Origin: Candidatus Uhrbacteria bacterium
GTDB lineage: Bacteria > Patescibacteriota > Patescibacteriia > JACQRZ01
DNA length: 64,000 nucleotides
Assembly (NCBI GenBank): GCA_016206155.1
Contig: JACQSC010000004.1
Location: forward strand, 147,591-211,590
Reading direction: 5' to 3'
In this document: positions 1 through 64,000 of the stretch, one piece after another
Layout: every line of letters begins with the position of its first letter
Numbering within the stretch: position 1 is the first letter of the stretch
Made by a program: the position numbers and the translations under genes
Notes under the pieces: generated by a model
What the model was told of the DNA's origin: nothing
The model's input: the letters and a program-made list of their open reading frames with translations, nothing else
The model's database searches: none

Positions 1-1365
1 GCCGCCGCGTACAGTTGCGCAGCATACAGGTTACCAAGACAATAGGTCGGAAAGTAGCCGAAATAACCGCATGACCAATGCACGTCCTGCAAGCAGCCGC
101 GTGCGTCGTCGGGTACATCAATCCCAAGATACGTCTTCACTTTCTGATTCCAGACCGCGGGAATATCGTCAACAGCAACCGTCCCTTCGATAATCTCTCG
201 CTCTATTTCATATCGGATGATAATGTGAAGATTGTACGTCACCTCATCCGATTCGGTGCGAATCAAAGAAGGCGTAACACGGTTGAGATGGCGATAAAAC
301 TGCTCAAATGGAATGTCGGCAAACGGCTTTGGAAATGCCTTTTGAAGTCGCGGATACATCAATGTCCAAAACGATTTTCCTTTTCCGACATGATTTTCCC
401 ACAAACGAGACTGCGACTCGTGAATGCCGAGCGAAAGTGACTCGCCAAGCGGCGTACCAAAATGCTCTGCGGACAAGCCAAGATCATAAAACGCGTGTCC
501 GGCTTCATGAATAGAACTTCCGATTGAAAAAAATACATTATCACGATCGTACCGTGTCGTGATACGCACATCGCCCGCATGAAATCCTTGGGTAAAGGGG
601 TGAGTTGTTTGATCAAGACGTCCTCGATCAAAGGAAAACCCCATGTGCGCAAGCATCTCCTTGCAAAACGCCTCTTGCGCCGCAGGATCAAAATCTCCCG
701 CAAAAATTGGGTCTGTGCCTGACCACATTTTTGCTATGAACGGCACCAAAAACCCCTTCACCTCTTCAAAAATGGGATCAAAATCCTCAATGGTTGTATC
801 TTGCTCAAACCCATCAAGAAGCGCATTATATGGCGACACTTCATATCCGTAATACTCGGCCTTTTGCCTGTTCAGCTCGATAATTTTTTTAAGCCATGGC
901 GAGAAGATTGAAAAATCAGACTTCGCGCGTGCCTCAACCCATGGCGCGTGTGCATCCGATGTCACCTGAGCAAATTCTGCCACAAATGCTTTGGGTAGCT
1001 TTTTCTCTCGCGTAAAATCTCGCCACACCTCCCGAACAACACACGCCATTTCTTCGGAGAAAATGGGGTCTGGCTCAGTTTTTGCTCCTGCAAAATCTGT
1101 GCCTGACCCCATTTTCTCCGCTGAGCCTGACCCCATTTTCTCCGACCCCATTTTCTCGTGCAATTCTGTTATCAGTTTTTCAAATTCCGGGGAGGTAAAC
1201 TTTTCATGACACAACGCGCTCAACACAGAGATGGTTTGCCCGCGCCGTGCCGCGCCATCCTTTGGCATGTACGTCTCAAGGTCCCAGTGCAAGAGAGCCG
1301 TTGCCGATGAAAGGTGCGTCAGTTCAATAAGTTTTTCTCTTAGCTCTTGATATCTTTTTTGCATA
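1..1365 (-). CDS. M32 family carboxypeptidase (Taq-like), partial: the start codon is at ~1365 and the C-terminus lies beyond the window edge. It carries an in-frame insertion of the dispersed palindromic repeat at ~1058-1158.
   Basis: Hand translation of the minus strand from the ATG at 1363-1365 gives HEAGHA (HEXXH) and DVHWSCGYFGYFPTYCLGN motifs typical of the M32 carboxypeptidase Taq family. The ORF runs off the window, so it is absent from the ORF track. Confidence 0.7.
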
Positions 1366-1496
1366 ATAGGCTGGTCGGGCTGCTGGGAATCGGACCCAGT
1401 CATCTTGGTCCCAAACCAAGCGTACTACCGGTATACGACAGCCCGAAATTATGGATTTATTCTACTCAAATCCACATAAATCTGCAACCCTCTCAA

Positions 1497-1532
1497 TATT
1501 GACTTCATCATTTCTCTCTGCTTTAATTGTTC
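1497..1532 (+). promoter_or_regulatory. Candidate sigma70-like promoter for rfbA: TTGACT, 17-nt spacer, TTTAAT.
   Basis: TTGACT at 1497-1502 and TTTAAT about 17 nt downstream, positioned upstream of the rfbA ATG at 1572. Confidence 0.3.
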
Positions 1533-1571
1533 TGCTATACCCTTTACCCTAAACCCTGTACCCTTCTGCTT

Positions 1572-2480
1572 ATGAAAGGAATCATTCTCGCCGGCGGGAG
1601 CGGCACGCGCCTCTACCCGATTACCCGAAGCGTTTGCAAACAACTTCTTCCGATTTATGATAAGCCGATGATCTACTATCCGCTCTCGGTCTTGATGCTT
1701 GCGCGCATTCGAGATATTCTTATCATCTCCACGCCGCAAGATCTTGGGCACTTCAAAGAAATGTTTGGTGACGGATCACAGCTCGGCCTCAATCTTTCAT
1801 ATAAGGAGCAGGCACACCCGAACGGCCTTGCGGAAGCGTTCATTATCGGCGAAGAATTTATCGGCGCCGATTCTTGTTGCCTCATCTTGGGCGACAATGT
1901 TTTCTTTGGCCATGGCTTTGTCGATCTCCTCGCAAAAGCAAAGAATGACAGTGCGTCGTTTGGCGGCGCAACAGTCTTTGGCTACTATGTCAACGACCCG
2001 CAGCGCTACGGTGTCGTAGAGTTCGATGACTCGGGCAAGGTGCTCTCGGTTGAAGAAAAACCAGTCTACCCAAAATCAAACTATGCGATCACGGGGCTGT
2101 ACTTTTATGACAACAATGTCGTTCGTGTTGCAAAAAATATCAAGCCATCGGATCGGGGCGAACTGGAAATTACCGACGTCAACAAAGTATACTTGGAGCG
2201 AAATAATCTGCGCGTTGAGCTCATGGGGCGAGGATACGCGTGGCTTGATACCGGCACGCACGAGAGTCTCTTGGAGGCAGGAGAGTTCATCGCGACAATT
2301 GAGCGTCGCCAGGGCCTCAAAATCGCCTGCGTTGAAGAAATCGCCTATACGCTTGGGCTTATCACCAAGGATACGCTTCTGAAAGCCGCGCAAGAACATG
2401 ACAAGAATGGCTACGGCGCCTATCTCAAACGTGTCGCGGAGCAAGAACCAACGCCCCAGACTCCAGTTCCAGAGGAATAA
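1572..2480 (+). CDS. rfbA: Glucose-1-phosphate thymidylyltransferase.
   Basis: [18 protein letters not shown] at the N-terminus and overall collinearity with the RmlA family. The track ORF starts at an upstream TTG; the true start is probably the ATG at 1572. Confidence 0.85.
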
Positions 2481-2735
2481 TATTTTGACAAATTTCTTAA
2501 ACTTCCTAGGATATGCTTGGAGGTGGCTCATGAGTATTCCTCTCGAGTCCCGTGCCGATTCGGCGCGGGAAGCAATTAGGGGGCTCGGGCTTCAAGACAC
2601 GGGTCTGGACGGATTCCTGGGAAGGATTGATCGAGCAATGGCTCGACAATCGCCTCAGGAACGGGAGATGGAGCTCCGTTCCATTGAGCAAGACATCGCT
2701 CGGTGGAAGAAAGTTGAGGGAGGGTGAGAAACAAA

Positions 2736-2766
2736 GACGGGCTCTCCGCAATAAAGAGGGCCCGTC
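2736..2766 (+). terminator. GC-rich hairpin downstream of rfbA: gacgggctctc, loop, gagggcccgtc. It may act as a terminator or a processing stem.
   Basis: A 10/11-bp inverted repeat. No adjacent T-tract, so intrinsic-terminator status is uncertain. Confidence 0.3.
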
Positions 2767-2780
2767 AAGATACCAACTCT

Positions 2781-2809
2781 TTCAAAAAGATTCTTTTTGT
2801 GGTATAATA
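2781..2809 (+). promoter_or_regulatory. Candidate promoter for tRNA-Ile: TTCAAA, 17 nt, extended TG followed by TATAAT.
   Basis: TTCAAA at 2781-2786 and tgtgg-TATAAT at 2804-2809, about 40 nt upstream of the tRNA 5' end. Confidence 0.35.
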
Positions 2810-2849
2810 ATAATAGGTATGCATTACGCATGCTGTGTTGTTATTACAT

Positions 2850-2926
2850 GGGCACGTAGCTCAGGTGGTTAGAGCGTTACACTGATAATGTAAAGGTCGG
2901 AGGTTCGAGTCCTCCCGTGCCCACCA
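2850..2926 (+). tRNA. tRNA-Ile (anticodon GAT), with CCA encoded.
   Basis: 7-bp acceptor stem GGGCACG/CGTGCCC, anticodon loop CTGATAA, T-loop GGTTCGAGTCC, 3' CCA. Confidence 0.85.
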
Positions 2927-2997
2927 GTAGATTACCAGGATACACTGCGGAAACATAATGTGAAGGTCACTGGTTCGAGTCCATGTACGCGCGCCAT
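2927..2997 (+). other. tRNA-like 3'-half remnant. It has a T-arm (GGTTCGAGTCC) and a 3' GCCA, but no complementary 5' acceptor strand.
   Basis: Its 3' half resembles the preceding tRNA-Ile, but no cloverleaf can be completed. Confidence 0.3.
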
Positions 2998-3016
2998 TTG
3001 ACAGGAAATACTACGC

Positions 3017-3038
3017 TGTATATACTTTATAGTATATG
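3017..3038 (+). promoter_or_regulatory. Palindromic candidate operator TATATACT-N4-AGTATAT, overlapping the -10 region and start codon of the DinJ-like antitoxin.
   Basis: Inverted repeat visible in the sequence. TA operons are typically autoregulated at such palindromes. Confidence 0.3.
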
Positions 3039-3305
3039 AATACGGTTATCAGTGTAAAATTAGACCTTTCAGTACGGGATTCGGCGCGGGAGGTTGCGCA
3101 GAGCGCGGGATTGACATTAAGCGCACTTATCAATGCGTACTTGCGACAGGTCATTGCTACGCGCCACATCGAACTCTACGCCCCGGAACCCATGACACCA
3201 AAACTTGAAAAGATGATCGGCAGAGCGGAGAAGGATATCGCCGCCGGGCGCGTGAGCAAAAAATTCGCGCGCGCAAAGGACTTTTTGGCAGACCTTAAAA
3301 CGTAG
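3036..3305 (+). CDS. Type II antitoxin, DinJ/RelB-like (ribbon-helix-helix).
   Basis: 89 aa. The N-terminal RHH-like segment resembles DinJ. It sits immediately upstream of a YafQ/RelE-like toxin with a 6-nt gap. Confidence 0.7.
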   Translation: MNTVISVKLDLSVRDSAREVAQSAGLTLSALINAYLRQVIATRHIELYAPEPMTPKLEKMIGRAEKDIAAGRVSKKFARAKDFLADLKT

Positions 3306-3311
3306 CGCCGT

Positions 3312-3572
3312 ATGACCGTTCAATATACGCCCGACTTCAAGAAACAATACAAAAAATTGCAAAAGAAGTTTCGGGCGCGATTTGATGAGCGGCTTAACCT
3401 TTTTCTTGAACATCCAACGCATCCACTCCTTCGCGTTCATCCGTTAAAGGGATCGTTTGCCGGATATTGGAGCATGAACATCACCGGTGATATTCGTGCA
3501 TTGTACAGAATGGATGGCAACGATAGTATTATTTTTGCTCTCATTGGCACCCATAGCAGACTTTACGGGTAG
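3312..3572 (+). CDS. Type II toxin, YafQ/RelE family mRNA interferase.
   Basis: HPLKGSFAGYWSMNITGDIRALYR...IGTHSRLYG matches the YafQ/RelE fold signature (HPLxG...GTHxxLF). Confidence 0.75.
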   Translation: MTVQYTPDFKKQYKKLQKKFRARFDERLNLFLEHPTHPLLRVHPLKGSFAGYWSMNITGDIRALYRMDGNDSIIFALIGTHSRLYG

Positions 3573-3623
3573 AAGCCCCTCTGGACATTTTTTTAATATG
3601 TGGTAGTCTTTTCTTCATTGGTG

Positions 3624-3680
3624 GAAATGGAAATGGGGTCTGGCTCAATTTCCGAAGGAATTTGTGCCTGATCCCATTTC
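3624..3680 (+). repeat. Copy 2 of the dispersed ~50-nt imperfect-palindrome element, intergenic.
   Basis: AAATGGGGTCTGGCTCAATTTCCGAAGGAATTTGTGCCTGATCCCATTT. Confidence 0.8.
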
Positions 3681-3839
3681 GCTCGTTTTCCGCGTCTCTC
3701 GAAGAAAGCGAATGTCAAACATTCTTTTTCTTCGGTAGGCGGTTTAGGTGGAACCGTCTCCGATGCCGTGGGAACAGGGAAGCGACGCCTGTTCTATAAG
3801 CCACGCGGCAGTCCCAGCAGTCGCTATATGGAGCAAAGA

Positions 3840-4017
3840 AATGACGCAACTCGCCGGCCTCCCGATCAATTTGCGCAAGCATTTCGATAGGGAGACAGTC
3901 GCAGAACTGCAAGCACTGTGCTACGTGGAGGGGGACGAGATCGACAAGATCATCACGGCGGCCGAGGCGCATGTCGCCCAGGCCGCGAGAGTTCGGGAGG
4001 TGGCTCTCCTGAACTAG
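3840..4017 (+). CDS. Small hypothetical protein of about 58 aa inside a GC-rich patch. The call is speculative.
   Basis: GGAG sits 7 nt upstream of an ATG. The peptide MTQLAGLPINLRKHFDRETVAELQAL... is helical-looking. An antisense 136-aa ORF (3715-4125) is the alternative. Confidence 0.3.
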
Positions 4018-4202
4018 TGTAAGCGAAGTCGATCGCACGCGCCCGTTGAGCGTCTGCCCCAAGCCCCGCATGGGGGATGGAGGTACAAATATATTGGGGG
4101 CAACAGTACGCTCAACGGGCCCCATTTCATTCTATGGCGTGATTCAATCCCTTCTTTGGCGATTGATTTTTTTTATCTCTTTGCTAGAGTATCTCATATT
4201 GA

Positions 4203-4274
4203 GCCGAGGTAGCTCAGTGGTAGAGCGAAGGACTGAAAATCCTTGCGTCGGGAGTCCGATTCTCCCCCTCGGCA
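4203..4274 (+). tRNA. tRNA-Phe (anticodon GAA).
   Basis: Acceptor GCCGAGG/CCTCGGC, anticodon loop CTGAAAA, T-loop GAGTCCGATTCTC. CCA is not encoded. Confidence 0.85.
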
Positions 4275-4282
4275 ATGAGGAA

Positions 4283-4310
4283 ACCTCCGAAGGGAGGTTT
4301 TTTCATTGGC
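4283..4310 (+). terminator. Rho-independent terminator after tRNA-Phe.
   Basis: AAACCTCC-gaag-GGAGGTTTTTTC: hairpin followed by a T-run. Confidence 0.7.
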
Positions 4311-4419
4311 GAGGGAGCGACAGAACTGCTTCTGTCGTGTGGAGGATTGAAGACCCCATTTTTTTATTCTTTTCCAGTAAACAGGCGATAAATTCTTGTG
4401 CTCAGTCAATCGTATTTCT

Positions 4420-4461
4420 GACTCTCGTGAGAGAGTCTCCACTTTGGTTTCCCAAAGTGGA
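4420..4461 (-). other. Two consecutive hairpins just 3' of the 16S rRNA: a 10-bp stem tccactttgg/ccaaagtgga and gactctc-gtga-gagagtc. They are likely processing or termination structures.
   Basis: Inverted repeats seen directly downstream (on the minus strand) of the 16S 3' end. There is no U-tract. Confidence 0.35.
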
Positions 4462-4634
4462 TCGACTAGTATCGAGATGTTACTCTCGATTGTGTCTCCC
4501 TAGAAAGGAGGTGATCCACCGACAGCTTCCGCTACCGGTGCCTTGTTACGACTTAGCCCTTGTTACCAATCTTACCCTAGGTCCTCGAACGAGGCACTTC
4601 AGGTACTACCGGCTCCCTTGGCTTGACGGGCGGT

Positions 4635-5568
4635 ATCGGGATCGTTCTCTTGTCGTAACAAGAACGTCCCACACCACTGGGCAAACGGTTTTCCCGTACC
4701 CTAGCGGTTCCTATAGTGCTTTTTTGAAAAAGCTCGCATCTGGTCGCGAATATGCAGGACAGCATTAAACCCTTCATCAGTAAGATGTTTTTTCTCTTTA
4801 ATCATAAAACATGCTTGACGAAAGAGTGAATAGACATCCTTCTTCTTCCCTTGAAGTTTGTGCTTGTCGAAGAAGGGGATAACAAACTGACAAAGATCGC
4901 GAACACTGCCTACTTTATACTTCGCGTGAGGCGCCCAATCATATCGCTTGTAGTGGAGATCATACAACGATCCGCATCCGATTGTTGCTTGGATGCGTTC
5001 TAATATCTCCCGATCGTCAATGCGTAGTTCAATCTCGAAAAGAGGACGAAGGTCCACTTTTCGTTTCATGGTTGTATGTTTCGATGCACCAATACAGAAA
5101 CATCCTTCGCCATCAACGAATCCAGCGACATAATTGGGGTCGAGCTTTTGAGCACTAAAGGTTCGGTCCTTCTCCGATTGCGTATCGGATACTATGACCT
5201 CTGCTGACTTCTTGCATTGCGTCGACATATCGTTACCGCTCTGTCTTAATTTCTCAGTGTTAGTATACTACAATTTTATAGTACCCCCAAGAAATACAAT
5301 ACAAGATCTCCCTGGGTCATGTCTTGTCCCGTTTTCCTTCATCTCCGGCATTCTTTACATGCGTACGTTTATTAATGAAAAGATGACTTCTCCCTATACA
5401 CGCGGGATCGTCACGTACCCATGCCTCAACAAATGCTCAAGCTGAAAGATGCTACTTTCATTCTCCACATGTATCCTCGCGGATACATGCTATAATTTCG
5501 CTTCAAAGAATCTTTTCTTTCTTTGGTGTGATTTTCACACACTGGCACAAAACACTACCAGGCGCTCC
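4635..5568 (-). mobile_element. 16S intron 1 (~934 nt, at about E. coli position 1391/1392) carrying a single-motif LAGLIDADG homing endonuclease.
   Basis: The exon sequence GACGGGCGGT at 4625-4634 resumes as GTGTACAAAATCTGAGAACGTATTCACCG at 5569. The intervening sequence has no rRNA similarity. Confidence 0.8.
4701..5228 (-). CDS. LAGLIDADG homing endonuclease, single motif (YVAGFVDGEGCF), encoded in 16S intron 1.
   Basis: 175 aa with a canonical LAGLIDADG block near the N-terminus, on the same strand as the rRNA. Confidence 0.85.
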   Translation of the reverse strand: MSTQCKKSAEVIVSDTQSEKDRTFSAQKLDPNYVAGFVDGEGCFCIGASKHTTMKRKVDLRPLFEIELRIDDREILERIQATIGCGSLYDLHYKRYDWAPHAKYKVGSVRDLCQFVIPFFDKHKLQGKKKDVYSLFRQACFMIKEKKHLTDEGFNAVLHIRDQMRAFSKKHYRNR

Positions 5569-5877
5569 GTGTACAAAATCTGAGAACGTATTCACCGCAC
5601 CATGGCTGATGCGCGGTTACTAGCGATTCCGGCTTCATGGAGGCGAGTTGCAGCCTCCAATCCGAACTGGGGTCACTTTTTAGGGATTAGCTCCGTCTCG
5701 CGACTTGGCGACCCGTTGTGGTGACCATTGTAGCACGTGTGTAGCCCAGGGCGTAAGAGCCATGCTGATTTGACGTCGTCCTCGCCTTCCTCCCCGTTAA
5801 CCGAGGCGGTTTCTCGTGAACAATGCAACACGAGATGAGGGTTGCGCTCGTTTGAGGACTTAACCCGACATTTCACA

Positions 5878-5909
<32 letters not shown>

Positions 5910-5985
5910 CTCAGCGTTCCCTTGCGGGCACTTTCCTGTTTCTAGGAAATTCGCTGGATGTCAAACCCTGGTGAGGTTCCTCGCT

Positions 5986-6022
<37 letters not shown>

Positions 6023-6174
6023 AGATTCCCGTCAATTCCTTTAAGTTTTAGCCTTGCGGCCGTACTTCCCAGGCGGGATGCTTAACGAGTTATCTTATGT
6101 AAACGGCACTGAAAGGGTCGATACTTCCAATACCTAGCATCCATCGTTTACGGCGTGGAATACGCGGGTATCTA

Positions 6175-7176
6175 CAATTATTGTTACGCTCCTGACAAAT
6201 GTCAGAGCGACTCGATTTCACTCGAGTTCCTCATATCGCTAATGAGGTTCGGACTATCTCATCACCTCTTGAAATTGAGGAAGTTGATATACGATCGCTG
6301 GCTGCCGATATGATTCAATCATTAGATTGAGAATCGACTGCTTCTCATAATCAAACCAAAACTTTGAATGAAGTGTTGCTGTCACACCCTTCACAAAGCC
6401 GATGCGTTCCTGAAAAAGCCGTATATCCCTTTCCGTCTCAATTTTTATTTTCCTGTCACATGGCACTTCTCGCGCACGAATACCATTCCACCGAAGAAGG
6501 GTAAGGTAATCCGTGCGAAGTTGTTTATGATTACATGCGAGAAAAATCGTCCGAATAAGCCGGAAGGTTTTTCTCTCATTCTTCCCTCGCCGAAATGCGG
6601 GATATAAACTAACTCCTCCATCGCAACTAAAAGCTGCCTGAAGAAAGTTACGATCATATCCACTGCTTCTCAGCTGAAGCACTGGAATGGTGGCATGCGG
6701 TATACTTCCGTCGGAGAATGACAATGTCCGAAATCCTCCGAACCGCTGAACCAAAGTATTACCGATCTCTTTCGAGTTAACAATCGCCTTAAAGAGACCG
6801 TCTCGCGTCATTCAGAGACGTACTCTCTGTGCATCAAGTGAAAATGCGCCGATCATACTTGATCGAAAAAGATCAACTAAACTTTTTGATTTACAGGCAA
6901 AGTATATTCGCCAACTTTCCTTCTTCTTTGGGGAAACACATCCGTCGGTATAAAGCAAACCGAGAAGTGTTGCCAGGTCTTTTCCAATTGAGGTGCCCGA
7001 CATATAGTCTCTGAGGAGCCCCTTCTTTTTAATAAGGGTTTCCTGCTGATTGACTGTACGAAACGCATTGTTACTCCTAGTATTGTACCATGAGTAGCGT
7101 TCGATTTCCAGTTGTTCCAGCATATAGTCGGGTTTTTTTCCTCTCGTCACCGAGAGGGTGGACCAGATACCATTTG
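6175..7176 (-). mobile_element. 16S intron 2 (~1.0 kb, in the 785-806 region) carrying a double-motif LAGLIDADG endonuclease ORF.
   Basis: Exon GGGTATCTA ending at about 6174 resumes as ATCCGCTTCTCTCCCCACGCTTTCG at about 7177. Confidence 0.8.
6254..7150 (-). pseudogene. Double-motif LAGLIDADG homing endonuclease split by an in-frame TGA at 6812-6814. Motif 1 is LLGLLYTDGCVS and motif 2 is LQAAFSCDGGVS.
   Basis: ORFs 6812-7150 and 6254-6811 are contiguous in the same frame, separated only by TGA. Each half carries one LAGLIDADG motif. Confidence 0.6.
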
Positions 7177-7573
7177 ATCCGCTTCTCTCCCCACGCTTTC
7201 GTCCCTGAGCGTCAGAACTGTTCCAGTACCCTGCCTTCGCTTTTGGTGTTCCTGCCGATATTAAAGCATTTTACTGCTACACCGGCAATTCCAGGTACCT
7301 CTCCCAGCCTCTAGCTCGATAGTATCGTGCGCGGTCCTGATGTTGAGCACCAGGATTTAACACACGACTTACCGGGCCGCCTGCGGACCCTTTACGCCCA
7401 ATAAAACCGGATAACGCTTGGACCACTCGTATTACCGCTGCTGCTGGCACGAGTTTAGCAGGTCCTTATTCGTACGGTACACTCAGAACTTGTTCCCGTA
7501 CAAAAGCAGTTTACGCCCCGAAGAGCTTCTTCCTGCACGCGGCGTCGCTCCCTCAGACTTTCGTCCATTGGGG

Positions 7574-7604
<31 letters not shown>

Positions 7605-7901
7605 TAGGACAGTGTCTCAGTTCCCATGAGGCGGGTCATGCTCCCACACCCGCTACTCGTCGTAGCCTTGGTAGGCCGTTACCCTACCAACTAGCTGATG
7701 AGGCATAGGCCCCTCTTCAAGCGGATTGCTCCTTTACATGAGAATGTCTTATGACCCCTCATGACTATCGGGAATTAGCTCGCCTTTCGGCTAGTTGTGC
7801 CCGACTCGAAGGTAGGTTACCAATGTGTTACTCACCCGTTTGCCACTAGCGCTATCCAGTATTGCTACCGAATAACGCCCGTTCGACTTGCATGCCTTAG
7901 A

Positions 7902-7940
<39 letters not shown>

Positions 7941-8225
7941 TGTTTATGAGTTTGTTGACTCTTGTTTTCTTTGTTGAAGTTTCAATGAAACTTCAGGAAT
8001 TGACTTGCACGTATACAGCACGATCCCGCTTGCGCAGTATCGTTCCGTATACAAATTTATCGCCTTTTTACTGTCAAAGAACTGTTCCTTTTTCCACTGT
8101 TTAGTGTAGAAAAAAGAGAGAAGCCATATTCTTGTAGACGGCCTCACTCTTTTTTCCAAAACCGCTTTACTGTATTGTAAAAGGGGAGTGTTTGAAGGCT
8201 GTTTTGTTGATAATTTACAGCCCGT

Positions 8226-8256
8226 TTATAGTAAACGATAACGACGAACGTGTCAA
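8226..8256 (-). promoter_or_regulatory. Candidate rRNA promoter on the minus strand: TTGACA (plus-strand coordinates 8251-8256), 17-nt spacer, TACTAT (8228-8233).
   Basis: Consensus -35 with a near-consensus -10 at correct spacing, about 280 nt upstream of the 16S 5' end. Confidence 0.45.
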
Positions 8257-8288
8257 TACCTTATGGTATCCACATCATATGCACAGCC

Positions 8289-8951
8289 TTATGCCCCTTT
8301 TGGGGATAATATACCGCCTCTTTTTGTCCGCCAGGCGGCAATGCGCGCGTGATCCCCGCTCAATAGTACCTTGGGGACACGATGCCCGTCAAAAACCTCC
8401 GGACGGGTATACTGCGGATATTTCTTCGTGGTGCCGCTGGTCCATGTCTCCTCTCTTATAGATTCGCTATTACCAAGCACGCCGGGAAGAAGGCGAAAAA
8501 CCGATTCGACAACCGCCATAGCCGCAACCTCACCGCCATTCAACACATAGGGACCGACAGAGATCTCCTCGTCGATGTAATTGGTAATGCGCGCATCGAC
8601 CCCTTCGTACCGACCACAGATAAGGATGATCTGGTCGTATCTGCGGGAAAGACGCGCGGCTTTTCTCTGCGTGAACTGCGTGCCGGAGGGAGAAAGAAGA
8701 ATAGTACGGGAACGCTTGAACTTTTTAATTTTTTTGAGTGTGCGCACCAAAGGATCTATCTTCATCAGCATACCCGCGCCCCCGCCGTACGGACGATCAT
8801 CGACTGTATGGTGCTTGTCGCGCGCACCCATCCGCGGATTATGATAGCGAAAGCGGATGCGTCCCTCCTGTTGTGCGCGCGCGACGATACTCTCGTTCGC
8901 AAATGAGTCAAACAGGGCTGGGAACAATGTCACAATATCAAATGTCATCAT
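8289..8951 (-). CDS. trmD: tRNA (guanine37-N1)-methyltransferase.
   Basis: 220 aa. Motifs ILLSPSGTQF and ICGRYEGVD plus the overall SPOUT/TrmD pattern. Confidence 0.85.
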   Translation of the reverse strand: MMTFDIVTLFPALFDSFANESIVARAQQEGRIRFRYHNPRMGARDKHHTVDDRPYGGGAGMLMKIDPLVRTLKKIKKFKRSRTILLSPSGTQFTQRKAARLSRRYDQIILICGRYEGVDARITNYIDEEISVGPYVLNGGEVAAMAVVESVFRLLPGVLGNSESIREETWTSGTTKKYPQYTRPEVFDGHRVPKVLLSGDHARIAAWRTKRGGILSPKGA

Positions 8952-8964
8952 ATCTCTGCTACGA

Positions 8965-9008
8965 AAAACCCTCTCGGGTGATGAGGGGGTTTTCTTTTTT
9001 TTCTTTTT
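8965..9008 (-). terminator. Hairpin ccctc-N9-gaggg flanked by an A-run and a T-run between the KH-protein gene and trmD. Bidirectional intrinsic terminator or attenuator.
   Basis: Stem-loop followed by TTTTTC on the minus strand and TTTTCTTTTTTTTT on the plus strand. Confidence 0.45.
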
Positions 9009-9020
9009 TGCGCGATGCCG

Positions 9021-9341
9021 CTAAATCTTGAGATCGTCGACAACGTTCATATCCGGAACGTTGGTATGCACATAGGGATTGCGGCGCATTCCTTCCGGTT
9101 CATAGATTTTCAGATTCACACGCGCGTTGTTTTTTGCACCGACAATCTTGAGAAGTGTTCGGAGCGAGCGGGCGGTTTGCCCCTTTCTTCCAATCACGTA
9201 CCCCATGTCTGCGGGGTTGATGTGAAGGGTAATGAGGACACCGCGCTCATCGATTGTCCGTTCGGTTCTGACATCTTCCGGATGATTGACGATTTCGCGT
9301 ACCACCATTTCAACAAACTTTGCGTCAGAAAATTCTTCCAT
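9021..9341 (-). CDS. khpA: KH-domain RNA-binding protein (KhpA/YlqC family).
   Basis: VIGRKGQTARSLRTLLKIVGAKNNARV KH-type GxxG motif. It sits in the conserved rpsP-ylqC-trmD neighbourhood. Confidence 0.75.
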   Translation of the reverse strand: MEEFSDAKFVEMVVREIVNHPEDVRTERTIDERGVLITLHINPADMGYVIGRKGQTARSLRTLLKIVGAKNNARVNLKIYEPEGMRRNPYVHTNVPDMNVVDDLKI

Positions 9342-9420
9342 AGACGAGATAAGTATTCATGATCAGTTTCGCACACTGTCGACCTTTATCCTCCAGTGTA
9401 TTCGTTTTCGTTTTGGAATA

Positions 9421-9738
9421 TTATGCGGTGGCCTTCTCGCTTTGAGCGCCTTCCTTCTGGGGCGCCTCCTTTGCCTTTATTCTTTTTTTGATAATAGGCT
9501 TTCCGCCAACAATGTTGCTCGCGACCAAAAGATTGTATACGGTCGGGGAGGCATGCGCACCCTTGCTTATCCAATAGAGAATCCGATCCTTATCAAGGGT
9601 AGTGGTTTTTGCGGCGGACAGGGGATCATAGGTCCCTACAATTTCGAGGGCATCACCAAAAAGATCGCGCGCCTTCTCTGAGACAACGACGCGATAGACG
9701 GGCTTGTTTTTCTTTCCCCGACGGGCAAGGCGAATCAT
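9421..9738 (-). CDS. rpsP: 30S ribosomal protein S16.
   Basis: MIRLARRGKKNKPVYRVVV N-terminus. The track ORF has 2 extra upstream codons. Confidence 0.9.
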   Translation of the reverse strand: MIRLARRGKKNKPVYRVVVSEKARDLFGDALEIVGTYDPLSAAKTTTLDKDRILYWISKGAHASPTVYNLLVASNIVGGKPIIKKRIKAKEAPQKEGAQSEKATA

Positions 9739-9747
9739 CAGCATAAA

Positions 9748-9768
9748 CAGGGGTTAGGGGTTAGGCCC
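9748..9768 (+). repeat. Telomere-like heptamer tandem GGGGTTA x2 (C-rich on the rpsP coding strand), directly upstream of the rpsP start codon.
   Basis: CAGGGGTTAGGGGTTAGGCCC. On the minus strand it reads CCTAACCCCTAACCCCTG-N3-ATG. Confidence 0.6.
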
Positions 9769-12363
9769 TTATAATACCATCGAGGTTTCGAATGTCAAGG
9801 CTTAAGGAATGGGAGACCCCCCCCTCACCCATCGTGATTCCATACAGCACATGACCAATGTGTATGGTTACGCGATTATGGGTAATGAGGATAAACTGGG
9901 TTTGCGTCGAAAGGTCATTAATAATTGAGGCGAATCGATTAGCGTTTGACTCATCGAGCGCCGCGTCAACCTCATCGAGCACGACAAAGGGAGAGGGATT
10001 CTGCGCTAAGATGGCGCAGAGAAGCGCAATGGCGGTCAACGCCTTCTCTCCTCCGGAAAGAAAACTGAGCGATTTGAATCGCTTGCCTGGAGGAGTTGCC
10101 TCGATTTCAATGCCAGCAATAGCGTCCTCACTGCCGCTCGCGTCATCCTCGCTCCCTGTTTCTTCATCGGCATCGGCCGCTTCCTTTTTTATCTCTCTGC
10201 GCAAAACCATGAGCCGAGCGGCGCCACCGCCAAAAAGCTGTTGAAAATACTGGCCAAATTTTATGCTAATACCTTCAATGTTTTTCTGAAAGAGCTCATG
10301 AATAATGGCATCGAGTTCTTCGATGGCTTTCTCGAGCGACCCCTTCGCCTGCGTGAGATCGGCAACCTGCGCTGTCAAAAATTCATACCGCCGCTTTGCT
10401 TCTTCGTGTTCTGCCATGGCGTCAGCATCAATCGTTCCAATCTGCTCAAGCTTGCGGCGCAGTCGTTCTGCATTCGCACGCGCTTCGTCCCGATCAAATG
10501 AGGGAACGTCGGCAAGGAATCCCAATTTCGAATATACCGTCTCGATACCATCATAGAGCTCGCGGCGAGCAGAGTCCTCAACACGGAGGTCATCGCACAG
10601 CTTGGCCAGCAATTCTTCTTGACGCGCTTCAAGCTTTGCAATCTCGAGGCTCACGCGAGTCAAGTCGTCGCGGAGCACATCGTGCTCTTTGGCCAAGGCT
10701 GACATTTCCTTCTGTAATGCAAGCAAAACGCGATGAACTTCTTTCTCGGACTCATAGAGCCGATCGATATCGCCCTGCGCGCGCTCAATCTTTTCTTCTA
10801 TCTCGTCGCGCTCTCGCACAAGGGCATCTTTCTCTGTCTTAGCCTGTGCGTGCTGATCGGAAGAGCTGGATAGGGAAAGATATTCAATCTCGCGAGTGGC
10901 CGTCTCTTGCTCGGCAACCGCTTTTTTCCTCTCGTCTTCCCGTAGACTCATGCGCGCGGAGAGAATCTCGCGGCGCGTCTGAATAGACCGGCGCTCATCC
11001 AGGAGCGCGACGCGCGACGCATCCACACCCGAAACGTCCGCACCCTCTTCCCGATAAGCAATAATACGCGCAAGTGCGCCTTTTAGCTTCTGAATGCGCT
11101 TGCCAATGGCATCGAGCATTTTTCGCAAGTTTGCAAGCGGCACATCCGGGGATGTCGCATCGCGGTGAAGTTGTTCGATTTCTTCAAGCGCTATGGCAGC
11201 GGAATGAACATCGGCGCCACCATCCGCCGTATGCTTGGCTATTGCATCAAGCTGCGCGCCAACCTCTTGTTCTCGCGCTCCCAATGCTTCGCACTCTTTT
11301 TGCGCAACAGAAAGGTCCTCATCAATCTTTTTGATCTGGCTTTTTAGATCGTCACTCCGCTGTGACAGCCACGCAAGCTGGCCCTTGCCGGATGCAATAA
11401 GCTCTGTTTGGAGTCGAGATTCAACAACAGAAAGACGAGTAAGAATTCGCTGTCGTTCATTCTGAAGCCCCGCAAGCACTCCAGAGAGTTCCTGATATGG
11501 CGAATGGTCGTCCGTGCGGATTGCGGCTTCATTTCGAATGAATTCTTGTTCGTGTTCCAGCTGTTTTTGCGCCAAAGCGGCAATCTTGTCTGAAATCGCA
11601 TCGCGCTCCTTACAGTACTCCGCCCTCGCAAATGCACTGTCGTTCCAGAGGGCATTGAGATACTGCTTTTGAACGGCGATATATTCTCGCTCGACTTCTT
11701 CGCGCTCTTCGAGGCGCTTAAGCTGACGGGCAAAAAACTTCATGCGCGGCTCAAGTTCTGAGAGTACCGTTGCGGCGTGAACGAGATTTTCATTTGTGCC
11801 CTTTAGCTTCGAAGATGCCGAGTCCCTCTTTATCTGATACTGGCGCACACCAACCGCTTCATTAAAAAATTCTTTCCGTTCGGCTGGAGCTGTCTGAAGA
11901 ATGGCATCAACCATCCCCTGACCAACTACGCTATAGCTGCGCTGGCCGATATGAGCCTGAGCCAACATGAGCGCAATATCAGAAAGGCGAACCTTATTTT
12001 TGTTCAAAAGGTACTCTGATGCGCCGTCACGATACAGCCGGCGCGTAATGACAACCTCGGCGTAGTCGACGGGAAAGGAGCGGTCATTATTGTTAAGGGT
12101 TAGCGACACCTCGCAGAATCCTTTTTGCGCTTTTTGTGTTGAACCAAAAAAAATTACATCCTCTGCGCGCTTGCTGCGCAAAAGCTTGAGACTCTGCTCC
12201 CCAAGCACCCACCGAATACTTTCTGCTATATTGCTTTTTCCTGATCCGTTCGGCCCGATCACGGCAGTGATGCCATAATGGTCACCTTCATGGCCGGGAA
12301 ACGAGAAGGTTGTTTTTTCCGAAAAAGATTTAAAACCCTGAATCTCTAATTTTTGTAAAAACA
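9761..12363 (-). CDS. smc: Chromosome segregation protein SMC (short form, about 867 aa from the MFLQKLEIQGFKSF start).
   Basis: N-terminal Walker A GPNGSGKSN, coiled-coil middle, and C-terminal LSGGEKALTAIALL...VLDEVDAALDE signature plus Walker B. Numerous antisense ORFs in the track are spurious. Confidence 0.85.
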
Positions 12364-12562
12364 TAGGTATGTCATCCCCGACACCGCGAGGATCCGGCAA
12401 ACAAATATACCGTACTGTATCATGACGTGGAATGAAAAACAATATGAAAAAGTGTAGGTCCTCGTGCGTATTGTATACGGCACACACGAGGAAAAGTTGG
12501 CTGCCGCTACCAAATATATGTAAACGATCGGCGACCCTCCATTGTCGTCTCTCGGTCGTTCG

Positions 12563-14899
12563 CTAGTTAGCTACAAGCCAGGGTTCACCATTGCGGATAA
12601 CAAACTGTTCGTCGACATCCCATGCGGCATACTTGCTGTCGTCCCACTGCTTGGGATCGTAGTCATAGGCATTGTAAATCGAACTCCACCACCCCACATA
12701 CGTGGCCAGCTTCCCTTTTCCGACCACGCGGACCCGGTTTCGTTGACCCGTGTTTAGCGGATCCTGAGTCCACTTCACGGGGGAGGCATAGAGCACGTAG
12801 TTGGTAACCTTGAGATGCCTCGTTCCATCCCATTCAGTTGGCTCGTTAGTGTCCCCGCCCCTAGGACCGAGCATGTCGAGGATCTTACGCTTTTCCTTAT
12901 CAGTAAGGATGTGCGTCTTCTCCTCCTCGCGCAGCTTATCCACCCGCGCGATGAGCCGGGTATTCATCCAGTCCCAGAGCTCGAGATCGCCCTCGACTGC
13001 TTCAAGATGGTCGCGACCAGGGAAGTCTTTCCACGCATCCACGAGTTGTGGCTTGCGGGATTCAGCCGCTCCCCGGTTTATGATTAACGCGCCGTATTTG
13101 CTACCCGGCGCGAGAATTGACGGACCGTCCTTGCAACCAAGTTGCTGACAGAATGTAAGCGCCCCATCGTTCACTGCGCTCTCGTTGGGGTTGGGATCAT
13201 TTGGCGCAATCGACGGCGCCTTCGCGATCACCGCGTTCATCCATGGAAGCGCGGCCTTCGCGAACTTCCTATGGAATCCCGCCTCGGTCTTATTCCGCCA
13301 AGCAAGCTCGAGCTTTGATTCTTCGCCGTACTCCTTCTCGAACTGGGCGATCTTTACTTGCTGTGAGCTGGTCGAGTCGTTGAGATAGCACACGGCAACA
13401 TCCATTTTGCCCAATGCCCACTCTGAACCAAACGACCACCACTTCTCATCAGCTACAGGTTCCCGCCGCAATGAAGTAAGCGCCCCCATTGCTTCGATGT
13501 AGTTGAACGTTGGAGTGGACTCCCCGACCCACGTGTACTTGTTCGGAGCGAGATTTCCAAGGTCGCTCGCCTCTGGCATTGTGAACCGACTGTTGGGCGA
13601 GAGCAGTCTCGAAAGATATCTTCCTCTGTCGAAAAATATATTCGAGTACCACTTATACGCCATTGTCGGAATTCCTGCGCCAACGCCGTTCCATGCCAGA
13701 GAACGCGCCCCCTCGTTATAGGGAGTAAAGCGCGATCCTGCGAGTAGGTCTTTGAGGAATATCTTCAACCTGGATTGTGGAAGAAGCATACCCCACTCCC
13801 ACTGAACAAGCGTACGTACGCTCGCCCAATGGGCGGCTTTTTCCTCATAGTTCATTGCTAGGCTTGCATCGGTGAGGTCTTTGATTGCCCAATGAGAGCC
13901 GCCGAGTACCGACGCGACGCCAATGATGCCACGATTATTCCCCTCGTATTCCTTTGGATCCTCGAGCATCGCCCTCCATACCTTCAGGCATCCAGCGCTG
14001 TGGCAGACATCCACCCACGATTCTCCAGCGACTCCGCATGGAGTTCGATTGTTGTTGTAATCATTTGCCGCAACTCCTGGTGCAGGTCCGCTATCCCACG
14101 GAGCAGGTACGTACGCGCGCACCCTTTCATTTAGCGCCGCCATGTTCGGCGAACTGGACCTGTTGTAGTCGACCCAGTTTTGGAATGAGTCTCTCGGATC
14201 ATCCGAGTTTCCGGCACCACGGTGCACATACACCGTCACCTTCGCTGGATACTCGGTATCCAGCGTAAGTTTACCGGCCCTTGGCGACGTATAGCCACCC
14301 CACTCGAGTTTTTTCTCCGGAATAGGAATTGCCGGACATCCGGACAACCACTGAACGCGATACTGCGTTTGTGGCATGTCGCCACCAAGCGGAACGTCCA
14401 TGAACGATGGAAGCCTCTCCTTTCCGGCGACTCGGAATGTCCCCGCCGTCGGAAGCGAGGCAGAAACCTCCGTGCTCGCTGGAAGGTCGGCGACAAGTTC
14501 CGTCTGACCGAATTGGTCATCCCTGACCTTGAAGAGCCGCAGTCCTTCCGTGGACTGCGGATGGATGGCGACGGTTCCGGCCCTATCGACCGAAAACTGA
14601 ATCGCCGACTCGAGTGCGGGATCACCAACGCGAACGTCGGTAATCGCCATGCTCGGATCCTGCGTGACCACTGGCACTTGTTCCGATGATGTCGCCACTG
14701 ACGACCCATCTGGTACTGGGGTTGGGGTTGACTTTATTTTTGCTTCTTGAACGGGAGCCGCCGTTACCATCGACGACGGAACTTTCGTATCCTCCTTTTT
14801 CTCCGGCGCGCTTGGCGCCGATGCCGCCGTCGTCGCTGGCTTGCCGAAGCAGCCGACCACGATCGTACCTACCAATACCAACGATACTACTGTGCGCAT
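12563..14899 (-). CDS. Large secreted lipoprotein of unknown function, with a compositionally GC-rich gene.
   Basis: Lipoprotein-type signal MRTVVSLVLVGTIVVGC (lipobox VVGC). Long ORF with no recognisable catalytic motif. GC is visibly higher than in neighbouring genes. Confidence 0.55.
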   Translation of the reverse strand: MRTVVSLVLVGTIVVGCFGKPATTAASAPSAPEKKEDTKVPSSMVTAAPVQEAKIKSTPTPVPDGSSVATSSEQVPVVTQDPSMAITDVRVGDPALESAIQFSVDRAGTVAIHPQSTEGLRLFKVRDDQFGQTELVADLPASTEVSASLPTAGTFRVAGKERLPSFMDVPLGGDMPQTQYRVQWLSGCPAIPIPEKKLEWGGYTSPRAGKLTLDTEYPAKVTVYVHRGAGNSDDPRDSFQNWVDYNRSSSPNMAALNERVRAYVPAPWDSGPAPGVAANDYNNNRTPCGVAGESWVDVCHSAGCLKVWRAMLEDPKEYEGNNRGIIGVASVLGGSHWAIKDLTDASLAMNYEEKAAHWASVRTLVQWEWGMLLPQSRLKIFLKDLLAGSRFTPYNEGARSLAWNGVGAGIPTMAYKWYSNIFFDRGRYLSRLLSPNSRFTMPEASDLGNLAPNKYTWVGESTPTFNYIEAMGALTSLRREPVADEKWWSFGSEWALGKMDVAVCYLNDSTSSQQVKIAQFEKEYGEESKLELAWRNKTEAGFHRKFAKAALPWMNAVIAKAPSIAPNDPNPNESAVNDGALTFCQQLGCKDGPSILAPGSKYGALIINRGAAESRKPQLVDAWKDFPGRDHLEAVEGDLELWDWMNTRLIARVDKLREEEKTHILTDKEKRKILDMLGPRGGDTNEPTEWDGTRHLKVTNYVLYASPVKWTQDPLNTGQRNRVRVVGKGKLATYVGWWSSIYNAYDYDPKQWDDSKYAAWDVDEQFVIRNGEPWLVAN

Positions 14900-14956
14900 T
14901 GCGCACTCCTTTCTTGTCAAAGATCTGCTAGACGACCATTCTAGTATACAGCGCGC

Positions 14957-15802
14957 TTAAATGATTTGGAATGGTCCCCAAGAACCAATCTCGAAAATAA
15001 CTCCAAGAGCGTACATGTAGATCGCCCACAAAATAAGATTGATGATAAAAAAATGCCGAGAAAGAAAAACAATTGATTGGAAAAAATATGTTTTCTTTGT
15101 CGCTCCCTCATAGTGCATGCTTTTGCAAATCAGTAGCGCGCATGTAAATGCATATGCCCCGAAAATCAGAGCGCATAAGACGGCAAAGAAAGTGTCCGCA
15201 AAAACCATAAACACATATGTTGCAAACGGAAGAATTGGTAATTCTAGAAAAAATAAAGCCTCGCTGCTAACCAGCGAACCGAAAACAACGACCAGTGAAA
15301 TCGCAATGGCGCCAATGCAACCAATGAGTGACTTGTTTTCTCTTACGGTTTCTATAGCTTTGAAAAAAAGAGTTCGACCACGATAACGGCAAAGCGCCGC
15401 AATCGTTCCCGAAAGTATCCAATAGCAAAAAAATGCCGTGGCGCTTGCTACGACCAAGGAAAACAGATTCGTTGGAGCAAATAACAGGTACTGATTGTCA
15501 ACAAGCGTCTGATTATATAATATAGTAGGAATAATACCAAAACCCACAACCAATAAAAGCCCGTGACCGGCTGTAAAAAGCGTGAAAAGCGCATTGGGCA
15601 TTGCCCATTTTTTTTGATTGAGGAAGGAAAATACAAAAAAGAGGGAGAGGGCAAATACGGCGAAGCAAAGAATTATCAGCCTTTGATAATTTTCTGATAT
15701 ATTTTCAAACCATAAGCCAACAGCTGCCGCGACAAGTCCAACAAGAAATAATCCGACATATGCTGCCCAGTGAACGAAGCGAATTTGAAACAATTGCTGC
15801 AT
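14957..15802 (-). CDS. Polytopic integral membrane protein, hypothetical.
   Basis: 281 aa with at least 7 hydrophobic helices. AT-rich. No family was recognised. Confidence 0.5.
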   Translation of the reverse strand: MQQLFQIRFVHWAAYVGLFLVGLVAAAVGLWFENISENYQRLIILCFAVFALSLFFVFSFLNQKKWAMPNALFTLFTAGHGLLLVVGFGIIPTILYNQTLVDNQYLLFAPTNLFSLVVASATAFFCYWILSGTIAALCRYRGRTLFFKAIETVRENKSLIGCIGAIAISLVVVFGSLVSSEALFFLELPILPFATYVFMVFADTFFAVLCALIFGAYAFTCALLICKSMHYEGATKKTYFFQSIVFLSRHFFIINLILWAIYMYALGVIFEIGSWGPFQII

Positions 15803-15825
15803 AGATTTCTTCTCATGATATGGAT

Positions 15826-15837
15826 ATAGTATACTAT
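15826..15837. promoter_or_regulatory. Perfect 12-bp palindrome ATAGTATACTAT in the divergent intergenic region.
   Basis: Seen in sequence between the membrane-protein gene and the PRTase gene. Confidence 0.25.
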
Positions 15838-15921
15838 ACTTATAGACGTCACACTATAAACTAACACTCCATAAATGAACCATCACGCGATCTTCTCGGG
15901 CTTCCCAAGAAAAAGCACTCA

Positions 15922-15951
15922 CTGTATCTACGGATACAGCTCGTATTTTTT
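15922..15951 (+). terminator. Leader hairpin CTGTATC-tacg-GATACAG followed by TTTTTTCTTG, upstream of the PRTase/prs genes. Possible attenuator.
   Basis: Terminator-like structure in a 5' leader with no upstream plus-strand gene. Confidence 0.3.
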
Positions 15952-16023
15952 CTTGCTCCAGCCCTTCGCATCTCATCGTGCTGGTTCATTTCTAAGTGCC
16001 ATTTCATAGAGTGACGCCTATAT

Positions 16024-16701
16024 ATGCCGTTTAAAAATCGTGAAGAGGCTGGAATGCGCCTGGCGGAAAAACTTCTCGCATACAAAGATAATCCGTATGT
16101 CACCGTTATCGCGCTGCCGCGCGGTGGCGTGGTATTGGGTCGCAAGATAGCTGACGCGCTTCACGCGCCGCTCGACATTGTCGTCCCAAGAAAATTGGGC
16201 GCTCCGGACAATGAAGAGTATGCCATCGGTGCGCTCACAGAGGACGGGGGTGTGGTGTGGAACGAACTCGAAAAAAAACGCTATGGCGATGAAATACTCG
16301 CAATAATAGTGAAGCGTGAACGAAAGGAAGCGCTGCGCCGGCTTTCGATCTATCGAAAGGGATTGCCGTCCCGCGTTCTCAAAAATAAAATCGTCGTCCT
16401 TGTTGATGACGGCGTTGCAACAGGCTACACAATTCGCTCGGCGATAAAAACGATTGAAATCGAACAACCTGAAAAAATCATCGCTGCGCTTCCGGGGGGT
16501 CCCGAAGATACCATCAGTCTTCTCAAGAAAGAGGTGGATGAGGTTATCGTCCTTGAGATTCCTCAATTCTTTGCCGCGGTTGGGCAACTCTATGAGGACT
16601 TTCCACAAGTAACGGATTCACAAGTCATTGCGCTATTGGGGAAATGGGGTCTGGCTCAATTTCCGAAGGAATTTGTGCCTGACCCCATTTCCCCGTTATA
16701 A
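16024..16701 (+). CDS. Phosphoribosyltransferase-domain protein (COG1926-like). The C-terminal 17 aa are encoded by a dispersed repeat copy.
   Basis: PRTase core VLVDDGVATGYTIRSAI (PRPP-binding motif). The C-terminus ...KWGLAQFPKEFVPDPISPL derives from the repeat at 16642-16690. Confidence 0.7.
   Translation: MPFKNREEAGMRLAEKLLAYKDNPYVTVIALPRGGVVLGRKIADALHAPLDIVVPRKLGAPDNEEYAIGALTEDGGVVWNELEKKRYGDEILAIIVKRERKEALRRLSIYRKGLPSRVLKNKIVVLVDDGVATGYTIRSAIKTIEIEQPEKIIAALPGGPEDTISLLKKEVDEVIVLEIPQFFAAVGQLYEDFPQVTDSQVIALLGKWGLAQFPKEFVPDPISPL
16642..16690 (+). repeat. Copy 3 of the dispersed ~50-nt palindromic element, forming the 3' end of the PRTase CDS.
   Basis: AAATGGGGTCTGGCTCAATTTCCGAAGGAATTTGTGCCTGACCCCATTT. 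Confidence 0.85.
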
Positions 16702-16706
16702 CCCCT

Positions 16707-17612
16707 ATGAACGTATACACCTTACCCAACCCGCGCCCGCTCGAAATCAGCATCGCAAAAAAACTGGACAAAGCATTCGCGCGCAACACTGAATGGCGGC
16801 AATTCACCAACGGTGAATGGTTTCTCCGCATTACCAAAACCGCATCGAGTGTTATCGTCCTCGGACGCACAGAGCCACCGGCCGACAATCTCCTCCAAAC
16901 GCTCTTGCTTCTTGATACCCTCAAGAGAAACGGCGCAAAAAAAATCATACTCGTTGTGCCGTACTTCGGATACGGTCGCCAGGATCGTGTCGTGCGCAAT
17001 GGCGACCATCTCCCCGCCGATCTTTTTCTCACCCTATTCAAAACATGCGGGGCAAATCGTGTCATTACCGTTGATATTCATAGCCAAGCGACAAAAAAAA
17101 GCTCGTCACTTCCATTATATACCGTGGACTTCATGCCCGCTGTTGCCTCGTTCATGAAAAAAGAATCTTTTACAAAAGACGCCTTCACCATCGTCTCTCC
17201 CGATCATGGAGGTCGGCGACGGGCAGATCAACTGCGCGATCTTCTCAGCCCATCCTCCTCAGTCTGTTGGCTAAAAAAAATCCGTGACCCCAAAACAGGG
17301 GCTGTTCATTCTCGCGAACTCTTTGGCATGAAAAGAGGAACAACCGCACTCATTGTTGATGATATTCTTGATACCGGCGGCACCATTGCGCAAGCGGTTG
17401 GCGTACTAAAAAAACACGGCTTTACTACCTTTTATCTTGCCTCCACCCATCCGATTTTTTCCGCGCGCGCAACACAAACCATTCGCGCCCTTCGTTTCAA
17501 AAAAATAGTTACCTCAAACACTCTGCCGCTTTTATCAAGCACACAAAAAACCCTGCCGATCGTTGTGATCGATATCGCGCAGGAACTCACCGGCGCGATA
17601 ATGAACCGATGA
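16707..17612 (+). CDS. prs: Ribose-phosphate pyrophosphokinase (PRPP synthetase).
   Basis: PYFGYGRQDR, the DIHS block, and the PRTase-type C-terminal motif LIVDDILDTGGT. Confidence 0.85.
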   Translation: MNVYTLPNPRPLEISIAKKLDKAFARNTEWRQFTNGEWFLRITKTASSVIVLGRTEPPADNLLQTLLLLDTLKRNGAKKIILVVPYFGYGRQDRVVRNGDHLPADLFLTLFKTCGANRVITVDIHSQATKKSSSLPLYTVDFMPAVASFMKKESFTKDAFTIVSPDHGGRRRADQLRDLLSPSSSVCWLKKIRDPKTGAVHSRELFGMKRGTTALIVDDILDTGGTIAQAVGVLKKHGFTTFYLASTHPIFSARATQTIRALRFKKIVTSNTLPLLSSTQKTLPIVVIDIAQELTGAIMNR

Positions 17613-17614
17613 AG

Positions 17615-17660
17615 TGGTGTCAGGTACAAATTCCTTCCGGAAATTGAGCCAGGCACCATT
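17615..17660 (-). repeat. Copy 4 (degenerate, opposite orientation) of the dispersed palindromic element, between prs and the plsC-HAD gene.
   Basis: GGTGTCAGGTACAAATTCCTTCCGGAAATTGAGCCAGGCACCATTT. Confidence 0.6.
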
Positions 17661-19094
17661 TCACTTCTCGTGAATAATGCGCATTCCCAAGTTCTTACAG
17701 CGCGCACCGAATGATTTTTTTGGATTGACCAGAGCCGCATGTCCGACGCCCCTCAACATGGCATAGTCGTGATAGGAGTCGCCATACGCATAACTTTTAG
17801 AAAGATCAAGGTTGTGTTTTTTTGCCAGCTCTATCATTTTCTCTCGTTTGTATTCATCTTTCATCAGATGGCCTACCACCTCGCCGGTAAATACTCCTTT
17901 TTCCTTTTCAAGTATGGTTCCAAAACATGGAACGCCAAGCAGTTTTGAAATCGGATCGAGAATCTCTTGGGGCTCCTCACTTATGATGAACACCGCGTTT
18001 CCTTTTTCTTGATGGGAGCGGACGAGCTCAAGCATCTGAGGATAAAACAGCTCTTTTTTGTGTTTTTTCAGGTATCCATAAAATCCACTTAAAAATTCAG
18101 TAGCGCGAATGCCTTTCAACATTCGAATGGCGGCGAGATAAAAGTACCCGTGTTTAAGCAGCATTCGCTTTACGAGCAGACGAGGAATTTTCTGGAAATT
18201 ACCCGCGCTGACGTGCGCCATGAGATATCGCACAACCAATTTTTGATAGATATTTGAGCGCGTCAGCGTGTCGTCAAGATCAAAAAACGCAGCCCTCTTT
18301 CCGTGAGGAATGTGGGGAATACTCTGCTCTGAAAAATATGACTTGGGAAGGTGCTTTTTTATTCTTCTCTCCAAATACACCACATCCTCCAAAACATTTG
18401 AAGAAACATCCCACAGCGCAACCGGGGGCATAATCGTTGCCTCGAGGTGAACCGGATGAATCGTCACATGGTGGGTTGGAAAAAACGTATCGACATGCGC
18501 CAAGGTAATGGGGACAACCGGCGCACACGCCTCAAGCGCGATTTTAGCAACCCCGAGGTGAAAAGGGAGAAGCCGTTTTTTAAACTCGCGGCGCCCTTCG
18601 GGAAAAATAAGAAGCGACGTTCCACTTTTAAGCGTCGTGACACATGCGGCGATAGCTTGCTCGGCATGAATCGTTTCCTCGTACCTCAGCTCCTCGAACA
18701 CATCGCGCGAAACGCTAATGCACCCCATATGCGCAAACCATCGCCGAATGATGGGGGGGAACTCATCAAAAGGCGCCGTTATGGCGGCAAAGGGTCGGCG
18801 AACAATATGTAAAATGACGAGTGGGTCAAGATAGCTCTGGTGGTTTGCGGCAAACACGACCGGACACTCCGGTATCTTTTCGCACCCCGTAACCTTGATT
18901 CGAACACGAACGAGAAAAAACAGCGTATCAATTAAATGAAGAGAGAGCTTTCGCCACGCCTCAATATTTTGTGCGCGTTTACTGTCTCCAAACCGTATGT
19001 GTCCGTACAGAAAAAAAAGATAGAGTAGCGCCAAAAAAATCGTGTAAAAATACACGCTATAGATAACGCACTTAAGCTGGTGTGTCGCTCTCTT
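17661..19094 (-). CDS. Fusion protein: N-terminal 1-acyl-sn-glycerol-3-phosphate acyltransferase (PlsC) domain plus C-terminal HAD-superfamily (subfamily IB-like) hydrolase domain.
   Basis: Acyltransferase motifs NHQSYLD (HX4D) and FPEGRR, then the HAD motif I FFDLDDTLT. The track ORF start extends upstream, and its first codons overlap the cyclase gene. Confidence 0.7.
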   Translation of the reverse strand, partial: KRATHQLKCVIYSVYFYTIFLALLYLFFLYGHIRFGDSKRAQNIEAWRKLSLHLIDTLFFLVRVRIKVTGCEKIPECPVVFAANHQSYLDPLVILHIVRRPFAAITAPFDEFPPIIRRWFAHMGCISVSRDVFEELRYEETIHAEQAIAACVTTLKSGTSLLIFPEGRREFKKRLLPFHLGVAKIALEACAPVVPITLAHVDTFFPTHHVTIHPVHLEATIMPPVALWDVSSNVLEDVVYLERRIKKHLPKSYFSEQSIPHIPHGKRAAFFDLDDTLTRSNIYQKLVVRYLMAHVSAGNFQKIPRLLVKRMLLKHGYFYLAAIRMLKGIRATEFLSGFYGYLKKHKKELFYPQMLELVRSHQEKGNAVFIISEEPQEILDPISKLLGVPCFGTILEKEKGVFTGEVVGHLMKDEYKREKMIELAKKHNLDLSKSYAYGDSYHDYAMLRGVGHAALVNPKKSFGARCKNLGMRIIHEK

Positions 19095-20763
19095 CATTAT
19101 CTTTAAATCCTCTGAATGAATATACTGTCTGCTCACCCATGTTCTTCAACACTATTACCTTTTCCTCAACCAACACCACCTCCTTCACGAACGCGTATGC
19201 ATTTGGACCGATCAGAATTTCGTTCACGCCCGCGGTTTGTTCGAGTCGTGCCGCAAAGTTAATTGTCTCGCCCAAGAAATCCCAGATGCGATCGTCGGCT
19301 GGTCCGATTTCACCGGCAATAAAGTCGCCATACTCGATACCGATGCGAATGTCCCAGCCCATCTCCCGTACAAGTATACCAATTTTTGTCGCCGCCTCCA
19401 ATGCGTTATGCGTCAAAACCGGGTAATCCTCGTTTTCCTTGTATCCGCCAAACACCGCCATTATGCCGTCCCCCATGTATTTATAGACCCACCCGTTGCG
19501 CGAACGAATAACGGTGTTTGAAATTTCGCAGTACCGATTCAGTTCCACCATCATCCCGCCAAAATCCTCTGTTGAATGCACGCGCTTACTAAACCCCACC
19601 AAATCTGCAAAAAAGACCACGCCGCTATGGCGCTTTGGCGCGAGCTTGTGAATGGTCATGCGCGATACCAGCTCGGTCGGCAGATGGGAGCTGAGGATTG
19701 CGGTAAGTTCATTCTTCAGGCGTTCAATTTCCTTCTTCTCTTCTGAAATAACTTTGTTGCGCTGACGCACCGCATCCTCAAGCTCTTGCGAGTATCGTTG
19801 AAAATAACTCGCGCGATCCTCGATCTCTTGAAGATAATTATCGGCGTGTTCGGGCCGTACGGCGCGCAATTTTTTTACCAATCGCTTGTGAAACGGCTCA
19901 TGTTGCCACTGCATGCGTAAAATAAAATAGGGCGCGTTATAAATCTGCCCCCGCTCTAGAAGTAAATAATTTTTATACCGATAATCTTTTGTAATCAAAA
20001 TGCCGCGATGCTCATCTGCTTCATGCGGGTCGCGATGCGATCCAACGTAATGAAAGTCACTGCCGACTTTTTCCTTTACGAGTCCGACAACCTTTCCGTG
20101 CGGCTCGCCCTCGACAAAAAGCATATCATCTCTGATCTCGGAAAGAATTGAAAACTGCTCGCGCAAAAGGCGCACAACGTCATACTCAAGAAGAATCTCC
20201 TGCACATCGGCGTGCGGTTGTTTCCAGATTCGCGGAATGCCCGCGATTACGCCTTTTACAATCGGCCCCGAGTGAAAGTCGTGCACGGGATCAATGTGAT
20301 CGCGAAATTTTACTTTAAAAAAAGCGTGCTCGCGGCCCAGATCGACAACATGGATATCTTTTGTCTTGTTAAAATATTGGTTGTACTTTGGCACGCGCCT
20401 AATCAGTACCTTTGGGTCGGCAAAAACCGAGGCGAGCATGCGCTTCATAACCTCAAGCATGCCCAAGCCGCCTTCAGACGTTGAGGATGCACCGATTTCG
20501 TAAAACACAGACGGGTCATTGTCGTGCAAAATGCGCGCGCGTTTGGTAATTTCCCGAAACACCGAGAATGGGATCCAATTGTCAGGATTCGTCAAATAGC
20601 TTTCGGGGTACCCCAAACCGGATAAAAGAGCATCCGGTGAGATGCTCCTTTTCTTGCAATATTCTACGATTAAATTCACGTTCCGCGTCGAAACGCTCAG
20701 TGGTTCATCGTTATCATTGTCATCCTGGCGAAGGCCGGGATCCAGTCCTTTTTGTAATCCCAT
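19072..20763 (-). CDS. Class III adenylate/guanylate cyclase with a ~350-aa N-terminal domain of unknown function.
   Basis: C-terminal catalytic core FADLVGFS...YMGDGIMAVFG...INFAARLE. The N-terminal region carries no recognisable motif. Confidence 0.75.
   Translation of the reverse strand: MGLQKGLDPGLRQDDNDNDEPLSVSTRNVNLIVEYCKKRSISPDALLSGLGYPESYLTNPDNWIPFSVFREITKRARILHDNDPSVFYEIGASSTSEGGLGMLEVMKRMLASVFADPKVLIRRVPKYNQYFNKTKDIHVVDLGREHAFFKVKFRDHIDPVHDFHSGPIVKGVIAGIPRIWKQPHADVQEILLEYDVVRLLREQFSILSEIRDDMLFVEGEPHGKVVGLVKEKVGSDFHYVGSHRDPHEADEHRGILITKDYRYKNYLLLERGQIYNAPYFILRMQWQHEPFHKRLVKKLRAVRPEHADNYLQEIEDRASYFQRYSQELEDAVRQRNKVISEEKKEIERLKNELTAILSSHLPTELVSRMTIHKLAPKRHSGVVFFADLVGFSKRVHSTEDFGGMMVELNRYCEISNTVIRSRNGWVYKYMGDGIMAVFGGYKENEDYPVLTHNALEAATKIGILVREMGWDIRIGIEYGDFIAGEIGPADDRIWDFLGETINFAARLEQTAGVNEILIGPNAYAFVKEVVLVEEKVIVLKNMGEQTVYSFRGFKDNEESDTPA
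20721..20748. repeat. GC hairpin mini-repeat ATCCTGGC-GAAG-GCCGGGAT. A related copy is at 23675-23700.
   Basis: 8-bp stem with a GAAG loop. It lies within the 5' end of the cyclase CDS and encodes GLDPGLRQDD. Confidence 0.5.
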
Positions 20764-20817
20764 AGCGTTCGTATCATACCTCCGTTATGCGCCAAAGTAA
20801 ATACGCGCCCAAGCGGG

Positions 20818-20872
20818 TTGACATTCCGTAAGGGGGGGCAGAATGGGTGTGTTCGCGCGGAAAGGGAGAGCT
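20818..20872 (+). promoter_or_regulatory. Conserved promoter/5'UTR module of small-protein cassette 1: TTGACA...GGGGGGGCAGAATGGG...GGAAAGGGAGAG before the ATG. It is about 90% identical to 22568-22623.
   Basis: Two copies in the window share a ~65-nt block including TTGACA and an SD-like GGAG. Confidence 0.6.
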
Positions 20873-21094
20873 ATGGAAACAATCAAGCGGATCGTCCGGG
20901 ATTTGTCCGGTGTGGTAGAAATTCTTCGGGAAAACGCTAGCCCAATAGAGCGATACAGCATGTATCGTGAAGTGAAGGCCATCGCGGCCGCTCTCGTGCT
21001 CAATGCAGAGTACGAGATGGACGAGGCCGGGCGTGAGGATCCGGCTGGAGTCGCAATACTCAGGAAGGCGCAGTGTTACCACCCTCACTGTTAG
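20873..21094 (+). CDS. Small hypothetical protein of 73 aa (cassette 1).
   Basis: Starts METIKRIVRDLSGVVEILREN..., downstream of the conserved UTR with GGAG 8 nt upstream, and followed by a conserved terminator. The antisense ORF 20774-21139 was rejected. Confidence 0.55.
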   Translation: METIKRIVRDLSGVVEILRENASPIERYSMYREVKAIAAALVLNAEYEMDEAGREDPAGVAILRKAQCYHPHC

Positions 21095-21110
21095 TCGCGA
21101 ACAACAAAGA

Positions 21111-21150
21111 GGGACGGATCGCCATTGTGTATCCGCCATTCAAAACTTTC
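21111..21150 (+). terminator. Conserved 3' module of cassette 1: hairpin GGACGGAT-N11-ATCCGCC followed by TTCAAAACTTTCTG. It is the homologue of 22881-22920.
   Basis: About 55 nt that is near-identical between the two cassettes, starting immediately after the stop codon (CGCGAACAACAAAGA...). Confidence 0.55.
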
Positions 21151-21249
21151 TGTTATCATCCAGGGCGCAGTCGAGAGACCTCCAGTGCTTTCCGTCTCAA
21201 CGATTTTCTCCAGAAAACACTCCTTGTAATACGAGGGCAATAAAATGGT

Positions 21250-21915
21250 TCATTGTTTTTTAAACATTTCCTTTATCCTTTTCTTCTCATCAGCAAACTG
21301 CTTTTGGTTCAGATTGAGTTCAGGGCATTCGACAGAGGTATCGAGAAGTGTAAGAATGCCAGAGATAAGAAACTCCTGCCCGAGCGCGCGTGTATGGTTT
21401 TTAAAAAGTGAGCCATCAAACGATGGATGAAAGAGAATGCTGAAAATATCAAGCTCATCTTTTTTTCCTTTCAGAGATCCTTTTCGGTCCTGATAGGCAT
21501 GACACTTCAGCAGGATCATTATTTCAATCTGCGGCACCGTGAATCCATCGACCGACTGCGTATGATCGCGAATAAAAGAAACGGGAATACCAAGATTGGA
21601 CCAGCCAGGAACATAGATGTCGATATCAAACCCCTCGTGCGGAATTTCATATTTTTTGAGTCGTTCATTTTTCTGAACGCCATAGCGGGTTTTTAAATCC
21701 GCGAGCGTATCAAATTCCACAATAATATCGATATCCTTTGATTTTAATGATCGAGTGTGAACGTACACCGCCCATCCGCCGATGAGAATGAAAAAAATCT
21801 GCTGTCTCAGCTCCTGGAGTACGATGAAACTTTTATCGGTGATGTTCTGATGCCAAAATGCCATAGGATTAGGAAAGTAACTCTTCAAGCTTTGGGAGGA
21901 TATCCTTTGCATACC
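21250..21915 (-). CDS. AbiEii-like nucleotidyltransferase toxin (DUF1814-like), tentative.
   Basis: Pol-beta-type NTase motif GGWAVYVHTRSLKSKDIDIIV. About 220-250 aa. It lies directly downstream of, and overlapping, an HTH regulator gene, which is the canonical abiEi-abiEii order. The start is uncertain. Confidence 0.55.
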   Translation of the reverse strand, partial: GMQRISSQSLKSYFPNPMAFWHQNITDKSFIVLQELRQQIFFILIGGWAVYVHTRSLKSKDIDIIVEFDTLADLKTRYGVQKNERLKKYEIPHEGFDIDIYVPGWSNLGIPVSFIRDHTQSVDGFTVPQIEIMILLKCHAYQDRKGSLKGKKDELDIFSILFHPSFDGSLFKNHTRALGQEFLISGILTLLDTSVECPELNLNQKQFADEKKRIKEMFKKQ

Positions 21916-22468
21916 ACTCAGGCGCGTTCCATATATCAGCAAACACTTGCTCAAGAAGCGGTTGGGGATAGCGAGAAAACAGCGGGTCCTTTTCAATAAC
22001 AAAAAAATTGGGGGCTAATCCACTATTCTTTTTCGAAACCCATACGCGTACACGATCACGAATCTCTGCACAGGTGTTTCGGTCGGCATACACATAGACA
22101 TGATCGTATTCCGTCGGCATCGCCGAGAGAAGAAATTGTGTCGCGCTATAGAGCCCAAAAGCGATCGCCGGTGGCATCGCCGCCTCAATGTCAAAGGAAC
22201 CTTTCTCAAGGCGCAGTGAAAACATCATGTCTTTTATCAACGAGCGCTCGGTCGCAAAAAGATAGAGAAGCTTTCTATAATCCTGTAGCACAAAAAAGCG
22301 CCCTGTCACACGGATGATTGACGTATCGCGAGCACTTTTAAGGGCATTAAAAACCGTGCTTGTTGAAATACCCAACGTGCTGGCAAGCTCTTTTTGGGTA
22401 AATCGAATCTGCCCATGTACCCGTTTTTGATAGAGAATCTCTCTATAAACAGCACATTTTTTATTCAT
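21869..22468 (-). CDS. AbiEi-like antitoxin/transcriptional regulator with an N-terminal winged HTH, tentative.
   Basis: HTH segment FTQKELASTLGISTSTVFNALK. 199 aa. It overlaps the downstream NTase gene. Confidence 0.5.
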   Translation of the reverse strand: MNKKCAVYREILYQKRVHGQIRFTQKELASTLGISTSTVFNALKSARDTSIIRVTGRFFVLQDYRKLLYLFATERSLIKDMMFSLRLEKGSFDIEAAMPPAIAFGLYSATQFLLSAMPTEYDHVYVYADRNTCAEIRDRVRVWVSKKNSGLAPNFFVIEKDPLFSRYPQPLLEQVFADIWNAPEWYAKDILPKLEELLS

Positions 22469-22530
22469 TTCGATTTTTTATCACAATTTATATACCCATT
22501 TCGATAATGCTCGAAATGAAATAATTTGTC
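22469..22530. promoter_or_regulatory. Candidate AbiEi operator: three copies of CATTTCGA(T/G), two direct and one inverted, in the abiEi promoter region.
   Basis: TCATTTCGAT at 22471, CCATTTCGAT at 22503, and CTCGAAATGA at 22517 (reverse complement). AbiEi proteins are known to autoregulate through inverted repeats. Confidence 0.35.
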
Positions 22531-22567
22531 AATACGACCAGTGGATTTGCCCAAACCTCTAGCAGTG

Positions 22568-22623
22568 TTGACATTCCGCGAGGGGGGGGCAGAATGGGGG
22601 TGTTCGCGTGGAAAGGAGAGGTT
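22568..22623 (+). promoter_or_regulatory. Conserved promoter/5'UTR module of small-protein cassette 2.
   Basis: GTTGACATTCCGCGAGGGGGGGGCAGAATGGGGGTGTTCGCGTGGAAAGGAGAGGTT then ATG. Confidence 0.6.
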
Positions 22624-22860
22624 ATGAACCGACATAAACAAGGATTGGGGGGACTTCGAATTCTTTATGAGGAGCTGGGACGGCTCCTCAGCCCGGATGA
22701 GATTCCGGTCAATAAAGAGGAATTTTTCATGAAAATAGCCGACTCAGCGGACGCCCTCCGGGTGTCTGCGCGTGGTCTGGCAAACGCCGGTCTCACCGAA
22801 GGTCAAATCATCACACGGATCGCAAGAAGTGCGTGGATGGAGGTTTTCGGGAAGAAATAA
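22624..22860 (+). CDS. Small hypothetical protein of 78 aa (cassette 2). It is a divergent paralogue of the cassette-1 protein.
   Basis: Starts MNRHKQGLGGLRILYEELGRLLSPDEIPVNKEEFFMKIADSADAL.... It has weak positional similarity to cassette 1 (L.G...IL.E...SP.E), and identical flanks. Confidence 0.55.
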   Translation: MNRHKQGLGGLRILYEELGRLLSPDEIPVNKEEFFMKIADSADALRVSARGLANAGLTEGQIITRIARSAWMEVFGKK

Positions 22861-22880
22861 GATGCGCGAACAACAAAGAA

Positions 22881-22920
22881 GGGCGGATCGCCATCGTGCA
22901 TCCGCCCTTCAACACTTTTT
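22881..22920 (+). terminator. Conserved terminator of cassette 2: GGGCGGAT-cgccatcgtgc-ATCCGCCC followed by TTCAACACTTTTT.
   Basis: 8-bp GC stem plus a T-run. Confidence 0.6.
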
Positions 22921-23015
22921 ACTCAATTTTTCCTATTCGTATATTACCGGCAAAGTCGGTTCTCCATATCTTGATTCGCTGACAAAAAATGCGCCGAGAA
23001 CGAACAAACACCATC

Positions 23016-23546
23016 TTATCGCTCTCCGTGGAGCAGTCGCTCAAACGCCTCCATATTCCCCAAAGCATCGTGAACGGGGTTGTGATCATGGGGTGTTCTG
23101 CGCAGTTTTTTCCATGACGACGCATCCGTGATATCGCCAACAAGGCCGGCGTAAAAATCTCCTATACGCCGCGCGGAATGGCCGAAAGGATTTTTGCCAA
23201 GCGTCCGCCAGAAACCATCATTGATCCATTGCCAGTCAAAGGCGGGGTTGTCACTGATAAAAATCGGACGTCCTTCCTTTTTTCCAAATACTGTTTTTTC
23301 ATCGCTTATTCTTTCTATAACAACAGGAATCGCCTGATTATGTTCAGCGGGTCTTGTTCGTGCGAGCACGCCGTGAAACTTCTCTTGGATCAAAACGTTT
23401 CGCGCAAGCTGGCTGAGGAACTTCAAGGAGATTTTCCAGGAACAGCCCATGTATATTTGTGCGGATTGCGTTTGAAAGAGAAAAGAAACACGGCTGTTTT
23501 CAAATTTTTTCACTGTAGCCGCTAAACGACTTCTTCCAAATAACAC
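23016..23546 (-). pseudogene. DEDDh (DnaQ-like) 3'-5' exonuclease fragment. Exo II and Exo III motifs are present, but the Exo I DxE motif is absent.
   Basis: DNPAFDWQWIND (Exo II-like) and HNPVHDALGN (Exo III H-x4-D). There is no N-terminal DxE block, so it appears N-terminally truncated. Confidence 0.45.
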
Positions 23547-25300
23547 TCTTTGCAGTAGACGCGCTCATCCAAAGCAGGGTCCCATGTCGTCTGGAATGGA
23601 CGCTTACACGGGGTCTGGCTCAATTTCGCTTGCGAATTTGTGCCTGACCCCATTTCCTGCCCGCCCCCGCTCTCATTCCGGCGAAGGCCGGAATCCAGTC
23701 CAGTTTTCAACTAATGCTGGCTGTGCGTCGCTTCACCACAATCACACGTCCCTGACCACAGCTGTTTTGGATTTCTCTTTGCCATTCGTGCCTTGTGGCG
23801 TTCAAGAAAACTTTTGTCTGGGACATGGATATTCAGGCGACGATAAAATGCCAGCTCTTGTTTGATATATTTGAACTTCTGGCCGGTGTCTTTATCTGCA
23901 AGAACTCTGTCACACCACGAGTCGTCGACGTCTTTGATGCTATCGGGAATTTCGGTTGCCTCGCCTCGCTTGATATCGGCAGAATCGTCCCAGCGAAATC
24001 CTTTTTCCAGTGCCTTCTCTTTTGAGAGGGGCATAAAAATCCCAGCATTGGATGTATTGTACGCAAAGGGACTGTACTCGGGTGGGAAGAACTCGCCCCA
24101 TTCGCCGGTTTCCTTCATATGCTCTATGAGTTTAGTGCGGAGCTTCTCATATTCATCTTTGGTGTATTGCTTGTTGAGGATGCAGTACTGGCCCTTTTTC
24201 AAGTTACTGCAGCCAAAACAATTTTGAATCGAGCGACAGAAATAGCAATAATCTACCTCAGCGCACCCCTCCATGACCCCCCAGCTCCACCGTATATTAT
24301 ACGAACTAAACCCGCAGACAGCCGAATAATAAAACCGGGAACTACCCTCCCCGCACTCAAACGTTTCATAACAATCCTTTATCGGTAAAAACGCTGCTTC
24401 ACAATACTTTGAATCCTCCACGCGAAACCCGTCATAACATTCAATCGCATTTTTTGAATTGATGAGATAATCACCAGTGCAATCAACATTACTCATCCCG
24501 TGCATATATTGCTTGGGAAATTTCTTTTTGTGCTCATCAAACTTTTCCGCCCACTCACGCACAACTGATCGGCGGGAAAGGTCGGCTCCCTGCAAACGTT
24601 TTTCGTATTCCTCCTTTGAGATCCTCTCGTTAAACCAATAGTACTCGGCATTTTTCAAATTCGCGCACCCAAAACAGTTTATACAGTTGGAGAGATTATA
24701 TCCGAAAATACATTCATTTGAGTCCTGAACATTTTGGCAATAGAAACATTTGTAGCATTTCAAACAGTCGATACATTCATAACACAGCTCTGATTCGCGC
24801 ACCTTCAAGCAGTCGACCGCGTCTTTACTGTTTTGAAGCGTATATGAATAATACGAATCTTCATTCACGTCGCTGTCAAAAACCAAATAACAGTTCTTTA
24901 CCGCGCTGCAATAGTTAATGTAATCGCTGTTTACGATATTCCCTTCAATAACAAAACGTGATGCGTGAGGGACGCTCCTATCGAGGTCTGCGAACTGCTC
25001 AAAAAATGGGCGAGAAAAATCAATATCGCGTGCGAAGGAACGCGCGTCCCATGAGTCGCCCCACCAGGCGGCATTGTTGTATACCGGGAATGGTGTACCC
25101 TCCGGGTACATTGCAAGTATCTGTTTTCCCGTGAGGTCGCATTTTCTTGGATAGAGCAATAATTCATTTTCCCACATGAGCTGAACCCGCCGCCGGCACG
25201 GATGGCACCGTCGTGGCGGAGGAACATCAAACGAACGAAAAAACTTGTGGTCTTTCTCATCAAATGAGAATTCTTTTTTACATTGAATGCAGATATTCAT
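23522..25300 (-). CDS. Cysteine-rich paralogue A of the unknown-function family. Its C-terminal zinc-ribbon region is disrupted by an in-frame TAG (23711-23713) plus two repeat insertions, so it is possibly a pseudogene.
   Basis: Collinear with paralogue B from MNICIQCKKEF to ...LWSGTCDCGEATHSQH, then a stop. The same frame continues LKTGLDSGLRRNESGGGQEMGSGTNSQAKLSQTPCKRPFQTTWDPALDERVYCKECYLEEVV, matching B's C-terminus. Confidence 0.6.
23609..23655 (-). repeat. Copy 5 of the dispersed palindromic element, inserted in-frame in the C-terminal region of paralogue A.
   Basis: GGGGTCTGGCTCAATTTCGCTTGCGAATTTGTGCCTGACCCCATTT. Confidence 0.8.
23675..23700. repeat. GC hairpin mini-repeat ATTCCGGC-GAAG-GCCGGAAT, adjacent to copy 5.
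   Basis: Perfect 8-bp stem, homologous to 20721-20748. Confidence 0.5.
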
Positions 25301-25370
25301 AGTACCGATACTATACATCTGCTTATGGCTGATGTCTATGTAGTCCTTCGCGTACTCTTTGAGCAACACC

Positions 25371-25937
25371 TCAAGTAAACTCGCTTAACAGCCGCTGGGT
25401 TAGCACCCACGGGAGACCGATAATACTCTCGCGTTCGCCCTCGATATGATCAATGAATGGCATGAAAAGAGAATCGACGATACTGAATCCGCCGGCGAGC
25501 TCATACGTCCGCGGGTAAGCAACAATCTGTGCAACAGCTTCGTGTTGTAACGCGCGAAACCATACCCTCCCACGATCAACGCCATCTGCCCGTTCCCCGG
25601 TCTCGGTATTAGTAACAACAACCGCCGTTACGGTTTCAGCGGGATGAGCTGTATACATTTGGAGCATAGCCCGTTCCTCATCTTCATTTTCCGGCTTCTC
25701 TAAAATTTCTCCGTTGCATAAGACGACTTGGTCTGAGGTAATAAGAAGCGCGGGCTTCTTGATTCGCGGAATCAACGCATCTGCTTTTGCGTGAGCAAGA
25801 AGGAGTACGAGTTTTTCCGGGTCCGGATCACGAATCGCCCTCTCGTCGATATCAGAACTCATGACATCAAAGCTAAAGCCCCTCTCTTCAAGGATTATTT
25901 TTCTGCCTTTTGACGCCGAACCCAAAATTATCTTCAT
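25371..25937 (-). CDS. maf: Maf-like nucleoside triphosphate pyrophosphatase (septum formation protein Maf family).
   Basis: MKIILGSASKGRKIILEERGFSFDVMSSDIDE N-terminus. Its ATG overlaps paralogue B's stop (ATGA). Confidence 0.75.
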   Translation of the reverse strand: MKIILGSASKGRKIILEERGFSFDVMSSDIDERAIRDPDPEKLVLLLAHAKADALIPRIKKPALLITSDQVVLCNGEILEKPENEDEERAMLQMYTAHPAETVTAVVVTNTETGERADGVDRGRVWFRALQHEAVAQIVAYPRTYELAGGFSIVDSLFMPFIDHIEGERESIIGLPWVLTQRLLSEFT

Positions 25938-27667
25938 ACAATCTCCTTTTGATAACACGCCTCGCAAAAAACTTTCTCGGAGCGGTCGGGGGCGTACGTT
26001 GTCTCAAACATGGTTGGACATTGACTGCCCGCCTTCGTCCGCCGTTGCTGAAGCTCTGGCGCGACTTCGGCGCGGGAACCATGGTCGTGCCCTGCGCGGT
26101 CGCACATACACTGGCGGTGCCACAGATGGCGGGGATTGCGCATGCGCATGCGCGCCATATGGCGACAATCAAAGCAACGGCGGGGGAGTGGCACGTTCAT
26201 TTTTTTATAAAATGATAACTCCGCTTTTACAATCTTAAAGTTTTTGCCGCAGTCACTACAGGCTAACACCTCGCGCATAATGGATTCGTCAATGTGCGCA
26301 ATGTCATCGGGAACGGAGCTCCACTCCTTTGTTGGTTTCCCGAACTTTCCTGCTGTCTCATCACACCAATTGAATCCTTGCCCCAATGCTTCCTCTTTTG
26401 AAAGAGGGAAGTCATCATTAGCGATTGTTTCATTGTACCCAAACGCGGAGAGATTGGCAGGAAAAAACTGACCATACTCACCACGACGCGACATATCTTC
26501 AATAATTCTCGCGCGCAATTTTTCGTACTCTTCTTGTGAATACTGCGTATTTAAAATACAAAACCTCGCCTTACGCAATCCCTGCGAACCAAAACAGTTG
26601 TCGCTGTTCATAACGTATGAACAATATTGAAGGTTTGAGCTCGCCCACGAGTATTGGCAAAACTGTTCGTTCATTGCCGGTTCAATATTGCTCAATACGT
26701 CACAGAATAACTCGCTACCCAGTGCAATATAATTACTGTCATAGCTGTCTTTTGTCGGACCGGGTGATATAACAATGTATTTACAATCCTCGAGATTTCT
26801 CGCATCAAAGCATTCATTTGCATTTACGCAGTTCAATAGGTAATTGCCGGTTGAATTCTCGCAACGGGTCTGTTGAGAATATTTATGTATCGCCACCGTA
26901 TGAATCATCGATATAAAATCTTGTTTTAACCCTTCTATCTTTGTGTAACTGCCAAAATAAATAGCGCTCATCCTTTTCTCATACTCGCCCCTATTAAGCT
27001 GCTCATTGTTGAACACATAGTTCTTGTTTTTGAGGTTTGCGGACATAAAGCAATTGGTGCATCCACTGCAGTCATAGAGGAAAGATGAATCCATACAATT
27101 GCTCGATTGCTGGCACCAGGAGCTGTTATACATTTTCTCGCAATCAACGAGTTCGTATCCCAGCTCGCTTCCGCGCGCGAACATTGAATCTACAACATTT
27201 TGACTCTCTGCAATCTGGAGGCCGTAGTAACAATCTTCATTTCCACCAGAGGAAATAAGGAGGTATCCATTTCTGTTTTCCCAACAATGCGCTGTGAAGT
27301 CAGAATTTTCTCCGCTTTTGCTCATCATCGCTATTTGCGGAACCGAACGAAAAAGATCTTTCAGCTGATCAAAAAATGGAGCCGAAGGATCGTACTTGCG
27401 AGCATACAAAAACGGATCCCAGTTGTCGGACCACCAGCATGGCTGGCAATAAACCGGGCCCGCGTAGGATGGAGAATAAAAATTTACCGTTATTTTTTTG
27501 CACAAATCGCATGCACGGCTGTATAGCGCGCGTTCATTGCGAAAAGCAAAACGCCTCTGCCGCCGACAATCAGGGCAGAACGTCGGCTCGGGGACCTTGA
27601 TACGACGATAGAATGCTCGATCCTGTTCGATAATTTCAAATTGCTTAATACACTGCCCACAAACCAT
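25934..27667 (-). CDS. Cysteine-rich paralogue B (578 aa), the only apparently intact member of the unknown-function family. It has an N-terminal CxxC...CxxC zinc-ribbon-like segment, a central region with repeated N-C-x2-C-x2-C/N-L-K-like motifs, and a C-terminal CxC...HDHG...CxxC segment.
   Basis: MVCGQCIKQFEI...CPDCRR at the N-terminus, ...NCFGSQGLRK... in the middle, and ...HRQCMCDRAGHDHGS...FETTYAPDRSEKVFCEACYQKEIV at the C-terminus. The ATG at 27665-27667 lies 5 nt after the relE stop. Confidence 0.7.
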   Translation of the reverse strand: MVCGQCIKQFEIIEQDRAFYRRIKVPEPTFCPDCRRQRRFAFRNERALYSRACDLCKKITVNFYSPSYAGPVYCQPCWWSDNWDPFLYARKYDPSAPFFDQLKDLFRSVPQIAMMSKSGENSDFTAHCWENRNGYLLISSGGNEDCYYGLQIAESQNVVDSMFARGSELGYELVDCEKMYNSSWCQQSSNCMDSSFLYDCSGCTNCFMSANLKNKNYVFNNEQLNRGEYEKRMSAIYFGSYTKIEGLKQDFISMIHTVAIHKYSQQTRCENSTGNYLLNCVNANECFDARNLEDCKYIVISPGPTKDSYDSNYIALGSELFCDVLSNIEPAMNEQFCQYSWASSNLQYCSYVMNSDNCFGSQGLRKARFCILNTQYSQEEYEKLRARIIEDMSRRGEYGQFFPANLSAFGYNETIANDDFPLSKEEALGQGFNWCDETAGKFGKPTKEWSSVPDDIAHIDESIMREVLACSDCGKNFKIVKAELSFYKKMNVPLPRRCFDCRHMARMRMRNPRHLWHRQCMCDRAGHDHGSRAEVAPELQQRRTKAGSQCPTMFETTYAPDRSEKVFCEACYQKEIV

Positions 27668-27671
27668 AGTA

Positions 27672-27929
27672 TTATCGGTATAGATTACTGTGCGTATCAA
27701 GATCAACAAAATAAGCGACATTCTCGCCATCCAGTCGGTATACTGCGCGGTAGTCTCCTGTTATGTTAATGCTACGATAGCCAATCCACCTTCCAACAAG
27801 AGCGTGATTGTTGAGAATTGGATAGTTGATATCTGCGGCAAATAAAATAATCCGTTCTCTTGCCTGGTCTTTAAGGAACGGATATTTTTTCAGCTTCTTT
27901 TCAAATTTTTTGTGAAGAACTACTCTCAT
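27672..27929 (-). CDS. Type II toxin, YafQ/RelE family.
   Basis: HALVGRWIGYRSINITGDYRAVYRLDGENVAYFVDLDTHSNLYR. Confidence 0.7.
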   Translation of the reverse strand: MRVVLHKKFEKKLKKYPFLKDQARERIILFAADINYPILNNHALVGRWIGYRSINITGDYRAVYRLDGENVAYFVDLDTHSNLYR

Positions 27930-28201
27930 AATGCGCGAAAATAGCGAGAGATTTCTTCTTTCGTCGAGAGGATGGGCGAAAGATTCTTTTTTCTTTTATA
28001 GTCGCGTTCAGCGACAGCAATGGTTTTCTCAAGTTGTGGGGTCATCCGCGGAGGTGCGGAAACGCGAAATTCTCGCGTGCGCAACAGCTCTCTAAAATAC
28101 GCGTTCACGATGGTGCTTACGGGCATGCCAATTTCTCGCGCAAATTCCTGCACACCCTCCTTTACCTCTTTGTCGGTTTTGATGCTCATCATCGTCTTCA
28201 T
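27926..28201 (-). CDS. DinJ/RelB-like antitoxin.
   Basis: M(KTM)MSIKTDKEVKEGVQEFAREIGMPVSTIVNAYFRELL parallels the DinJ-like protein at 3036. It overlaps the toxin gene by 4 nt. The track ORF is over-extended upstream. Confidence 0.65.
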   Translation of the reverse strand: MKTMMSIKTDKEVKEGVQEFAREIGMPVSTIVNAYFRELLRTREFRVSAPPRMTPQLEKTIAVAERDYKRKKNLSPILSTKEEISRYFRAL

Positions 28202-28241
28202 ATATCTATAGTATATACACCGGCTTATTTGTGTCAAACAA

Positions 28242-28508
28242 TTAGATGATTTCCTTTTGATAACACGCCTCGCAAAAAACCTTTTCCGGTCGATCTGGGG
28301 AGTAGGTGGTTTCGAATTCCCTTGAACAGCGCCCCATATGTTCGTGACCCGCGCTGCTTGCCCGCCTTTGTGCGGGGTCGCACATACACTGGCGGCGCCA
28401 AAGCTGATGGAGATTGCGGAGCGAGCGGCGAGAATCATATCTGCTCTGCGCGCAAGGTTTCATAGATAGTGCGAGCTCATCGGTAGATATTCTTTCGGTT
28501 ACCAACAT
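28242..28508 (-). pseudogene. C-terminal remnant (about 60-85 aa) of a fourth cysteine-rich paralogue.
   Basis: ...LWRRQCMCDPAQRRASSAGHEHMGRCSREFETTYSPDRPEKVFCEACYQKEII aligns with the C-termini of B and C. It lies immediately downstream of a RelE/ParE toxin, as the intact copies do. Confidence 0.6.
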
Positions 28509-28737
28509 CGATGAGAATAATCTCTATTGGCGAGTCGAAACGAAAAATCACGCGCCAATCGCGCGTGATTCGAAAAGAGTAAAGCCCCGCAAGCTCGCCG
28601 GTCAGTGGTTTAGTATGAAGAAGTGAATGATAGGGGTTTGCTTCAAGAACTTCAAGAAGTCGAGCGAGTTTCTTTTGTTGGGGTTTGGGAAGCGCTCGCG
28701 CATTTTTAAGAAAATGATCGCCGTAGCGCAGGATCAT
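28477..28737 (-). CDS. Type II toxin, RelE/ParE family.
   Basis: KPLTGELAGLYSFRITRDWRVIFRFDSPIEIILIDVGNRKNIYR. Confidence 0.75.
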   Translation of the reverse strand: MILRYGDHFLKNARALPKPQQKKLARLLEVLEANPYHSLLHTKPLTGELAGLYSFRITRDWRVIFRFDSPIEIILIDVGNRKNIYR

Positions 28738-28991
28738 GTCTTTAGGTGTTCAAGAAAAGTTTTTGCATTGCTGAAGCGATAGGTCGGCTGATCGTTCATG
28801 GCGACGAAAACGCGATTTACAAATTCTGGACGATAGATGCCTTCGCCATCTTTTCCGGCAACACCAATAAGAAATGACCGAAGAAGTGTCATCTCTTTCT
28901 TGAGTGTCTTGATGTCTGCCGTGGCTGTGATCATAAGAGTATCTTTCCTCATGTACAGCGTAGCAAAATTTATGGCGCTGTCAAGCGCCAT
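28734..28991 (-). CDS. Cognate antitoxin of unassigned family.
   Basis: 85 aa, with a 4-nt ATGA overlap onto the downstream toxin. Confidence 0.5.
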   Translation of the reverse strand: MALDSAINFATLYMRKDTLMITATADIKTLKKEMTLLRSFLIGVAGKDGEGIYRPEFVNRVFVAMNDQPTYRFSNAKTFLEHLKT

Positions 28992-28994
28992 ATG

Positions 28995-30453
28995 TCACAC
29001 GATCTCCTTCTGATAGCATCCCTCGCAATAAATCTTCTCCGGGCGGTCGGGGGCATAGGTGGTTTCAAATTCTATCGGACAGCGACTGCCGTGATCATGG
29101 CCTTGGCGATCACACATGCACTGCCGGTGATAAAATTCAAAAGCGTTGCGATGGTTCATTCGCTGTCTATGCCGTTCTTCCGGGTGCAAGCGGGGGAGTG
29201 GAAGATTAAAGCGTTTATAGAACGCCAACTCTTGTTTGATAATTTTGTAATTCTTCCCCGTCTTTTCACATGCCAATATTTCTTTGCAGATCGACTCATC
29301 TACCGCTTGAATGTCGTTTGGTATATCGCCCCATGAGATTGTCTCCTTTCCTGTTGTAACGGGGATATCGTCTTGCCAGTTGTATCCTTGTGCAAGCGCC
29401 GCTTCTTTTGAGAGGGGATAAAAATCCATTGCGACTGTTTCGTTATATCCAAACGGAGAGATGCGAGGATCAAACGACAGCCCCCACTCGCCCGTCTTCT
29501 TCATGTGCTCAATAATCTTTTCGCGCAGGACTGCGTATTCGTCTTTTGAGTGTTGCGTATTGAAAATACAGTATTGTTTTACTTTTACTCCGCTGCACCC
29601 AAACAGATTGGTTGACGACAAACAGAATTCGCTGTAGTCAACGTCAGAGGATTTGCTCACGACAACGATACACCACCGAAGGCGCTGACAGTCGGCGCCA
29701 CTGGCAAGCGACTCGTATACAAGCTCGGCCCGTTCGCCAACATAGCAGGACCGCAGTGAATCGCGCAAACCGGGAAAACCCGTATGAACATCGCGGCAGT
29801 TTTCTCCTTCGTACATTTGATAACAATCAACGCAGTTCTTTGACTTCGTAATATATTCGCCAACACATCCTTCAGAATTGTAATTGTAATTGCACCGACG
29901 GGGAAAGCCCCGCACATACTGCTCGAAAAAAGCCTTCTGTTCATCAAGCGGCCTTTGTCTGAACTCTTTGGCTTTTTGTTCGTATTCTTCTTTGCTGTAC
30001 TGCGTGTTCATGAAACAATGGCTCTTGTGTTTCATGTTGCAGCAGAGGAAGCAGTCAGAACAATCCGAGCAGTCCTTGAGAAACTGCGAGGAATGACAGT
30101 TCTGTGAGTCGACCACATACTGGCACGCATAACACTGCTGGATGCCGACACATTCGTAGCACAGCTCGCTTCCAAGCGCGTAATCAGTGTCGACGCAGCT
30201 GCGGCTTTCTTGCGCCAAATTACAGTAGAGGCAATCCTCCATCATGTTTCCCGCAAATGACAGGTAGGAATTTTTTGTGTGGTAACTATAATTGATGTAG
30301 TCGGCGTTTTCGTTATTCGCAACCATCCGCGCCGCGCGCGGCACACTTTTTAGTAGAACATACTGCGGGCTCCGGTACGTTCAGCCGTTCCAATAATCCC
30401 CGATTCGCATCGGTGATCTCAAATTGATTCTTACACTGCGCACAGGGATTCAT
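28995..30453 (-). pseudogene. Cysteine-rich paralogue C. Its N-terminal zinc-ribbon segment (30313-30453) is frame-shifted relative to the body (28995-30344), and about 85 codons are deleted between them.
   Basis: The upstream frame reads MNPCAQCKNQFEITDANRGLLERLNVPEPAVCS...stop. The body frame reads ...SPQYVLLKSVPRAARMVANNENADY..., matching B's ...FFDQLKDLFRSVPQIAMMSKSGENSDF. The C-terminus ...HRQCMCDRQGHDHGSRCPIEFETTYAPDRPEKIYCEGCYQKEIV is intact. Confidence 0.6.
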
Positions 30454-30829
30454 AGAGTTCCAGTCCGGGGATATCTCGAAAATGCTTTACATTAAGGGTG
30501 TAAAGTTGTGCGCAATGCATTATTGCGGTTGCCGCTATTGCTGCGTCTGCAAATTCAATGGGTTGTTTTGCGTCCCGCGAAATTTCTCCGGCACGCCGCG
30601 CCACATCCGTTGTATAGGGAAGAGTGGTAAATGGCGCCATCACCAGGTAGAGTGCGTTCTGCTTTTCGCGATCCTTTGAGCTCTTCCCTTCAAACAATTC
30701 TTGGATGGAAATGGTGGAAATTGCGAGTTCCGCAAGGGGGACAACGGCGGTAATGCGCAGAAGCTGCGTATCGGCTCCGCTTCGTTGGCGGAGGTGACCA
30801 ATAATAATATTGGTATCAAGAATTACCAT
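30431..30829 (-). CDS. vapC: VapC PIN-domain toxin.
   Basis: MVILDTNIIIGHL... PIN signature. Its last codons overlap, in another frame, the ATG of the paralogue-C N-terminal segment. Confidence 0.75.
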   Translation of the reverse strand: MVILDTNIIIGHLRQRSGADTQLLRITAVVPLAELAISTISIQELFEGKSSKDREKQNALYLVMAPFTTLPYTTDVARRAGEISRDAKQPIEFADAAIAATAIMHCAQLYTLNVKHFRDIPGLELYESLCAV

Positions 30830-31119
30830 GATGATGCCCTTCGTTTCCTGGCCGCCGAGAGTTCGCGCGCCCGATGCGCCTTCTCATGTTTCTCATCGAT
30901 CTCTCCCCAGCTTCCTTTTGTCTTCAGCAGCATCTTTTGATATGCGCTCGCTGCGGGACCATTGGAAAAAACACTATGAATCGGGTGAAGATAAAGGCCG
31001 TCTTCATAGGGGATAATATTGACCGATGACCGATCGGTTATCCCAAACCTCTCCCTCAATTCCTTAGGGATAACTACCTGTCCTTTAGTATTGGGTTGGG
31101 TGATATATCCAGGTTGCAT
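30823..31119 (-). CDS. vapB: VapB-type antitoxin with an AbrB/MazE/SpoVT domain.
   Basis: GQVVIPKELRERFGI swapped-hairpin motif. 7-nt overlap with vapC. Confidence 0.7.
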   Translation of the reverse strand: MQPGYITQPNTKGQVVIPKELRERFGITDRSSVNIIPYEDGLYLHPIHSVFSNGPAASAYQKMLLKTKGSWGEIDEKHEKAHRARELSAARKRRASSW

Positions 31120-31378
31120 AGAAGTAATACTTTATATACTTTATTACCTTTACAATACCATGATACCTCAACACCGTCAACAAGCCTTGCTCCGTTGCTA
31201 TTCTATCGCTCTATGTATCCACACTGCTCTAATGCAGGATCAACATCGGGATAAAAATTTCTTTCCCATGAGTGTTTCGCGAATTCCTGCATCAACCCCC
31301 ATGGATTTCCCGCGATCTTCCACGTTCCCATGCCAACCTCCGATACGTTCAGTCCTGTTTTTCCAAGAGCTCTATAGT

Positions 31379-31765
31379 TCATTTTTTTGTAGGATGCGCG
31401 GACGGAGACCCCTCATGTCTTTTTACATTACGTTCATGCAGAGTATAGAAGGCGATACCGTAGCAAATCGTTCGTAGAAAATTTCCGGTTTTGCCCGTCT
31501 CGCGAAGCGCTGTGTCTACTTCCTCAAATAAATCAATGAGTTCTTCTCTGGCGTTTTGATACTCCGAGGAGTAAATGTTTTCACTGTTGGTGTACAATAT
31601 ATTTTGTATTTTTTCCAAACGAGCAAATCGTTCGGGGCTGTACCAGGGATCAACACTCCCTTGCTTTTCTAGTCCCTTCTTCTGCTCGTCCATTATTTCA
31701 TGAACAACCCTTGCTACGCCCGAACAGTGGCTATATTTTCTTATTCTGTCCTCGATGTTCTCCAT
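31379..31765 (-). CDS. Hypothetical protein of 128 aa.
   Basis: An ORF with plausible composition. No motif was recognised. Confidence 0.4.
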   Translation of the reverse strand: MENIEDRIRKYSHCSGVARVVHEIMDEQKKGLEKQGSVDPWYSPERFARLEKIQNILYTNSENIYSSEYQNAREELIDLFEEVDTALRETGKTGNFLRTICYGIAFYTLHERNVKRHEGSPSAHPTKK

Positions 31766-31778
31766 ATGTAATCAAATT

Positions 31779-31852
31779 TGGTGGACCTAGGCGGAATCGA
31801 ACCGCCGTCTGTGCAATGCGAATGCACTGTGCTACCACTATACCATAGGCCC
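31779..31852 (-). tRNA. tRNA-Ala (anticodon CGC), with CCA encoded.
   Basis: Reverse complement GGGCCTATGGTATAGTGGTAGCACAGTGCATTCGCATTGCACAGACGGCGGTTCGATTCCGCCTAGGTCCACCA, with the G3:U70 Ala identity pair. Confidence 0.8.
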
Positions 31853-31859
31853 ATTACCC

Positions 31860-31933
31860 TGGTGCCCCCGGCGTGAATCGAACACACATTACCTCGTTAG
31901 GAGTGAGGAGTTCTATCCGTTGAACTACGGGGG
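31860..31933 (-). tRNA. tRNA-Arg (anticodon CCT), with CCA encoded.
   Basis: Reverse complement GCCCCCGTAGTTCAACGGATAGAACTCCTCACTCCTAACGAGGTAATGTGTGTTCGATTCACGCCGGGGGCACCA. Anticodon loop CTCCTAA. Confidence 0.75.
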
Positions 31934-32643
31934 CCGGCTGTCATATTAAACAGGTATTGCTGGCCAATTGCAAGCACTGTTTGAAAAAACCAATAGAGCC
32001 CCAAACCACTCGGAAACTGGTAGGTCATCACGCCGGTGATAATTGGCATAAAAAACATCATCTGCTTGCTCATCACCGCAGCCATGTCCTCATCCTTTGA
32101 GCCCGGCACTTTTGGAGGACGCTTTGCGATCATAAGCTTTGACTGCCAAAACTGAATGCCCCCAACAATAACTGCGAGAATAATATTTTGGCTCTGGGAA
32201 AGCGAGAAAAGGCCAAGAAACGTGTGGTTCAGTGTTCCGGGATTTTGAATAAAGGGGTAGAGAAGATTTGCGTATCCTTCATCCTTTAGTCCGTTGGTAA
32301 AAACATAAAACAGCGCGATGAGGAACGGAAGCTGAACAAGAAGCGGGAGACACGACGAAAGGGGATTGATTTTCTCCTCTTTGAAAAACTTCATCTGCGC
32401 CTGCGCGAGCCCTTGCTTGTCATCCTTGTATTGCGCCTTTAGCGCCTCAATTTTAGGCTGGATGTCTTGGAGTTGTTTTTGGCTTTCTAGCTGTTTCCAC
32501 GAAAGAGGGTAAAGCGCGAGTTTTACAAGAATGGTCAAAATAATAATGGAGAGCCCAAGATCGTGGTTTGGCAAAATATTGTAGGTCCAAATCAACAGGT
32601 TGAGAAGTGGCTGATAAAATACGGCTGTGAATAGTTCTTGCAT
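31897..32643 (-). CDS. yidC: Membrane protein insertase YidC (short form). The ORF's last ~12 codons overlap tRNA-Arg.
   Basis: 248 aa with multiple TM helices and the conserved YidC/Oxa1 C-terminal region (FPSGLGLYWFFQT). Confidence 0.75.
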   Translation of the reverse strand: MQELFTAVFYQPLLNLLIWTYNILPNHDLGLSIIILTILVKLALYPLSWKQLESQKQLQDIQPKIEALKAQYKDDKQGLAQAQMKFFKEEKINPLSSCLPLLVQLPFLIALFYVFTNGLKDEGYANLLYPFIQNPGTLNHTFLGLFSLSQSQNIILAVIVGGIQFWQSKLMIAKRPPKVPGSKDEDMAAVMSKQMMFFMPIITGVMTYQFPSGLGLYWFFQTVLAIGQQYLFNMTAGPRSSTDRTPHS

Positions 32644-32665
32644 ACATTATTGCATCTCAGAAATC

Positions 32666-32896
32666 TTAAATATGTTCTATTCCCCCCTTGTTCCAGGGAT
32701 TGCAGCGGACGATCCGCCACAATCCGCGCATCGCCCCATGTAGAAATCCATAGCGAATTATCGCATCTCTCATATAAAAAGAACAGGTGGGATGAAAGCG
32801 GCAATATCCGTACGGGAAAAACGCTTTGACCCAACTGTGGTCGGGGGAAAGCAGTTTTTGATAGAGCGAAATAGCGAGTAGCGCGATGTGTTTCAT
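32666..32896 (-). CDS. yidD: Membrane protein insertion efficiency factor YidD.
   Basis: CRFHPTCSFYMRDAIIRYG conserved YidD block. Confidence 0.8.
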   Translation of the reverse strand: MKHIALLAISLYQKLLSPDHSWVKAFFPYGYCRFHPTCSFYMRDAIIRYGFLHGAMRGLWRIVRCNPWNKGGIEHI

Positions 32897-33261
32897 TTTT
32901 TGTTATCCCTCCTCGATGCGGTGTGGCGTCGCTGTATATACGAAAGCGTGCGAACAATCTCGGGTTCCAACAGGGCAGATTTCGCGCCCAGAGCGCTTTG
33001 CTTTACGACAATCACCACGTCTACGGGGCTTGTACACAGTACAATATTTTTTCTCACACACTCGCGCAGTCGCCTTTTGATGGTATTCCGCTCGGTTGCC
33101 TTTTTGGATATTTTGTTCGCGACAACAAAGCCGAAGCGGGGAACAGAAAGAGCGTTCTCGCGCCACCGCACGGTATAAAAGGGAGTCGCCGCGCGCTCTC
33201 CTTTTAAAAAAACCCTCTGAAAATCGTCTTTTCCAGAAAGGCGGTGAATGCGGGACAACAT
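32893..33261 (-). CDS. rnpA: Ribonuclease P protein component.
   Basis: RLSGKDDFQRVFLKGERAATPFYTVRW...RNTIKRRLRE RnpA motifs. Confidence 0.8.
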   Translation of the reverse strand: MLSRIHRLSGKDDFQRVFLKGERAATPFYTVRWRENALSVPRFGFVVANKISKKATERNTIKRRLRECVRKNIVLCTSPVDVVIVVKQSALGAKSALLEPEIVRTLSYIQRRHTASRRDNKK

Positions 33262-33262
33262 G

Positions 33263-33406
33263 TTACGATGCAACAGTCAATTTTTTACGCCCTTTTGCTC
33301 GCCGCCGCTTGAGAACGGTGCGTCCTGTTTTTGTCTCCATACGCGCGCGAAACCCGTGTGTTTTTGCCTTTTTCCTTTTTTTTGGCTGATACGTCCGCTT
33401 TGGCAT
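33263..33406 (-). CDS. rpmH: 50S ribosomal protein L34 (47 aa; absent from the ORF track because it is under 60 aa).
   Basis: Hand translation gives [47 protein letters not shown]. Confidence 0.85.
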
Positions 33407-33616
33407 ATCGAATAAAGCTCATGAATCTTTCACTAGCATACCGTATGTAATAAAAAATGTAAACGAGGGGCTTGCTTTTTTTCTTATTCACATTACACTG
33501 GTTGTTATTCACATGATATCCACACTCTATACACTCGCTCGTTCTTTTATTGTTTTTGGTCCCATGCTACAATCCACGCGTTCTCAATTTACTCTTTCTT
33601 CAATCCTTTTGTGCAT
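33407..33616. promoter_or_regulatory. rpmH-dnaA intergenic region with DnaA-box-like 9-mers: TTATTCACA x2 at 33484 and 33505, ATATCCACA at 33516.
   Basis: One-mismatch matches to TTATCCACA, located at the classical origin position. Confidence 0.5.
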
Positions 33617-35002
33617 ATGAATACCGTCCAGCTCTGGCAGGCTACGCTCGGTGAGCTTGAGATCCTCTTGAGTAAACCGAATTTCAGCACATGGTTCCGC
33701 GAAACATTTGTTGTTTCGCATGAGAATAATAAGGTTGTCATTGGTGTCCCAAACGCGTTTACAAAAACCTATCTCGAAAAAAAGTATCATGTTCTCATCG
33801 TTCGCGCGCTTCGCAATGTGGCGCCCGAGACAATCAAAGATGTGCTCTACAAAGTTGAACTCAAAGATCTCAGAAAACAGGCTGACCCACCCTTCGCTTC
33901 CGAACCCGACGTGTTCAGCCAAGCTCTCGGCCAGTCATTTGCCAAGCAAAGCGCTCCTAGGCCCGAACACGTTACTCCGGCAGGTCTGAATCCGCGCTAT
34001 ACCTTTCATAATTTCATTGTCGGGAAATACTGCGAGCTTGCACATGCGGCTTGCCAGGCGGTCTGTGACACGCCCGGTGAAACATACAACCCGCTATTTA
34101 TCTATGGGGGGGTGGGCCTTGGAAAAACACACCTCCTCCAGGCGGTTGGTCACGAGATCCTTACTCGCAGTCCTGAGAAGCGGGTGTTGTTTGTTACGTG
34201 TGAAAAGTTTTCAAACGACTACATTCAAGCCGTTCGCTCGGGGCGCGCAAAGGAGCTTAAAGACACCTACCGCAGCGTTGACGTTCTCATCATCGACGAT
34301 GTTCAGTTCCTTTCAAGTAAAGAGGGGACCCAGGAAGAGTTCTTTCACACCTTTAATGCGCTCCATCAAACAAATCGTCAGCTTATTATATCTTCAGACC
34401 GCCCGCCAAAAGCAATCCCAGCAATCGAGGGGCGTCTTCTCTCCCGCCTCGAGTGGGGCATGATCGCCGACATTACCAGCCCCGACCTTGAAACGCGCAT
34501 CGCTATTTTAGAAACAAAATGCAAGGAGAAGGGTGTTCGGGTTTCCGGCGATATTATCAACTATATCGCAACAATGGTGCACAACAACATCAGGGAGCTT
34601 GAGGGGGCGCTCAACCGCATTTTGGCGTACAGCCAGCTCAACAACGAGGAGCTTGGGTTTGAAAAAATAAAACAAATCCTCTCGTCCCTTACGATGAGCT
34701 ATGCTAAAAAATCAATCACACCAAAACAGATTGTTTCACTTGTCGCTGAATTTTATAATCTCGCGATTGGCGATCTTATCGGTGAGTCGCGAAAGCGAGA
34801 ACTTGCCATTCCGCGTCAAATTAGCATGTATCTCATGCGCGAGGAAATAAAGTGTTCCTTCCCGACAATCGGACAAGAAATAGGGGGGCGCGACCACACA
34901 ACCGCCATACACGCATACAATAAAATTCAGCGGGATGTTGACGAAAGTCCAAAAGTAAAACAGGATATTGATCTTATTCGCCAACGTATGTACAACATCT
35001 AA
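33617..35002 (+). CDS. dnaA: Chromosomal replication initiator DnaA.
   Basis: Walker A GGVGLGKTHLLQAVG, an AAA+ core, and the C-terminal DNA-binding helix region. Confidence 0.9.
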   Translation: MNTVQLWQATLGELEILLSKPNFSTWFRETFVVSHENNKVVIGVPNAFTKTYLEKKYHVLIVRALRNVAPETIKDVLYKVELKDLRKQADPPFASEPDVFSQALGQSFAKQSAPRPEHVTPAGLNPRYTFHNFIVGKYCELAHAACQAVCDTPGETYNPLFIYGGVGLGKTHLLQAVGHEILTRSPEKRVLFVTCEKFSNDYIQAVRSGRAKELKDTYRSVDVLIIDDVQFLSSKEGTQEEFFHTFNALHQTNRQLIISSDRPPKAIPAIEGRLLSRLEWGMIADITSPDLETRIAILETKCKEKGVRVSGDIINYIATMVHNNIRELEGALNRILAYSQLNNEELGFEKIKQILSSLTMSYAKKSITPKQIVSLVAEFYNLAIGDLIGESRKRELAIPRQISMYLMREEIKCSFPTIGQEIGGRDHTTAIHAYNKIQRDVDESPKVKQDIDLIRQRMYNI

Positions 35003-35213
35003 TAACCCTGTGATGAATGTGTGAATAATGCGTGTATACATTAATTCTGTCCGTGGTGGTACACAGACTATTCGAAACTTTTCCAAGTATCCATCCACAG
35101 TAAAAAATATAAACTCCCTTTTATAAAAAGAAAAAACACCCTTATCCACTCCGTCCACACCCCTTATTATTATTACTATCTTTAGATATATATAAATAGA
35201 AATAGATACCCTT
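35003..35213. promoter_or_regulatory. Putative oriC core: DnaA boxes (TGTGAATAA at 35020, TATCCATCCACA at 35089, TTATCCACT at 35143) plus an AT-rich unwinding element (35165-35210).
   Basis: Seen in sequence. The dnaA-dnaN intergenic region is a common oriC site. Confidence 0.5.
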
Positions 35214-36332
35214 GTGAATATCTCTTGCCTTCAAGAAAATCTCTCCTCATCACTTTCACTCGTACGCGCAGGTATTGGAAAGGAAACCGGACTCACTATT
35301 CTTTCAACAATCCTTATTCGCGCCGAGGAAAAGTTTATTTATCTCAACACAACAAATCTTGAGGTTGCCATTCAGTGTACTGTTCGGGGCAAAGTTGAAG
35401 AAGAAGGAAGTATTGCATTACCAGCAAAAACATTTACTGACTTTATTTCACTTCTTCCAAAAGAAAAAATTGAACTTAAAAAAATCGACACCACACTCGA
35501 GATTACATGTGGAGCGTACCATACAAAAATTCACGGGATGGTTCCTGATGAATTTCCACTTATCCCACCGCCAGAAGGCGGAAGCGTTCTTACGTGTTTA
35601 CAGAAGGATTTAAAGGGCGCGCTTTTCTCTGTGGGCCATGCGGCCTCACAACAAGAAACACGTCCCGAACTTCATGGTGTATTATTTCAATGGGTACAAG
35701 AAAAAAATCACTGTGTGTGCGTCGGAACAGACGCATATCGGCTCGCCGAAACGTTTATTAAGGCGCGCGGAAACACACCGGATGTTTCGTGCATCATCCC
35801 CCTAAAAACAGTATATGAACTTTCACGAACGCTTCTCTCCGATGATGACAGTGAATGTGAGGTTTGTATTACCGACACGCAAGTGAGCATAAAAACAGAT
35901 ATGGTTGAGTGTGTGTCAAAGATTGTTCAAGGGGCATTTCCCGATTATCACAGCATTATTCCCCAACACATCGTTACGCGCGCCGTGCTTGAGCGTGACG
36001 AATTAAACCGCGCGGTGAAGGCAACAAGCCTTTTTTCTCGAGGGGGGCTGCATGATGTGGTTTGTCACCTTGTTCCAACCGACGGGACCCGCGGCACCGT
36101 TACTCTATCATCATCAAATGCAAGCGTAGGTGAAAACACCGTTACTCTCGATGCAGAAATGACCGGCAGTGAGAATACTATCACGCTTAATTATCGCTAT
36201 CTTCTCGATGGGCTTTCCCATATGGAGTCAGATGTCGTTTCGTTTGAAGTTGTTGACACACAAAGCCCCTGTATTTTAAGGCCTGCGGGTAAGGGGGAGC
36301 TTACCTATCTCATCATGCCAATCCGCGAATAA
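35214..36332 (+). CDS. dnaN: DNA polymerase III beta sliding clamp.
   Basis: 372 aa immediately after dnaA. Three-domain length and the C-terminal MPIRE are typical of the family. GTG start. Confidence 0.8.
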   Translation: MNISCLQENLSSSLSLVRAGIGKETGLTILSTILIRAEEKFIYLNTTNLEVAIQCTVRGKVEEEGSIALPAKTFTDFISLLPKEKIELKKIDTTLEITCGAYHTKIHGMVPDEFPLIPPPEGGSVLTCLQKDLKGALFSVGHAASQQETRPELHGVLFQWVQEKNHCVCVGTDAYRLAETFIKARGNTPDVSCIIPLKTVYELSRTLLSDDDSECEVCITDTQVSIKTDMVECVSKIVQGAFPDYHSIIPQHIVTRAVLERDELNRAVKATSLFSRGGLHDVVCHLVPTDGTRGTVTLSSSNASVGENTVTLDAEMTGSENTITLNYRYLLDGLSHMESDVVSFEVVDTQSPCILRPAGKGELTYLIMPIRE

Positions 36333-38915
36333 TTATTGAAGGAGAATGTTGAGGATCATACGCGCTTCACGCGTCCTCCCTTTTGTATCGGTACTTACGA
36401 CGCGCAGAGTTCTAAACCCATTATCAACACCCTGGAGCGTTGAGAAGAGCTCAAACGGGCTCTGGGTGATGACACCGAGAAGTTTGTTGTCAAGGTAGTA
36501 GGCCACAGAGGCAACACCGTCAGAAGACGAGGTTGTAACTGTTGCGTGAAGGAGGGACTCTGAAATTGTGTCGTTTTCGTGAGGAGATTCAATAGTGAGC
36601 GCAAGATCACCGGCATCCTGGATTGGGGGTGCTTTTTCTTGCACTAAAACGTCTGGTGATTCCTTAATGTTTTCGCGCTTTACCCAATCGCGCACTGATT
36701 GTTCCCATCGCGAAAATTGTGCATCCTGCTCGGGATGTTCTGGGATTGCGCCTCGAGGATCGTCCTTGTTCACATAGAAGAGCGTGTCGTGGATAGCCCT
36801 GCTTGTTCGCTCTTCGATCTCCTCGAAGGGATTTCCTTTCGCGGGAAGGCCGGTCCGCCTGTCAATGCGTATAATCATCTCTTGCCCGATCTGTCCATCA
36901 AGAATCCCCTTTCCCGTTGTGATGGGGAGCGGACGCGTGAAGGACTCTGCCGTATCGCGCGCAAGCGTTCTCCTCATGTAGCCATTCCAGATTGGTGCGG
37001 CAACCACCGAGCCGTCACTCCGCTTGTTCATAGACGAATTATCGTTATTGCCAACCCACACCCCCGTTACAATTGAGGGAGTGTATCCGACGGTCCATGC
37101 GTCGCGGAAGTCGTTCGTTGTTCCTGTTTTTACGGCGACTTCTCTTCCGGAAAGCGTAAGATAATTCTGTTTTCCAAAAATATATTCCCGCGCGCCGTTA
37201 TCAGAGATCATGTCGGTGATGTTCCTGGTGGTTTCCGGTTCGAGCGAGGTTTTTGTTTGTTTGTGCTGCGCTTCATGTAGAAGCGCTCCCTTCGAGTCGC
37301 GCACAGAGAGAATGGCGATTGGTTGTGCGCGTACGCCATCTTGCGCAAGGGCGGTATATGCGGCGACGTGTTCAAGCAGCATGACCTCGCCGCCGCCAAG
37401 GACAAGTGAGAGGCCAAAACGGCTTGGGTCGCGAAGCGTTGAATAGCCAAGATTTTCCGCGAGGCCCAGAACCGCGGGAAGACCCGCAAGATAGAGCACC
37501 TTTACCGCGGCGATGTTAAGTGAGCCGGCAAGCGCTTTTTTGAGCGTAACTGGACCATACTCTTTATTCGTATAATTTTGGGGGGTGTATGGTTTTTCTC
37601 CGGTGGTGTCAAAGTCTGTTTTAAGATCAAAAATAATCGTTGATGGCGTGTATCCCTTTTGCAGCGCCGCGGCGTAAACGATCGGCTTAAAGGAAGATCC
37701 GGGTTGGCGCGGACGAAGAACAACGTTGACGTTACCGTCGACGCTTTCATCAAAATAATCTTTTGATCCAACAAGCGCAAGGATGTCGCCAGTGCGCGCG
37801 TCGAGAGACACAAGCGCCGCATTCGAAGCGTTTTGCTTTGCGTTGCGCGCCGCTCCTTCTCGCACCTCCTCCTCGGCGACTTTTTGTTTTTCGTAATCAA
37901 GCGTTGTGATGACAGAGAGTCCCCCCTCTTCCACGAGCTTGTCGCCAAACAATGACGAAAGCTGTTCGCGTACCATCATGACAAAATGCGGGGCGCGGAT
38001 GCTGTTTGCCTGCGATCGAAATGCGAGTTTTTCTTCTTTTGCAAGCCGCGCCTCTTCCTCGGTGATGTATCCCTCCTCTGCCATTTGATCGATCACGGCG
38101 CGTTGGCGCGCAATGAGCTTGTCGCGATTGTTTCCCCATGGCGAATAGTAGGTGGGCGCCTTTGGGAGAACCGCCAATACAGCGCTTTCCGCAAGGTTGA
38201 GACGGCGTACGTCCTTGTCAAAATACATCCCGGCCGCCGCGCTGACGCCATAGGCGGTTGAGCCGTATGGAATTTCGTTAAGATAGAGCTGCAAGATTTG
38301 ATCTTTAGTAAATGACTGTTCAATGCGATAGGCAAGAATAAGCTCTTTGAATTTGCGAGCAATGGTTTTTTCGTTCGAGAGGAGCGCATTTTTAATAAGT
38401 TGTTGGGTAATCGTGGACCCTCCCTGCACCTTGCCGCCGCGAACAACATCCATGACAAGGGCGCGGACAATACCCTTCATGTCAAAGCCCCTATGTTGGT
38501 AAAAGCTGCGATCCTCGGCAACAACGGTTGCCTTTTTTAGCATGTCGGGAATTTCATTGAGCGTGACGAGCGTGCGCTGCTGGTCGCCGTGAAATTGAAA
38601 CAAGAGAACGTCGCCCGTGCGGTCGTATATTTTTGTGCTTTGGGGCAACGCGCGTTCAATCAGCCTGTTGGGGTTTGGGAGGTCGCGCGAGAACCAACCG
38701 ATAAGGGCAACAAACGCAAAAACTCCAAGGATAACAAGAACGACCGCCGCGCTTATGAGCGCCTTTATGCTAAAGCGTTTTTTGCGCGCCTGTTTTTGCG
38801 GGATAGCCGCCTTTTGTGGTTTGGCATAGGAGAGGCGCTTTTTTTTGAAGCGTGCCCGTTCGCGATGGTAGTCGTATGAGAGGCGCATAGGGGTTAGCAC
38901 ATAAACGCTCCGCAA
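36333..38915 (-). CDS. Penicillin-binding protein 1A (bifunctional glycosyltransferase/transpeptidase).
   Basis: GT51 motifs (RGFDMKGIVRALVMDVVRGGKVQGGSTITQQLIKN), the transpeptidase SSFKP motif and KTGTTND. It has an N-terminal cytoplasmic tail plus a TM segment. Confidence 0.85.
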   Translation of the reverse strand: MRSVYVLTPMRLSYDYHRERARFKKKRLSYAKPQKAAIPQKQARKKRFSIKALISAAVVLVILGVFAFVALIGWFSRDLPNPNRLIERALPQSTKIYDRTGDVLLFQFHGDQQRTLVTLNEIPDMLKKATVVAEDRSFYQHRGFDMKGIVRALVMDVVRGGKVQGGSTITQQLIKNALLSNEKTIARKFKELILAYRIEQSFTKDQILQLYLNEIPYGSTAYGVSAAAGMYFDKDVRRLNLAESAVLAVLPKAPTYYSPWGNNRDKLIARQRAVIDQMAEEGYITEEEARLAKEEKLAFRSQANSIRAPHFVMMVREQLSSLFGDKLVEEGGLSVITTLDYEKQKVAEEEVREGAARNAKQNASNAALVSLDARTGDILALVGSKDYFDESVDGNVNVVLRPRQPGSSFKPIVYAAALQKGYTPSTIIFDLKTDFDTTGEKPYTPQNYTNKEYGPVTLKKALAGSLNIAAVKVLYLAGLPAVLGLAENLGYSTLRDPSRFGLSLVLGGGEVMLLEHVAAYTALAQDGVRAQPIAILSVRDSKGALLHEAQHKQTKTSLEPETTRNITDMISDNGAREYIFGKQNYLTLSGREVAVKTGTTNDFRDAWTVGYTPSIVTGVWVGNNDNSSMNKRSDGSVVAAPIWNGYMRRTLARDTAESFTRPLPITTGKGILDGQIGQEMIIRIDRRTGLPAKGNPFEEIEERTSRAIHDTLFYVNKDDPRGAIPEHPEQDAQFSRWEQSVRDWVKRENIKESPDVLVQEKAPPIQDAGDLALTIESPHENDTISESLLHATVTTSSSDGVASVAYYLDNKLLGVITQSPFELFSTLQGVDNGFRTLRVVSTDTKGRTREARMILNILLQ

Positions 38916-39367
38916 TAGGCAATTGCAAGCGCGTCGGCAGCATCGTCTTGCCGCGGAAGAGAAGGAAGATTGAGAAGAAGTTTCATCATGTGTTGCACTT
39001 GTCGCTTTTCAGCCTTTCCGTACCCCGTTACAGCGAGTTTTACTTGGAGTGGCGTGCATTCAATAATCGGAAGGCCGGAAAGGGCTGCGGCGAGGAGAAT
39101 CACTCCCCGGGCCTGAGACACGTCGATTGCTGTTTTTGTATTTTTTTCAAAAAAAAGCTTTTCAATGGCTATGCGTGATGGCTGATACGTTGCAACAAAC
39201 TCAATCACTTTTTCGTAAATCAACATCAATCGTTTCGGAAAGGATAAGCCGCTCGGTGTGGTAAAACAGCCATAATCAAGCGCGCGCACATCTCCCCCCT
39301 TAACACGAACAATGCCATATCCAATGGATCCAAACCCGGGATCGATTCCAAGCACCACCAACCCCAT
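38894..39367 (-). CDS. ruvC: Holliday junction resolvase RuvC.
   Basis: MGLVVLGIDPGFGSIGYGIV N-terminus with catalytic D. The track ORF is over-extended upstream. Confidence 0.85.
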   Translation of the reverse strand: MGLVVLGIDPGFGSIGYGIVRVKGGDVRALDYGCFTTPSGLSFPKRLMLIYEKVIEFVATYQPSRIAIEKLFFEKNTKTAIDVSQARGVILLAAALSGLPIIECTPLQVKLAVTGYGKAEKRQVQHMMKLLLNLPSLPRQDDAADALAIAYCGAFMC

Positions 39368-39443
39368 TTTGTCATTCCGGTCCATCTGGGGCACTCGGGA
39401 TAAACTCCGGGCGGGATCCGGACCATAAAAATGTTTTTTCATT

Positions 39444-40157
39444 CTACGCAAGATTTGAAGACACGCTCACAACATCAGGCATCCCTTCAAGGACTTCAAC
39501 AAGTTTTTCAATCTTTTCTTGTTGGTCGGGAGGGAGCGTCACGCGTTCTTTTGGCGCGAGATCGATTTCCGCAAACACGAGAGTGGCGCCAATTCCCTCA
39601 AGATATTCCTTGATTGATTGAAATTGTTCCGGTGTGGTGAGGATGGTGCACCCATCGTCATCTTTTATAATATCTTCTGCGCCGCGTTCAATCAAGGCAA
39701 GCTCATGTTCATCGGTACACACAGCGGCATCAATCCCAATACTGCCGCGGCGCTCAAACATCCACCGGACGCTGTTTGCGGCGCCGAGGTTGCCGCCGTG
39801 TTTTGAAAGTGCGTGCTTGATCTCCGACACGCTTCTATTGCGATTGTCGGTCAGTGTCTGAATAATGAGGGCAACGCCGCCGGGGCCAAAGCCCTCATAA
39901 GTGATCTCCTCAAGGGATTCGCCCGCAAGCTCGCCGGTTCCGCGCTTGATGGCGCGCTCAATATTCTCTTTTGGCATGTTGACGCCGCGGGCTTTATCGA
40001 TGGCGAGGCGCAGGGAAAAGTTTGTTTCTGGGTCACCGCCCTTTTCGCGCGCGGCAATGGTAATAACGTGCGCGACTTTAGTAAAGTTTACCGCACGCTT
40101 TGCGTCTACAACCGCCTTCGCCCGTTTTGTGGTTGCCCATTTAGAGTGACCAGACAT
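39444..40157 (-). CDS. yebC: YebC/PmpR family DNA-binding regulator.
   Basis: MSGHSKWATTKRAKAVVDAKR... hallmark N-terminus. Confidence 0.85.
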   Translation of the reverse strand: MSGHSKWATTKRAKAVVDAKRAVNFTKVAHVITIAAREKGGDPETNFSLRLAIDKARGVNMPKENIERAIKRGTGELAGESLEEITYEGFGPGGVALIIQTLTDNRNRSVSEIKHALSKHGGNLGAANSVRWMFERRGSIGIDAAVCTDEHELALIERGAEDIIKDDDGCTILTTPEQFQSIKEYLEGIGATLVFAEIDLAPKERVTLPPDQQEKIEKLVEVLEGMPDVVSVSSNLA

Positions 40158-40166
40158 AGGAGAGCA

Positions 40167-40195
40167 GGGGTTAGGGTAGAGGGTTTAGGGTTTAG
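40167..40195 (+). repeat. Telomere-like heptamer tandem GGGTTAG/GGGTTTAG x4 (C-strand on the yebC coding strand), directly 5' of the yebC ATG.
   Basis: GGGGTTAGGGTAGAGGGTTTAGGGTTTAG. Confidence 0.6.
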
Positions 40196-40317
40196 AAAAA
40201 AGCCAAAACCAAACATAACAGAATTGCTCTGCCCATGAATTCAGTATAGCACAAATTACCTCCTATTGCAAGACGGGGTTGTGGCAAATTGGTTGGCGTG
40301 ATAAGGTTGTTCTTATG

Positions 40318-41409
40318 AACATCGGAATCGTTGGCTTGCCCAACGTAGGAAAATCAACACTGTTTAAGGCGTTGACAAAAAAACAGGTCGATATTGCAAA
40401 CTATCCGTTCTGCACCATTGATCCCAATGTTGGTGTTGTGAAGGTGCCGGATGAACGGCTTGCACGATTGGCGGAACTCTCGCATTCGGCAAAGATTGTT
40501 CCGACGAGCATTGAATTTGTTGATATCGCCGGACTCGTAAAGGGTGCGTCTCAAGGAGAGGGGCTAGGCAACAAGTTTCTTTCACACATTCGCGAAGTGG
40601 ACGCGATTGCGCACGTTGTGCGCGTGTTCCATGACAAAAACATCATTCATGTTGCCGGCGAACCAAAGCCAATTGAAGACATCGATGTTATTAATCTTGA
40701 ACTGATCTTTGCCGACATGGCGACGCTTGAAAAGAGAATTGGCGCAACAAAGAGCCAGATGAAAAGCGGCAAAACGCGTATTCTCGAGGAGCAACTTTGT
40801 ATATACGAGAAGGTATATACATGCCTTGAGTCGGGTGCGCCAGCAAACAGGCTTGATCTTTCCGATGAGGAAAAAGAGACAACGCGCGACCTTCATCTTT
40901 TGACGCTCAAGCCATTTCTTTACGTGCTCAATGTTGACGAGGAAATGGGGTCTTGCTCAGTTTCCCGAAGGGAATCCGCGCCTGACCTCATTTCAGAGAT
41001 TGAGCAAAGACTCGCGGGCTATACAATCGTGGCGCTCTGCGCTCAAGCCGAGGCCGATATGGCCGACCTTTCGGACGAAGAGGTGCGCGAGCTTGGAATG
41101 AAGCGAACAGGCCTTGACACGTTTATTACCGTCGCTTACAAACTTCTAGACCTGATTACATTTTTGACAACCGGGCCGGACGAAACCCGTGCGTGGACCA
41201 TTCGTAACGGGACAAAGGCGCCGCAAGCGGCAGGCGTGATTCATACCGACTTTGAAAAAGGATTTATCCGTGCTGAAACAATTAACTGGAAAGACCTTGT
41301 CGACGCCGGCGGTGAAGTTGCCGCAAAAGAGAAGGGGCTTATCCGTCTTGAAGGGAAAGAATATATTGTTCGCGATGGCGACGTGATGGTCTTTCGGTTC
41401 AGCGTGTAA
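40318..41409 (+). CDS. ychF: Ribosome-binding ATPase YchF. It carries an in-frame insertion of the dispersed repeat (encoding EMGSCSVSRRESAPDLIS) at 40943-40993.
   Basis: MNIGIVGLPNVGKSTLF G1 motif, a C-terminal TGS domain, and an insertion between conserved blocks. Confidence 0.85.
   Translation, partial: NIGIVGLPNVGKSTLFKALTKKQVDIANYPFCTIDPNVGVVKVPDERLARLAELSHSAKIVPTSIEFVDIAGLVKGASQGEGLGNKFLSHIREVDAIAHVVRVFHDKNIIHVAGEPKPIEDIDVINLELIFADMATLEKRIGATKSQMKSGKTRILEEQLCIYEKVYTCLESGAPANRLDLSDEEKETTRDLHLLTLKPFLYVLNVDEEMGSCSVSRRESAPDLISEIEQRLAGYTIVALCAQAEADMADLSDEEVRELGMKRTGLDTFITVAYKLLDLITFLTTGPDETRAWTIRNGTKAPQAAGVIHTDFEKGFIRAETINWKDLVDAGGEVAAKEKGLIRLEGKEYIVRDGDVMVFRFSV
40943..40993 (+). repeat. 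Copy 6 of the dispersed palindromic element, in-frame inside ychF.
   Basis: AAATGGGGTCTTGCTCAGTTTCCCGAAGGGAATCCGCGCCTGACCTCATTT. Confidence 0.75.
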
Positions 41410-42706
41410 CTTTTTCAAACACAAACAATTCGCGGGCGACACGAGCATCGGGTCTGGAAATGACAAGAGAGCCGCGCTCGGTTACGCCCGAAAGAACGCG
41501 ACGCAGAGAGTCTGGAACCGTTACGTTTATAAAGCCTTGCTTCATCAGCGCGTTGAGGCAGGGAATATGTCGTTGCCGGGAGTCGGCCATCCAAACTGGG
41601 AAAACAATCACAACGCGACCCGCGCGCGCGAGCGCCTCGTGAAATGAGCGGAAGCTTTGAATATAGAGATCGCAGAGCGCATCAATTTCTTTTTCAGAAA
41701 CATGTTGGTGGCGCGCTGAAAGCGCTGGTCCCAGCGTTGGCTCAGTGACGATCGCACCGATTGAGCGCTTTGGAAAGCACGACGCGAGTTTTTGCGCGTC
41801 ACAGTGCTTTACGGATACGCAAACGGGGTCAGGCACAGATTTTGCAGCAGCAAAAACTGAGCCAGACCCCGTTTGAGCCAGACCCCATTTCTTAAGCCAC
41901 GAAATATTCTCTTTTGTCGCACCGACGTTCTTCTCATCAATATCGCTTCCTGATACATTGGTATATTCAAGCAGCAGCGCCTCCTGCAAGACAGTCCCAA
42001 GTCCACAAAACGGATCAAGAAGCGACGCATCTTTTTCGGCCCTCGCGAGATTAATCATGATGCGGGCAAGCTTTGGGGGGAGGAGGCCGGTTTTCATGTC
42101 TCGATGCGGACGGCCGTAATCACGGCGCGCATATTCTTCAAATTCCTGCACCGCGGCGGTGATGCCGATGTCGATCGTATCATTATCGATCAACAAAACG
42201 TATTCAACGTTCGGCTCTGTCACGAGATGATTTTTTTCAACAACAACCGATGACAGGGCTGTTGCGCCGTGCTGTGGAGCGACAAAACGCGCAGAAACGC
42301 CATGTTCCCGCAGACACTTTTTAAGAGCAATTCCTTCTCTCTGGATCCAAAGCGCGATGCGACGCGCTTCATTTCCCTTGAGCGGTTTTTGTGATACGCT
42401 GTATGCACTGACGCCAAAGGTTATTCGTTCGTGTGCGGCAGTCGATCGTCCCAAAAGATCGTTCGTGATATATGCGGCAGCGCAAGAAAAATCTTTTTTT
42501 GTTGAACCCATGACCCTGCCACCCTTTATGGCTCCGCCAAGACGATGGATGAGGGGCACAGTATCAAGAACACCATCAAAGGAAAATGGTATTGCCTCAC
42601 TTCCGGCGCGATCAAGAGCGAGCGACCCGCCGTTATGTGAGAGGACGGCGCATAACTCAAGTAATGAAAGTGAGGGAAGCCGTCCCGGAATAAGGAAGTA
42701 GTTCAT
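41399..42706 (-). CDS. THUMP-domain RNA methyltransferase (UPF0020/Trm11/RlmL-like). It carries an in-frame insertion of the dispersed repeat at 41824-41890.
   Basis: Class I SAM motif DPFCGLGTV. The internal segment KWGLAQTGSGSVFAAAKSVPDPV is encoded by the repeat. The start is probably the ATG at 42704-42706. Confidence 0.7.
   Translation of the reverse strand: MNYFLIPGRLPSLSLLELCAVLSHNGGSLALDRAGSEAIPFSFDGVLDTVPLIHRLGGAIKGGRVMGSTKKDFSCAAAYITNDLLGRSTAAHERITFGVSAYSVSQKPLKGNEARRIALWIQREGIALKKCLREHGVSARFVAPQHGATALSSVVVEKNHLVTEPNVEYVLLIDNDTIDIGITAAVQEFEEYARRDYGRPHRDMKTGLLPPKLARIMINLARAEKDASLLDPFCGLGTVLQEALLLEYTNVSGSDIDEKNVGATKENISWLKKWGLAQTGSGSVFAAAKSVPDPVCVSVKHCDAQKLASCFPKRSIGAIVTEPTLGPALSARHQHVSEKEIDALCDLYIQSFRSFHEALARAGRVVIVFPVWMADSRQRHIPCLNALMKQGFINVTVPDSLRRVLSGVTERGSLVISRPDARVARELFVFEKVTR
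41824..41890 (-). repeat. Copy 7 of the dispersed palindromic element (with a partial duplication), in-frame inside the methyltransferase gene.
   Basis: Reverse complement GGGGTCTGGCTCAAACGGGGTCTGGCTCAGTTTTTGCTGCTGCAAAATCTGTGCCTGACCCCG. Confidence 0.8.
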
Positions 42707-44008
42707 ATGTTTCAAGTGATCATTATTGTATGTGCGCTTGTCGGCTTTGCGTATGTTGCGTGGCGCAGTCGAGAGCAGGCTGTTGCTCTTATTGTCTTTG
42801 CGCTTCCGCTGTATCTGATGCGCTTTTCAATCTGGTCCGTTCCGTCAACGCTCCTTGAAGGAGCGATCCTCATTCTTTTTATCGTATGGGTATTGAAAAA
42901 AGGAGGGGTCAGCGGTGCTGTGCGTTGCATGCAAGACAGGATCAATGGTGCGCAGCGTGCGGAGCGCTTGCTCTATCTCTTTCTCTTTTTTCTTGTTCTC
43001 TCCGCAACGGTGAACATTGCGTTTTCTCCGGATATGCGGGCTGGCCTTGGCGTGTGGCGTGCGTACTTTGTGGAGCCGGCACTCTTTTTTATCGTTTTTC
43101 TTGACACCATGAGATCTGCCGAACAGGTTCGCCGCGCGATCTCCGCGAGCATCCTTTCAGGGGCGCCGATCGCGTTGTTGGCAGTATATCAAAAACTTAC
43201 CGGATGGAATATCCCCGCGCCATGGGATGTTGAGAGGCGGGTAACGAGTATCTACCCTTACCCCAATGCCGTTGGACTCTATTGTGCGCCGATCATATGG
43301 CTTGCCATAGGAAGAATACGAGAGTCAATCGGCGAGAAGAAAATTTTTCATGCATTTGGCATGGCGGGGACCGCTCTTCTTTTGGTTATTGCGTTGACAT
43401 TCTCTAAGACAGAGGCCGCCGTTGTGGCGCTTGCCGTTTCTTTTTTTGGGGTTGGCATGCTATGGAGCGTGCGTGCGCGTATCGTCACGCTTGGCATCGC
43501 GGCGGTCGGACTGTTGATTTTTTTCTTTGTTCCGATGGTGTCTGCACCCCTTACAGAAAAAATGCTCTTGAAGGATTGGTCTGGACAAGTACGGATAGCG
43601 ACCTGGACAGAAACGGTCGCGATGCTTAAAGACCATCCGTTCACCGGAGCGGGCTTGGCCGGATATCAGATGTCGCTTGAGCCGTACCACACGCATGAGT
43701 ATCTGGAAATTTTTCTCTATCCCCACAGCATCATCTTAAACTTTTGGAGCGAGACGGGACTGTATGGCGCTGTAAGCATCATGTTGGTTTTTGTAACACT
43801 TTTTGTCCTGTGCGCAAAAACGATCCGTAAAAAAAGGCACAGGGACACCATGATAGGCACGACCGCTTTTGCTATCGTCGCAGCGCTTGTGACAATCCTC
43901 GTCCACGGTCTTGTTGATGTGCCCTATTTTAAAAACGATTTGGCGATTTTTTTCTGGTTTCTTGCGGCAAGCGTTATTGCCCTTCATCGTCTGTCATATG
44001 AATCGTAG
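42707..44008 (+). CDS. O-antigen ligase/polymerase (Wzy_C)-like polytopic membrane protein.
   Basis: 433 aa with at least 10 TM segments and a large periplasmic loop. Family assignment is by topology only. Confidence 0.5.
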   Translation: MFQVIIIVCALVGFAYVAWRSREQAVALIVFALPLYLMRFSIWSVPSTLLEGAILILFIVWVLKKGGVSGAVRCMQDRINGAQRAERLLYLFLFFLVLSATVNIAFSPDMRAGLGVWRAYFVEPALFFIVFLDTMRSAEQVRRAISASILSGAPIALLAVYQKLTGWNIPAPWDVERRVTSIYPYPNAVGLYCAPIIWLAIGRIRESIGEKKIFHAFGMAGTALLLVIALTFSKTEAAVVALAVSFFGVGMLWSVRARIVTLGIAAVGLLIFFFVPMVSAPLTEKMLLKDWSGQVRIATWTETVAMLKDHPFTGAGLAGYQMSLEPYHTHEYLEIFLYPHSIILNFWSETGLYGAVSIMLVFVTLFVLCAKTIRKKRHRDTMIGTTAFAIVAALVTILVHGLVDVPYFKNDLAIFFWFLAASVIALHRLSYES

Positions 44009-46286
44009 CACGCATTGGTTTTTCATTGGTCTCTGCGCCGTCTGGCTTATTGGCGGCGGGCTCTTTGTTTTTGCGCAACAACCATTTACGAACTGGGAGA
44101 AGAGGATCAACCCTTCCGAGTTCCATTGTCACAACACCGCGTGCGAAACAGGAGAGATCGCAATTCCACTTGATGCGCAAACACTTGGTCTCAGCGTTCA
44201 GCATGGGGATGTGCTCGAGGTGCGCTTGCGCGATGAAGGGGGGTGGACGGGATGGATGCGCGTTGAAGGAGAGACAGATGCGCCTGATTTTGAAAAAGAC
44301 TCTCGTCCCTATGCGCTCTATGTGTCGCGCGGCATCAGGGCATTACGCATACGAGCTCCTCTGGGGGGGCAACACGATATTGATGTTGTGGCTCTCTCCT
44401 CACCGACAGGGACCGCGAAGGATGGGCGTGTTACTATTGCCGCCGTGACAGAAGGACCGCAATCAGAAGAAGACGGGATCATTTCTCGAGAGTCGTGGCT
44501 TTCTGGCGGTGGGGCGTTTTCTGAGAACGAACAACAAATATTGTGGAGCCCTCACTACGCGCAGCCAAAAAAAATAGTCATTCACCATACAGCCACAATC
44601 GTGCGGGACATGAACGGAGACGGAATTATTGATCGCAGCGATTACAGAGATGCTATTCGCGCCATCTATTCTTTCCATGCGCGATCGCGGCGGTGGGGTG
44701 ATATTGGGTATAATTATATCATCGCCCCCGACGGTTCGGTGTGGGAGGGGCGTGGCGGTGGCGACGGTATTGTGGCGGGGCATACGGTTCGGAGCGCCTC
44801 GTGCACAAAATTCACCAAAGCCGGAGTAGGGTTCAACGACGGCTCTATCGGTATTGCGGTGCTTGGCACCTATACCAGCGATGGCATTTCGTTCGCCGCC
44901 GTGAACGCTCTTACAGATCTCATTGCGGAGAAATCATGGGAATTCGGCATTCATCCTTCCGGATCGGGATTCTTCAAGGATGCAGTTTATCCAAATGTGC
45001 TTGGGCACCGTGATCTTGACTGCACATCCTGTCCCGGAGAGAGCATGCACTGGGTGCTGTCTGACATCGTGCGTATGGCGCAGAAGGCATACGAGAAGCT
45101 CGTCGAATCAAAGCCGCGTCAATACAAAGCTGAGCTAGTTGATATTGCTCCACGGCGCGTACTATTCCACGCAGGCGAGAAAGAAAAGGAGGTTATCGTA
45201 CGATTTAAAAACACCGGAATCATTTCATGGAGAAACTATGGAGATGAAAGCTTGCGCATTGCGCGTGCAGATATTGCCAAGAAGCTATCCGCACTTGATA
45301 CGGTGCGCATGGCAACTGTTGAGGATCAAAAAGATGAAGAGGTAAACACGGCGAACAAAAAGGAAGAGCCGGCATCATCATATGTTGTCGCAACGCTTCT
45401 CGCGCCAAATGTTGCTCCTGGCCAGACAGGGGCGTTTCGATTACGCTTTACGGTCCCGAATCAATTTATCGGCGCAGAAAAATTCGTTCTCGCCGTTGGC
45501 GAGCGAGGATGGCTTTCTGGTACAGAATATACCATTGAGACCGTCAACGGCAACCGCCCGCTTGCCGCGTTGCTTGAAAATAAAGACGCGCGCGCATTCT
45601 CCGACGATTGGGACGATTTGGTTTCGTTTGAGTTTAGAAACATGGGGACCGAGAGTTGGAAACGCGGCGAGGTTGTGCTTTCTATTCGTGACGCCGAGCT
45701 GTTCAGAACTACAAAATGGAAAAATGACGACGGCCAGTTTGTATTTGAGGAGAAAACCGTAGGACCAGGCGAGATGGCGCATTTCAACGTCCCAGCTCGT
45801 TTCGAAAAGCCTGGGCGCAGTGAGTTCAAACCGGCACTTCTTAAGCTTAAGAAAAAAGAGGTGATTGAGGGGAGCGACCTCTCTACCGTTCTTGCGACAA
45901 TTAACCCGGCGCGCATTGTTGAGGTAGATACAACCCGCATTCCGCCGGCGGTGTTGGCGGCGTGGAGGCCGGTATTCTCTGTGCGAATTAAGAACAATGG
46001 AGAAAAACAGTTAAAAAATGTCACACTTGTCGCTGCCGATAATGAAAAGAAAAGCGCTTGGTATCATCGTTCATGGAATGGTAAAACAATCATTGAGAGC
46101 GTTAAAGAGATAAAACCCGGTGAGAGTGCGACAATGCTCTTCCGCGTGACGCCACCGCAGAAAGCGGGAAGTCACGAGCTGAAGCTTTCCTTGCGCGCAG
46201 ACGGGAAGCAAGTATATAGCGGGAGTATTGACAGCTATTCGCCCCTCGTCGCCAGGGTGGTTCGCGTTGACGAGCAAAAGAAGTAA
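43998..46286 (+). CDS. Large secreted protein with an N-acetylmuramoyl-L-alanine amidase (Amidase_2/PGRP) domain.
   Basis: VIHHTAT...GDIGYNYIIAPDGSVWEGRGG...GHRDLDCTSCPG zinc-amidase signature. N-terminal TM/signal segment. Confidence 0.75.
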   Translation: MNRSTHWFFIGLCAVWLIGGGLFVFAQQPFTNWEKRINPSEFHCHNTACETGEIAIPLDAQTLGLSVQHGDVLEVRLRDEGGWTGWMRVEGETDAPDFEKDSRPYALYVSRGIRALRIRAPLGGQHDIDVVALSSPTGTAKDGRVTIAAVTEGPQSEEDGIISRESWLSGGGAFSENEQQILWSPHYAQPKKIVIHHTATIVRDMNGDGIIDRSDYRDAIRAIYSFHARSRRWGDIGYNYIIAPDGSVWEGRGGGDGIVAGHTVRSASCTKFTKAGVGFNDGSIGIAVLGTYTSDGISFAAVNALTDLIAEKSWEFGIHPSGSGFFKDAVYPNVLGHRDLDCTSCPGESMHWVLSDIVRMAQKAYEKLVESKPRQYKAELVDIAPRRVLFHAGEKEKEVIVRFKNTGIISWRNYGDESLRIARADIAKKLSALDTVRMATVEDQKDEEVNTANKKEEPASSYVVATLLAPNVAPGQTGAFRLRFTVPNQFIGAEKFVLAVGERGWLSGTEYTIETVNGNRPLAALLENKDARAFSDDWDDLVSFEFRNMGTESWKRGEVVLSIRDAELFRTTKWKNDDGQFVFEEKTVGPGEMAHFNVPARFEKPGRSEFKPALLKLKKKEVIEGSDLSTVLATINPARIVEVDTTRIPPAVLAAWRPVFSVRIKNNGEKQLKNVTLVAADNEKKSAWYHRSWNGKTIIESVKEIKPGESATMLFRVTPPQKAGSHELKLSLRADGKQVYSGSIDSYSPLVARVVRVDEQKK

Positions 46287-46327
46287 ATAATGGACAGCCA
46301 CCATTTCTCCTTAAACCATTATACGCT

Positions 46328-47974
46328 ATGAAGAATAGGGGATTCACATTGATTGAACTGCTGATCGCGCTTGGAATAGGGGGGATCATTTCCGCCGCTA
46401 TTTTTGCGGCGATTGATCCCGGGCGGCGATTGGCAGAGGCGCGCGACAGTCAGCGATGGGGGCACGTGAAAAACATTCGTGATGCTGTGTATCAATACCA
46501 GATTGGCACACAAGGAGCGGCGCTGGCAGGTGTTGATGCGCAAATGCGTCAAATTGGTACTGCTGGCGCCGGGTGCGCCATTCCATGTTTTTTTGGAGAA
46601 GAGTCTGGTGTGACAAATACATTTATTGATGACACGCAAACAGAGTTTGATGCAGGGGTATATGCAAATACGCAATGGATCGCATCGGCGCTTTCGTTGT
46701 CTTCTCTTCCGATCGGAACCTACACATCGCGCATTTTCAACGCGGGGACAACGACGCCATGGACCACGCTTTCATGGGTACCGCGCGCGCCGTATGGGAA
46801 ACCACTTCCAAACGGCGGACAGTCAGAAACAGGATATGCGTCAGCAAACGCAGGGATGAGTGGGAATGGCGCACTATGGCATCTCGATGAAGGGTCTGGA
46901 CAGATTACGGATAGTTCGGGGAATGGGCGACACTCCACGGTTCAGAGCGGCATTGTATATGGAGCAAGCGGCGTGTATGGATCGGCGCTGACATTCAACG
47001 GATCGGCATACGCGGATTTTCCATCGATATTTCCGTATTCACCGCACGCCGCCGATATTACCGAATTAACCGCGGAGCTTTGGATGCGCTCTTCGGTGAA
47101 TCCGGCAAGCGCCGGCGTGATGGCATGGCAGGGATGGGGCGGAACGTATGTTCTGCAAGTAAACGCGCAGGGTCAGATAAGCTTTGTCGTCAAACAGACA
47201 AAGAATAGCTGTACCCATTATGACGGGGCGTGGATCGGCGCGAATTCAAGTCCCGACGCATACACCAATGGGCAGTGGCATCACGTTGCGGGGCGTTATC
47301 ATCGCGCGGAAAACACCATTCAGCTTTATGTTGACGGTATGTTAAAGAACACAGCGACGCTCAACGCGAATGAGTGTCTCTCCGATCCGACCACAACCCA
47401 TCCTCCAATCCTCGGCGCCGCGTCACAGTATCCGAACAACCGCGTAAATTTTTATACAGGCAATCTTGATGAGGTCGCGCTGTATGGCCGCGCGCTGTCA
47501 GCAGACGAAATACGAGAGCGGTATGAGCGTGGAGCAAGCAATATACGCGTGCAAGTTCGTTCGTGCGAAAATTTCCAATGCAATGGCAGTAATTTTGTCG
47601 GACCCAATGGTACAGCAAATGATTATTATGACGAGACAATGAATGCGGCACTGGCGCCGCCTTCCCTTCCTGTCACCAACATTCCCGCGGGCCGCTACGC
47701 GCAATACAGGATGACATTTTCCGCGAGTGGAGGGGTGCCACTGCCGTCAGTGGTCAGCGCCACAGTTTCAAACGCCGCATCTGGAAGTGCGTTATTGCCG
47801 GATGCATGCGTTGATATCACGCCGGCGCTTGCGCGGTATCTTCCTGTTATGCCCCGCGATATGAGTATCGGCACGCCAGAGCGGAGCGGATATGCAATAG
47901 GAACGACAGCCGGCGGCGCGTTTATCGTTCGGGCATGCAATCCCGAGCGCGAAGAAATCATTGAAGCGCGATAA
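46328..47974 (+). CDS. Type IV pilin-like protein with a C-terminal LamG/concanavalin-like domain.
   Basis: Prepilin leader and N-methylation motif MKNRGFTLIELLIALGI. A Laminin_G_3-like region follows. Confidence 0.7.
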   Translation: MKNRGFTLIELLIALGIGGIISAAIFAAIDPGRRLAEARDSQRWGHVKNIRDAVYQYQIGTQGAALAGVDAQMRQIGTAGAGCAIPCFFGEESGVTNTFIDDTQTEFDAGVYANTQWIASALSLSSLPIGTYTSRIFNAGTTTPWTTLSWVPRAPYGKPLPNGGQSETGYASANAGMSGNGALWHLDEGSGQITDSSGNGRHSTVQSGIVYGASGVYGSALTFNGSAYADFPSIFPYSPHAADITELTAELWMRSSVNPASAGVMAWQGWGGTYVLQVNAQGQISFVVKQTKNSCTHYDGAWIGANSSPDAYTNGQWHHVAGRYHRAENTIQLYVDGMLKNTATLNANECLSDPTTTHPPILGAASQYPNNRVNFYTGNLDEVALYGRALSADEIRERYERGASNIRVQVRSCENFQCNGSNFVGPNGTANDYYDETMNAALAPPSLPVTNIPAGRYAQYRMTFSASGGVPLPSVVSATVSNAASGSALLPDACVDITPALARYLPVMPRDMSIGTPERSGYAIGTTAGGAFIVRACNPEREEIIEAR

Positions 47975-48018
47975 GCGGCTTGATTTTCGTTGTTTAATTT
48001 CCTATACTACGTCAACAC

Positions 48019-48110
48019 GGAGGGGTCGCATAGTCAGGTCGAGTGCGCGGCTCTCGAAAAGCCGTAGGGCAGCAATGTCCTCGAGGGTTCGAATCCCTCC
48101 CCCTCCGCCA
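48019..48110 (+). tRNA. tRNA-Ser (anticodon CGA), type II with a long variable arm. CCA is encoded.
   Basis: Acceptor GGAGGGG/CCCCTCC, anticodon loop CTCGAAA, variable arm TAGGGCAGCAATGTCCTC. Confidence 0.8.
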
Positions 48111-48525
48111 AAATTGAAAATCGGAATTGGAAGCCGAAATGGGGTCGCGCCGCAGGCGCGACACAAACGCATTCCCCCCAAAAAATCCTGAATCTGCAAG
48201 GGTTCGCCGCGCTCCGCGTGGTTCAATAAGTACGGTTCGATCCTTAATTTGAAAGTTCGAACCGACTTTTTTGTACAAATGAATAAAGGCAAATAAAGGG
48301 GCAAATAAAGGGGTCAGGTACCTTTTTGGCATAATGTGATAATTGTGCTATCCAGATTATTTCTGGTTTTGAAGGGTGTGTGAATTGTTTTCTACGGAGC
48401 AACTCACCACCCCTTTGATTTTATGGTATACTGTCAGAGACGTCATAGGGATTTGGGTTAAAGTTTCCATCCCTATTTTAATCCAAAAACCTCATTTTGA
48501 GGAGTTTCGCAATTCAAAAGCATAT

Positions 48526-48837
48526 ATGAAGTTATTCCTAAAAATTATTGTGATAATCGCAGTCCTCTTTTTTGCGTTGGTGGTTATATCAAATCTTTTT
48601 CGTTTTTTTCTTGCTATGGATTATCGTACGTCGGATACAAGTGTTCAGTGGAAAGTTCGGTCAATAATGTGCTCATTTTCTGGAAGAGGATTTGGCATAA
48701 CGAATAATTGTTCGGATAGTTGCGAAGCCCGAAGAAATGAGAGTGTGGCCTGTGCAACCAATGTGTATCTGGATTGCAGATGCTACGAGGGACAGTGCTG
48801 GAACGGAAAAAAATGCGAGCCAACCATAAAGAGATAA
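48526..48837 (+). CDS. Small cysteine-rich secreted or membrane-anchored protein (about 103 aa, 8 Cys), hypothetical.
   Basis: N-terminal hydrophobic helix MKLFLKIIVIIAVLFFALVVI, then a C-terminal Cys cluster CSDSCEARRNESVACATNVYLDCRCYEGQCWNGKKCE. AT-rich gene. Confidence 0.45.
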   Translation: MKLFLKIIVIIAVLFFALVVISNLFRFFLAMDYRTSDTSVQWKVRSIMCSFSGRGFGITNNCSDSCEARRNESVACATNVYLDCRCYEGQCWNGKKCEPTIKR

Positions 48838-48852
48838 AACATCAAAAGCGTG

Positions 48853-48929
48853 GGAGAAACTAGGGACAGTCACCGTTTTTGAACTGGCATGAGTCATTGT
48901 TATACTTTGCAGAAACGGTGGCTGTCCCC
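48853..48929. promoter_or_regulatory. 16-bp inverted repeats GGGACAGTCACCGTTT...AAACGGTGGCTGTCCC, 45 bp apart, bracketing a TTATACT -10-like element upstream of tag.
   Basis: 15/16 complementary bases. Confidence 0.3.
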
Positions 48930-48956
48930 GTTTCCCGTTCAAGGGAGAGAATTAAT

Positions 48957-49538
48957 GTGACAAAGAGAACAAAAACGCGATGCGCCTGGTCAGGTGAAAA
49001 CCCTCTTATGATTGCCTACCATGACAGAGAGTGGGGCGTTCCGGTGCACGATGATCGTGCGCTTTTTGAGCTTCTTACTTTGGAAGGCGCTCAGGCCGGA
49101 CTTACCTGGCAAACAGTGCTTAACAGAAGAGAGGGCTACGGAAAAGCATTTAACGATTTTGATGCAAGAAAAATTGCTCGCTATGGAGAGAAAGAGATCC
49201 TGCGGCTTTTATCTGACGTTGGTATTATCCGCAATCGTTCTAAAATTGTCGCGACAATAAAAAATGCCAAAATGTTTTTGGAAGTGCAAAAGGAATTCGG
49301 TTCTTTCGACAGCTACGTCTGGCAGTTTGTAAGAGGAAAACCTATTATCAATAGAATCGTGTCGATGAAAGATATCCCACAATCCACAACGGAGTCAGCC
49401 ACCATGAGTAAGGATCTATTGAAGCGAGGGTTTGCATTCGTTGGTCCCACCATCTGTTATGCGTTCATGCAAGCAGTCGGTATGGTGAACGATCATGAGG
49501 TTGACTGTTTCAGATATAAAGCGCCAAACTCGAAGTAA
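48957..49538 (+). CDS. tag: DNA-3-methyladenine glycosylase I.
   Basis: RCAWSGENPLMIAYHDREWGVP and the rest of the Tag family pattern. GTG start with GGGAGAG 8 nt upstream. Confidence 0.8.
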   Translation: MTKRTKTRCAWSGENPLMIAYHDREWGVPVHDDRALFELLTLEGAQAGLTWQTVLNRREGYGKAFNDFDARKIARYGEKEILRLLSDVGIIRNRSKIVATIKNAKMFLEVQKEFGSFDSYVWQFVRGKPIINRIVSMKDIPQSTTESATMSKDLLKRGFAFVGPTICYAFMQAVGMVNDHEVDCFRYKAPNSK

Positions 49539-49563
49539 TATCTTATTTTAACGTAAAGCACAT

Positions 49564-50031
49564 ATGCAACCAGCGATGGATTTTTTAAAAAACCAACAAC
49601 TCATGGCGATTGCATGTGTGGACGAGCATGGCCCATGGATTGCGAACGTGTATTATGGCGCCGGGGATGATGGGCGCACGTATTTCATCAGCCAAGAAAA
49701 GAATCGGCATAGCGCGGCAATTCTTAATGACCCCAACGTTGCATTTACCGTTGCATGGTTTGATCCGAAAAATCACACAAACCGAAAAGCAGTACAGGGG
49801 CTCGGCATGTGTCGCCTTGCAAAAAATCTAGCCGAAATAGCAGTTGGCATTAAACTGCTGTATAATAAATTTCCCGATCTTCGCGCCATCCTTACGGTTA
49901 AGTGGATAAAGACGAATGCATGGGGGTCAAAAGTATGGGTCCTCACGCCGACGTATTTGAAATACTGGGATGATGAGCTGTATGGCGAAGATGAGAGCAA
50001 AGAATTTTTTATAAAGCAAACCGCGAGATGA
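49564..50031 (+). CDS. Pyridoxamine 5'-phosphate oxidase-like FMN-binding split-barrel protein.
   Basis: 155 aa. The assignment is tentative, based on the general pattern. Confidence 0.45.
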   Translation: MQPAMDFLKNQQLMAIACVDEHGPWIANVYYGAGDDGRTYFISQEKNRHSAAILNDPNVAFTVAWFDPKNHTNRKAVQGLGMCRLAKNLAEIAVGIKLLYNKFPDLRAILTVKWIKTNAWGSKVWVLTPTYLKYWDDELYGEDESKEFFIKQTAR

Positions 50032-51734
50032 TGACTCAAGAAGAAGCCCTTGCGATATTGAAGAGCGGGGAGTCGGTGTTTCTCACCGGGGAGCCGGGAA
50101 GCGGCAAGTCGCATACTGTCAATCAGTATGTTCGTTGGTTGCGCGACAGGGGTGTTAGCGTTGTCGTAACTGCGTCAACCGGTATTGCGGCAACGCATAT
50201 CGGCGGGCGCACTGTCCATTCGTGGAGCGGAATTGGCGTGAAGGGCACGCTGACCTCATCAGATATTCGCGCTATTGAAAAAAATGCGCGCACGGCAAAG
50301 AATATAAAAAAACCCCGCGCACTTATCATTGATGAGCTGTCAATGCTTTCCGCAGATACTCTGACTGCGGTTGAAACCGTGTGTAGAAAGGTGCGCGGTA
50401 ATGAAGAACCGTTCGGCGGGCTCCAAGTTGTACTGGTTGGTGATTTTTTTCAATTGCCGCCGGTGGTTCGCTTTGATCCGGCCCACCATCATCAGCAGAC
50501 ACTGTTGTCAACAGAACAAAACCGTTCACCATTCGCGTTTTCATCGCCCGCGTGGAGCGCGCTTAATCCAACCGTGTGTTATTTGTCCGAACAGCATCGG
50601 CAGGAGGATCCGGTATTTCTTGACCTCCTCACGGCTTTGCGCAACGGCGTGTTTACTGACGCGCATCGTGCGCTTCTGCGCAGCCGTCCCACGACCGCTC
50701 CGCACGCAGGCATCACGCAATTGTTTACGCACAACATTGACGTTGACCGGATAAATAACGTGGAACTGACCAAACTTTCAGGAGAGGTGCGGGAATTTGC
50801 CATGACGAGTGTTGGACCATCGTCGCTTGTTGTCCAGCTTCGGCGCGGGTGCCTGTCCCCTGAAAATCTCCAATTGAAAAACGGCGCGGTTGTGATGTTT
50901 ACGAAAAATGATCCGACGCTGAAATTCGTGAACGGAACGACCGGCAGGATTATAGGATTTTCAAAAGAAACCGGTGCGCCGCTTGTGCAAACGCGCGCCG
51001 GACGTGTTGTGTCCGCAGAGCCGGCTGACTGGAGTATTGATGATGGCACAAGCGTTCTTGCGCGCATTACGCAAGTTCCTTTGCGTCTCGCGTGGGCGCT
51101 GACCGTGCACAAGAGCCAAGGTATGTCTTTGGATGCGGCACATATGGACCTCTCACGTGTTTTTGAATATGGGCAAGGATACGTTGCGCTCTCACGCGTG
51201 CGCACATTGGCGGGATTGACGCTTGTTGGCATCAACGAGCGCGCGCTTCATATTCATCCGGAAGTACGCGCGCAGGACGCCGCGTTCCGCACGCATTCTA
51301 CAAAGGCGCAAGAACGCATCGCTATGCTTTCTGACTCAATCCGCGCACGCAGCGCAATACATGCACACAAGAAAAAGCGAAAGAAGGATACATTATCAGA
51401 AACCAAACTATGCGCGCTTCGCGGGCGTTCTATCGCGCAAATAGCGGCAGAGCGCGCGCTGACCGCGGGCACGATTGTGCACCATCTGGAGCAGCTTGTA
51501 CAAAAGGGCGCGCTTATTCCCTCGCGCGATCTTCCCCATATTGCACCGTCCCCGGATCGTCTCGCGCAAATCCGCCACGCATTCGAGCGCACGCGGCTGC
51601 AGGAATCCGTTTCGGAGCAGGAGGGCGGGCGCGATGGCGCGGACCGCATCAAACTTTCACCAGCGCGCGCTCTTCTTGGCGAATCATTTACGTTTGACGA
51701 GCTCCGCCTCGCGCGATTATTCCTCTATCCATAG
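50028..51734 (+). CDS. PIF1/RecD-like ATP-dependent DNA helicase.
   Basis: Walker A GEPGSGKSH, DEAD-like IIDELSM, and the conserved C-terminal helicase blocks. Confidence 0.75.
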   Translation: MMTQEEALAILKSGESVFLTGEPGSGKSHTVNQYVRWLRDRGVSVVVTASTGIAATHIGGRTVHSWSGIGVKGTLTSSDIRAIEKNARTAKNIKKPRALIIDELSMLSADTLTAVETVCRKVRGNEEPFGGLQVVLVGDFFQLPPVVRFDPAHHHQQTLLSTEQNRSPFAFSSPAWSALNPTVCYLSEQHRQEDPVFLDLLTALRNGVFTDAHRALLRSRPTTAPHAGITQLFTHNIDVDRINNVELTKLSGEVREFAMTSVGPSSLVVQLRRGCLSPENLQLKNGAVVMFTKNDPTLKFVNGTTGRIIGFSKETGAPLVQTRAGRVVSAEPADWSIDDGTSVLARITQVPLRLAWALTVHKSQGMSLDAAHMDLSRVFEYGQGYVALSRVRTLAGLTLVGINERALHIHPEVRAQDAAFRTHSTKAQERIAMLSDSIRARSAIHAHKKKRKKDTLSETKLCALRGRSIAQIAAERALTAGTIVHHLEQLVQKGALIPSRDLPHIAPSPDRLAQIRHAFERTRLQESVSEQEGGRDGADRIKLSPARALLGESFTFDELRLARLFLYP

Positions 51735-51789
51735 CGCGGTTTGACACGCGCGGATTCGACCAGTACTCTAACAAACAAGAAGGAATGAG

Positions 51790-51818
51790 CTAAACTCTAA
51801 ACTCTAAACTCTAAATCC
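51790..51818 (+). repeat. Heptamer tandem CTAAACT x3 (then CTAAATCC), immediately 5' of the SPFH gene ATG.
   Basis: TAAACTCTAAACTCTAAACTCTAAATCCT then ATG. Confidence 0.6.
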
Positions 51819-51819
51819 T

Positions 51820-52632
51820 ATGGCATTAAACTACGAAACAATGGAGCAGATTAAAAAGATTAAAAAGAATATCGTCGGAATTGCAACAATAGTGGTCGTT
51901 GCCGTTATCATGCTGGGCGCCGTTGGCACCATTGGCGCCGGAGAACGAGGCATTCTTTTGCAGTTCGGCGCGGTGCAGGGCAAAGTTTTTGAAGAGGGGC
52001 TGTATTTTAAAATTCCGTTTGTACAGGAGGTGGTGAAGATGGATGTGAAAATTCAAAAAGACGAAGTGCCGGCAAGTGCCAGTTCAAAAGACTTGCAAAT
52101 TATTACTTCGAAGGTTGCGATTAATTATCACCTTGAGCCCGATAAAGTGAACAGTATTTGGCAGGAAGTCGGGCGAGAATATAATACACGCATTATCGCG
52201 CCGTCAATCCAAGAAGCGGTTAAGGCGGTGACCGCGCGGTTTACCGCCGAGGAGTTGATTATCAAACGCGAAGAAGTCAAAGATCAGATTAAGACTAATC
52301 TCGCCGAACGTCTGATTAAGAATAACATTATCGTGGATGAAATTAACATCACAGCGTTTGACTTTTCTCAAGCGTTTAACGAGGCGATTGAGGCAAAGGT
52401 AACAGCCGAGCAACTCAAGCTCAAGGCCGAACGCGACCTTGATAGAATAAAGATAGAGGCGGATCAAAAAATAGCGGAGGCGCAAGGCAAAGCAAAGGCG
52501 ATTCAAATAGAGGCCGAGGCGCTTCGCTCAAACCCCCAAGTGGTTGAACTGCGCTGGATCGAAAAGTGGGACGGTAAAACCCCAACCTATTGGGGACAGG
52601 CAAGCCCATTCGTTGGGATTGACAAGAAGTAG
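51820..52632 (+). CDS. SPFH/band-7 (prohibitin/HflC-like) membrane protein.
   Basis: N-terminal TM segment, then an SPFH core followed by a coiled-coil tail. Confidence 0.75.
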   Translation: MALNYETMEQIKKIKKNIVGIATIVVVAVIMLGAVGTIGAGERGILLQFGAVQGKVFEEGLYFKIPFVQEVVKMDVKIQKDEVPASASSKDLQIITSKVAINYHLEPDKVNSIWQEVGREYNTRIIAPSIQEAVKAVTARFTAEELIIKREEVKDQIKTNLAERLIKNNIIVDEINITAFDFSQAFNEAIEAKVTAEQLKLKAERDLDRIKIEADQKIAEAQGKAKAIQIEAEALRSNPQVVELRWIEKWDGKTPTYWGQASPFVGIDKK

Positions 52633-52683
52633 GGTAAAGCAGGGGAAGCGCGTGGAGCGTTTTAGGAATATGCAAAATAGAGC

Positions 52684-53274
52684 ATGAACATCTGTATTTT
52701 TGGCGACAGCATTACGTGGGGCGCGAACGATTTTGAATACGGCGGATGGGCGGCTCGTTTTAGGAATTATTTGTACGAAAAAGATAAGAGCGATGTCTAT
52801 AATCTTGGAATAAGCGGAGAAATAACAACAGACACCATCAAGCGCATTGACTGCGAAGCCGAGGCGCGCGAGGCGGATGTTATTATCTTTGTCCTTGGCA
52901 TCAATGATTCGGCATATCTTAAATCAAAAGGCGAGCGCTGGACGCCGCTTGAAGCATTCAAACAAAACCTCGTATTGTTATATGAAAAGGCGAGATCGCT
53001 TACCGAGAAGATATTTTTTGTCGGTTTGGCGCCAATTGATGAGACACTATTACAGCCCGCGCCGTGGGCACCTGACTATTTCGTTGACGTAAAACTGCGA
53101 ATGAGTACAATGGAACCATTAGAACATTTTGCGAGGAGAAAAACATTCCATATATTTCACTGGATGGAGTATTGACTCTGGACGATTTACCCGACGGCCT
53201 TCATCCCAACGCCGAAGGCCATAGAAAAATGTTTGAAAAAATTAAAAGCGAGATTGAAAAAACGGGACTATGAA
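52684..53274 (+). pseudogene. SGNH/GDSL hydrolase with a +/-1 frameshift at an A5 run (53139-53143). The downstream frame restores block V DGLHPNAEGH.
   Basis: Block I IFGDSIT in frame 1. After the A-run the alternate frame reads ...IPYISLDGVLTLDDLPDGLHPNAEGHRKMFEKI. Confidence 0.6.
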
Positions 53275-53707
53275 AATATACGTTCTTGGGAGCAATCATT
53301 TTATGAAGGAAATGGTCGATGTGTGCCACCATCTGCAGGCACTGGGGCTTGATGGCAGGATTCATCCTGACTATGAGGCAATGGTTGCCGGGGCGATGCC
53401 CGAGAAACTTTCGCGCATACAGAACGGAGAGCGCGTTGCAGTTAAGCGTGAACATAATACACTGCGCGATCACTATGCGCGGATTCTTGAGAGCGACGCG
53501 GTGCTTTTCATAAACGGCGTAAAGAACGGCGCTGAAAACTACATCGGCGGCAACGTACTTATAGAAATGGGACAGGCATACGTGAACAATAAGGCGATTT
53601 TTTTTCTCTACGGTATGCCATTGGGCCTCTCATACCAGGATGAGATCGATGCCATGGATCCGATTTGTTTGTTCGGTAACCTGGAGAGTATAAAAAATCA
53701 TTTGTGA
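53270..53707 (+). CDS. Hypothetical protein of 145 aa.
   Basis: ORF only. Confidence 0.4.
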   Translation: MKIYVLGSNHFMKEMVDVCHHLQALGLDGRIHPDYEAMVAGAMPEKLSRIQNGERVAVKREHNTLRDHYARILESDAVLFINGVKNGAENYIGGNVLIEMGQAYVNNKAIFFLYGMPLGLSYQDEIDAMDPICLFGNLESIKNHL

Positions 53708-53777
53708 AGACGAGCGTATTGCCACGTTTGCGAAATATGATATAATAAGAAACATATTATTTTTTATCATAGACGTT

Positions 53778-54449
53778 ATGAAAACAAAGACGAAGGACAC
53801 AGAGGAGGAGAGCGCCGTTGAGGAAGCGACGCCTGCGCCAACAAAACAATCGCCGACCGTGGTTGTTCGCCTTAATGCGAAGCTCCTTGGTTGGATAGGT
53901 GTCATTTTTGTTATTGTTGGGGGGCTTTTTTTTGCAAAGAGTTTGTTTGTTGTCGCTATCGTAAACGGAACGCCTATTACGCGCCTTGCGATTGTTAAAG
54001 AGTTGGAGAAACGCTCGGGCAAGGCTGCGCTTGAGTCAATAATTACAAAGAAGCTTGTTGATGATGAGCTGCAGAAAAAGAATGTGAGTGTTGGCGAGGA
54101 GGAGGTTACACAGGAAATACAGAAAATAGAGGCGCAGATCGCTCAGCAAGGAGGGACGTTGCAGGCGATTCTTGACGAGCAAGGAATGAGCCTGGCCGAG
54201 CTTTCCGAACAGATCGCAAACCAAAAAAAGCTCGAAAAACTTTTTTCGTCCGCGGCTACGGTAAACGATGCGGATGTCGCGGAATACATTAAGAATACAA
54301 AGACAACCATTTCTGATGGCGAGGCGGGGGCGGCACAAACCGCGCAAATAAAAGAACAGCTTCGCCAGCAAAAACTCTCAAGCGAAATTGATCAATGGAT
54401 TGCAGGTCTTAAAAAGGCGGCCTCTATCAAATATCTCAAAACGTACTAA
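53778..54449 (+). CDS. SurA N-terminal domain-like periplasmic chaperone, membrane-anchored.
   Basis: N-terminal TM segment followed by a SurA_N-like helical region. Confidence 0.55.
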   Translation: MKTKTKDTEEESAVEEATPAPTKQSPTVVVRLNAKLLGWIGVIFVIVGGLFFAKSLFVVAIVNGTPITRLAIVKELEKRSGKAALESIITKKLVDDELQKKNVSVGEEEVTQEIQKIEAQIAQQGGTLQAILDEQGMSLAELSEQIANQKKLEKLFSSAATVNDADVAEYIKNTKTTISDGEAGAAQTAQIKEQLRQQKLSSEIDQWIAGLKKAASIKYLKTY

Positions 54450-54451
54450 TA

Positions 54452-57097
54452 CTATTTGATAAAACGCGCCACTTTTTCGATGCGGAAGGCGCTGCCGGCA
54501 TCGAGGACGATTTTGTCGCGGCGGCTGACTTTTTGTTCAAGCAGTATTTTTGCAAGGGTGTCATTAACGCGTTGTTGAATAACGCGACGGAGGGGGCGGG
54601 CGCCAAATTCGGGATCAAAGCCCGCGAGAGCAAGTTCGGCAACCGCCGCGTCGGTTACCTCAAAGAAAACACCCTTTTTCTCCATTTGATGTTGGACGCT
54701 GTTTACCATGAGGCGCGCGATCTGTCTGATATGCTCCTCTGAGAGCGTTTGGAAAATAATGATATCATCGAACCGGTTGAGAAATTCGGGTGTGTAGTAA
54801 TGACGAAGTTCGTCTTCGAGCAGTCCGGTTTTTATTTCTACTGTCGGAGTATGCGCGCGGAGCGCATCCTGAATATATTGGGATCCGGCATTTGATGTCG
54901 CAATAATAATCGTGTTGGTAAAATCGATGAGCTCTCCGGTATTGTCAGTCAGACGCCCATCTTCAAAGACTTGCAGAAAAAGATTGCGCACATCGAGCGC
55001 CGCCTTTTCCAGCTCATCAAGAAGGAGGAGGGAGAACGGCGCTTTTCGAACTGCTTCTGTCAGCATTCCTCCGCGCACATCAGAGCCGGTAATGCCGGTA
55101 AGGCGCTGGATCGCTGTTGCGTCTTGGTATTCCGACATATCAAGGCGGATCATTGTTTCCTCAGAGCCAAAGTAAACCTCGGCGAGCGTTTTTGCAAGTT
55201 CGGTTTTTCCCACGCCGGTCGGACCCAAAAAAAGAAAGACGGCCACGGGACGCTTCGCTTCCCGCAGCTCGACGCGCGCACGGCGCATGGCGTTTGCAAC
55301 CGCAGAGACTGCCGTTTCTTGGTCAACCATGCGCTCATGAATTTTGTCCTCTAGGTTGAGCAAGACGGTACGCTCATCACCCTCGACCATCCCGACTTTT
55401 GTATGTGTACGCTGTTCAAGAACGTGCGCAATATCCGCAGGAGTGATAACTGTTCGGACCTTTCGTTTTTTGCCGCCAAGTTCAAGTGCGGCCTGCTCGC
55501 AAAGATCAATCGCCTTTTGGGGATTGTGAGTATCTGGCAGGTATCTTCCAGAGAGCTGAACTGCCGTAGCGATTGCATCATAGGTAAAATAGACAGCATG
55601 GCGCGACTCGAAAATTGGAATATGCGCCTCGACAATTTGAATCGTGGTTTGCTCATCGGGTTCCCGCACATCGATTCGATCAAAAAGCGAGGTGATAAGC
55701 TGCCCCTCTAGGTAGCGATGGAAGTCGCCAGGTGTCGTTGTCGCAAAAACCATAAGCCCCGTCCGCTCAATGGTTTCTGCAAGCATCTCCGCCAAGTCAA
55801 AGCCGGCGAGGCCCTTGTGGCCGGTGAAATCATGGATGTTTGAGATAACGAGAAGAATGTTTCCGCTCATAAGCGCTTCGTCAAGGAGTTCTTGAAACAA
55901 TGCGGGCGGATTCGATGATGCGGCAATGTGTCCGGCAGAAATCTGAACAAGCCGCTTATCTTTAAGCCGATGGGGCACTTGCTCACCCGCCATGGCATAG
56001 GCAATGCCATTGATCAGCGTTGATTTTCCCGTACCGGTATCACCAACAAGCAAAATATTTTTTGCCGTTGATCCAATCGTCGTCAATAACGAGTCAAGAA
56101 TTTCATCTCGCCCTACAGGAAAAATGAGTTTCCCATACTGGGCGAGTCGCGTGAGATCGCCCCCATATTGATTGAGGAGGTGGGTTGCCCGTCCGGTCAT
56201 GGCGCGATCGATATCTGCCCGTGGACGCAATGCAGCAACGCTGGCTATCTCTGCGCGTTTGTGCCGGAATACTTTTTCCGCATTGAACCAGGCAACAATG
56301 CTGTCTATGGTTTCGAGTTTCACGCCAAGCTCCTCCATCAATTCGCGCGCATGCGTTTCGTCGTCGAGAGTTGCGACAAAGAGATCGATGCAGTCAACGG
56401 TTTTTTTTCGCGCGTCTTGGGCGTGGCGATAGGCCCGCAGAAGGAGCGAATAAAAACTCTCAGTTCCGACAGGAGCGCTTGTCCCGACGGGGATTGTTGC
56501 AAGAGCCGCGTGCATGCCCTGTTTCAGCGCCGCCGGATCAAGCGAGATGCGCGCCGCAATATGTTGGATGACCGGATTTTGGAAAAGCACGATAAAGAGA
56601 TGCAGCGGTGTCAACTCTTTTGATTTGTGGCGCTGCGCAAAGAGGAGCGCATCGCCCAACGCATGGAGCGCTGCGGTATCATAGACAGAAAGAAGGTCGA
56701 ACGTTTTGTCCTGTCGTTGTTCCTTGTATGATTCTTCCTCATCGCGCGAAAGAACCTGTGTGCGGGTGCGATATTCGCGGTTGATGCGTTGGATAAACCA
56801 CATGTCGAAGAGAAGCGAGATCCAGAAAAGCTGGGCAGTCCAGTGAGTCGATTGAATAAAAAAGAGCGGTGACGCCTGATCCGTTGCGACAACAGGCACG
56901 TGGACAACGGCAAAAAGAAAGAACGATCCAAGACCAACCATCAAGAGTATCCCATCAATGATGACGCGAAGAATGTTTTGTGCGTGCATGCCGCGAATGG
57001 CTGCGGGAGTCAAAAGAAACGGCCATTCATAGATGACGTTTTCTGTGGCAAAGGAAATTTTTTGGGCGATGACCGGGCGAGGGACTGAAGGGTTCAT
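54452..57097 (-). CDS. ClpB/ClpC-family AAA+ ATPase with a ~120-aa N-terminal transmembrane extension.
   Basis: Clp_N repeats, two AAA modules (GDTGTGKST; GPTGVGKTELAKTLA), and N-terminal hydrophobic helices. Confidence 0.75.
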   Translation of the reverse strand: MNPSVPRPVIAQKISFATENVIYEWPFLLTPAAIRGMHAQNILRVIIDGILLMVGLGSFFLFAVVHVPVVATDQASPLFFIQSTHWTAQLFWISLLFDMWFIQRINREYRTRTQVLSRDEEESYKEQRQDKTFDLLSVYDTAALHALGDALLFAQRHKSKELTPLHLFIVLFQNPVIQHIAARISLDPAALKQGMHAALATIPVGTSAPVGTESFYSLLLRAYRHAQDARKKTVDCIDLFVATLDDETHARELMEELGVKLETIDSIVAWFNAEKVFRHKRAEIASVAALRPRADIDRAMTGRATHLLNQYGGDLTRLAQYGKLIFPVGRDEILDSLLTTIGSTAKNILLVGDTGTGKSTLINGIAYAMAGEQVPHRLKDKRLVQISAGHIAASSNPPALFQELLDEALMSGNILLVISNIHDFTGHKGLAGFDLAEMLAETIERTGLMVFATTTPGDFHRYLEGQLITSLFDRIDVREPDEQTTIQIVEAHIPIFESRHAVYFTYDAIATAVQLSGRYLPDTHNPQKAIDLCEQAALELGGKKRKVRTVITPADIAHVLEQRTHTKVGMVEGDERTVLLNLEDKIHERMVDQETAVSAVANAMRRARVELREAKRPVAVFLFLGPTGVGKTELAKTLAEVYFGSEETMIRLDMSEYQDATAIQRLTGITGSDVRGGMLTEAVRKAPFSLLLLDELEKAALDVRNLFLQVFEDGRLTDNTGELIDFTNTIIIATSNAGSQYIQDALRAHTPTVEIKTGLLEDELRHYYTPEFLNRFDDIIIFQTLSEEHIRQIARLMVNSVQHQMEKKGVFFEVTDAAVAELALAGFDPEFGARPLRRVIQQRVNDTLAKILLEQKVSRRDKIVLDAGSAFRIEKVARFIK

Positions 57098-57447
57098 AGG
57101 AGCAAGCGGGTAATTTGCCAGACGACCAAAGGTGGGAAAAGCATCCAGGCAGCCACAAAAAGACTAAGAAATACGAGCAGAAGCGCAAAGACAAAGACAT
57201 CCCATAGAAGAATAATCGTCCGCATCACAAAGCTGACAACGCGTCCCTGCCATGTTCTCTCGCCATACATTGGTTTGAAGAGGCTTCTTGCCCACACGCC
57301 AATGCCGATCATGTTGGCGCCATAGCGGACGTTGCGCGTAAAAAAACGAAAAACACAAACCGCCCCTTCGGTGTACCACCAGATTGGTGAATAGAGCGCA
57401 TCGAGTACAACATCAAAAAAGAGAAATGCCAGCAACCCCGTCCTCAT
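57094..57447 (-). CDS. Small membrane protein, hypothetical.
   Basis: 117 aa with 3 hydrophobic helices. Confidence 0.4.
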   Translation of the reverse strand: MRTGLLAFLFFDVVLDALYSPIWWYTEGAVCVFRFFTRNVRYGANMIGIGVWARSLFKPMYGERTWQGRVVSFVMRTIILLWDVFVFALLLVFLSLFVAAWMLFPPLVVWQITRLLL

Positions 57448-57529
57448 AGTGAATATAGTGTATCATATTCTTGCAACACTGACCACGGAGGTGTAGGGTA
57501 TTATGGTCAGAAAAAGCATACGCTGTTTT

Positions 57530-57756
57530 ATGAATAGTATCAAAATAGTTTTTGCGACAAGAAATAAAGGGAAGCTAAAAGAGATTCGGACGCTTCTCGC
57601 ACAGGGCCCGAGCAATCCAAAAAATGAAGGAATTTATGGCCGGATAGGAAGATTGAAAAAACTGTGGGTTTCTGCTACTATTACGCTGTATGCAATTCGT
57701 GATCTGACGGGCGCGGAGCGGCGGGAGATATTATCAATAAAGGAACTTATTTAATA
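57530..57756 (+). pseudogene. Remnant of the ham1/rdgB (non-canonical NTP pyrophosphatase) gene.
   Basis: IKIVFATRNKGKLKEIRTLLA matches the Ham1 N-terminus and then diverges. There is a stop after about 75 codons. Only about 230 nt of non-coding DNA remain before the next gene. Confidence 0.45.
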
Positions 57757-57839
57757 GTCTGGATTCCCCGGCAGAGCCGGGCAAGCTGGCCGGAGTTTAT
57801 CCCGAGTATTACCGAGGGACCGGAACGACAATCGAATAT

Positions 57840-58355
57840 ATGAAATTATCTGGAAAACGCATCGCGATATTTGCAGAGCAGAAGTATGAGGATATGGAGC
57901 TCTGGTATCCCTATTATCGCTTGAAAGAGGAGGGCGCTGTCGTGACGATTGTGGGATCTGGAACTGCAAAGGAATATTTTGGTAAATACGGATATCCAGT
58001 GAAAGTTGACAAGGATATCAATGACGTGAGAGCTGATGAATTTGACGCTCTTGTTATCCCTGGCGGATTTGCGCCAGATCATATGCGCCGGAACGAGGCG
58101 ATGGTGCAGTTCGTCCGCGACATGAACACCAAAGGAAAGGTTATTGCGGCAATTTGTCACGGGCCATGGATGATGACCACCGCAGAGATTGTAAACGGCA
58201 AAAACGTCACTTCATTTTACGCAATAAAATCAGATCTTGTCCATGCCGGAGGAGTGTGGCAAGATAAGGAGGTCGTACGCGATGGCAATCTTATCACCTC
58301 GCGCAAGCCATCCGACCTCCCCGCGTTTTGTCGTACAATCATTGAATCATTTTAG
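57840..58355 (+). CDS. DJ-1/PfpI family protein.
   Basis: Nucleophile elbow AICHGP and overall class I glutamine amidotransferase-like pattern. Confidence 0.8.
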   Translation: MKLSGKRIAIFAEQKYEDMELWYPYYRLKEEGAVVTIVGSGTAKEYFGKYGYPVKVDKDINDVRADEFDALVIPGGFAPDHMRRNEAMVQFVRDMNTKGKVIAAICHGPWMMTTAEIVNGKNVTSFYAIKSDLVHAGGVWQDKEVVRDGNLITSRKPSDLPAFCRTIIESF

Positions 58356-58376
58356 TCACATAAAAAACAGTATCCT

Positions 58377-58697
58377 ATGAATACCGAAGCAACAGAACCG
58401 CCAAAAAGATCGTATGAAACCGTGTTCGGCGAGGTCAATGCGAAGTTTAATGCGCTTATAGATTCGTCGAGGAAAGACAGCGCGCCTCTTGATCTTAATC
58501 GAAGCGGCGCGCTCCTGCCTGATTATGAGAGCCTGCGCACATATCTTGAAGCTGTTCGCGAGGAAGTTAACACGCTCGACATTCTCGAGAAGTTTAAAGA
58601 CGAACTCGCGGGGGTAATAGAGAGCAGATTATTGACTGTCCAAAACTACATCAATATTTTGCAGGCCGAAGAAGATCGAAAGAAGGGAAGCGCGTGA
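58377..58697 (+). CDS. Hypothetical protein of 106 aa.
   Basis: ORF only. Confidence 0.4.
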   Translation: MNTEATEPPKRSYETVFGEVNAKFNALIDSSRKDSAPLDLNRSGALLPDYESLRTYLEAVREEVNTLDILEKFKDELAGVIESRLLTVQNYINILQAEEDRKKGSA

Positions 58698-58698
58698 C

Positions 58699-59103
58699 AT
58701 GAAAAAAAAGAAGCAGATAGCCATTGTCGTCGCAGAGTTTCATAAAGAGATTGCCGATACAATGGTTGCAGAGGCAGAAAGAACGGCGCACGATCTCGGC
58801 GCGCGGGTGCACGCGATTATAGGCGTGCCCGGATGTTTTGAGATGCCGTTGTCGGTAAAACGTTTGATTCAAAAAAAGAGCGTAGACGCGGTGGTGGTTC
58901 TCGGTTTCATTGAAAAAGGCGAGACGCTTCATGGTGAGGTTATGGGCCATGTCGTTCATCATGCGCTTATGCAACTCCAGCTTTCGACGATGAAACCAAT
59001 CGGTTTTGGGATCATTGGTCCTGGCGCGACAGAAAGGGCTGCGCGAGTACGAATGAAAGGAGCGGCTCGGGCTGCCGTGCGAGCAGCATTGTCGCAAGCA
59101 TAA
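58699..59103 (+). CDS. ribH: 6,7-dimethyl-8-ribityllumazine synthase.
   Basis: IAIVVAEFH...GVPGCFEMP...VVVLGFIEKGETLHGEVMG lumazine synthase pattern. Confidence 0.7.
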   Translation: MKKKKQIAIVVAEFHKEIADTMVAEAERTAHDLGARVHAIIGVPGCFEMPLSVKRLIQKKSVDAVVVLGFIEKGETLHGEVMGHVVHHALMQLQLSTMKPIGFGIIGPGATERAARVRMKGAARAAVRAALSQA

Positions 59104-59271
59104 CTTTTTTATGCCGACACTTCATCACCTCATTCGCCACATACAATCATACGGCCAGCAACACAGAATATTATATCTTTTAGGTCTTATACAATTCCAT
59201 TGTGGAGTTGAACTTCACGGCGATATGAGTTATGGTATGAAGCGGACGGCGGGTGCGAAATAGTAAAAAGT

Positions 59272-59586
59272 ATGGAACAAGAAGGAATACATGATTTTTC
59301 CCCAAAGCCAAGGCGCCCCACGCTCACGAAGCAGGAGCTTGAAGAGAGCATTCGAACGCTCCTTGGCAAGAAGTCAAAACTTGCCTATGCGCTCACCGGC
59401 ATACCTATCGAAACTGACGAGAATGGATTTTTGACGCGAGCCACTTTTGGCAATATATTTAGCCTTACCCGTGAGTGGCTCATCAGTACTCCCAATGAGA
59501 ACATTCGGGGAACGTACCAAGCGTTTCTTGACTTCCTTAAAGAACATCACCCCAACCGTGAGGATGTGTCACAATCAGAGACATGA
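59272..59586 (+). CDS. Hypothetical protein of 104 aa.
   Basis: ORF only. Confidence 0.4.
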   Translation: MEQEGIHDFSPKPRRPTLTKQELEESIRTLLGKKSKLAYALTGIPIETDENGFLTRATFGNIFSLTREWLISTPNENIRGTYQAFLDFLKEHHPNREDVSQSET

Positions 59587-60308
59587 CAATACCAAAAATA
59601 GTTTTTTTTGACATGGAGGGGACGCTGTTTGGAAGCGTCGGACGCAGAGCCGACGGAACCAAGGCGCTGAGCGCATGGCCGCTTCTTGCCGAAGCGCTCG
59701 GTCCTCATGTCATCAAGGCCGACTTTGCCTATTATCAAAAATGGCTTCGCGGCGAGTATCCAAATTTCGTACCATGGATGGAGGACACCAGCACGCTATT
59801 CAAAACTCACGGACTGACCCGCGCAGTGTTTGATGCGGTTATTCAATCGATTGAATATTTTTTTGGAGTAAAAGAAGTGTGTGACGCACTTCATAGCAAC
59901 AACGTGCGCACAGCCGTGATTACGGGTGGGTTTTATGAACAGGCAGAGCGCGCTTCGCGCGATTTGGGCATTCATCACATTCGCGCAAGCTGCCGTTTTT
60001 TCTGGGACGAAAAGGACGCGCTGTCTCATTGGGAGCTTGAAGAGCACGGTCTTGAAGGGAAGGTTGACGCGGCAAAATCCATTGCCGCACAGCATAATGT
60101 TTCCCTTGAGGAGTGCTGCTTTGTCGGCGATGGCGCCAACGACGTTCATATAGCGCGGGCAGTCGGCACCTCTATTGCGTTTAATGGAGAGGATGCGTTG
60201 CGCGCCGTCACGACACATATGATTAGTCAGCCGGAAGATGCGCTGGATTTCCGCGCGGTTCTGGAATATCTTTTACCGTATGTCCGTTCCGGAAGGATTG
60301 CCAGCTAG
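59583..60308 (+). CDS. HAD-superfamily hydrolase (phosphoserine phosphatase-like).
   Basis: Motif I FFDMEGTLF and motif IV GDGANDV. Confidence 0.7.
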   Translation: MTIPKIVFFDMEGTLFGSVGRRADGTKALSAWPLLAEALGPHVIKADFAYYQKWLRGEYPNFVPWMEDTSTLFKTHGLTRAVFDAVIQSIEYFFGVKEVCDALHSNNVRTAVITGGFYEQAERASRDLGIHHIRASCRFFWDEKDALSHWELEEHGLEGKVDAAKSIAAQHNVSLEECCFVGDGANDVHIARAVGTSIAFNGEDALRAVTTHMISQPEDALDFRAVLEYLLPYVRSGRIAS

Positions 60309-60849
60309 CGCGCGACAAGTATTTAAGGGTGAGATTTGGGAGATTTGGCAATGGGAACAGGAGGAGTTTGATGGGAGCGTAAAGATCTATGAGCGCGCGG
60401 TCCGCGCCGATTCAGTCACGGTTATTCCAATTGTTGGCGATAAGATTCTTATCCAGCATCAGGAGCAGCCGTTTCGCGGAGCATTTCTTTCTCTTCCCGG
60501 GGGTTTTCGCGAGGATGAGGACCCGCTTCACGATGGGATGCGCGAGCTTCTTGAGGAGACCGGGCATATATCAGATGAGTGGCGCCACTATTTTACCTGG
60601 TCGCCCACAGCCTCCAAGCTGATGTGGAAGAATCATTTTTATATAGCCAGTCGGTGCAGAAAAATTCAAGAAATGACCCTTGATCCGGGAGAGAAAATAT
60701 CACTCGACCTCATTTCCTATGATGATTTTATTGCACTGGCCGATAATCCCGCATGGCGTCATCGCGATCTGGTCCCCACACTCCTGCGGGCACGATATGT
60801 GCCGGAAAAATATAGGGAGCTCAGGAATAGATTATTTGGAGTTCCATAA
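60280..60849 (+). CDS. Nudix hydrolase.
   Basis: Nudix box GGFREDEDPLHDGMRELLEETG. Confidence 0.75.
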   Translation: MSVPEGLPASARQVFKGEIWEIWQWEQEEFDGSVKIYERAVRADSVTVIPIVGDKILIQHQEQPFRGAFLSLPGGFREDEDPLHDGMRELLEETGHISDEWRHYFTWSPTASKLMWKNHFYIASRCRKIQEMTLDPGEKISLDLISYDDFIALADNPAWRHRDLVPTLLRARYVPEKYRELRNRLFGVP

Positions 60850-60866
60850 AACGAATATGTGCTGTA

Positions 60867-60940
60867 AAAAACGAAGAATCAAGAATTAAGCAGAACCACG
60901 AAGGGAGAGGAGCATTCTTAATTCTCGATTCTTAATTCTA
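60867..60940 (+). promoter_or_regulatory. Large hairpin with 15-bp arms (AGAATCAAGAATTAAG...CTTAATTCTCGATTC) and a loop containing GAAGGGAGAGGAG, immediately 5' of the HD-domain gene ATG.
   Basis: Inverted repeat seen in the sequence. Confidence 0.3.
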
Positions 60941-60946
60941 TTCTCT

Positions 60947-62146
60947 ATGGTATCACCAGAGCTTATTAGAAAACTTTTTTCCGCAGCGTATATCAAACGA
61001 TGGAACGACAAGCTTCGCCCCATTGATTTTGTTGAGTTTGACAAAGCGGCGCACAAGATGTTCATCGCGTATATTCTCGGTGCATGTGAAGAGCGGAAAG
61101 AGCCTATTGTATGGCGTGATGTTATTGAGGGCGGGCTTTTTTCGTTGCTGCAGAAAGTCGTTCTTACCGATCTGAAGCCAACAGTGCTTTCACTGATAAA
61201 AAAAGATCCGGTGAAGAGCGCTCAGCTCAATACGTACGTGTATTCCGAGCTTGCGAGCATGATCGAGCCATTTGGGGAGGAGTTTTGTCAGCGGTTTCGC
61301 CGTTATTTTGAGCCAGGGGAGGAAACGCGGGAAAAAAAGATTTTGAACGCGGCGAGCATTCTTTCAACCACATGGGAGTTTGATATTATTGAGCGCGCCG
61401 ATCCGCACGGTTTTGAAACCGCGGAAATTAAAGAAAATCTAGAAAAGAAGCTTGAGCAGTACACGGATCTTGAGGGCATGAAAGAATATTATAGCCACGT
61501 GTCTCTGCGGCATTTCGTAGATTTGTGCGGGCAGCTGCGCTTTCATGAACGCTGGGCATATGTTCATCGTATCCCAAAAACCTCGGTTTTGAGCCATTGT
61601 CTTTTTGTCGGCTTCCTTGCTTATCTCTTTTCGCTTCAGCATCATGCGTGTAGCCGCCGACTCTATAATAATTTTTTTGCCGGTTTGTTTCATGATTTTC
61701 CCGAAACACTCACCCGCGACATCGTAACCGGAGTAAAGCGTTCAGTCGAGGGCTTGCGAGATATCATTATTCAGTATGAGAAGAGCGAAATGAAAAAACG
61801 CGTGTACCCACTTCTCCCCGAAGATGTGCATATTGAGGTGCGCATGTTTACCGAGATTGACGACCGCAATCGAGTTGTCATCGATGGGGAAGAGCGGTAC
61901 GTGCTGTGTGGGGAAATTGCAGAGAAGTATAATGACGACAAGTACGACCCCTGTGAGGGTGAATTGGTCAAGGCGTGTGATGAACTGACGGCGTTCGTAG
62001 AAGCGGATGAGGCAATCAAAAACGGATGCGTCAGCGAGCGCTTCGAACTCGCGAAAGAGAGTGTTATAAAAAAATACGGCAACAAAACTGTCTGCGGAAT
62101 TTCATTGAGCGCGATCGCCGAAAAATATGAGAGAGATAGAGGTTAA
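60947..62146 (+). CDS. HD-domain phosphohydrolase (YfbR-like) with an N-terminal extension.
   Basis: H..HRIPKTSVLSHCLFVG and the LFHDFPE HD motif. Confidence 0.6.
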   Translation: MVSPELIRKLFSAAYIKRWNDKLRPIDFVEFDKAAHKMFIAYILGACEERKEPIVWRDVIEGGLFSLLQKVVLTDLKPTVLSLIKKDPVKSAQLNTYVYSELASMIEPFGEEFCQRFRRYFEPGEETREKKILNAASILSTTWEFDIIERADPHGFETAEIKENLEKKLEQYTDLEGMKEYYSHVSLRHFVDLCGQLRFHERWAYVHRIPKTSVLSHCLFVGFLAYLFSLQHHACSRRLYNNFFAGLFHDFPETLTRDIVTGVKRSVEGLRDIIIQYEKSEMKKRVYPLLPEDVHIEVRMFTEIDDRNRVVIDGEERYVLCGEIAEKYNDDKYDPCEGELVKACDELTAFVEADEAIKNGCVSERFELAKESVIKKYGNKTVCGISLSAIAEKYERDRG

Positions 62147-62654
62147 AATTCTTGAGATAGATAGGAGGGCGCTCGAGGCGAAGCTTCGCGCGCTTGGCGC
62201 AAAAAAAACATTCGACGGGCCAGTTGACGTTCGAATGTATGACACCCTGCGGGGTGAGTTAAAAAAAAGAGGGATTATTTTTCGTTTACGGAAGAAGGGT
62301 GCGAGTGGCGAGCTTACCGTTAAGACAGACTTCAAAAGAACGCTTCGCGCAAAGACATCGGCGGAGTATGAGACGAATGTTGATTTTATCGCCACTCAAA
62401 AAATGTTGAAAGTGCTGGGATACGCAGAATCGTTCCGCATGAAGAAACGACGCATTGAATACGTTATTGGATCCGTCCATTTTGAAATCGATAAAATTTC
62501 AGGTATTCCGTGGTTTCTTGAAATTGAGGCCCCGAGTGAGAAACAGCTTATGATCTGGATAAAAAAACTTGGATATAAGCCATCAGATGCAAAGAGCTGG
62601 TGGTGGCACGAGGTGTTAGGGCATTATGGACATTCGTACAAACAGCAACGCTGA
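62127..62654 (+). CDS. CYTH-domain protein (class IV cyclase/triphosphatase fold).
   Basis: EIEVKILEID N-terminal signature of CYTH. Confidence 0.7.
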   Translation: MREIEVKILEIDRRALEAKLRALGAKKTFDGPVDVRMYDTLRGELKKRGIIFRLRKKGASGELTVKTDFKRTLRAKTSAEYETNVDFIATQKMLKVLGYAESFRMKKRRIEYVIGSVHFEIDKISGIPWFLEIEAPSEKQLMIWIKKLGYKPSDAKSWWWHEVLGHYGHSYKQQR

Positions 62655-63339
62655 ATTGCTTGGGCAAGAAGCTCGAACCGTGCTCGCGAAGTTCTTGAAG
62701 AACAATGCCCGGCGTTCAATTCTTCTTCTCTGTTCAGGGGGGTCTGCGCTTGATCTTTTGCAGGATACTCCAAAAGACTGTCTTGGTCCTAATATGACGC
62801 TCGGGGTTCTTGACGAGCGATATAGTAGCGATGAAGCCATTAACAATTTCGCGCAACTCGAAAAAACATCATTTTTCCAAGCGGCACGGCGTGCTGGCGC
62901 ACACGTAATTGACACGCGTCCCAAAGAAGGTGAGACACACGAGCAACTCACTTTACGTTTTGAAAGTGAGCTGCGATCGTGGATGAAGGACCATCCAGGC
63001 GGAATCATAGTCGCGACGATGGGGATTGGTTCGGATGGGCATACGGCTGGCATTATGCCGTTTCCCGAAGACGAAACATTATTTTGGGCATTGTTTGGTG
63101 AGCTTGGAAGGTTTGTTCAAGACTATGATGCAGGAGACAAAAACCAACATCCGCAGCGCATAACCATTACGCTATCATTTTTGGTGATGATCAATCATGC
63201 GATTGTATACTGTGTCGGCGAAGGAAAACGAATCGCGCTTGAGCGTGTTATGGCCGAGGAGGGATCATGCGCGCACACTCCCGCGCGAATCATTCGCGAG
63301 ATGAAAGACGTTTTGTTGTTTACCGATATCACGCTTTGA
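62626..63339 (+). CDS. pgl: 6-phosphogluconolactonase/glucosamine-6-phosphate deaminase family protein.
   Basis: GIGSDGHTAGI motif. Confidence 0.7.
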   Translation: MDIRTNSNAELLGQEARTVLAKFLKNNARRSILLLCSGGSALDLLQDTPKDCLGPNMTLGVLDERYSSDEAINNFAQLEKTSFFQAARRAGAHVIDTRPKEGETHEQLTLRFESELRSWMKDHPGGIIVATMGIGSDGHTAGIMPFPEDETLFWALFGELGRFVQDYDAGDKNQHPQRITITLSFLVMINHAIVYCVGEGKRIALERVMAEEGSCAHTPARIIREMKDVLLFTDITL

Positions 63340-64000
63340 TGAGCGCGTTCCAGTCAGCGGCAAACCGCTCAATGCCCTTGTCGGTCAATGGATGAGATAT
63401 GTCCAGAACGCGCCAGTCGCTATCAAGCGAAATTTGTCGGTAGAGAATTGGCGCGAGATTTTTTGTATCATAGACATAGTCCTTAGCCGGTATCGGCATT
63501 CCTTGATCTGCCCATTCAAGAAGAATAGTGCTGGGCGCTGTAATAATATCAGCGCCATAGAATAGTGATGCAAGAAAGTGATCAATACTGCGGATACTCG
63601 CGCTCAATATCTCTACGTGACTTTGTTGCTCGCGGTACATTGCGAGGATATTTTTTATGAGATCCATGCCATTCTCACCAATGTCGTCCAGCCGACCGAC
63701 AAACGGTGAAACGAAAACGCCTCCTTTTTTGCTCATGCGCGTTGCGCAGTGAACTGCGGCGGCCTGTTGTTGCGAAAAGCAGAGGGTCATATTGACGCGT
63801 ATATCTTCTGCAGTCGCACGCTCTGAAGCCTCGAGACCCGCTGCGGTAATAGGGAATTTAATGTGTGCATTAGGAATCCAATCAAACATTTGTTTACAAT
63901 TGTTAAACATTTGTTCAACATTTGTTGATCTTTCCGCATACACTTCCACTGATATCGATCCACGGGGAATCAGCGCGGACATCTCTTGAACAACGGATTT
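63329..64000 (-). CDS. tal: Transaldolase (Tal/FSA family), partial: the N-terminus lies beyond the window edge.
   Basis: VFVSPFVGRLDDIGENGMDLI and ADIITAP motifs. The alignment implies about 45 aa are missing upstream of 64000. Confidence 0.75.
   Translation of the reverse strand, partial: KSVVQEMSALIPRGSISVEVYAERSTNVEQMFNNCKQMFDWIPNAHIKFPITAAGLEASERATAEDIRVNMTLCFSQQQAAAVHCATRMSKKGGVFVSPFVGRLDDIGENGMDLIKNILAMYREQQSHVEILSASIRSIDHFLASLFYGADIITAPSTILLEWADQGMPIPAKDYVYDTKNLAPILYRQISLDSDWRVLDISHPLTDKGIERFAADWNALIKA

Follow-up and report, generated by a model that had tools for sequence, protein, structure and literature searches.

What kind of element interrupts the decoding centre of a CPR bacterium's 16S rRNA gene, and how might it leave the RNA and spread? 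This question is raised by the window, by which we mean the whole 64,000-nucleotide stretch of DNA analysed here. An Rfam search of the window identified, on its minus strand, a bacterial SSU rRNA (about 7947->4503), and pairwise alignment to E. coli rrs located within it an insertion of exactly 934 nt (5568->4635, minus strand) between E. coli 16S positions 1397 and 1398. A preliminary description had given the same length and coordinates and had correctly seen that the insertion splits a conserved decoding-centre block of 16S rRNA; the position "near 1391" that it assigned has to be replaced by 1397/1398. The same 16S gene contains a second intron (7176->6175), which is group I (RF00028, 53.2 bits). 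The boundaries of the 934-nt insertion are defined by three features.

4635..5568, minus strand: whole intron, very probably group II (IIC-like), 934 nt, starting with GGAGCG and ending with GAU; from the E. coli alignment, Rfam group II matches and 66 related loci.
5569..5574, minus strand: IBS1, the last six 5'-exon bases GUACAC (16S 1392-1397); from the E. coli alignment, complementary to and covarying with EBS1.
4634..4634, minus strand: first base of the 3' exon, A1398, the expected IBS3; from the E. coli alignment.

On the RNA strand, with a slash marking each junction, the boundaries read ...UUUUGUACAC/GGAGCGCC...GAUCCCGAU/ACCGCCCGUCAAGCC, and the exon flanks on the plus strand are GACGGGCGGT at 4625-4634 and GTGTACAAAA at 5569-5578. 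The base preceding ACCGCC is U, so C1397 must derive from the 5' exon. A Thiomargarita-like splice site after 1396 was ruled out for the window by this U and by the pairing of EBS1 through C1397. The same arrangement was found in all 67 loci for which both exon boundaries were located (the window and 66 of 80 related loci), and the flanking exons form a good SSU rRNA (1213 bits, Rfam). It is hardly credible that the insertion is an assembly chimera, in which foreign DNA was joined to the 16S gene at conserved primer-like blocks: such blocks are classic break or mis-join points in metagenome assemblies and many endonuclease homologues lie on contigs of only about 0.9-1.1 kb, but the sequence spanning both junctions (5640->4518) recurs with 100% identity in L082, an independent Logan assembly, leaving no sign of the junction artefact that the preliminary description had considered, dozens of long contigs from other genomes carry the same architecture at the same site, and EBS1, which lies inside the intron, is complementary to the exon next to it.

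We then asked to which class the intron belongs. Two Rfam group II models matched it in the correct order on the rRNA strand, RF01998 (group-II-D1D4-1; 55.8 bits, gathering score 35) and RF02001 (group-II-D1D4-3; 43.8 bits, gathering score 32), and RF01998 also matched six of the eight relatives tested. A check with group I models, as earlier proposed, implied a group I intron with a LAGLIDADG endonuclease, a reading that we regard as very improbable. LAGLIDADG genes usually reside in group I introns, and the other intron of this 16S gene is one, but within 4635-5568 the Rfam group I models, including RF00028, gave no match even at E<=10, whereas both group II models exceeded their gathering scores and covariation supports domains 5 and 6 and the EBS1-IBS1 pairing. 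An intron-like insertion with a LAGLIDADG gene in 16S, as first described, is thus upheld, with group II as its class.

The ends of the intron agree only in part with the group II boundary consensus: the 3' end, AU, fits 3' AY, and the 5' end, GGAGCG, departs from GUGYG, as do those of relatives (GGGUCG, GGGUGC or UUGCG). Traits shared with group IIC and the rns-1396 family are a CGC triad, an ORF in domain 4 and a ribozyme of about 400 nt without the ORF; those that differ are insertion after 1397, not 1396, and a 5' linker of at most 1 nt. Taken together, we consider the element very likely to be a mobile group II intron with an IIC-like ribozyme and a single-domain LAGLIDADG gene in domain 4 instead of a reverse transcriptase.

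The ribozyme core upstream of domain 5 comprises the following parts.

5249..5568, minus strand: domain 1, approximate limits, containing the RF02001 match (5486->5326, 43.8 bits).
5396..5401, minus strand: EBS1 GUGUAU in the loop of the hairpin GAUCCC-GCGUGUAUA-GGGAG (5409->5390), forming six pairs with IBS1 GUACAC.
5166..5248, minus strand: domain 2 hairpin, J2/3 and domain 3 (AGAAGUCAGCAGAGGUCAUAGUA...GAAGGAC); RF01998, 55.8 bits.
4710..5161, minus strand: domain 4, enclosing most of the ORF; basal stem CCUUUAGUGCU (5161->5151) with AGCACUAUAGG (4720->4710), read from sequence.

Related stretches occur at least 497 times in GTDB species genomes, and the 80 loci kept for comparison are, by record title, nearly all from Patescibacteria; such scattered occurrence is consistent with a mobile element. 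Relatives retain the 5' motif GCGCCUGGYAG and the GGUGAAAAUCC hairpin of domain 1. Among relatives, an exon ending in GUACUC goes with EBS1 GAGUAC or GAGUAU in the homologous loop, and one ending in GUACAC with GUGUAC or GUGUAU. EBS1 thereby tracks the natural A/U polymorphism at 16S position 1396, with zero exceptions among alignable loci of group A, the window's lineage of 42 loci, which splices after 1397, so that EBS1 pairs with the 5' exon over its full six bases. No alignment column could be confidently matched to EBS3, the expected partner of A1398. In relatives, covariation is seen in the basal helix of domain 3 (GGUC/GACC, GUUC/GAAC, GCUC/GAGC and GUCC/GGAC) and, in the correctly anchored subset of loci, in the basal stem of domain 4 (CAAAGG/CCUUUG, CGUAAG/CUUAUG, CAUAGG/CCUAUG and UGUAGG/CCUACA).

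The Rfam domain 5/6 model, RF00029, gave no match in the window at E<=10 and none at its gathering score in eight relatives, so we established these two domains through folding and covariation.

4674..4707, minus strand: domain 5, 34 nt, loop GAAAA, with the CGC triad at 4706->4704, a bulged A at 4702 and a UU bulge at 4684-4683.
4637..4671, minus strand: domain 6, a hairpin whose candidate branch point, a bulged A at 4642, lies 8 nt upstream of the 3' splice site.

The minimum free energy fold of domain 5 has a z-score of -5.0. Across 24 distinct sequences, 99.7% of cells were paired and 8 of the 14 pairs showed compensatory changes; registers slid by one to three columns left only 34-47% of cells paired. 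The CGC triad is invariant and its G-U/G-C pair is kept, and the domain departs from the usual form in having an invariant extra bulged A and a two-base UU bulge where an AC-type bulge is usual. The canonical register, with a 9-bp lower helix and no extra bulge, was ruled out, as the G/A variation of column 11 is matched in column 29 (C/U) and not in column 28. Similarly, the basal helix of domain 6 covaries in relatives (GGGA/UCCC, GAGA/UCUC, CGGA/UCCG and GGAA/UUCC), and its bulged A holds its position through compensatory changes in groups A, B and C. This covariation support for domains 5 and 6 outweighs the missing RF00029 match.

These results bear on whether the ribozyme has decayed into a plain intervening sequence, which host RNases would excise without ligation to leave a fragmented 16S, or which would lie in a non-functional gene. 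The non-consensus 5' end, the atypical domain 5 and the RF00029 result all point that way, and many CPR rRNA insertions fit no intron model (PMC11270868). We nevertheless judge decay improbable: the catalytic elements have been kept with compensatory changes across lineages whose endonucleases share only 40-60% identity, EBS1 follows the exon sequence, the exons still score as SSU rRNA at 1213 bits, and a 16S rRNA left permanently cut between C1397 and A1398, within the decoding centre, would probably be deleterious.

The intron thus very probably retains a group II ribozyme, and within it lies the following open reading frame.

4701..5228, minus strand: 175-aa single-domain LAGLIDADG_1 ORF, starting at an ATG in the 3' strand of domain 2 and terminated within domain 5 by the stop codon UAG (4703->4701).

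The protein contains YVAGFVDGEGCF and has one match to Pfam LAGLIDADG_1 (residues 35-140; 68.3 bits against a cut-off of 23.1; E 1.2e-18), which confirmed the intact, single-motif ORF reported from the first reading. A search for homologues of the endonuclease returned 267 at E<=1e-5, and D39-G40-E41-G42, which includes the catalytic Glu of the motif, is invariant among 25 of them. The PDB yielded sequence matches to I-TnaI and, down to E 1e-37, to halves of proteins of the I-OnuI/I-LtrI family, with the whole protein aligning to each half of two-domain enzymes. AlphaFold2 predicted an alpha-beta-beta-alpha-beta-beta-alpha fold (H31-41, E42-50, E58-69, H70-83, E87-92, E101-106 and H109-122) with a mean pLDDT of 88.9, mostly above 90 in the core and of low confidence at residues 1-28. 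Its best structural matches by Foldseek, each with probability 1.00, were I-LtrI, I-OnuI and I-TnaI, the last of these homodimeric (PDB 5GKK; TM 0.82 normalised to target). The dyad symmetry of the intron-less target reaches at best 5 of 11 matches, 3 bp upstream of the insertion site; more symmetry would be expected for the predicted homodimer, although this result says little either way.

Besides filling domain 4, the ORF shares sequence with domains 2, 3 and 5, and the CGC triad of domain 5 serves as its final sense codon. On any one RNA molecule, translation would therefore be in competition with ribozyme folding.

We observed an intact ORF and the features of sequence, structure and covariation given above, and we infer catalysis, exon ligation, branching versus hydrolysis, endonuclease activity and mobility in the following scheme. 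Transcription of pre-16S rRNA would run through the intron, the ribozyme would fold, and EBS1 GUGUAU would pair with GUACAC (16S 1392-1397), so setting the 5' splice site. Catalysis would come from the CGC triad of domain 5, with the bulged A at 4642 or water attacking the 5' splice site. The joining of C1397 to A1398 would then restore the decoding-centre sequence GUACACACCGCCCGUC, with the ligated junction reading UUUUGUACAC/ACCGCCCGUC (GUACAC/ACCGCC). The endonuclease, translated from the ATG at 5228, would dimerise, and the dimer would cut intron-less 16S rDNA at the insertion site. Repair from an intron-bearing copy would spread the intron at the DNA level, that is, by homing and not by retrohoming.

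The strongest challenge to this scheme concerns its last steps. The ribozyme may splice while the protein is mainly a maturase or an inactive remnant, in which case the intron would be immobile and vertically inherited. Some LAGLIDADG proteins do act as maturases, a role established for fungal mitochondrial introns; moreover, the target dyad symmetry is weak (5 of 11), and a single rRNA operon is usual in CPR genomes, so homing within a cell would probably have no target. We consider this unlikely, if less so than decay of the ribozyme. Neither the catalytic Glu of the motif nor the residues beside it vary, the predicted fold resembles active nucleases, and another assembly has a 99.9% identical 5' part of the intron beside a different domain 6 and 3' exon. 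The distribution is also patchy across phyla, with insertion sites unlinked to host phylogeny (PMC11270868). A mobile intron with a homing endonuclease remains the reading that we prefer.

To place this intron among known systems, we compared it with published insertions. Tsurumaki et al. (2024, J Bacteriol, PMC11270868) reported 53 group II-like insertions in CPR 16S genes, 39 of which have LAGLIDADG_1 and none a reverse transcriptase, and found them in these genes only at about position 1400. The site in the window corresponds to that position, and the earlier statement that rRNA insertions are characteristic of CPR agrees with this catalogue, the host being a CPR bacterium: an identical protein is listed under 'Candidatus Uhrbacteria bacterium'. 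The insertions named '16IS9' (PMC11270868) resemble the window intron in host clade, gene, site, partial matches to Rfam group II models, single-domain LAGLIDADG_1 protein and lack of a reverse transcriptase; we see no real difference in kind, and the window intron is an example of them. That paper gives no account of domains 5 and 6, EBS1-IBS1 pairing, precise splice sites or ORF-ribozyme overlap, and it reports no test of splicing or of this enzyme.

The other close parallel is 'rns-1396', a group IIC intron in the 16S of Thiomargarita namibiensis and other Thiotrichaceae (Liu et al. 2026, PMC13190283), which is inserted between 16S positions 1396 and 1397 and has a small domain 1, a single-motif endonuclease in domain 4, no EBS2 and, in all members, a 5' linker. 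It shares with the window intron an IIC-like backbone, a single-motif endonuclease in domain 4 and the same conserved 16S block, and its EBS1 loop, (G)UGUAC, is similar to GUGUAU. By comparison with its published description, the window intron splices 1 nt downstream, after 1397, has almost no 5' linker, resides in a Patescibacterium and has in domain 5 an additional bulged A, itself invariant, and a bulge of UU in place of AC. The T. namibiensis 16S intron of the rns-1396 family is reportedly the subject of work by Salman et al. in PNAS in 2012.

Among our relatives, group B comprises 15 CPR genomes with the junctions UUGUACA/.../CACCGC, which are exactly those of rns-1396. Its 5' linker is about 5 nt, against at most one extra base in group A. 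We tentatively propose, as a reading somewhat more apt to be wrong than right, that the window belongs to a separate, re-targeted bacterial IIC/LAGLIDADG lineage. Three Patescibacteria sisters would splice after 1395, 1396 and 1397, with EBS1 and the branch-A distance fitting each; the 1397 lineage would have lost the 5' linker, kept the branch A and gained a non-canonical domain 5; the 5' strand of that domain also carries the final codon (CGC, the triad) and the stop codon of the endonuclease gene; and translation and catalysis would be mutually exclusive on each RNA, a built-in switch.

Similar to the window intron, group II introns of fungal and green-algal mitochondria have LAGLIDADG in place of a reverse transcriptase and reside in rRNA genes, and their enzymes belong to the same broad I-OnuI/I-LtrI-like lineage. 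They differ in class (IIA1, IIB1 and IIB2 as opposed to IIC-like), in insertion site, in their mostly double-motif, monomeric enzymes and in their organelle hosts. Mullineux et al. in 2010 are said to have described a group II intron with a LAGLIDADG enzyme in Leptographium rns, and Toor and Zimmerly in 2002 reportedly described group II introns that encode LAGLIDADG enzymes. Bacterial enzymes group with the fungal ones (Liu et al. 2026, PMC13190283). With canonical group IIC introns of bacteria, the window intron has in common a small ribozyme, the CGC triad, the conserved J2/3-domain 3 region matched by RF01998 and a short EBS1; the canonical introns have no EBS2 and, according to PMC13190283 and PMC4748821, often splice by hydrolysis in vitro. 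It differs from them in having no reverse transcriptase and in lying inside an rRNA gene, not after a terminator hairpin; its mobility is presumably DNA-based. I-TnaI and I-ShaI are likewise single-domain enzymes of about 150-175 aa encoded by rRNA introns, but these are group I introns of 23S rRNA; I-ShaI, from a CPR 23S gene and the one CPR enzyme tested, cuts its site and dimerises.

The class, the site and the CPR distribution of such introns are already published, a point that the preliminary description had missed, so the current understanding is unchanged. Group II introns with LAGLIDADG instead of a reverse transcriptase are rare and illustrate the reshuffling of ribozymes and mobility genes; to our knowledge, bacterial ones are known only at this one 16S rRNA block. 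Being intact and compact and having dozens of relatives, the window intron is well suited to a first biochemical study of a CPR intron of this type, in which the splicing chemistry, the cleavage site and the overlap of ORF and ribozyme would be of interest. The insertion also splits the universal 1391/1392 reverse-primer site, so that organisms carrying it may be missed or mis-sized in amplicon surveys.

An Rfam search of the window located a bacterial SSU rRNA gene on the minus strand, at about 7947 to 4503, and pairwise alignment of this strand with the annotated E. coli rrs gene revealed two large insertions:

7176 to 6175, minus strand: insertion 1, 1002 nt, after E. coli position 788
5568 to 4635, minus strand: insertion 2, the intron analysed here, 934 nt, after E. 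coli position 1397

The same alignment reproduced the exact ends of the 934-nt insertion in the preliminary description, but moved its site from near position 1391 to between C1397 and A1398. On the RNA strand, the 5' junction joins exon UUUUGUACAC to intron GGAGCGCC and the 3' junction joins intron GAUCCCGAU to exon ACCGCCCGUC. The first and last bases of the intron differ from the adjoining exon bases, so that if the mature rRNA carries the universal GUACACACCGCCCGUC, the C1397/A1398 splice site is unambiguous.

The preliminary description correctly recognised a CPR host and an intron whose endonuclease is intact, but neither its exact position nor its intron class held. It had proposed group I models as a check; none in Rfam matched within 4400–5750 at E ≤ 10, and two group II models did, both above their gathering scores, on the rRNA strand and in the correct order:

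5486 to 5326, minus strand: RF02001 (group-II-D1D4-3), 43.8 bits, gathering score 32
5248 to 5166, minus strand: RF01998 (group-II-D1D4-1), 55.8 bits, gathering score 35

RF01998 also matched six of the eight related loci tested. The Rfam domain 5/6 model, RF00029, had no match in the window (E ≤ 10) or in eight relatives (gathering score), and we therefore examined the 3' end of the intron directly.

The endonuclease has 267 homologues at E ≤ 1e-5; an identical protein at NCBI is titled 'LAGLIDADG family homing endonuclease [Candidatus Uhrbacteria bacterium]'. When one genome per GTDB species was scanned by pattern, at least 497 stretches proved to encode a relative, and 80 loci were kept, nearly all from Patescibacteria by record title. 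Both exon boundaries were located in 66 of the 80, which together with the window fall into three groups by splice junction:

Group A, 42 loci including the window: splice after 1397; exon ...GUAC(A/U)C, intron GG...(G/A)AU, exon ACCGCC
Group B, 15 loci: splice after 1396; exon ...UUGUACA, intron AAUUAAAUGCGCC...AAU, exon CACCGCC
Group C, 10 loci: splice after 1395; best read as exon ...UUGUAC, intron AAAUAAU...AGA, exon ACACUGCC

Group A introns have at most one extra base before the conserved GCC at the 5' end, and group B introns have a linker of about 5 nt.

The last 80 nt of the window's intron form two hairpins (−35.2 kcal/mol, z-score −5.0):

4707 to 4674, minus strand: domain 5, from folding and covariation
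4671 to 4637, minus strand: domain 6, in which A4642 is bulged, 8 nt upstream of the 3' splice site

Domain 5 has a 5-bp basal helix containing the CGC triad with a G-U pair. A bulged A separates this helix from a 4-bp helix, and a UU bulge on the 3' strand separates the latter from a second 4-bp helix, which is capped by a GAAAA loop. Across 24 distinct sequences from groups A and C, 99.7% of cells were paired, 8 of the 14 pairs showed compensatory changes, and the CGC and the bulged A were invariant. Slid registers of domain 5 paired only 34–47% of cells. Group B has a canonical domain 5 with an AC bulge and without the extra A. Compensatory changes also support the basal helices of domain 6 (GGGA/UCCC, GAGA/UCUC, CGGA/UCCG and GGAA/UUCC), domain 3 (GGUC/GACC, GUUC/GAAC, GCUC/GAGC and GUCC/GGAC) and domain 4 (CAAAGG/CCUUUG, CGUAAG/CUUAUG and CAUAGG/CCUAUG), and the distance of the domain 6 bulged A from each group's own 3' junction is constant in groups A, B and C. 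The intron ends in AU, and its 5' end, GGAGCG, does not match the consensus GUGYG. We conclude that this is very probably a group II (IIC-like) intron with a LAGLIDADG homing endonuclease; a group I intron is an improbable reading of a region in which no group I model matched at E ≤ 10.

The 5' splice site could be placed independently. About 167 nt from the intron's 5' end lies a hairpin loop, GCGUGUAUA, in which GUGUAU (5401 to 5396, minus strand) is complementary to the exon's final six bases, GUACAC. Where the group A exon ends in GUACUC, the homologous loop is GAGUAC or GAGUAU in every alignable locus; in the three loci ending in GUACAC (the window, L001 and L003), it is GUGUAC or GUGUAU. 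This compensatory EBS1–IBS1 change follows the natural variation between A and U at 16S position 1396, and it places the splice site after 1397. The group C loop, GUACA(A/G), pairs with UUGUAC, and the group B loop, (G)UGUAC, pairs with GUACA, each fitting the junction of its group.

The endonuclease gene overlaps the ribozyme at both ends, so that domain 4 is almost entirely coding:

5228 to 4701, minus strand: endonuclease ORF, 175 aa

The ORF starts (ATG, 5228) within the 3' strand of the domain 2 hairpin. The conserved J2/3–domain 3 RNA, AAGAAGUCAGCAGAGGUCAUAGUAUCC, is translated as residues KKSAEVIVS here and, in a different frame, as QEVSRAHST in other homologues; conservation there is thus at the RNA level. 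At the 3' end (...CAC UAU AGG AAC CGC UAG), the CGC triad of domain 5 doubles as the final sense codon, and the stop codon (4703 to 4701) includes the bulged A; in the related locus L052, the homologous ORF continues through domain 5 into the domain 6 loop. Translation and ribozyme folding would therefore have to compete on one molecule.

As first described, the 175-aa protein has a single LAGLIDADG domain (Pfam LAGLIDADG_1, 68.3 bits, cut-off 23.1), in which D39-G40-E41-G42 is invariant among 25 homologues. In PDB sequence searches, the two halves of I-OnuI/I-LtrI family enzymes each matched the protein (E values down to 1e-37), as did the single-domain I-TnaI. Foldseek concurred with probability 1.00 for the predicted structure (AlphaFold2 mean pLDDT 88.9, most of the core >90, residues 1–28 of low confidence). 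A single domain implies that the enzyme would act as a homodimer, as demonstrated for the CPR enzyme I-ShaI, although I-ShaI is the product of a group I intron in 23S rRNA; the intron-less target has little dyad symmetry, which is not decisive. Splicing in vivo, and present or recent mobility through endonuclease-driven homing, are suggested by three features of the intron: its conserved and covarying elements, its intact catalytic motif and its patchy distribution. We consider it unlikely that the insertion is a dead intervening sequence in a fragmented rRNA, or that the protein is a maturase only. An assembly chimera, a concern raised in the preliminary description, found no support: between 5640 and 4518, a stretch that includes both junctions, the window and the independent Logan assembly L082 are 100% identical, and the intron is not an assembly artefact.

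Similar introns have been described. A survey of 380 CPR 16S genes (Tsurumaki et al. 2024, PMC11270868) counted 53 group II-like insertions, 'including partial hits', each located near position 1400, with LAGLIDADG_1 in 39 and reverse transcriptase in none; its authors proposed DNA-based homing. The rns-1396 family of Liu et al. 2026 (PMC13190283) has an IIC backbone, a single-motif enzyme in domain 4, IBS1 and IBS3 without EBS2, and a 5' linker in all members, whereas group A, including the window, has at most one extra base. Their text puts rns-1396 in Thiotrichaceae, but their Table S4 also has one Saccharimonadota genome; the Thiomargarita 'rns-1396' junctions given in that table are identical to those of group B. 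Given these matches, the window's intron is a further member of a described kind. Neither paper was found to report three adjacent splice sites (1395, 1396 and 1397) each with a matching EBS1, a 1397 lineage nearly devoid of the 5' linker, a domain 5 with an extra bulged A and a UU bulge, or an ORF that overlaps domains 2, 3 and 5; such points refine the known kind and do not make a new category.

Several further features were observed among the relatives. In a clade with Taylorbacteria, Kaiserbacteria and Vogelbacteria loci among its members (L010, L016, L019, L020, L024, L027, L029, L035, L041 and L052), intron nt 17–22 (GAUCGAGUACGCUAG) exactly repeat the EBS1 hexamer GAGUAC; L008, L009, L013, L023, L030, L038 and L048 have GAGUAU at the equivalent place, and the window's intron has no equivalent near its 5' end. 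The first domain 1 hairpin loop (GGUG...AAAUCC) evidently tolerates insertions, which are present in L007, L008, L012, L019, L030, L074 and L076; in L007 (Taylorbacteria), whose intron is 1430 nt long, the extra sequence reaches several hundred nt. Most homologues (P0002–P0120) lie on contigs of about 0.9–1.1 kb, roughly intron length, so the conserved flanks in 16S are evidently where assemblies break, which leaves the family under-linked to host genomes in public assemblies. The Logan contig L081 (1–1282, SRR12113431) is 99.9% identical to the window's intron from the 5' exon through domain 5 (5579 to 4666), but its domain 6 (CGGA...UCCG, still with the bulged A) and its 3' exon differ, and about 90 nt further lies another insertion with a LAGLIDADG-like ORF (LVDGEGYF). 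Such a contig could be a chimeric unitig; otherwise, the intron has recently been transferred or recombined between 16S backgrounds.

Around the 16S gene, no 23S or 5S rRNA matched anywhere in the 64-kb window, so the rest of the rRNA operon does not follow it. A tRNA-Phe (4203–4274), encoded on the opposite strand, lies just past the 3' end of the 16S gene, a tRNA-Ile(GAT) lies at 2850–2926, and a type II toxin–antitoxin pair (3036–3572, plus strand) adjoins the rRNA gene:

3036 to 3305, plus strand: DUF6364/RelB-like antitoxin
3312 to 3572, plus strand: YafQ/ParE/RelE-type toxin (YafQ_toxin, 40.1 bits)

Insertion 1 is another intron of the 16S gene and matches the group I model RF00028 at 53.2 bits. 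A single in-frame UGA (6814–6812) divides its LAGLIDADG_3-like frame into ORFs 7150 to 6812 and 6811 to 6254; the frame could be a pseudogene or subject to read-through or recoding.

Follow-up and report, generated by a model that had tools for sequence, protein, structure and literature searches.

[quoted passage not shown] A later survey gives in its text a figure of 48% for CPR 16S rRNA genes containing insertions, and states that LAGLIDADG_3 ORFs in CPR are found in 16S rRNA gene insertions only, 35 of 39 lying in group I introns (Tsurumaki et al., 2024; PMC11270868). According to the same text, ORF-containing, degenerate, and ORF-less forms share sites in CPR rRNA genes, the endonucleases encoded by the introns are predominantly single-domain, and some of them have been split in two by a stop codon (Tsurumaki et al., 2024). 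[quoted passage not shown]

The locus described here combines a CPR host, a 16S rRNA gene, a group I intron, and a PF14528-type protein, and its endonuclease gene is interrupted by one in-frame TGA. It probably represents a homing endonuclease that was inactivated recently within a group I intron that would still be able to splice, a reading drawn from comparison with intact relatives and from the predicted ribozyme.

A 16S rRNA gene with two insertions

The window, that is, the whole 64-kb stretch of DNA that was analyzed, derives from a host named Candidatus Uhrbacteria (CPR) at NCBI and holds a 16S rRNA gene on its minus strand (Rfam RF00177, 1213 bits). This gene is broken by two insertions, a group I intron and a group II intron (Table 1), and its true 3′ end lies at position 4505, as marked by the anti-Shine-Dalgarno sequence GGATCACCTCCTT at 4505-4517 and by AAGTCGTAACAAGG at 4541-4554. 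The Rfam SSU model claims a full match (1-1533) that ends at 5505, an end that is forced, with the last ~130 model positions laid on group II intron sequence (5505-5568). Standard rRNA models thus misplace the 3′ end of this 3.4-kb gene, and automatic rRNA annotation would mis-end it. The group I intron divides the 785F/806R primer site, and surveys with primers placed there are therefore expected to miss this organism.

No 23S or 5S rRNA gene lies within the window; the tRNA genes closest to the 16S rRNA gene are those for Phe (4203-4274) and Ile (2850-2926), both on the opposite strand, and the rRNA genes of this genome appear to be unlinked. On the plus strand, opposite the group II intron and the 3′ exon of the 16S rRNA gene, there is a 240-aa ORF (4046-4768) that automatic annotation might report as a gene, although it is almost certainly spurious.

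The group II intron begins with GGAGCG instead of the canonical GUGYG and ends in AU. It encodes an intact LAGLIDADG_1 protein and no reverse transcriptase, and fits the "16IS9 / position 1400" type as set out in the text of the CPR survey (Tsurumaki et al., 2024; PMC11270868). A group II intron with a LAGLIDADG_1 gene is thus of a kind already described for CPR bacteria.

Table 1. Features of the interrupted 16S rRNA gene, with ORF-less introns from the same family. Positions refer to the window.
Feature	Position or contig	Strand	Basis and remarks
Complete 16S rRNA gene, 3443 nt	4505..7947	-	RF00177, 3′ end markers, spliced length
16S exons	7947-7177, 6174-5569, 4634-4505	-	Mature rRNA of 1507 nt
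Group I intron, 1002 nt	6175..7176	-	RF00028 and junctions read from the sequence; after E. coli U788
Internal guide sequence GGUAUCU-GGUCC	7160..7171	-	Intron bases 6-17; read from the sequence, conserved in the family
P3 5′ strand CCCGAC	7127..7132	-	6/6 Watson-Crick pairs with GUCGGG at 6996-7001
P8 5′ strand CACCUC	6990..6995	-	6/6 pairs with GAGGUG at 6263-6268
Endonuclease codons 1-63 (MSGTSIGK...RVRL)	6815..7003	-	LAGLIDADG motif 1, catalytic Asp20; aligns with 115 relatives
In-frame TGA, codon 64	6812..6814	-	Column mostly Gly in relatives; same in Logan contig
Endonuclease codons 65-249, 185 aa	6254..6811	-	Motif 2, Asp128; NCBI hypothetical protein HY623_02810, 288-kb contig
3′ ribozyme core and tail	6175..6262	-	J8/7-P7′ (GAUGAGAUAGUC), P9, two more hairpins, omega-G; Rfam alignment
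Group II intron, 934 nt	5568->4635	-	RF02001 and RF01998; between E. coli C1397 and A1398
LAGLIDADG_1 protein, 175 aa, intact, single-domain	ORF 4701-5228	-	Pfam 1.2e-18
ORF-less introns	Ga0209541_10026745 (L025), Ga0209542_10001890 (L026), Ga0209210_1000465 (L044), Ga0209210_1000601 (L048)		JGI contigs

The group I intron and its family

A group I intron match covers 6229-7186 (RF00028, full model 1-253) and scores 53.2 bits, above the gathering threshold of 50. With slashes marking the splice sites, the junctions read ...GCGGAU(7177)/C(7176)...UUG(6175)/UAGAUACCCGCG, and the spliced 16S rRNA would have the exon-exon junction ...GCGGAU-UAGAUACCC...; since the exons, once joined, give back the sequence GGAUUAGAUACCC that is universal in the 790 loop, the intron occupies exactly 6175-7176, after U788 of E. 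coli. The group I hallmarks are present (GGAU/C...UUG/UAGAUACC), the 5′ exon ending in U and the intron in G (omega-G, position 6175). A preliminary description of this DNA had recognized an insertion of about 1.0 kb in the 785-806 region, the coordinates of which prove correct to the base and which lies in the 790 loop, and its estimate of a 3.4-kb gene for a 1.5-kb product agrees with the 3443 nt and 1507 nt found here. Its label of "intron 2" is not retained, this being the first intron in transcript order.

The internal guide sequence pairs with both exons: GGUCC pairs with the 5′ exon GGAU in P1, with a U.G wobble at the splice site, and GGUAUCU matches AGAUACC of the 3′ exon without a mismatch to form P10. 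Compensatory changes are found in the family for P3 (TCTGGC/GCCAGA, TCCTGC/GCAGGA, and TTTGGC/GCCAAA) and P8 (TGACTC/GAGTCA, TACTTC/GAAGTA, and TATCTT/AAGATA), and the stem of the P9 hairpin (CCUCAU-UAGCGAU-AUGAGG in the window) is predicted by RNAfold in 12 of 12 family members, again with compensatory changes. Pairing is complete in the window for P1, P10, P3, P8, and P9, the last three of which covary across the 12 family loci; judged by this pairing, the ribozyme core looks intact and under selection. The endonuclease ORF (7003->6254, minus strand) fills the loop of P8. Its probable start codon is the ATG at 7003-7001, which has one base in common with P3′ (the first of that strand), and its TAG stop (6254-6256) falls in the J8/7-P7′ core sequence GAGAUAGUC.

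A protein search returned more than 150 relatives of the endonuclease, of which 115 full-length sequences (at least 236 aa, most 240-300 aa, and up to 318 aa) were used for comparison; PF14528 is precomputed on nearly all of the relatives. Related loci from GTDB representative genomes, the junctions of which were located by an anchor-based search, are 16S rRNA genes with the same junction in 14 of 14 cases, and their hosts are assigned to Parcubacteria, Doudnabacteria, Vogelbacteria, Zambryskibacteria, Saccharibacteria, and unclassified Patescibacteria. Eleven of the relatives' introns were recovered whole, 10 with an intact ORF. In the eleventh, locus L013 (JASEJL010000031.1, intron at 56-1018 of the locus), the ORF is disrupted by several frameshifts, in its N-terminal as well as its C-terminal part, and the ribozyme core is nearly identical to that of the window, including the GAGATAGTC variant of J8/7-P7′.

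Scanning of metagenomes with a guide-sequence pattern yielded 46 loci, approximately 38 of them unrelated chance matches and eight in 16S rRNA genes. Four of the JGI contigs (L025, L026, L044, and L048) carry one and the same 326-nt group I intron, which has no ORF and occupies the site of the window intron. Its guide sequence (GGTATCTGGTCC) and core are of the type seen in the family, and its P8 is a short hairpin (CGUCCGCAAAUUGCGGACG) in place of the ORF. The existence of ORF-less introns in the family indicates that the ribozyme is evidently not generally dependent on a protein or maturase. At one site, then, the family includes intact, single-stop (the window), multiply frameshifted (L013), and ORF-less states.

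Some variation was seen among the other loci. The 1306-nt intron of L010 (MHWN01000019.1) is enlarged by an additional ~300 nt that lie in its P6 region, ahead of the P7 core, and the junction of L005 (JAGGSE010000125.1), GGGAUU/C...AUG/AGAUACC, seems to lie one base further 3′ (after U789), or its boundary is ambiguous. Two contigs with the same intron family, L014 (CAYZPO010000080.1) and L015 (CAIPPE010000259.1), are binned as Gammaproteobacteria and Methylococcaceae. Spread across phyla was considered for these and rejected, because their 16S exons are CPR-like, 79-80% identical to the CPR 16S of the window versus 68-72% to that of E. coli, and the contigs are probably mis-binned CPR.

The interrupted endonuclease gene

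LAGLIDADG motif 1 (LLGLLYTDGCVS, 6932-6967) and motif 2 (LQAAFSCDGGVS, 6608-6643) share one frame, the sole interruption of which is the TGA at 6812-6814, read on the reverse strand and followed directly by an ATG. Both catalytic acidic residues are present, in LLGLLYTDG (Asp20) and AAFSCDGG (Asp128), at columns that are invariant in the family. An AlphaFold2 model built on the joined sequence (codons 1-249, stop bridged) reached a pLDDT of 93.4 and a pTM of 0.91 and adopts a pseudo-dimeric fold, alpha-beta-beta-alpha-beta-beta-alpha twice over, with two complete LAGLIDADG domains, the helices of which span residues 8-17 and 117-127, and a C-terminal helical extension. The best PDB folds retrieved by Foldseek were E-DreI, bI3 maturase, I-Tsp061I, I-AniI, and I-DmoI, and the best 50 listed matches were all LAGLIDADG enzymes. 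As modeled, the joined ORF is a monomeric two-domain LAGLIDADG endonuclease, and the uninterrupted frame of such an enzyme is broken here at codon 64. Residue 64 lies between strands 61-63 and 71-76 of the model, within the hairpin that beta3 and beta4 form in the N-terminal domain; domain 2 starts near residue 108-117, its LAGLIDADG helix beginning at residue 117.

Pfam finds only one LAGLIDADG_3 domain in the family, whereas the model shows two, and the N-terminal fragment of the window protein scores 21 bits against LAGLIDADG_3, slightly below the 22.5-bit cutoff. A sequence search of the PDB with the family profile detected no relative, giving only spurious matches to designed "Pizza" propeller proteins.

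In this genome TGA serves as a genuine stop codon. It terminates 19 of 53 long non-overlapping ORFs, the ORFs covering 81% of the window under code 11, and the Pfam profiles of Maf, HAD, PRPP synthetase, and 6-phosphogluconolactonase reach to within ~1-30 residues of the terminal TGA; for Maf, profile positions 1-187 of 187 align with residues 12-197 of 198. Decoding under code 25 or code 4 was rejected on this evidence. The preliminary description had therefore been right in treating TGA as a normal stop elsewhere in the window, as it had been in recording a double-motif LAGLIDADG gene with both motifs in one frame and one in-frame TGA. Its picture of two halves divided by that codon holds insofar as this is the only interruption, but the division falls, on the AlphaFold2 model, within the N-terminal domain and not between domains.

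The preliminary description had also proposed a search for relatives lacking the stop. All 115 full-length relatives, 50-63% identical to the window protein, are continuous across its site, and none has a stop in the codon-64 column. The residues found in this column are Gly (77, or 67%), Ser (14), Arg (13), and Asp (6), and a single substitution turns any of the codons GGA, AGA, CGA, and TCA into TGA. At highly conserved columns the window protein departs from its family in 1 of 57 (at least 95% conserved), 2 of 80 (at least 90%), and 4 of 91 (at least 80%), compared with mean departures of 1.07, 2.8, and 4.4 for intact members. By this comparison the gene shows no accumulated damage apart from the TGA codon, which speaks for a recent inactivation.

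The evidence is best accommodated by the first of three readings offered in the preliminary description, a freshly inactivated endonuclease in an intron that could splice. The starting point would be a mobile group I intron family at position 788 of 16S rRNA genes in CPR/Patescibacteria. After transcription, P1, P10, and the P3-P9 core would form, the intron would excise, and the essential 790 loop would be rebuilt, while an intact enzyme would cut intron-less 16S rRNA genes at the site and the intron would be copied in. In the window copy, one base change, most likely from GGA (Gly) to TGA, would end translation at codon 64. The resulting 63-residue product would retain only the first catalytic LAGLIDADG helix, and its beta-sheet would be incomplete; with a single catalytic helix, the enzyme is almost certainly dead on the structural model, and the intron would splice but no longer move. 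The window copy thus probably stands at the first step of the homing endonuclease cycle of gain, degeneration, and loss. Splicing competence, loss of activity, and recency are the inferred parts of this reading, and because no relative more than 63% identical was present in the databases searched, the codon that preceded the TGA and the date of the mutation are likewise inferred and not observed; an exact-pattern search of JGI metagenomes, in which the stop position was left free to be any codon, returned no near-identical allele.

The same observation can also be held against inactivation, in that a remaining ORF as conserved as in intact relatives fits continued selection too. It is unlikely, though not negligibly so, that residual function persists through UGA read-through by a near-cognate tRNA or through reinitiation at the AUG, either of which would supply a little full-length enzyme or two assembling fragments and so a low, non-toxic endonuclease or maturase activity. 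The lack of excess changes at conserved columns, the retention of both catalytic Asp residues, and the ATG directly after the stop would all suit such an arrangement. However, a stop found here in none of the 115 relatives is not a conserved recoding site, and the RNA flanking the TGA folds like shuffled sequence (z = -0.04), with no stimulatory structure near the codon; on these two grounds a programmed read-through or recoding site was rejected, and the local read-through entertained in the preliminary description found no support. The ATG is uninformative as a reinitiation signal, Met being a normal variant in the column after the stop (11 of 115 relatives), and inspection by eye revealed nothing resembling a Shine-Dalgarno sequence ahead of that ATG (position 6811). 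The break moreover splits a beta-hairpin within one domain, and the ORF-less introns of the family argue against a general need for a maturase.

It is quite unlikely that the TGA stems from an error in sequencing or consensus calling, or reflects a minority allele, and that the real gene is an ordinary intact endonuclease. The genome is metagenome-assembled, which leaves room for such an error; a single substitution error, though, seldom persists into a short-read consensus. Against it stands a Logan contig, SRR12113419_381958, an independent assembly from the raw reads of SRR12113419 that is recorded in two samples and is 100% identical to the window over 1062 nt (7206->6145), TGA included. 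Given this identity the TGA is not an artefact peculiar to one assembly, and a read-level correction that removes it, envisaged in the preliminary description as a refutation, has become less likely. At least one stop-fragmented CPR endonuclease is thereby reproduced in an independent read assembly, a point left open by the published survey.

A gene that is still alive despite its UGA, whether by low read-through or as pieces of 63 and 185 aa made from the UGA-AUG junction and reassembling across the split beta-hairpin, is very unlikely. Were this so, the reassembled pieces would act as an endonuclease or splicing helper and constitute a natural split LAGLIDADG enzyme.

It is highly improbable that the intron came from a lineage in which UGA encodes Gly (code 25, as in Gracilibacteria or Absconditabacteria), where the gene was intact, and that the TGA became a stop in the new host. 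The alignment of the stop with a mostly Gly column (77 of 115 relatives) would be expected of such an origin, yet there is only one TGA in 249 codons, the close relatives are all uninterrupted under the standard code, no code-25 relative was found, the host reads TGA as stop, and the change from GGA to TGA needs one substitution. A deliberate two-subunit endonuclease, with two ORFs forming a heterodimer, was the remaining proposal of the preliminary description and can be set aside as scarcely credible: there are two adjoining same-frame ORFs with one LAGLIDADG motif each, but the split lies off the domain boundary, cutting the N-terminal beta-sheet and not the interdomain linker and leaving a 63-aa N-terminal fragment without its own beta4 and alpha3, which the C-terminal fragment would carry, the ATG is an ordinary variant, no relative is so organized, and other short relatives end at different points.

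Comparison with known systems

With recent inactivation as the preferred reading, the window would offer a clean and well-bounded case of the earliest decay of a homing endonuclease, in which one nonsense codon is found in a family-typical gene and a ribozyme that looks intact. The Goddard-Burt cycle provides the obvious frame of reference, in that one family at one site shows intact, single-stop (the window), frameshifted (L013), and ORF-less (L025) members. That cycle is, however, an evolutionary model and not a molecular family, and the states seen here come without reconstructed order or timing.

Archaeal rRNA-intron LAGLIDADG enzymes sit in bulge-helix-bulge introns and not in group I introns. 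Among them are I-DmoI and I-Tsp061I, which together with the chimeric E-DreI resemble the window enzyme in their pseudo-dimeric fold (Foldseek E 2.5e-8 to 2e-6, probability 1.0), and the window enzyme is likewise encoded by an rRNA intron. It differs from all three in that sequence identity is only 14-17% and its ORF is interrupted.

Like the giant sulfur bacteria, the window presents a bacterial 16S rRNA gene with several introns and with LAGLIDADG genes; the phylum is different, and self-splicing, which is reported from experiment in the former, is here predicted from sequence (Salman et al., 2012). The closest resemblance is to the CPR 16S introns as they appear in the text of the CPR survey, with which the locus shares a CPR host, a group I intron, a highly conserved region of 16S, and a PF14528-type endonuclease (Tsurumaki et al., 2024; PMC11270868). 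The window family departs from the picture given there in being modeled as a two-domain monomer, this copy is not individually described in that text, and no correspondence between its sites 16IS5 / 16IS10 and position 788 can be derived from the wording of the paper. A stop-broken endonuclease in a CPR 16S group I intron is thus an ordinary and already described stage of decay, to which the present case adds the support of an independent assembly and a predicted two-domain monomeric structure.

Follow-up and report, generated by a model that had tools for sequence, protein, structure and literature searches.

The stretch of DNA that we analyzed (the window, 64,000 nt of a Candidatus Uhrbacteria contig) carries a family of short imperfect palindromes that inserts into its host genome, is inherited, and erodes while preserving the reading frame of the genes that hold it. 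The family is real and well defined: the window contains seven full copies of a 50–65 nt imperfect palindrome, together with a remnant that has lost internal sequence and a more distantly related copy. The element is not extragenic: five of these nine copies are translated in frame within genes, which a sequence-only reading of the same DNA missed, and the majority of copies at related loci are likewise translated. Small palindromic repeats (REP, REPIN, MITE, and RPE) are known already. This palindrome in Patescibacteria is new to the literature that we searched, which held no mention of it and no report of a REP, MITE, or REPIN for Patescibacteria, and its notable traits are its colonization of coding sequence and an arm core that it has in common with many palindromes elsewhere. 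It is probably a non-autonomous family of REP/REPIN-like elements that behaves as the Rickettsia palindromic elements (RPEs) do.

The repeat at 16642–16690 is AAATGGGGTCTGGCTCAATTTCCGAAGGAATTTGTGCCTGACCCCATTT. It had been described as a dispersed imperfect palindrome of about 50 nt with at least seven copies in 64 kb, and all seven positions hold the element. We counted 20 occurrences of the core motif (GGGGTCWGGCWCA, two mismatches at most) in the window against 2.76 ± 1.58 expected, and none of 100 shuffled sequences reached 20. We also built a covariance model from 12 copies and ran it, unfiltered, over the whole window. The seven full copies scored 64–80 bits, and each scored better in its own orientation by 17–32 bits. 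Matches not used for training were found at 48851–48939 (22 bits, E = 3e-5) and 697–737 (16.6 bits, E = 0.003); apart from the nine sites, the remaining matches in the window were noise. A repeat finder grouped the arms in the window into families of 7–9 members; it aligned the copies at 3629 and 16640 with 98% identity over 52 nt and copies 1 and 7, which are complementary, with 94% over 54 nt. Copies from different loci are 94–100% identical across 52–54 nt. Cores occur at a density of about one per 3 kb, and nearly all of those in the window are paired, with spacer and flanks conserved. The element matched no Rfam family at gathering thresholds, and relaxed thresholds gave a generic hairpin likeness to eukaryotic miRNA precursors (33–36 bits versus cut-offs of about 100).

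The copy at the center of this study (16635–16697, plus strand; −26 kcal/mol, z = −9.7; 80 bits) makes up the last ~19 codons (GKWGLAQFPKEFVPDPISPL and the stop) of a phosphoribosyltransferase gene at 16024–16701. The protein ends in ...ALLGKWGLAQFPKEFVPDPISPL, and its homologues stop about four residues past '..VIxLL'. An M32 carboxypeptidase gene (minus strand, from 1364 to beyond position 1) is occupied at two sites. Site 1 had been read as tandem partials at 1058–1158; partials are present there, next to a full copy. The full copy, of the second loop subfamily (1054–1121, plus strand; loop TTTTGCTCCTGCAAAA; −31.9 kcal/mol, z = −12; 74 bits), is antisense to the gene and in frame with it, and the partials (1121–1158, plus strand, members of a repeat-finder family) comprise a right-arm duplication of 24 nt and a 14-nt piece, both also in frame, that give EKMGS repeats. 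The composite at 1054–1158 is translated as HEKMGSEKMGSGSAEKMGSGTDFAGAKTEPDPIFSEEM, and site 1 measures 44 residues against 16 in a solved homologue (alignment to PDB 7a03). At site 2, the internally deleted remnant (697–737, plus strand; AAAATGTGGTCAGGCACAG joined to ACCCAATTTT on the gene strand) encodes AKMWSGTDPIF. A decayed copy in ychF (40936–41000, plus strand; gene at 40315–41409) encodes EMGSCSVSRRESAPDLIS right after the G4 motif NVDE, and in an AlphaFold2 model this insert is predicted to be a loop with pLDDT below 50. The fifth translated copy (41814–41892, minus strand; 70 bits) belongs to the second subfamily and lies in a UPF0020 methyltransferase gene (41399–42706, minus strand), where it encodes KKWGLAQTGSGSVFAAAKSVPDPV in a linker of 27 residues that measures 11–18 in the orthologues at loci L240 and L241. 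It is present where it had been placed, at 41824–41890, with 41875–41892 being an extra arm.

The other copies lie between genes. A YafQ/ParE-type toxin gene (3312–3572) is followed, after about 50 nt, by a full copy (3624–3686, plus strand; 72.7 bits). A degenerate copy in reverse orientation (17605–17668, minus strand; 66 bits) exactly occupies the 48-nt stop-to-stop gap between the convergent genes for PRPP synthetase (16707–17612) and an acyltransferase/HAD protein (17661–19136). A further full copy (23599–23662, plus strand; 64.5 bits) lies between two minus-strand genes and adjoins a repeat of a second family at 23673–23706. The distant relative (48851–48939, plus strand; z = −5.4) has the arms GAAACTAGGGACAGTCACCGTTT and AAACGGTGGCTGTCCCCGTTTC and a 35-nt interior with TTGAAC-17-TATACT, and it precedes a methyladenine glycosylase gene. 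Genes in the window are densely packed and overlap frequently. The window also contains a 16S rRNA gene split by a group I intron that carries LAGLIDADG ORFs, and dnaA and dnaN at 33.6–36.3 kb, where the GC skew changes sign. Its YchF and phosphoribosyltransferase proteins match NCBI entries for 'Candidatus Uhrbacteria bacterium', encoded by a contig of 288 kb, at 100% identity. An alternative genetic code, considered for apparent gaps between ORFs, was rejected: the M32 gene that seemed to be missing runs past the left edge of the window.

Copies are not restricted to the window; such a restriction was what the sequence-only reading had named as an outcome that would count against it. In L058, a second Uhrbacteria assembly, both copies are in frame, one in the linker between the S4 and catalytic domains of a pseudouridine synthase and one in a CCA/polyA polymerase, within its head domain, and the arm core is shared by palindromes of other phyla (discussed below). 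The orientation of the copies shows no bias with respect to transcription. Relative to their host genes, the copies use both orientations and three reading frames, which indicates that selection is not on a peptide. The commonest form of the element, with a CCGAAGG loop, has four of six frames free of stop codons. MGSG-x-PDPI is seen in several proteins, as would be expected if selection for function in proteins had maintained a peptide module (MGSG...PDPI), but the element yields different peptides depending on the frame and orientation in which its DNA is read (KWGLAQFPKEFVPDPIS, MGSCSVSRRESAPDLIS, and MGSGTDFAGAKTEPDPIF), it is also present in non-coding DNA, and the peptide is modeled as a disordered loop. 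The diversity of frame and orientation effectively refutes a repeat at the protein level.

Folded as single-stranded DNA, the copies give −11 to −32 kcal/mol with z scores of −4.5 to −12, apart from the decayed ychF copy (z = −1.7). The palindrome had been assigned a 17-bp stem with two U-U mismatches. Folding instead yields a stem of 22 bp, which reaches 31 bp in copy 1, where the flanks lengthen the palindrome, and it places conserved T·T mismatches at three positions of the arm, namely 7, 11, and 15 (A·A in two reversed copies). These mismatches make the arms non-equivalent (GGGGTCTGGCTCA versus GGGGTCAGGCACA), so that every copy can be assigned an orientation. The arms, (G)GAAATGGGGTCTGGCTCA... 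and ...TGTGCCTGACCCCATTTC(C), enclose a short variable center, for which we found two loop subfamilies (...AATTTCC-GAA-GGAATT... and ...AGTTTTTGC-TCCT-GCAAAATC...). With arms conserved over about 20 nt and interiors variable, the element has terminal inverted repeats. In 15 copies the flanks read ..GAAAT–GGGG...CCCC–ATTTC.., the dashes marking the ends of the element.

Pairing is maintained by covariation. We aligned 12 copies drawn from five assemblies; pairing holds in 91% of the stem cells, and seven stem pairs have changed on both sides (for example, A-T in six copies and G-C in the other six). None of 500 shuffles reached the observed covariation score, and sliding the partner by 1–3 columns reduced pairing to 28%–53%. 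In the three mismatch columns, T/T hardly varies across both loop subfamilies and both orientations. The folding and covariation analysis by which the palindrome was to be checked bears it out.

Orthologous sites in relatives showed the element to be variably present. The ychF insert is shared by P0002/L243 (85% identity) and absent from eight close orthologues, which have ten unrelated residues there, and three syntenic 21-kb loci (63 kb, from relatives at ~82% YchF identity) hold zero copies. The junction of the phosphoribosyltransferase and PRPP-synthetase genes, where the window has a forward copy, is empty in L247 (a 3-nt spacer), has reversed copies in L244 and L245 (the latter with a 20-nt central insert), and has a different repeat in L246. 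At the convergent junction of the PRPP-synthetase and acyltransferase genes, the copies of the window and of L244 are both reversed and differ in loop type, the genes overlap and the element is absent in L245, and only 'ACCCCATTTT' is present in L247. The PRPP-synthetase gene of L244 reads through its reversed copy. As orthologous sites can be empty, or hold the element in the same orientation, in the opposite orientation, or replaced by another repeat, we conclude that the element is gained and lost. The proposed comparison across relatives returned sites that lack the element (ychF, L247, and L245). The ychF and methyltransferase inserts displace native residues and are not a plain gain of 51 nt, and none of the empty sites recovered was perfectly clean.

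The M32 gene reveals how copies decay. An exhaustive search of representative proteins with the 39-residue M32 insert, a query whose shortness gives little statistical power, had as its sole match the M32 orthologue P0241/L248, from Hainich groundwater. L248 has full elements at both sites, with a single copy at site 1. Site 2 in the window is the L248 element minus 24 nt, lost between CAGA microhomologies, and site 1 in the window has gained in-frame arm duplications relative to L248, in which two mismatches of the site 1 copy have turned into pairs. The copies therefore differ in age: near-identical pairs exist beside the decayed ychF and 17611 copies and beside a remnant whose orthologue is intact.

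These observations bear on the possibility that the palindrome is a cis-acting hairpin selected by the host (a bidirectional terminator, a stabilizer of mRNA 3′ ends, or a BIME-like protein site), with spread being secondary and copies kept by selection. The copies at 3624, 16635, 17605, and 23599 lie at the 3′ ends of genes or between convergent genes, compensatory changes preserve pairing, and the A-rich and T-rich flanks (AAAT...ATTT) look like worn terminator tracts. However, a terminator scan of 16000–24500 with lenient criteria for intrinsic terminators found 11 sites, none of them at the three copies in that interval, where the tail of the element is just ATTTCC. In addition, five copies are in coding sequence, in either orientation to the gene, the same junctions in close relatives do without the element, and intragenic copies have decayed. 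We therefore give selection by the host as a cis-acting hairpin little credence.

We looked for an enzyme that could mobilize the element. Comparison of ~65 ORFs of the 64-kb window (out of a genome of roughly 1 Mb) with Pfam identified no transposase, integrase, or HUH protein. An approximate IS200 TnpA query matched none of 2,912 ORFs from 122 related loci (L058 and L119–L239), and all-versus-all clustering of the 2,912 ORFs (~120 loci) revealed no protein family that recurs beside the element, only syntenic orthologues. Inverted pairs of arms 0.3–5 kb apart, the expected trace of a parent IS, were absent from every fetched locus. Target-site duplications were absent from 15 copies at offsets of 0–12 and k = 2–8, where only the self-complementary AT of the palindrome itself recurs, and the flanks of the 15 copies have no GTAG/CTAC or CGTC/GACG tag at either end. 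Of the REP/MITE-type character ascribed to the element earlier, the dispersed family, its subfamilies, its range of ages, and its presence or absence at orthologous sites are upheld, whereas a duplication and a GTAG/CGTC tag were not found.

A true MITE would be a deletion derivative of an IS, its ~20-bp arms being terminal inverted repeats bound as duplex by the DDE transposase of a full-length copy elsewhere. This would account for the arms being the conserved part of the element, for the sharing of one arm core by at least 52 interior families, and for centers that differ by subfamily and can be long and non-palindromic (50 nt in L058, 44 nt in the viral contig L239, and the 20-nt insert in L245). 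Against it stand the absence of target-site duplications at all boundary offsets in 15 copies, the absence of inverted arms 0.3–5 kb apart at any fetched locus, and the lack of a transposase among the ~65 ORFs scanned in the window and beside the elements. Moreover, 50 nt is far under the usual size of a MITE, and a conserved strand asymmetry would be pointless for recognition of duplex terminal inverted repeats. An origin as a true MITE is unlikely on this evidence. The Tn3-family terminal repeat (GGGGTCTGACGCTCAG...) resembles the arm of the element; this candidate was rejected because the arms are ~20 and not 38 nt long, the conserved AAAT falls beyond the GGGG, and a 5-bp duplication is missing.

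The element has inserted at many unrelated loci and in both orientations. Because the genome has almost no intergenic space, survivors are found mostly in the least harmful places (the final codons of genes, the space that separates convergent genes, and protein linkers or variable loops at the surface). Intragenic copies are read through in an open frame, and copies decay by point mutation, in-frame internal deletion, and arm duplication. Under the REP/REPIN-like reading that we prefer, an enzyme encoded elsewhere in the genome would recognize the folded single-stranded hairpin in a strand-specific manner, much as RAYT and IS200/IS605-type HUH transposases act on REPs and REPINs, a mode that would leave no target-site duplication. 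Such action in trans on a single-stranded hairpin is plausible, at somewhat short of even odds in our judgment. It is favored by the lack of duplications, the small size of the element, and the conserved mismatches that mark one strand, and it is held weakly because the enzyme is missing, the mismatches are heritable without selection, and some relatives (L058 copy a, L239, and L245) have non-palindromic interiors, which fit duplex recognition of terminal inverted repeats better than recognition of a hairpin. If all copies stem from one master copy, the mismatches would need no selection.

Among known systems, RPEs and intragenic REPs are the closest match in behavior, and the likeness is one of behavior without a claim of membership in the RPEs. 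RPEs are palindromic repeats found in frame in unrelated housekeeping genes, and no transposase has been identified for them (PMC10969869; PMC3733652). Like our element, RPE-1 to RPE-10 are dispersed palindromes of a small, gene-dense genome that insert in frame into unrelated protein genes, where they are tolerated at surface and linker regions, and that have no identified transposase. The comparable in-frame sites here are in ychF, the M32 gene (two), the methyltransferase, the phosphoribosyltransferase, the PRPP synthetase (L244), and the pseudouridine synthase and CCA/polyA polymerase (L058). In contrast to RPE-1, which is ~100–150 bp long and confined to Rickettsia, the element is ~50 nt long, occurs in Patescibacteria, and has an arm core common across phyla; unlike RPE-4 and RPE-6, which are short and are placed in the CGTC-tagged REP superfamily, it has no CGTC tag.

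Classical REPs are defined by a stem-loop at one end of which a GTAG or CGTC tetranucleotide is left unpaired (Di Nocera 2013, PMC3733652), and intragenic REP copies are known, including the GTAG REPs of Opitutus terrae (PMC3733652; PMC3116915). The element shares with REP/REPIN-RAYT systems its short imperfect palindromes, conserved mismatches, head-to-head doublets, subfamilies, mixed ages, and lack of target-site duplication. It differs from them in having no GTAG or CGTC at either end and a far higher intragenic fraction, and no RAYT or IS200-like partner gene was detected in the 64-kb window or the related loci with the approximate IS200 query. Bacterial MITEs can also make in-frame fusions (PMC10969869). 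MITEs such as Correia/NEMIS, ERIC, and Nezha are likewise non-autonomous and combine a variable interior with terminal inverted repeats, but our element is 2–6 times shorter and has no target-site duplication, and no related full-length IS was found at the fetched loci. In an integron attC site, conserved boxes lie on either side of a center that is variable and imperfectly palindromic, and unpaired bases mark one strand; the element shares this layout. In contrast to attC sites, its copies are single and dispersed and not in cassette arrays, it has no R′/R″ GTTRRRY boxes, and Pfam scans found no integrase nearby.

We then searched metagenomes with the pattern ATGGGGTCWGGC, 20–50 nt, GCCWGACCCCAT, in which ATGGGGTCWGGC is the 12-nt arm core. 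The palindrome pattern was matched at no fewer than 120 metagenome loci and in one viral contig. At least 52 families of interior sequence are represented among the 130 matches listed, on contigs of 28%–76% GC. One large family among the matches listed is a perfect 44-nt palindrome from soils (GGAAATGGGGTCAGGCCCCGTTTCC TA GGAAACGGGGCCTGACCCCATTTCC). Another, 47 nt long and from contigs of 58%–69% GC, has the same arm asymmetry as the window (GGGGTCAGGCAC versus GGGGTCTGGCT) and folds with a T·T mismatch at position 7 and an internal loop at position 11, as the window element does; it is otherwise unrelated. At the W positions of the arms, the pairs among the matches listed are A/T in 99 cases, A/A in 20, T/T in 11, and T/A in none, which makes GGGGTCAGGC the canonical arm. 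The 12-nt core was imposed by the search pattern, which had no shuffled-core control, and from the tens of independent families we infer an excess far above chance.

In a collection of genomes, the 16-mer AATGGGGTCWGGCWCA was found at 118 or more loci, mostly as chance single matches; a partner arm was present in 12 of 118 among the matches listed, and a fixed-spacing pattern applied to the 118 loci listed gave no match. Named genomes with true palindromes around the core, among the matches listed, belong to Actinomycetota, Oscillospiraceae, Planctomycetota, Telluria, and Uhrbacteria. As for copies from outside the CPR, at least one (L216) appears intragenic, in an ORF resembling PGI, and another (L189) lies between two amidohydrolase domains. 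For metagenome copies of high GC content, the spanning-ORF test is uninformative, spurious long ORFs being common there. A synthetic concatenation of the peptides encoded by the element, used as a protein query, scored against nothing.

A short core that is found in both orientations, within and between genes, is also what a DNA-uptake signal or other short signal would look like if the 12-nt core were often arranged in inverted pairs. The Neisseria DUS forms inverted pairs at terminators and also lies inside genes, and a dependence on DNA uptake has been suggested for Patescibacteria. However, almost all cores in the window are paired, with conserved spacer and flanks, identity between loci extends over 52–54 nt at 94%–100%, the density is about one per 3 kb, and the core is also present in unrelated phyla, whereas uptake signals are lineage specific. 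An uptake signal is thus a very improbable explanation. A bolder interpretation is that the element is one branch of a widespread and undescribed hairpin superfamily with the core (A)TGGGGTC[A/T]GGC and freely exchangeable palindromic interiors. Its members would be found in Patescibacteria, Firmicutes, Actinomycetota, Planctomycetota, and Proteobacteria, as well as in numerous uncultured lineages, at GC contents of 28%–76%, and some of its families would pair the canonical arm GGGGTCAGGCAC with the variant arm GGGGTCTGGCT. We advance this interpretation tentatively and rate it, in each of these parts, as more doubtful than not. If it is true, a 12-nt core kept across phyla implies that a conserved enzyme or host factor recognizes it, and in gene-dense CPR genomes the superfamily would contribute notably to the gain of loops and tails by essential proteins.

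The finding means that streamlined, ultra-small CPR genomes still harbor proliferating selfish DNA, which is translated inside essential proteins because intergenic space is lacking, and it provides a second, independent instance of the RPE phenomenon of Rickettsia. For annotation, peptides derived from the element (KWGLAQ... and MGSG...PDPI) are likely to appear as false 'conserved motifs', and C-terminal extensions are to be expected in CPR proteins. The core shared across phyla, together with the strand-marking mismatch, offers a handle for phylogenetic profiling of the protein that mobilizes or binds the element, and the translated copies amount to a natural experiment on where proteins accept insertions of 9–30 residues.

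The window also contains a second palindromic repeat family (GTCATYCCGGC...GCCGGRATCCAG), which is unrelated to the element. Four members lie at 20720-20753, 23673-23706, 39369-39425, and 57760-57825, and we found others in two loci from related genomes (L244, 1315-1370, and L246, 7435-7463). Repeats of this type encode peptides such as "VIPAQAGIQ" or "LDPGLRQDD", and two genes in the window carry a copy in-frame: the cyclase gene (19072-20763), in which the repeat forms part of the N-terminus, and ruvC, in which it lies inside the gene, the product being 185 aa in the window versus 163 aa in relatives. The loop of YchF that holds the element in the window is occupied by a second-family repeat ("SLSVIPAQAACPPPCGGIQSS") in three YchF proteins from other Uhrbacteria (P0015, P0016, and P0020). 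In the window, ychF and the methyltransferase gene are convergent and overlap by 11 nt. Comparison of 40279-42715 with related loci L240 and L241 revealed an additional gene between the two in those genomes, which encodes 534-569 aa and has no Pfam family.

The distant relative of the element (48853-48936) contains a good predicted sigma-70-like promoter (TTGAAC, 17 nt, TATACT), which faces into the gene for methyladenine glycosylase (48879). Just downstream of tRNA-Ser, a short palindrome (AAAGGGGTCAGGTACCTTTTT, 48296-48330) follows tandem GGCAAATAAAGG units and may represent the element's core in minimal form. A second tRNA T-arm-like stretch (GGTTCGAGTCC) was observed at 2955-2982. It shares 86% identity with the 3' portion of tRNA-Ile (2850-2926), and neither ARAGORN nor Rfam called a tRNA there; the stretch may represent either a fragment of a tRNA or a tRNA that contains an intron.

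The 16S rRNA gene (5505-7947, minus strand) spans 2,443 nt because it is interrupted by a group I intron (6229-7186) with two ORFs, the second of which has a weak LAGLIDADG_3 match. A 16S gene with an ORF-bearing group I intron is typical for CPR rRNA genes. Immediately downstream of 16S, an Rfam group-II-D1D4-1 match (5166-5248, within the minus-strand region 4701-5248) extends over the beginning of an ORF for a LAGLIDADG_1 endonuclease (4701-5228, minus strand), and no 23S gene follows within the window.

Paralogous minus-strand genes form a cluster (23711-25369, 25934-27730, 27926-28438, and 28995-30344) in which 3' and 5' stretches are conserved between members (repeat families D2, D5, and D6), and toxin-antitoxin genes are scattered among them. 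One gene has a treble-clef zinc-finger (zf_Tbcl) match, and the remainder have no Pfam family. Two direct repeat pairs (20832-20865/22583-22616 and 21096-21149/22865-22918), which are 34-54 nt long, 89-94% identical, and spaced ~1.75 kb apart, suggest local duplication of a small gene together with its upstream region.

The gene order at 32957-36332 is yidC-(rnpA/rpmH)-gap-dnaA-dnaN. The minimum of the cumulative GC skew falls at ~36 kb, where the genes also change orientation. The replication origin likely lies within 32957-36332.

Follow-up and report, generated by a model that had tools for sequence, protein, structure and literature searches.

The 64-kb stretch of DNA analysed here (the window), from a Candidatus Uhrbacteria (CPR) genome and adjoining the replication origin, carries between positions 20770 and 31935 what is probably an inherited, decaying row of Cys-rich paralogs with type II toxin-antitoxin (TA) pairs between the copies, rather than a foreign island inserted at tRNA genes. 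Besides the Cys-rich pieces, the interval holds maf, three type II TA pairs, an HTH and nucleotidyltransferase pair, an exonuclease fragment, an aldo-keto reductase (AKR) remnant, two small-ORF cassettes and two tRNA genes (Table 1). No other part of the window is as unstable or as rich in TA genes, and the gene content varies among relatives. The left anchor of the locus is the cyclase gene, kept at the same position in the related loci L026 and L027 (71-75% aa identity); the right anchor is the tRNA-Ala/tRNA-Arg pair, which lies directly after yidC, as in relatives. A first-pass annotation had already set the borders at the cyclase gene and the two tRNA genes, both of which are present, and its inventory proved mostly real, with the exception of a fourth TA pair, an AbiE label, a concentration of repeats and a maf gene 'caught' in the array.

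Table 1. Features of the interval and its left anchor, in order along the window.
Feature	Coordinates	Strand	Basis
Class III adenylate/guanylate cyclase, 563 aa	19072..20763	-	Pfam Guanylate_cyc 3.7e-12
Small-ORF cassette 1	20817..21149	+	flanks common to cassette 2
Cassette 1, promoter-like element and 5' leader	20817-20872	+	
Cassette 1, orphan ORF, 73 aa	20873-21094	+	
Cassette 1, shared 3' element, hairpin and T-run	21096-21149	+	
Nucleotidyltransferase-like protein, about 204 aa, core motif GG...DIDxxVE	21250..21864; longest ORF to 22002	-	motif
Winged-HTH protein, 199 aa	21869..22468	-	Pfam HTH_Crp_2 7.9e-7
Small-ORF cassette 2	22567..22918	+	cassette 1 flanks
Cassette 2, orphan ORF, 78 aa	22624-22860	+	sole database match is itself, HY623_02885
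Exonuclease fragment	23016..23546	-	PADLOC exonuclease effector profile 8.6e-11
CysA, Cys-rich paralog, broken	23522..25369 (body 23711-25369, tail 23522-23710)	-	family HMM 1.8e-201 body, 7e-8 tail
maf, nucleotide pyrophosphatase family	25371 to about 25937-25967	-	Pfam Maf 1.1e-42
CysB, Cys-rich paralog, 577 aa as annotated, HY623_02905	25934 to about 27667-27730	-	family HMM 8.6e-262
TA pair 1 toxin, RelE/ParE/YafQ-type	27672-27929	-	Pfam YafQ_toxin 1e-6, ParE_toxin 1.8e-5
TA pair 1 antitoxin, DUF6364/RelB-like	27926-28201	-	Pfam DUF6364 2.7e-4; RelB_DinJ weak
Further Cys-rich paralog, 3' remnant, about 65 codons	28242..28508	-	family HMM 3.6e-25, profile positions 495-558 only
TA pair 2 toxin, RelE/HigB/YoeB-type	28477-28737	-	Pfam HigB-like 1.4e-5, YoeB 1.8e-5, ParE 5.4e-5
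TA pair 2 antitoxin, small	28734-28934	-	upstream of toxin
CysC, Cys-rich pseudogene	28995..30453 (28995-30344 and N-terminal piece 30313-30453)	-	family HMM positions 107-559 plus 2-35
TA pair 3 VapC (PIN)	30431-30829	-	Pfam PIN 1.1e-14
TA pair 3 VapB (MazE/AbrB-type antitoxin)	30823-31119	-	Pfam MazE_antitoxin 3.7e-6
Aldo-keto reductase remnant, 59 aa	31203..31382	-	NCBIfam N-terminal matches
Orphan ORF, 128 aa, adjoining tRNA-Ala	31379..31765	-	
tRNA-Ala(CGC)	31779-31852	-	ARAGORN and Rfam
tRNA-Arg(CCT)	31860-31934	-	ARAGORN and Rfam

A family HMM scan of the whole window placed all its pieces of the Cys-rich family within the interval, as three large copies and three fragments. The array in this genome is decaying, and CysB, identical to P0001 and 64-73% identical to its orthologues in relatives, is the sole intact Cys-rich gene of the locus. 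In CysA (83% aa identity to L026), a read-through alignment against the intact L026 and L027 orthologues locates an in-frame TAG at 23711-23713 that cuts off the final 62 codons; two palindromic repeats (23604-23706) have inserted into the linker that belongs to the C-terminal zinc module, and the stop is located at their edge. Three-frame translation of CysC against the intact L109 orthologue (90% aa and 89% nt identity) reveals a deletion of about 85 codons from the N-terminal zinc module and a frameshift near 30345, while the 3' remnant between TA pairs 1 and 2 corresponds to the 561-aa copy that L110 carries behind TA pair 2 (tail alignment, L109 and L110 Cys561). Together with the AKR remnant and the exonuclease fragment, these features confirm the decay described earlier. 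Repeat insertions are not concentrated here as had been supposed, with 1 of about 8 window copies of the main ~55-nt palindromic repeat inside the interval.

The family is unnamed and large: a word search gave more than 1,300 matches, with source names that are all CPR groups, and 5,931 representatives at 50% identity were collected at E<=1e-3, 2,425 of them with E<=1e-30. Its predicted fold, from an AF2 model of CysB (pLDDT 83.5, pTM 0.84), has a beta-solenoid flanked by two homologous zinc-ribbon modules, the first of which is a double one; hhalign relates the N- and C-terminal modules to each other with a probability of 99.6%. As a guess, Cys-rich proteins might serve in zinc-dependent nucleic-acid binding or in zinc buffering. 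The usual arrangement is a same-strand tandem array, and among 89 Cys-Cys junctions, counted without duplicate loci, the gap is <=120 nt in 58 and 401-1000 nt in 20. In most arrays of other CPR lineages the copies are directly adjacent, without a TA pair between them; gaps within arrays of those lineages likewise hold TA-type genes. Array-gap ORFs (n=37) match RelE/ParE/YafQ/HigB toxins, HicA, HicB, CopG/RHH/DUF6364 antitoxins, Fic and NYN, as well as DUF6036/AbiEii nucleotidyltransferase and TrmB, half of the TA-type ORFs belonging to the clade of the window itself (L109, L110); DUF559, ORF6N, AKR and NUDIX also occur in the gaps. Two control sets taken from the array loci, of 138 distant and 150 flanking ORFs, fall mostly into housekeeping families. 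The 25 families listed for each include no classical toxin or antitoxin family; these are the commonest Pfam families of the set, such that single TA matches in the controls could be hidden. CutA1 and a ZIP zinc transporter each occur three times near arrays, a weak hint of metal handling.

The backbone of the locus, namely yidC, tRNA-Arg, tRNA-Ala, Cys-rich paralogs with TA pairs, and maf, is found in the same place in four related Uhrbacteria lineages in which YidC is 64-72% and DnaA 80-83% identical to that of the window, and L026 and L027 also show a CysA-type paralog followed by the cyclase. The tRNA pair comes after yidC in L006, L008, L014, L016, L026, L027 and L029. In L006, a more distant member of Uhrbacteria, the genes after the tRNAs encode an 889-aa protein and SMC, and relative to that genome the extra DNA of the window extends from about 14957 to 31778, including the cyclase, prs and an acyltransferase. 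Because L006 lacks the whole block, the array locus is clade-specific rather than universal core, and a gain or a loss of the block must have occurred at some depth; it is possible that it was inserted beside the tRNAs in the distant past. Of the presence/absence polymorphism that the first pass proposed to look for, variable content and the missing block of L006 are seen; the backbone is present in all four related lineages.

Four type II TA pairs had been claimed, of which three canonical ones (VapBC and two of RelE/ParE type) were found and the fourth was not, several of the Pfam matches behind these assignments scoring under the Pfam gathering thresholds. Pairs 1 and 3 each have their own promoter-like site (for pair 1 at 28237-28210, 11/12 matches). 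The pairs have positional orthologues: VapBC lies ahead of the CysC orthologue in L109, as it lies ahead of CysC here (92% and 95% aa, 94% nt identity), and pair 2 (78% and 65% in L110) is in the same place ahead of the 561-aa paralog. Pair 1, with orthologues in L109 and L110 at 66-82%, stands ahead of CysB here and behind the CysB orthologue in L109. The maf gene, whose ATG overlaps the stop codon of CysB, sits within the array in 4/4 relatives and is not 'caught' in it. Two blocks, 29000-31185 (VapBC and CysC) and 25390-25938 (maf, 88%), share 88-94% DNA identity with L109 against a background of 68-75%, the relatives compared being diverged (about 70% DNA identity). The excess over background in a single relative shows that genes have moved recently, and indicates recent exchange.

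Among the remaining genes, the winged-HTH gene lies upstream of, and overlaps, the nucleotidyltransferase-like gene, with a promoter-like site at 22532-22504. As in the AbiE type IV TA/abortive-infection system, two overlapping genes encode an HTH protein and then a protein with the nucleotidyltransferase core motif, but no AbiEi or AbiEii model in Pfam, PADLOC or NCBIfam matches this pair, which is AbiE-like in layout only. The nucleotidyltransferase-like protein has no family match in Pfam or PADLOC and a weak one to the Lnu(E) nucleotidyltransferase (E 0.034); its 36-aa core alone resembles L086:1695-2198 (pairwise E 6e-5), the sole nucleotidyltransferase-like ORF of the gap set (one DUF6036 and one AbiEii match). 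The two small-protein cassettes were confirmed, with shared flanks; in L027, the DNA that separates the cyclase from the CysA-type paralog contains a 95-aa ORF with similar elements on its 5' and 3' sides, and in L026 the corresponding DNA contains a 92-aa ORF with a similar element on its 3' side. The truncated exonuclease is borne out by a PADLOC profile, of which residues 88-171 only match positions 88-176 of 184, such that the C-terminal half is recognisable; Pfam gives no match. A tblastn search with the AKR of L110 recovers two 29-aa pieces of the remnant, the complete gene, 349 or 373 aa long in L110 depending on the call, being present within the L110-L112 arrays. The 128-aa orphan ORF has no match in Pfam, NCBIfam or PADLOC and is absent in relatives, and short contigs from the same population carry the identical sequence.

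We hypothesize that the array, which is interspersed with self-promoted TA pairs and contains maf, has been vertically inherited beside the replication origin between old anchors, yidC with the two tRNA genes at one end and the cyclase at the opposite end. Its content would turn over by deletion between similar paralogs, by pseudogenisation, including cases where an inserted palindromic repeat introduces a stop codon, and by replacement of single units through recombination with related strains. In chromosomal integron arrays, TA cassettes kill cells if cassette excision is too frequent (PMC13108822). By analogy, the TA pairs might act as addiction modules: a deletion removing a pair would kill or arrest the cell, and loss of the recombination-prone paralogs would be slowed. 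That the pairs guard the array against deletion in this way is our best guess, and decay has gone on despite them.

This last point would also fit if there is no functional link at all, and the array is a permissive, recombination-prone place where selfish TA pairs, palindromic repeats and stray genes persist neutrally, the pairs neither stabilising it nor cooperating with the Cys-rich proteins. The heterogeneous gap content (from Fic and NYN to NUDIX and TrmB), the shifted position of pair 1 in L109 and the many arrays elsewhere without a TA pair between copies would all fit. We nevertheless consider this rather unlikely, given that TA-type genes occur within array gaps and not among the families listed for flanking or distant ORFs, that two of the three pairs carry promoter-like sites of their own, and that the identity of the pairs to their orthologues (65-95%) mostly equals or exceeds that of YidC, a sign of purifying selection or repeated replacement.

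A CPR-specific conflict or defence system, with diversified Cys-rich paralogs as sensors and interleaved toxins as effectors, would account for a large, fast-diversifying, tandemly expanded family, for its recurrent TA, Fic, NYN and nucleotidyltransferase-type neighbours, and for the recent exchange of VapBC and CysC as a single block. It is nonetheless highly improbable: the family has no enzymatic or NTPase domain, most copies have no toxin gene beside them, the genes found around the arrays are ordinary housekeeping ones, and the weak hints from CutA1 and ZIP point toward metal handling instead. Nor do PADLOC models support the defence functions expected from the first-pass annotation, matching only a generic cyclase domain (PycC 3.9e-20, cyclase domain only) and the exonuclease fragment.

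Highly improbable, too, is a genomic or defence island integrated site-specifically at the tRNA-Ala 3' end, with TA, Abi-like and other cargo acting against phage, the original interpretation of the interval. The block does abut the tRNA-Ala 3' end, is TA-rich, partly exchanged and missing from L006, and its GC is slightly low (0.467 vs 0.492 elsewhere). However, no repeat of either tRNA of at least 16 nt was found on either strand between 8 kb and 31.77 kb, a stretch that takes in the other border, where the first pass had proposed to look for a copy of the tRNA 3' end (up to 2 mismatches tolerated in 16 nt, 3 in 20 and 4 in 24; best exact matches 9-10 nt), and no integrase or recombinase family matched among the interval ORFs scanned. 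The tetranucleotide distance of the interval is within the window's normal range, and there is no clear compositional anomaly; the exchanged blocks are internal units rather than the entire interval; and the left border is not special, as the extra DNA relative to L006 starts well outside it. What would speak against an island, conserved order without an att-like repeat, is largely what we observe, and at the clade level such an island is largely refuted.

The locus does resemble tRNA-associated genomic and defence islands in adjoining tRNAs, in its TA pairs and pseudogenes and in content that varies among relatives, and differs from them in the lack of an att repeat, an integrase, a clear compositional signal and a recognised defence system, and in a backbone kept in place in diverged relatives. 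Its TA pairs are like known type II modules (VapBC; RelE/ParE with RelB/DUF6364-type antitoxins), being small, overlapping two-gene operons with the antitoxin first and matching Pfam PIN, MazE, YafQ, ParE, HigB and YoeB; what is unusual is that the predicted pairs alternate with copies of a single family. The predicted beta-solenoid at the centre of the CysB model recalls other beta-solenoid proteins, and the model's only structural neighbours are left-handed beta-helix acyltransferases, gamma-carbonic anhydrases, insect antifreeze proteins and curli CsgA. Sedentary chromosomal integrons, such as the Vibrio cholerae superintegron (PMC13108822), differ in having an integrase and attC repeats between units, neither of which has a counterpart in the Cys-rich array, in being built of unrelated promoterless cassettes rather than paralogs of one 560-aa family, and in size (100 kb, against about 10 kb here, where stabilisation is what we infer). 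Even so, the two are alike: in both, units prone to recombination form a long array on one strand, type II TA pairs with promoters of their own are interspersed among them, and the array is inherited at a fixed chromosomal place while its content turns over.

The interval studied here (20770-31935, between the cyclase gene and two tRNA genes) is a variable, partly exchanged stretch of chromosome, rich in toxin-antitoxin (TA) pairs, rather than an integrated island; nor can it be shown to be a defence locus. The whole picture appears to us, with some reserve, to be that of an inherited, decaying array of Cys-rich paralogs punctuated by TA pairs. ORF listing, Pfam, NCBIfam, PADLOC, and tRNA and Rfam scans mostly bear out the gene list of the first-pass annotation, including its two small-protein cassettes (Table). 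With dnaA at 33611-35002, the interval is 2-13 kb distant, and it adjoins the replication origin, since the cumulative GC-skew minimum falls at ~35 kb of the window; except for the two small-ORF cassettes, its main genes are oriented away from the origin. The maf gene is a full-length match to PF02545 (1.1e-42, profile positions 1-187 of 187). Apart from the tRNAs, Rfam matches across the whole window were confined to an intron-bearing 16S rRNA gene and a group II intron domain, and nothing inside the interval was matched. The 16S rRNA gene (5505-7947) is 2.4 kb long because of its group I intron (6229-7186), a common occurrence among CPR bacteria, and the group II intron D1-D4 domain (5166-5248) is immediately downstream.

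Table. Features of the Cys-rich array and its surroundings, and copies of the palindromic repeat, in window coordinates
Feature	Position	Strand	Basis
tRNA-Arg(CCT)	31860-31934	minus	tRNA + Rfam scans
tRNA-Ala(CGC)	31779-31852	minus	tRNA + Rfam scans
Orphan 128-aa ORF	next left of tRNA-Ala	minus	ORF listing
Aldo-keto reductase remnant, 59 aa	between orphan ORF and VapB/VapC	minus	
VapB/VapC (TA pair 3)	30431-31119	minus	Pfam
CysC	28995-30453	minus	family profile, partial match
TA pair 2, antitoxin + RelE-type toxin	28477-28934	minus	Pfam
3' remnant of another Cys paralog	28242-28508	minus	family profile
TA pair 1, antitoxin + YafQ/ParE-type toxin	27672-28201	minus	Pfam, NCBIfam
CysB	25934-27667	minus	family profile, full length
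maf	25371-25937	minus	PF02545
CysA	23522-25369	minus	family profile, partial match
Exonuclease fragment	23016-23546	minus	PADLOC
Small-ORF cassette 2	22567-22918	plus	
HTH protein + nucleotidyltransferase-like protein	21250-22468	minus	
Small-ORF cassette 1	20817-21149	plus	
Cyclase	19072-20763	minus	
~55-nt palindromic repeat copies	~1055-1145, 3629-3685, 16640-16696, 17610-17663		
~55-nt palindromic repeat copies	~23604-23661, 40941-40995, 41821-41892		

The main interest is less the 'island' than a very large unnamed CPR protein family and its TA-punctuated arrays. CysB, the one intact large copy in the window and identical to hypothetical protein HY623_02905 of a Candidatus Uhrbacteria bacterium (288-kb contig), matches the family profile (~560 aa) at 8.6e-262 over positions 3-559, and CysA, CysC and three fragments match this profile in part; all six pieces detected by a profile scan of the 64 kb are inside the interval. 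A word-indexed search returned >1,300 matches, every named source being CPR (Uhrbacteria, Falkowbacteria, Gracilibacteria, Kerfeldbacteria, Nomurabacteria, Sungbacteria, 'Patescibacteria group'), and an exhaustive profile search returned 5,931 representatives at 50% identity (E<=1e-3; 2,425 at E<=1e-30). These thousands of diverged members typically occur as several tandem copies per CPR genome and can reach ~1% of a 1-Mb genome, with 'zinc-ribbon domain containing protein' as the fullest annotation on any of them; no sequence relative turned up in the PDB, and a literature search on the family or on PF13451 (zf_Tbcl, its only Pfam match) found nothing. The alignment displays CxxC pairs at both termini, a cysteine-rich middle and conserved motifs, CWWSDxWD and YNET among them; cysteine accounts for 6-7% of residues. 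The first 80 residues and the last 105 each form a double zinc-ribbon module, and the two modules are homologous (hhalign probability 99.6%, E 2e-24). Given their cysteine content and zinc ribbons rich in arginine, one might guess that the proteins buffer zinc or bind nucleic acids in a zinc-dependent way.

Array members often become pseudogenes, and the decay remarked on in the first-pass annotation is real. CysA contains an in-frame TAG (23711-23713) bordering two palindromic repeats that were inserted into a variable linker; CysC is frameshifted and lacks ~85 codons of the N-terminal module; a further paralog retains only ~65 codons; and the reductase and exonuclease genes are both fragmentary. 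The CysA linker holds a ~55-nt hairpin repeat (GGAAATGGGGTCTGGCTCAATTTCC..GGAATTTGTGCCTGACCCCATTTCC; the 23604-23661 copy) and a second palindrome (23673-23706, also at 20720-20753), an insertion that brings the stop codon. The CysA orthologue of one relative, L027, has ~30 extra residues in the same linker that are absent from another, L026, and that resemble translated palindromic repeats elsewhere in these loci. Repeat insertions had been described as concentrated in the interval, which is not the case: of about eight copies of the main ~55-nt family across the window, a single one falls inside it. Within one relative's population, the same 563-aa Cys paralog is intact at 13982-15673 in L110 and L111 and broken in L112 (13207-14898) into two halves of 273 and 274 aa; L039, L045, L048 and L108 have split copies too.

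Four related Uhrbacteria lineages (L026, L027-29, L109 and L110-112) were retrieved by the genomic context of close CysB homologues, with identities to the window of 64-72% for YidC and 80-83% for DnaA. All four carry dnaN-dnaA, rpmH-rnpA-yidD-yidC, a small variable gene set, then Cys-rich paralogs and maf, followed by a divergently oriented TrmB regulator, lost from the window, and a further paralog. According to tRNA scans, tRNA-Arg and tRNA-Ala come immediately after yidC in L026, L027 and L029, and in L026 and L027 the locus extends to an orthologous cyclase (71-75% identical). The TA pairs are likewise positional orthologues between window and relatives: L109 encodes a 98-aa VapB and 132-aa PIN protein upstream of its CysC orthologue, and L110 a DUF6364/YafQ pair and a 66-aa/ParE pair, each upstream of a paralog. 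The block is thus in place in all four relatives (~70% DNA identity) and missing from the more distant L006 (YidC 57%; nearest of the species representatives in the collection of genomes), where yidC and the tRNAs are followed by genes for an 889-aa protein, SMC, rpsP, a KH protein and trmD; because L006 lacks it, the block is specific to one clade. The outer gene order of window and L006 is alike, with ~16.8 kb (14957-31778) intervening in the former. This additional sequence, which separates tRNA-Ala from the 785-aa/SMC genes, exceeds the 11-kb interval; its segment 14957-20763 comprises 281-aa and 196-aa ORFs without a Pfam match, prs, the acyltransferase-HAD fusion and the cyclase, and 15-16 kb is the part of the window lowest in GC (0.41).

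Within this standing framework, individual units turn over. TA pair 1 precedes CysB in the window and follows the CysB orthologue in L109, and the relatives carry at various points Fic, GIY-YIG, NUDIX, AbiEii, ABC transporter or full aldo-keto reductase genes. A 145-aa gene directly after tRNA-Ala in L026, L109 and L110 has its counterpart in the window (67-74% identical) at 53270-53713 on the plus strand, ~21 kb away on the opposite side of the origin; having relocated, it indicates that the tRNA-proximal junction was rearranged. In yidC and dnaA the window shares 68-75% of its DNA sequence with all relatives, a background against which 29000-31185 (CysC and VapBC) is 89-94% identical to L109 4447-6850, and 25390-25938 (maf alone) 88% identical to L109 12042-12590; at the protein level, VapB (95%) and VapC (92%) compare with YidC at 64%. 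Such sharply bounded blocks of 88-94% in a background of 68-75% are a signature of units recently recombined or transferred among Uhrbacteria lineages; the best explanation is that related strains recombined and that single units were thereby replaced not long ago. The notion of an accessory region therefore survives in part: there is recent unit-level exchange, and order differs between relatives, without an integrated island.

We recognize three canonical type II TA pairs in the interval, with toxin and antitoxin roles predicted, in place of the four first reported. VapBC matches PIN (1.1e-14) and MazE_antitoxin (3.7e-6), both over the Pfam gathering score, with the AbrB/MazE-type antitoxin first and a gene overlap of 7 nt. 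The RelE/ParE-type toxins of about 85 aa match ParE_toxin at 25.6 and 24.1 bits (cutoff 23), and YafQ, HigB and YoeB marginally under the Pfam cutoffs; their upstream, overlapping antitoxin ORFs encode 91 and 66 aa, one weakly matching DUF6364/RelB. TA pairs 1 and 3 each have a promoter-like site of their own.

In 79 metagenome loci that carry the family, same-strand tandem arrays of 2-6 copies are the rule. At 89 copy-to-copy junctions, counted without duplicate loci, the gap is <=120 nt in 58, 401-1000 nt in 20 and longer in 11. The 37 ORFs in gaps match RelE/ParE/YafQ/HigB toxins, HicA, HicB, CopG, RHH and DUF6364 antitoxins and HTH_3, as well as Fic (2), NYN (2), TrmB (4), Maf (2), one DUF6036/AbiEii nucleotidyltransferase and a few others; by our reading ~16 of the 37 are of TA type, half of them from lineages outside the window's clade. 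Control ORFs of the same loci (138 at >2.5 kb and 150 within 900 nt outside arrays) are mostly housekeeping, with no classical toxin or antitoxin family among the 25 commonest families per set, a rough control in that rarer singletons may lie beyond these. No Maf homologue was seen in the 79 loci, so Maf does not accompany the family in general and the maf link is specific to the window's Uhrbacteria clade; dnaA and yidC were likewise not seen there, and arrays are not generally near the origin. A TrmB-family regulator, absent from the window, is inside or beside arrays in seven matches (L026, L027, L039, L104, L109, L110). CutA1 (three; L051, L054 and others) and ZIP zinc transporters (three, in several loci) occur near arrays and hint weakly at a role related to metals.

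We tentatively suggest, as one reading of these arrangements, that TA pairs stabilise the paralog array. The locus is fixed and holds an array of similar 1.7-kb genes, in which exchange and deletion proceed unit by unit. Recombination between similar paralogs would remove the intervening DNA, and the 28242-28508 remnant and the two places where maf directly adjoins CysB and CysA resemble the scars such deletions might leave; a TA pair lost with the removed DNA would then poison the cell, so that TA pairs would slow shrinkage of the array. The main rival, that the region is permissive and selfish TA modules build up there neutrally, is rather unlikely in our estimation. Less probable again is that Cys-rich tandem arrays and TA modules form a new CPR-specific system, with diversified paralogs central to the episymbiotic lifestyle and TA pairs as their partners or guardians; if so, the paralogs might sense invaders or host, or serve conflict, and the window would be one array caught mid-decay and unit exchange.

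That the stretch is a true new defence system, as its first description had encouraged one to look for, seems very improbable; a PADLOC scan of ten proteins recovered no system. Of the AbiEi/AbiEii-like module proposed there, the two-gene layout stands: an HTH_Crp_2 protein (21869-22468) overlaps the start of a protein with a GG...DIDxxVE nucleotidyltransferase motif. Membership of AbiE is rejected, with no match to AbiE models in Pfam (E<=0.01), PADLOC (E<=0.01) or NCBIfam (E<=0.1), a weak Lnu(E) hit (0.034) as the sole model match of the nucleotidyltransferase-like protein across these three collections, and a pairwise E of 0.15 to the real AbiEii of L027. The cyclase is probably not part of a Pycsar system, because its PADLOC PycC matches (down to 4e-20) cover the generic cyclase domain only, its neighbours are the acyltransferase-HAD fusion and a small-ORF cassette rather than an effector gene, and L026 and L027 have it conserved at the corresponding place. 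As called, its first ~20 codons overlap a palindromic repeat, so its true start is probably further in.

The two cassettes flank the HTH/nucleotidyltransferase pair and enclose unrelated-looking orphan ORFs (73 and 78 aa) between a common promoter-like element and leader (TTGACA..GGGGGGGCAGAATGG.TGTGTTCGC..GAAAGGAG..ATG) and a common 3' element (CGCGAACAACAAAGA.GG, hairpin, TTCAACACTTTT); 5' GTTCGCG is complementary to 3' CGCGAAC. Similar 5' and 3' elements surround a 95-aa ORF in L027 (~18200-18560, minus), and a comparable 3' element comes after a 92-aa ORF in L026 (~20335-20700, minus), both ORFs being between a CysA-type paralog and the cyclase. A homologue search with the cassette-2 ORF returned only the protein itself. 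A structured RNA was rejected, as the folding z-scores (-1.06 and -4.66) disagree and only a terminator hairpin is common.

Least probable of all is the genomic island integrated at the tRNA genes, the original interpretation: searches with both tRNAs against 8-31.77 kb, up to 24 kb away (blastn-short and mismatch scans, both strands, direct or inverted), yielded no repeat of 16 nt (<=2 mismatches), 20 nt (<=3) or 24 nt (<=4), the best exact matches being 9-10 nt and at chance level; none of 20 ORFs in or beside the interval, including every large non-overlapping one, matched an integrase, recombinase or transposase family in Pfam; GC content (0.467 vs 0.492; same-size windows 0.462-0.515) and tetranucleotide distance (0.10-0.12; window range 0.09-0.14) are within the window's normal spread; and the same block stands in four related lineages. 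A gene order conserved among relatives with no att-like repeat, which had been named as evidence against an island, is mostly what we observe, the exception being L006. No close strain with the other state was found, short Logan contigs from the same population or samples keeping the window's arrangement.

As an 'island', then, the finding is ordinary and largely wrong. The locus offers instead a concrete example of the retention, or loss, of repeated genes in tiny genomes, and TA pairs occur between copies in several unrelated CPR lineages. A stabilising role of TA cassettes has been demonstrated experimentally in chromosomal integrons (PMC13108822), and TA pairs in paralog arrays would extend the idea that TA modules guard unstable arrays from integrons to reduced genomes. 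The likeness has its bounds: a chromosomal integron array has IntI and attC, whereas the interval has no integrase match, and where integron cassettes are separated by attC, the paralogs' own homologous 3' ends are the only inter-unit repeats in the window.
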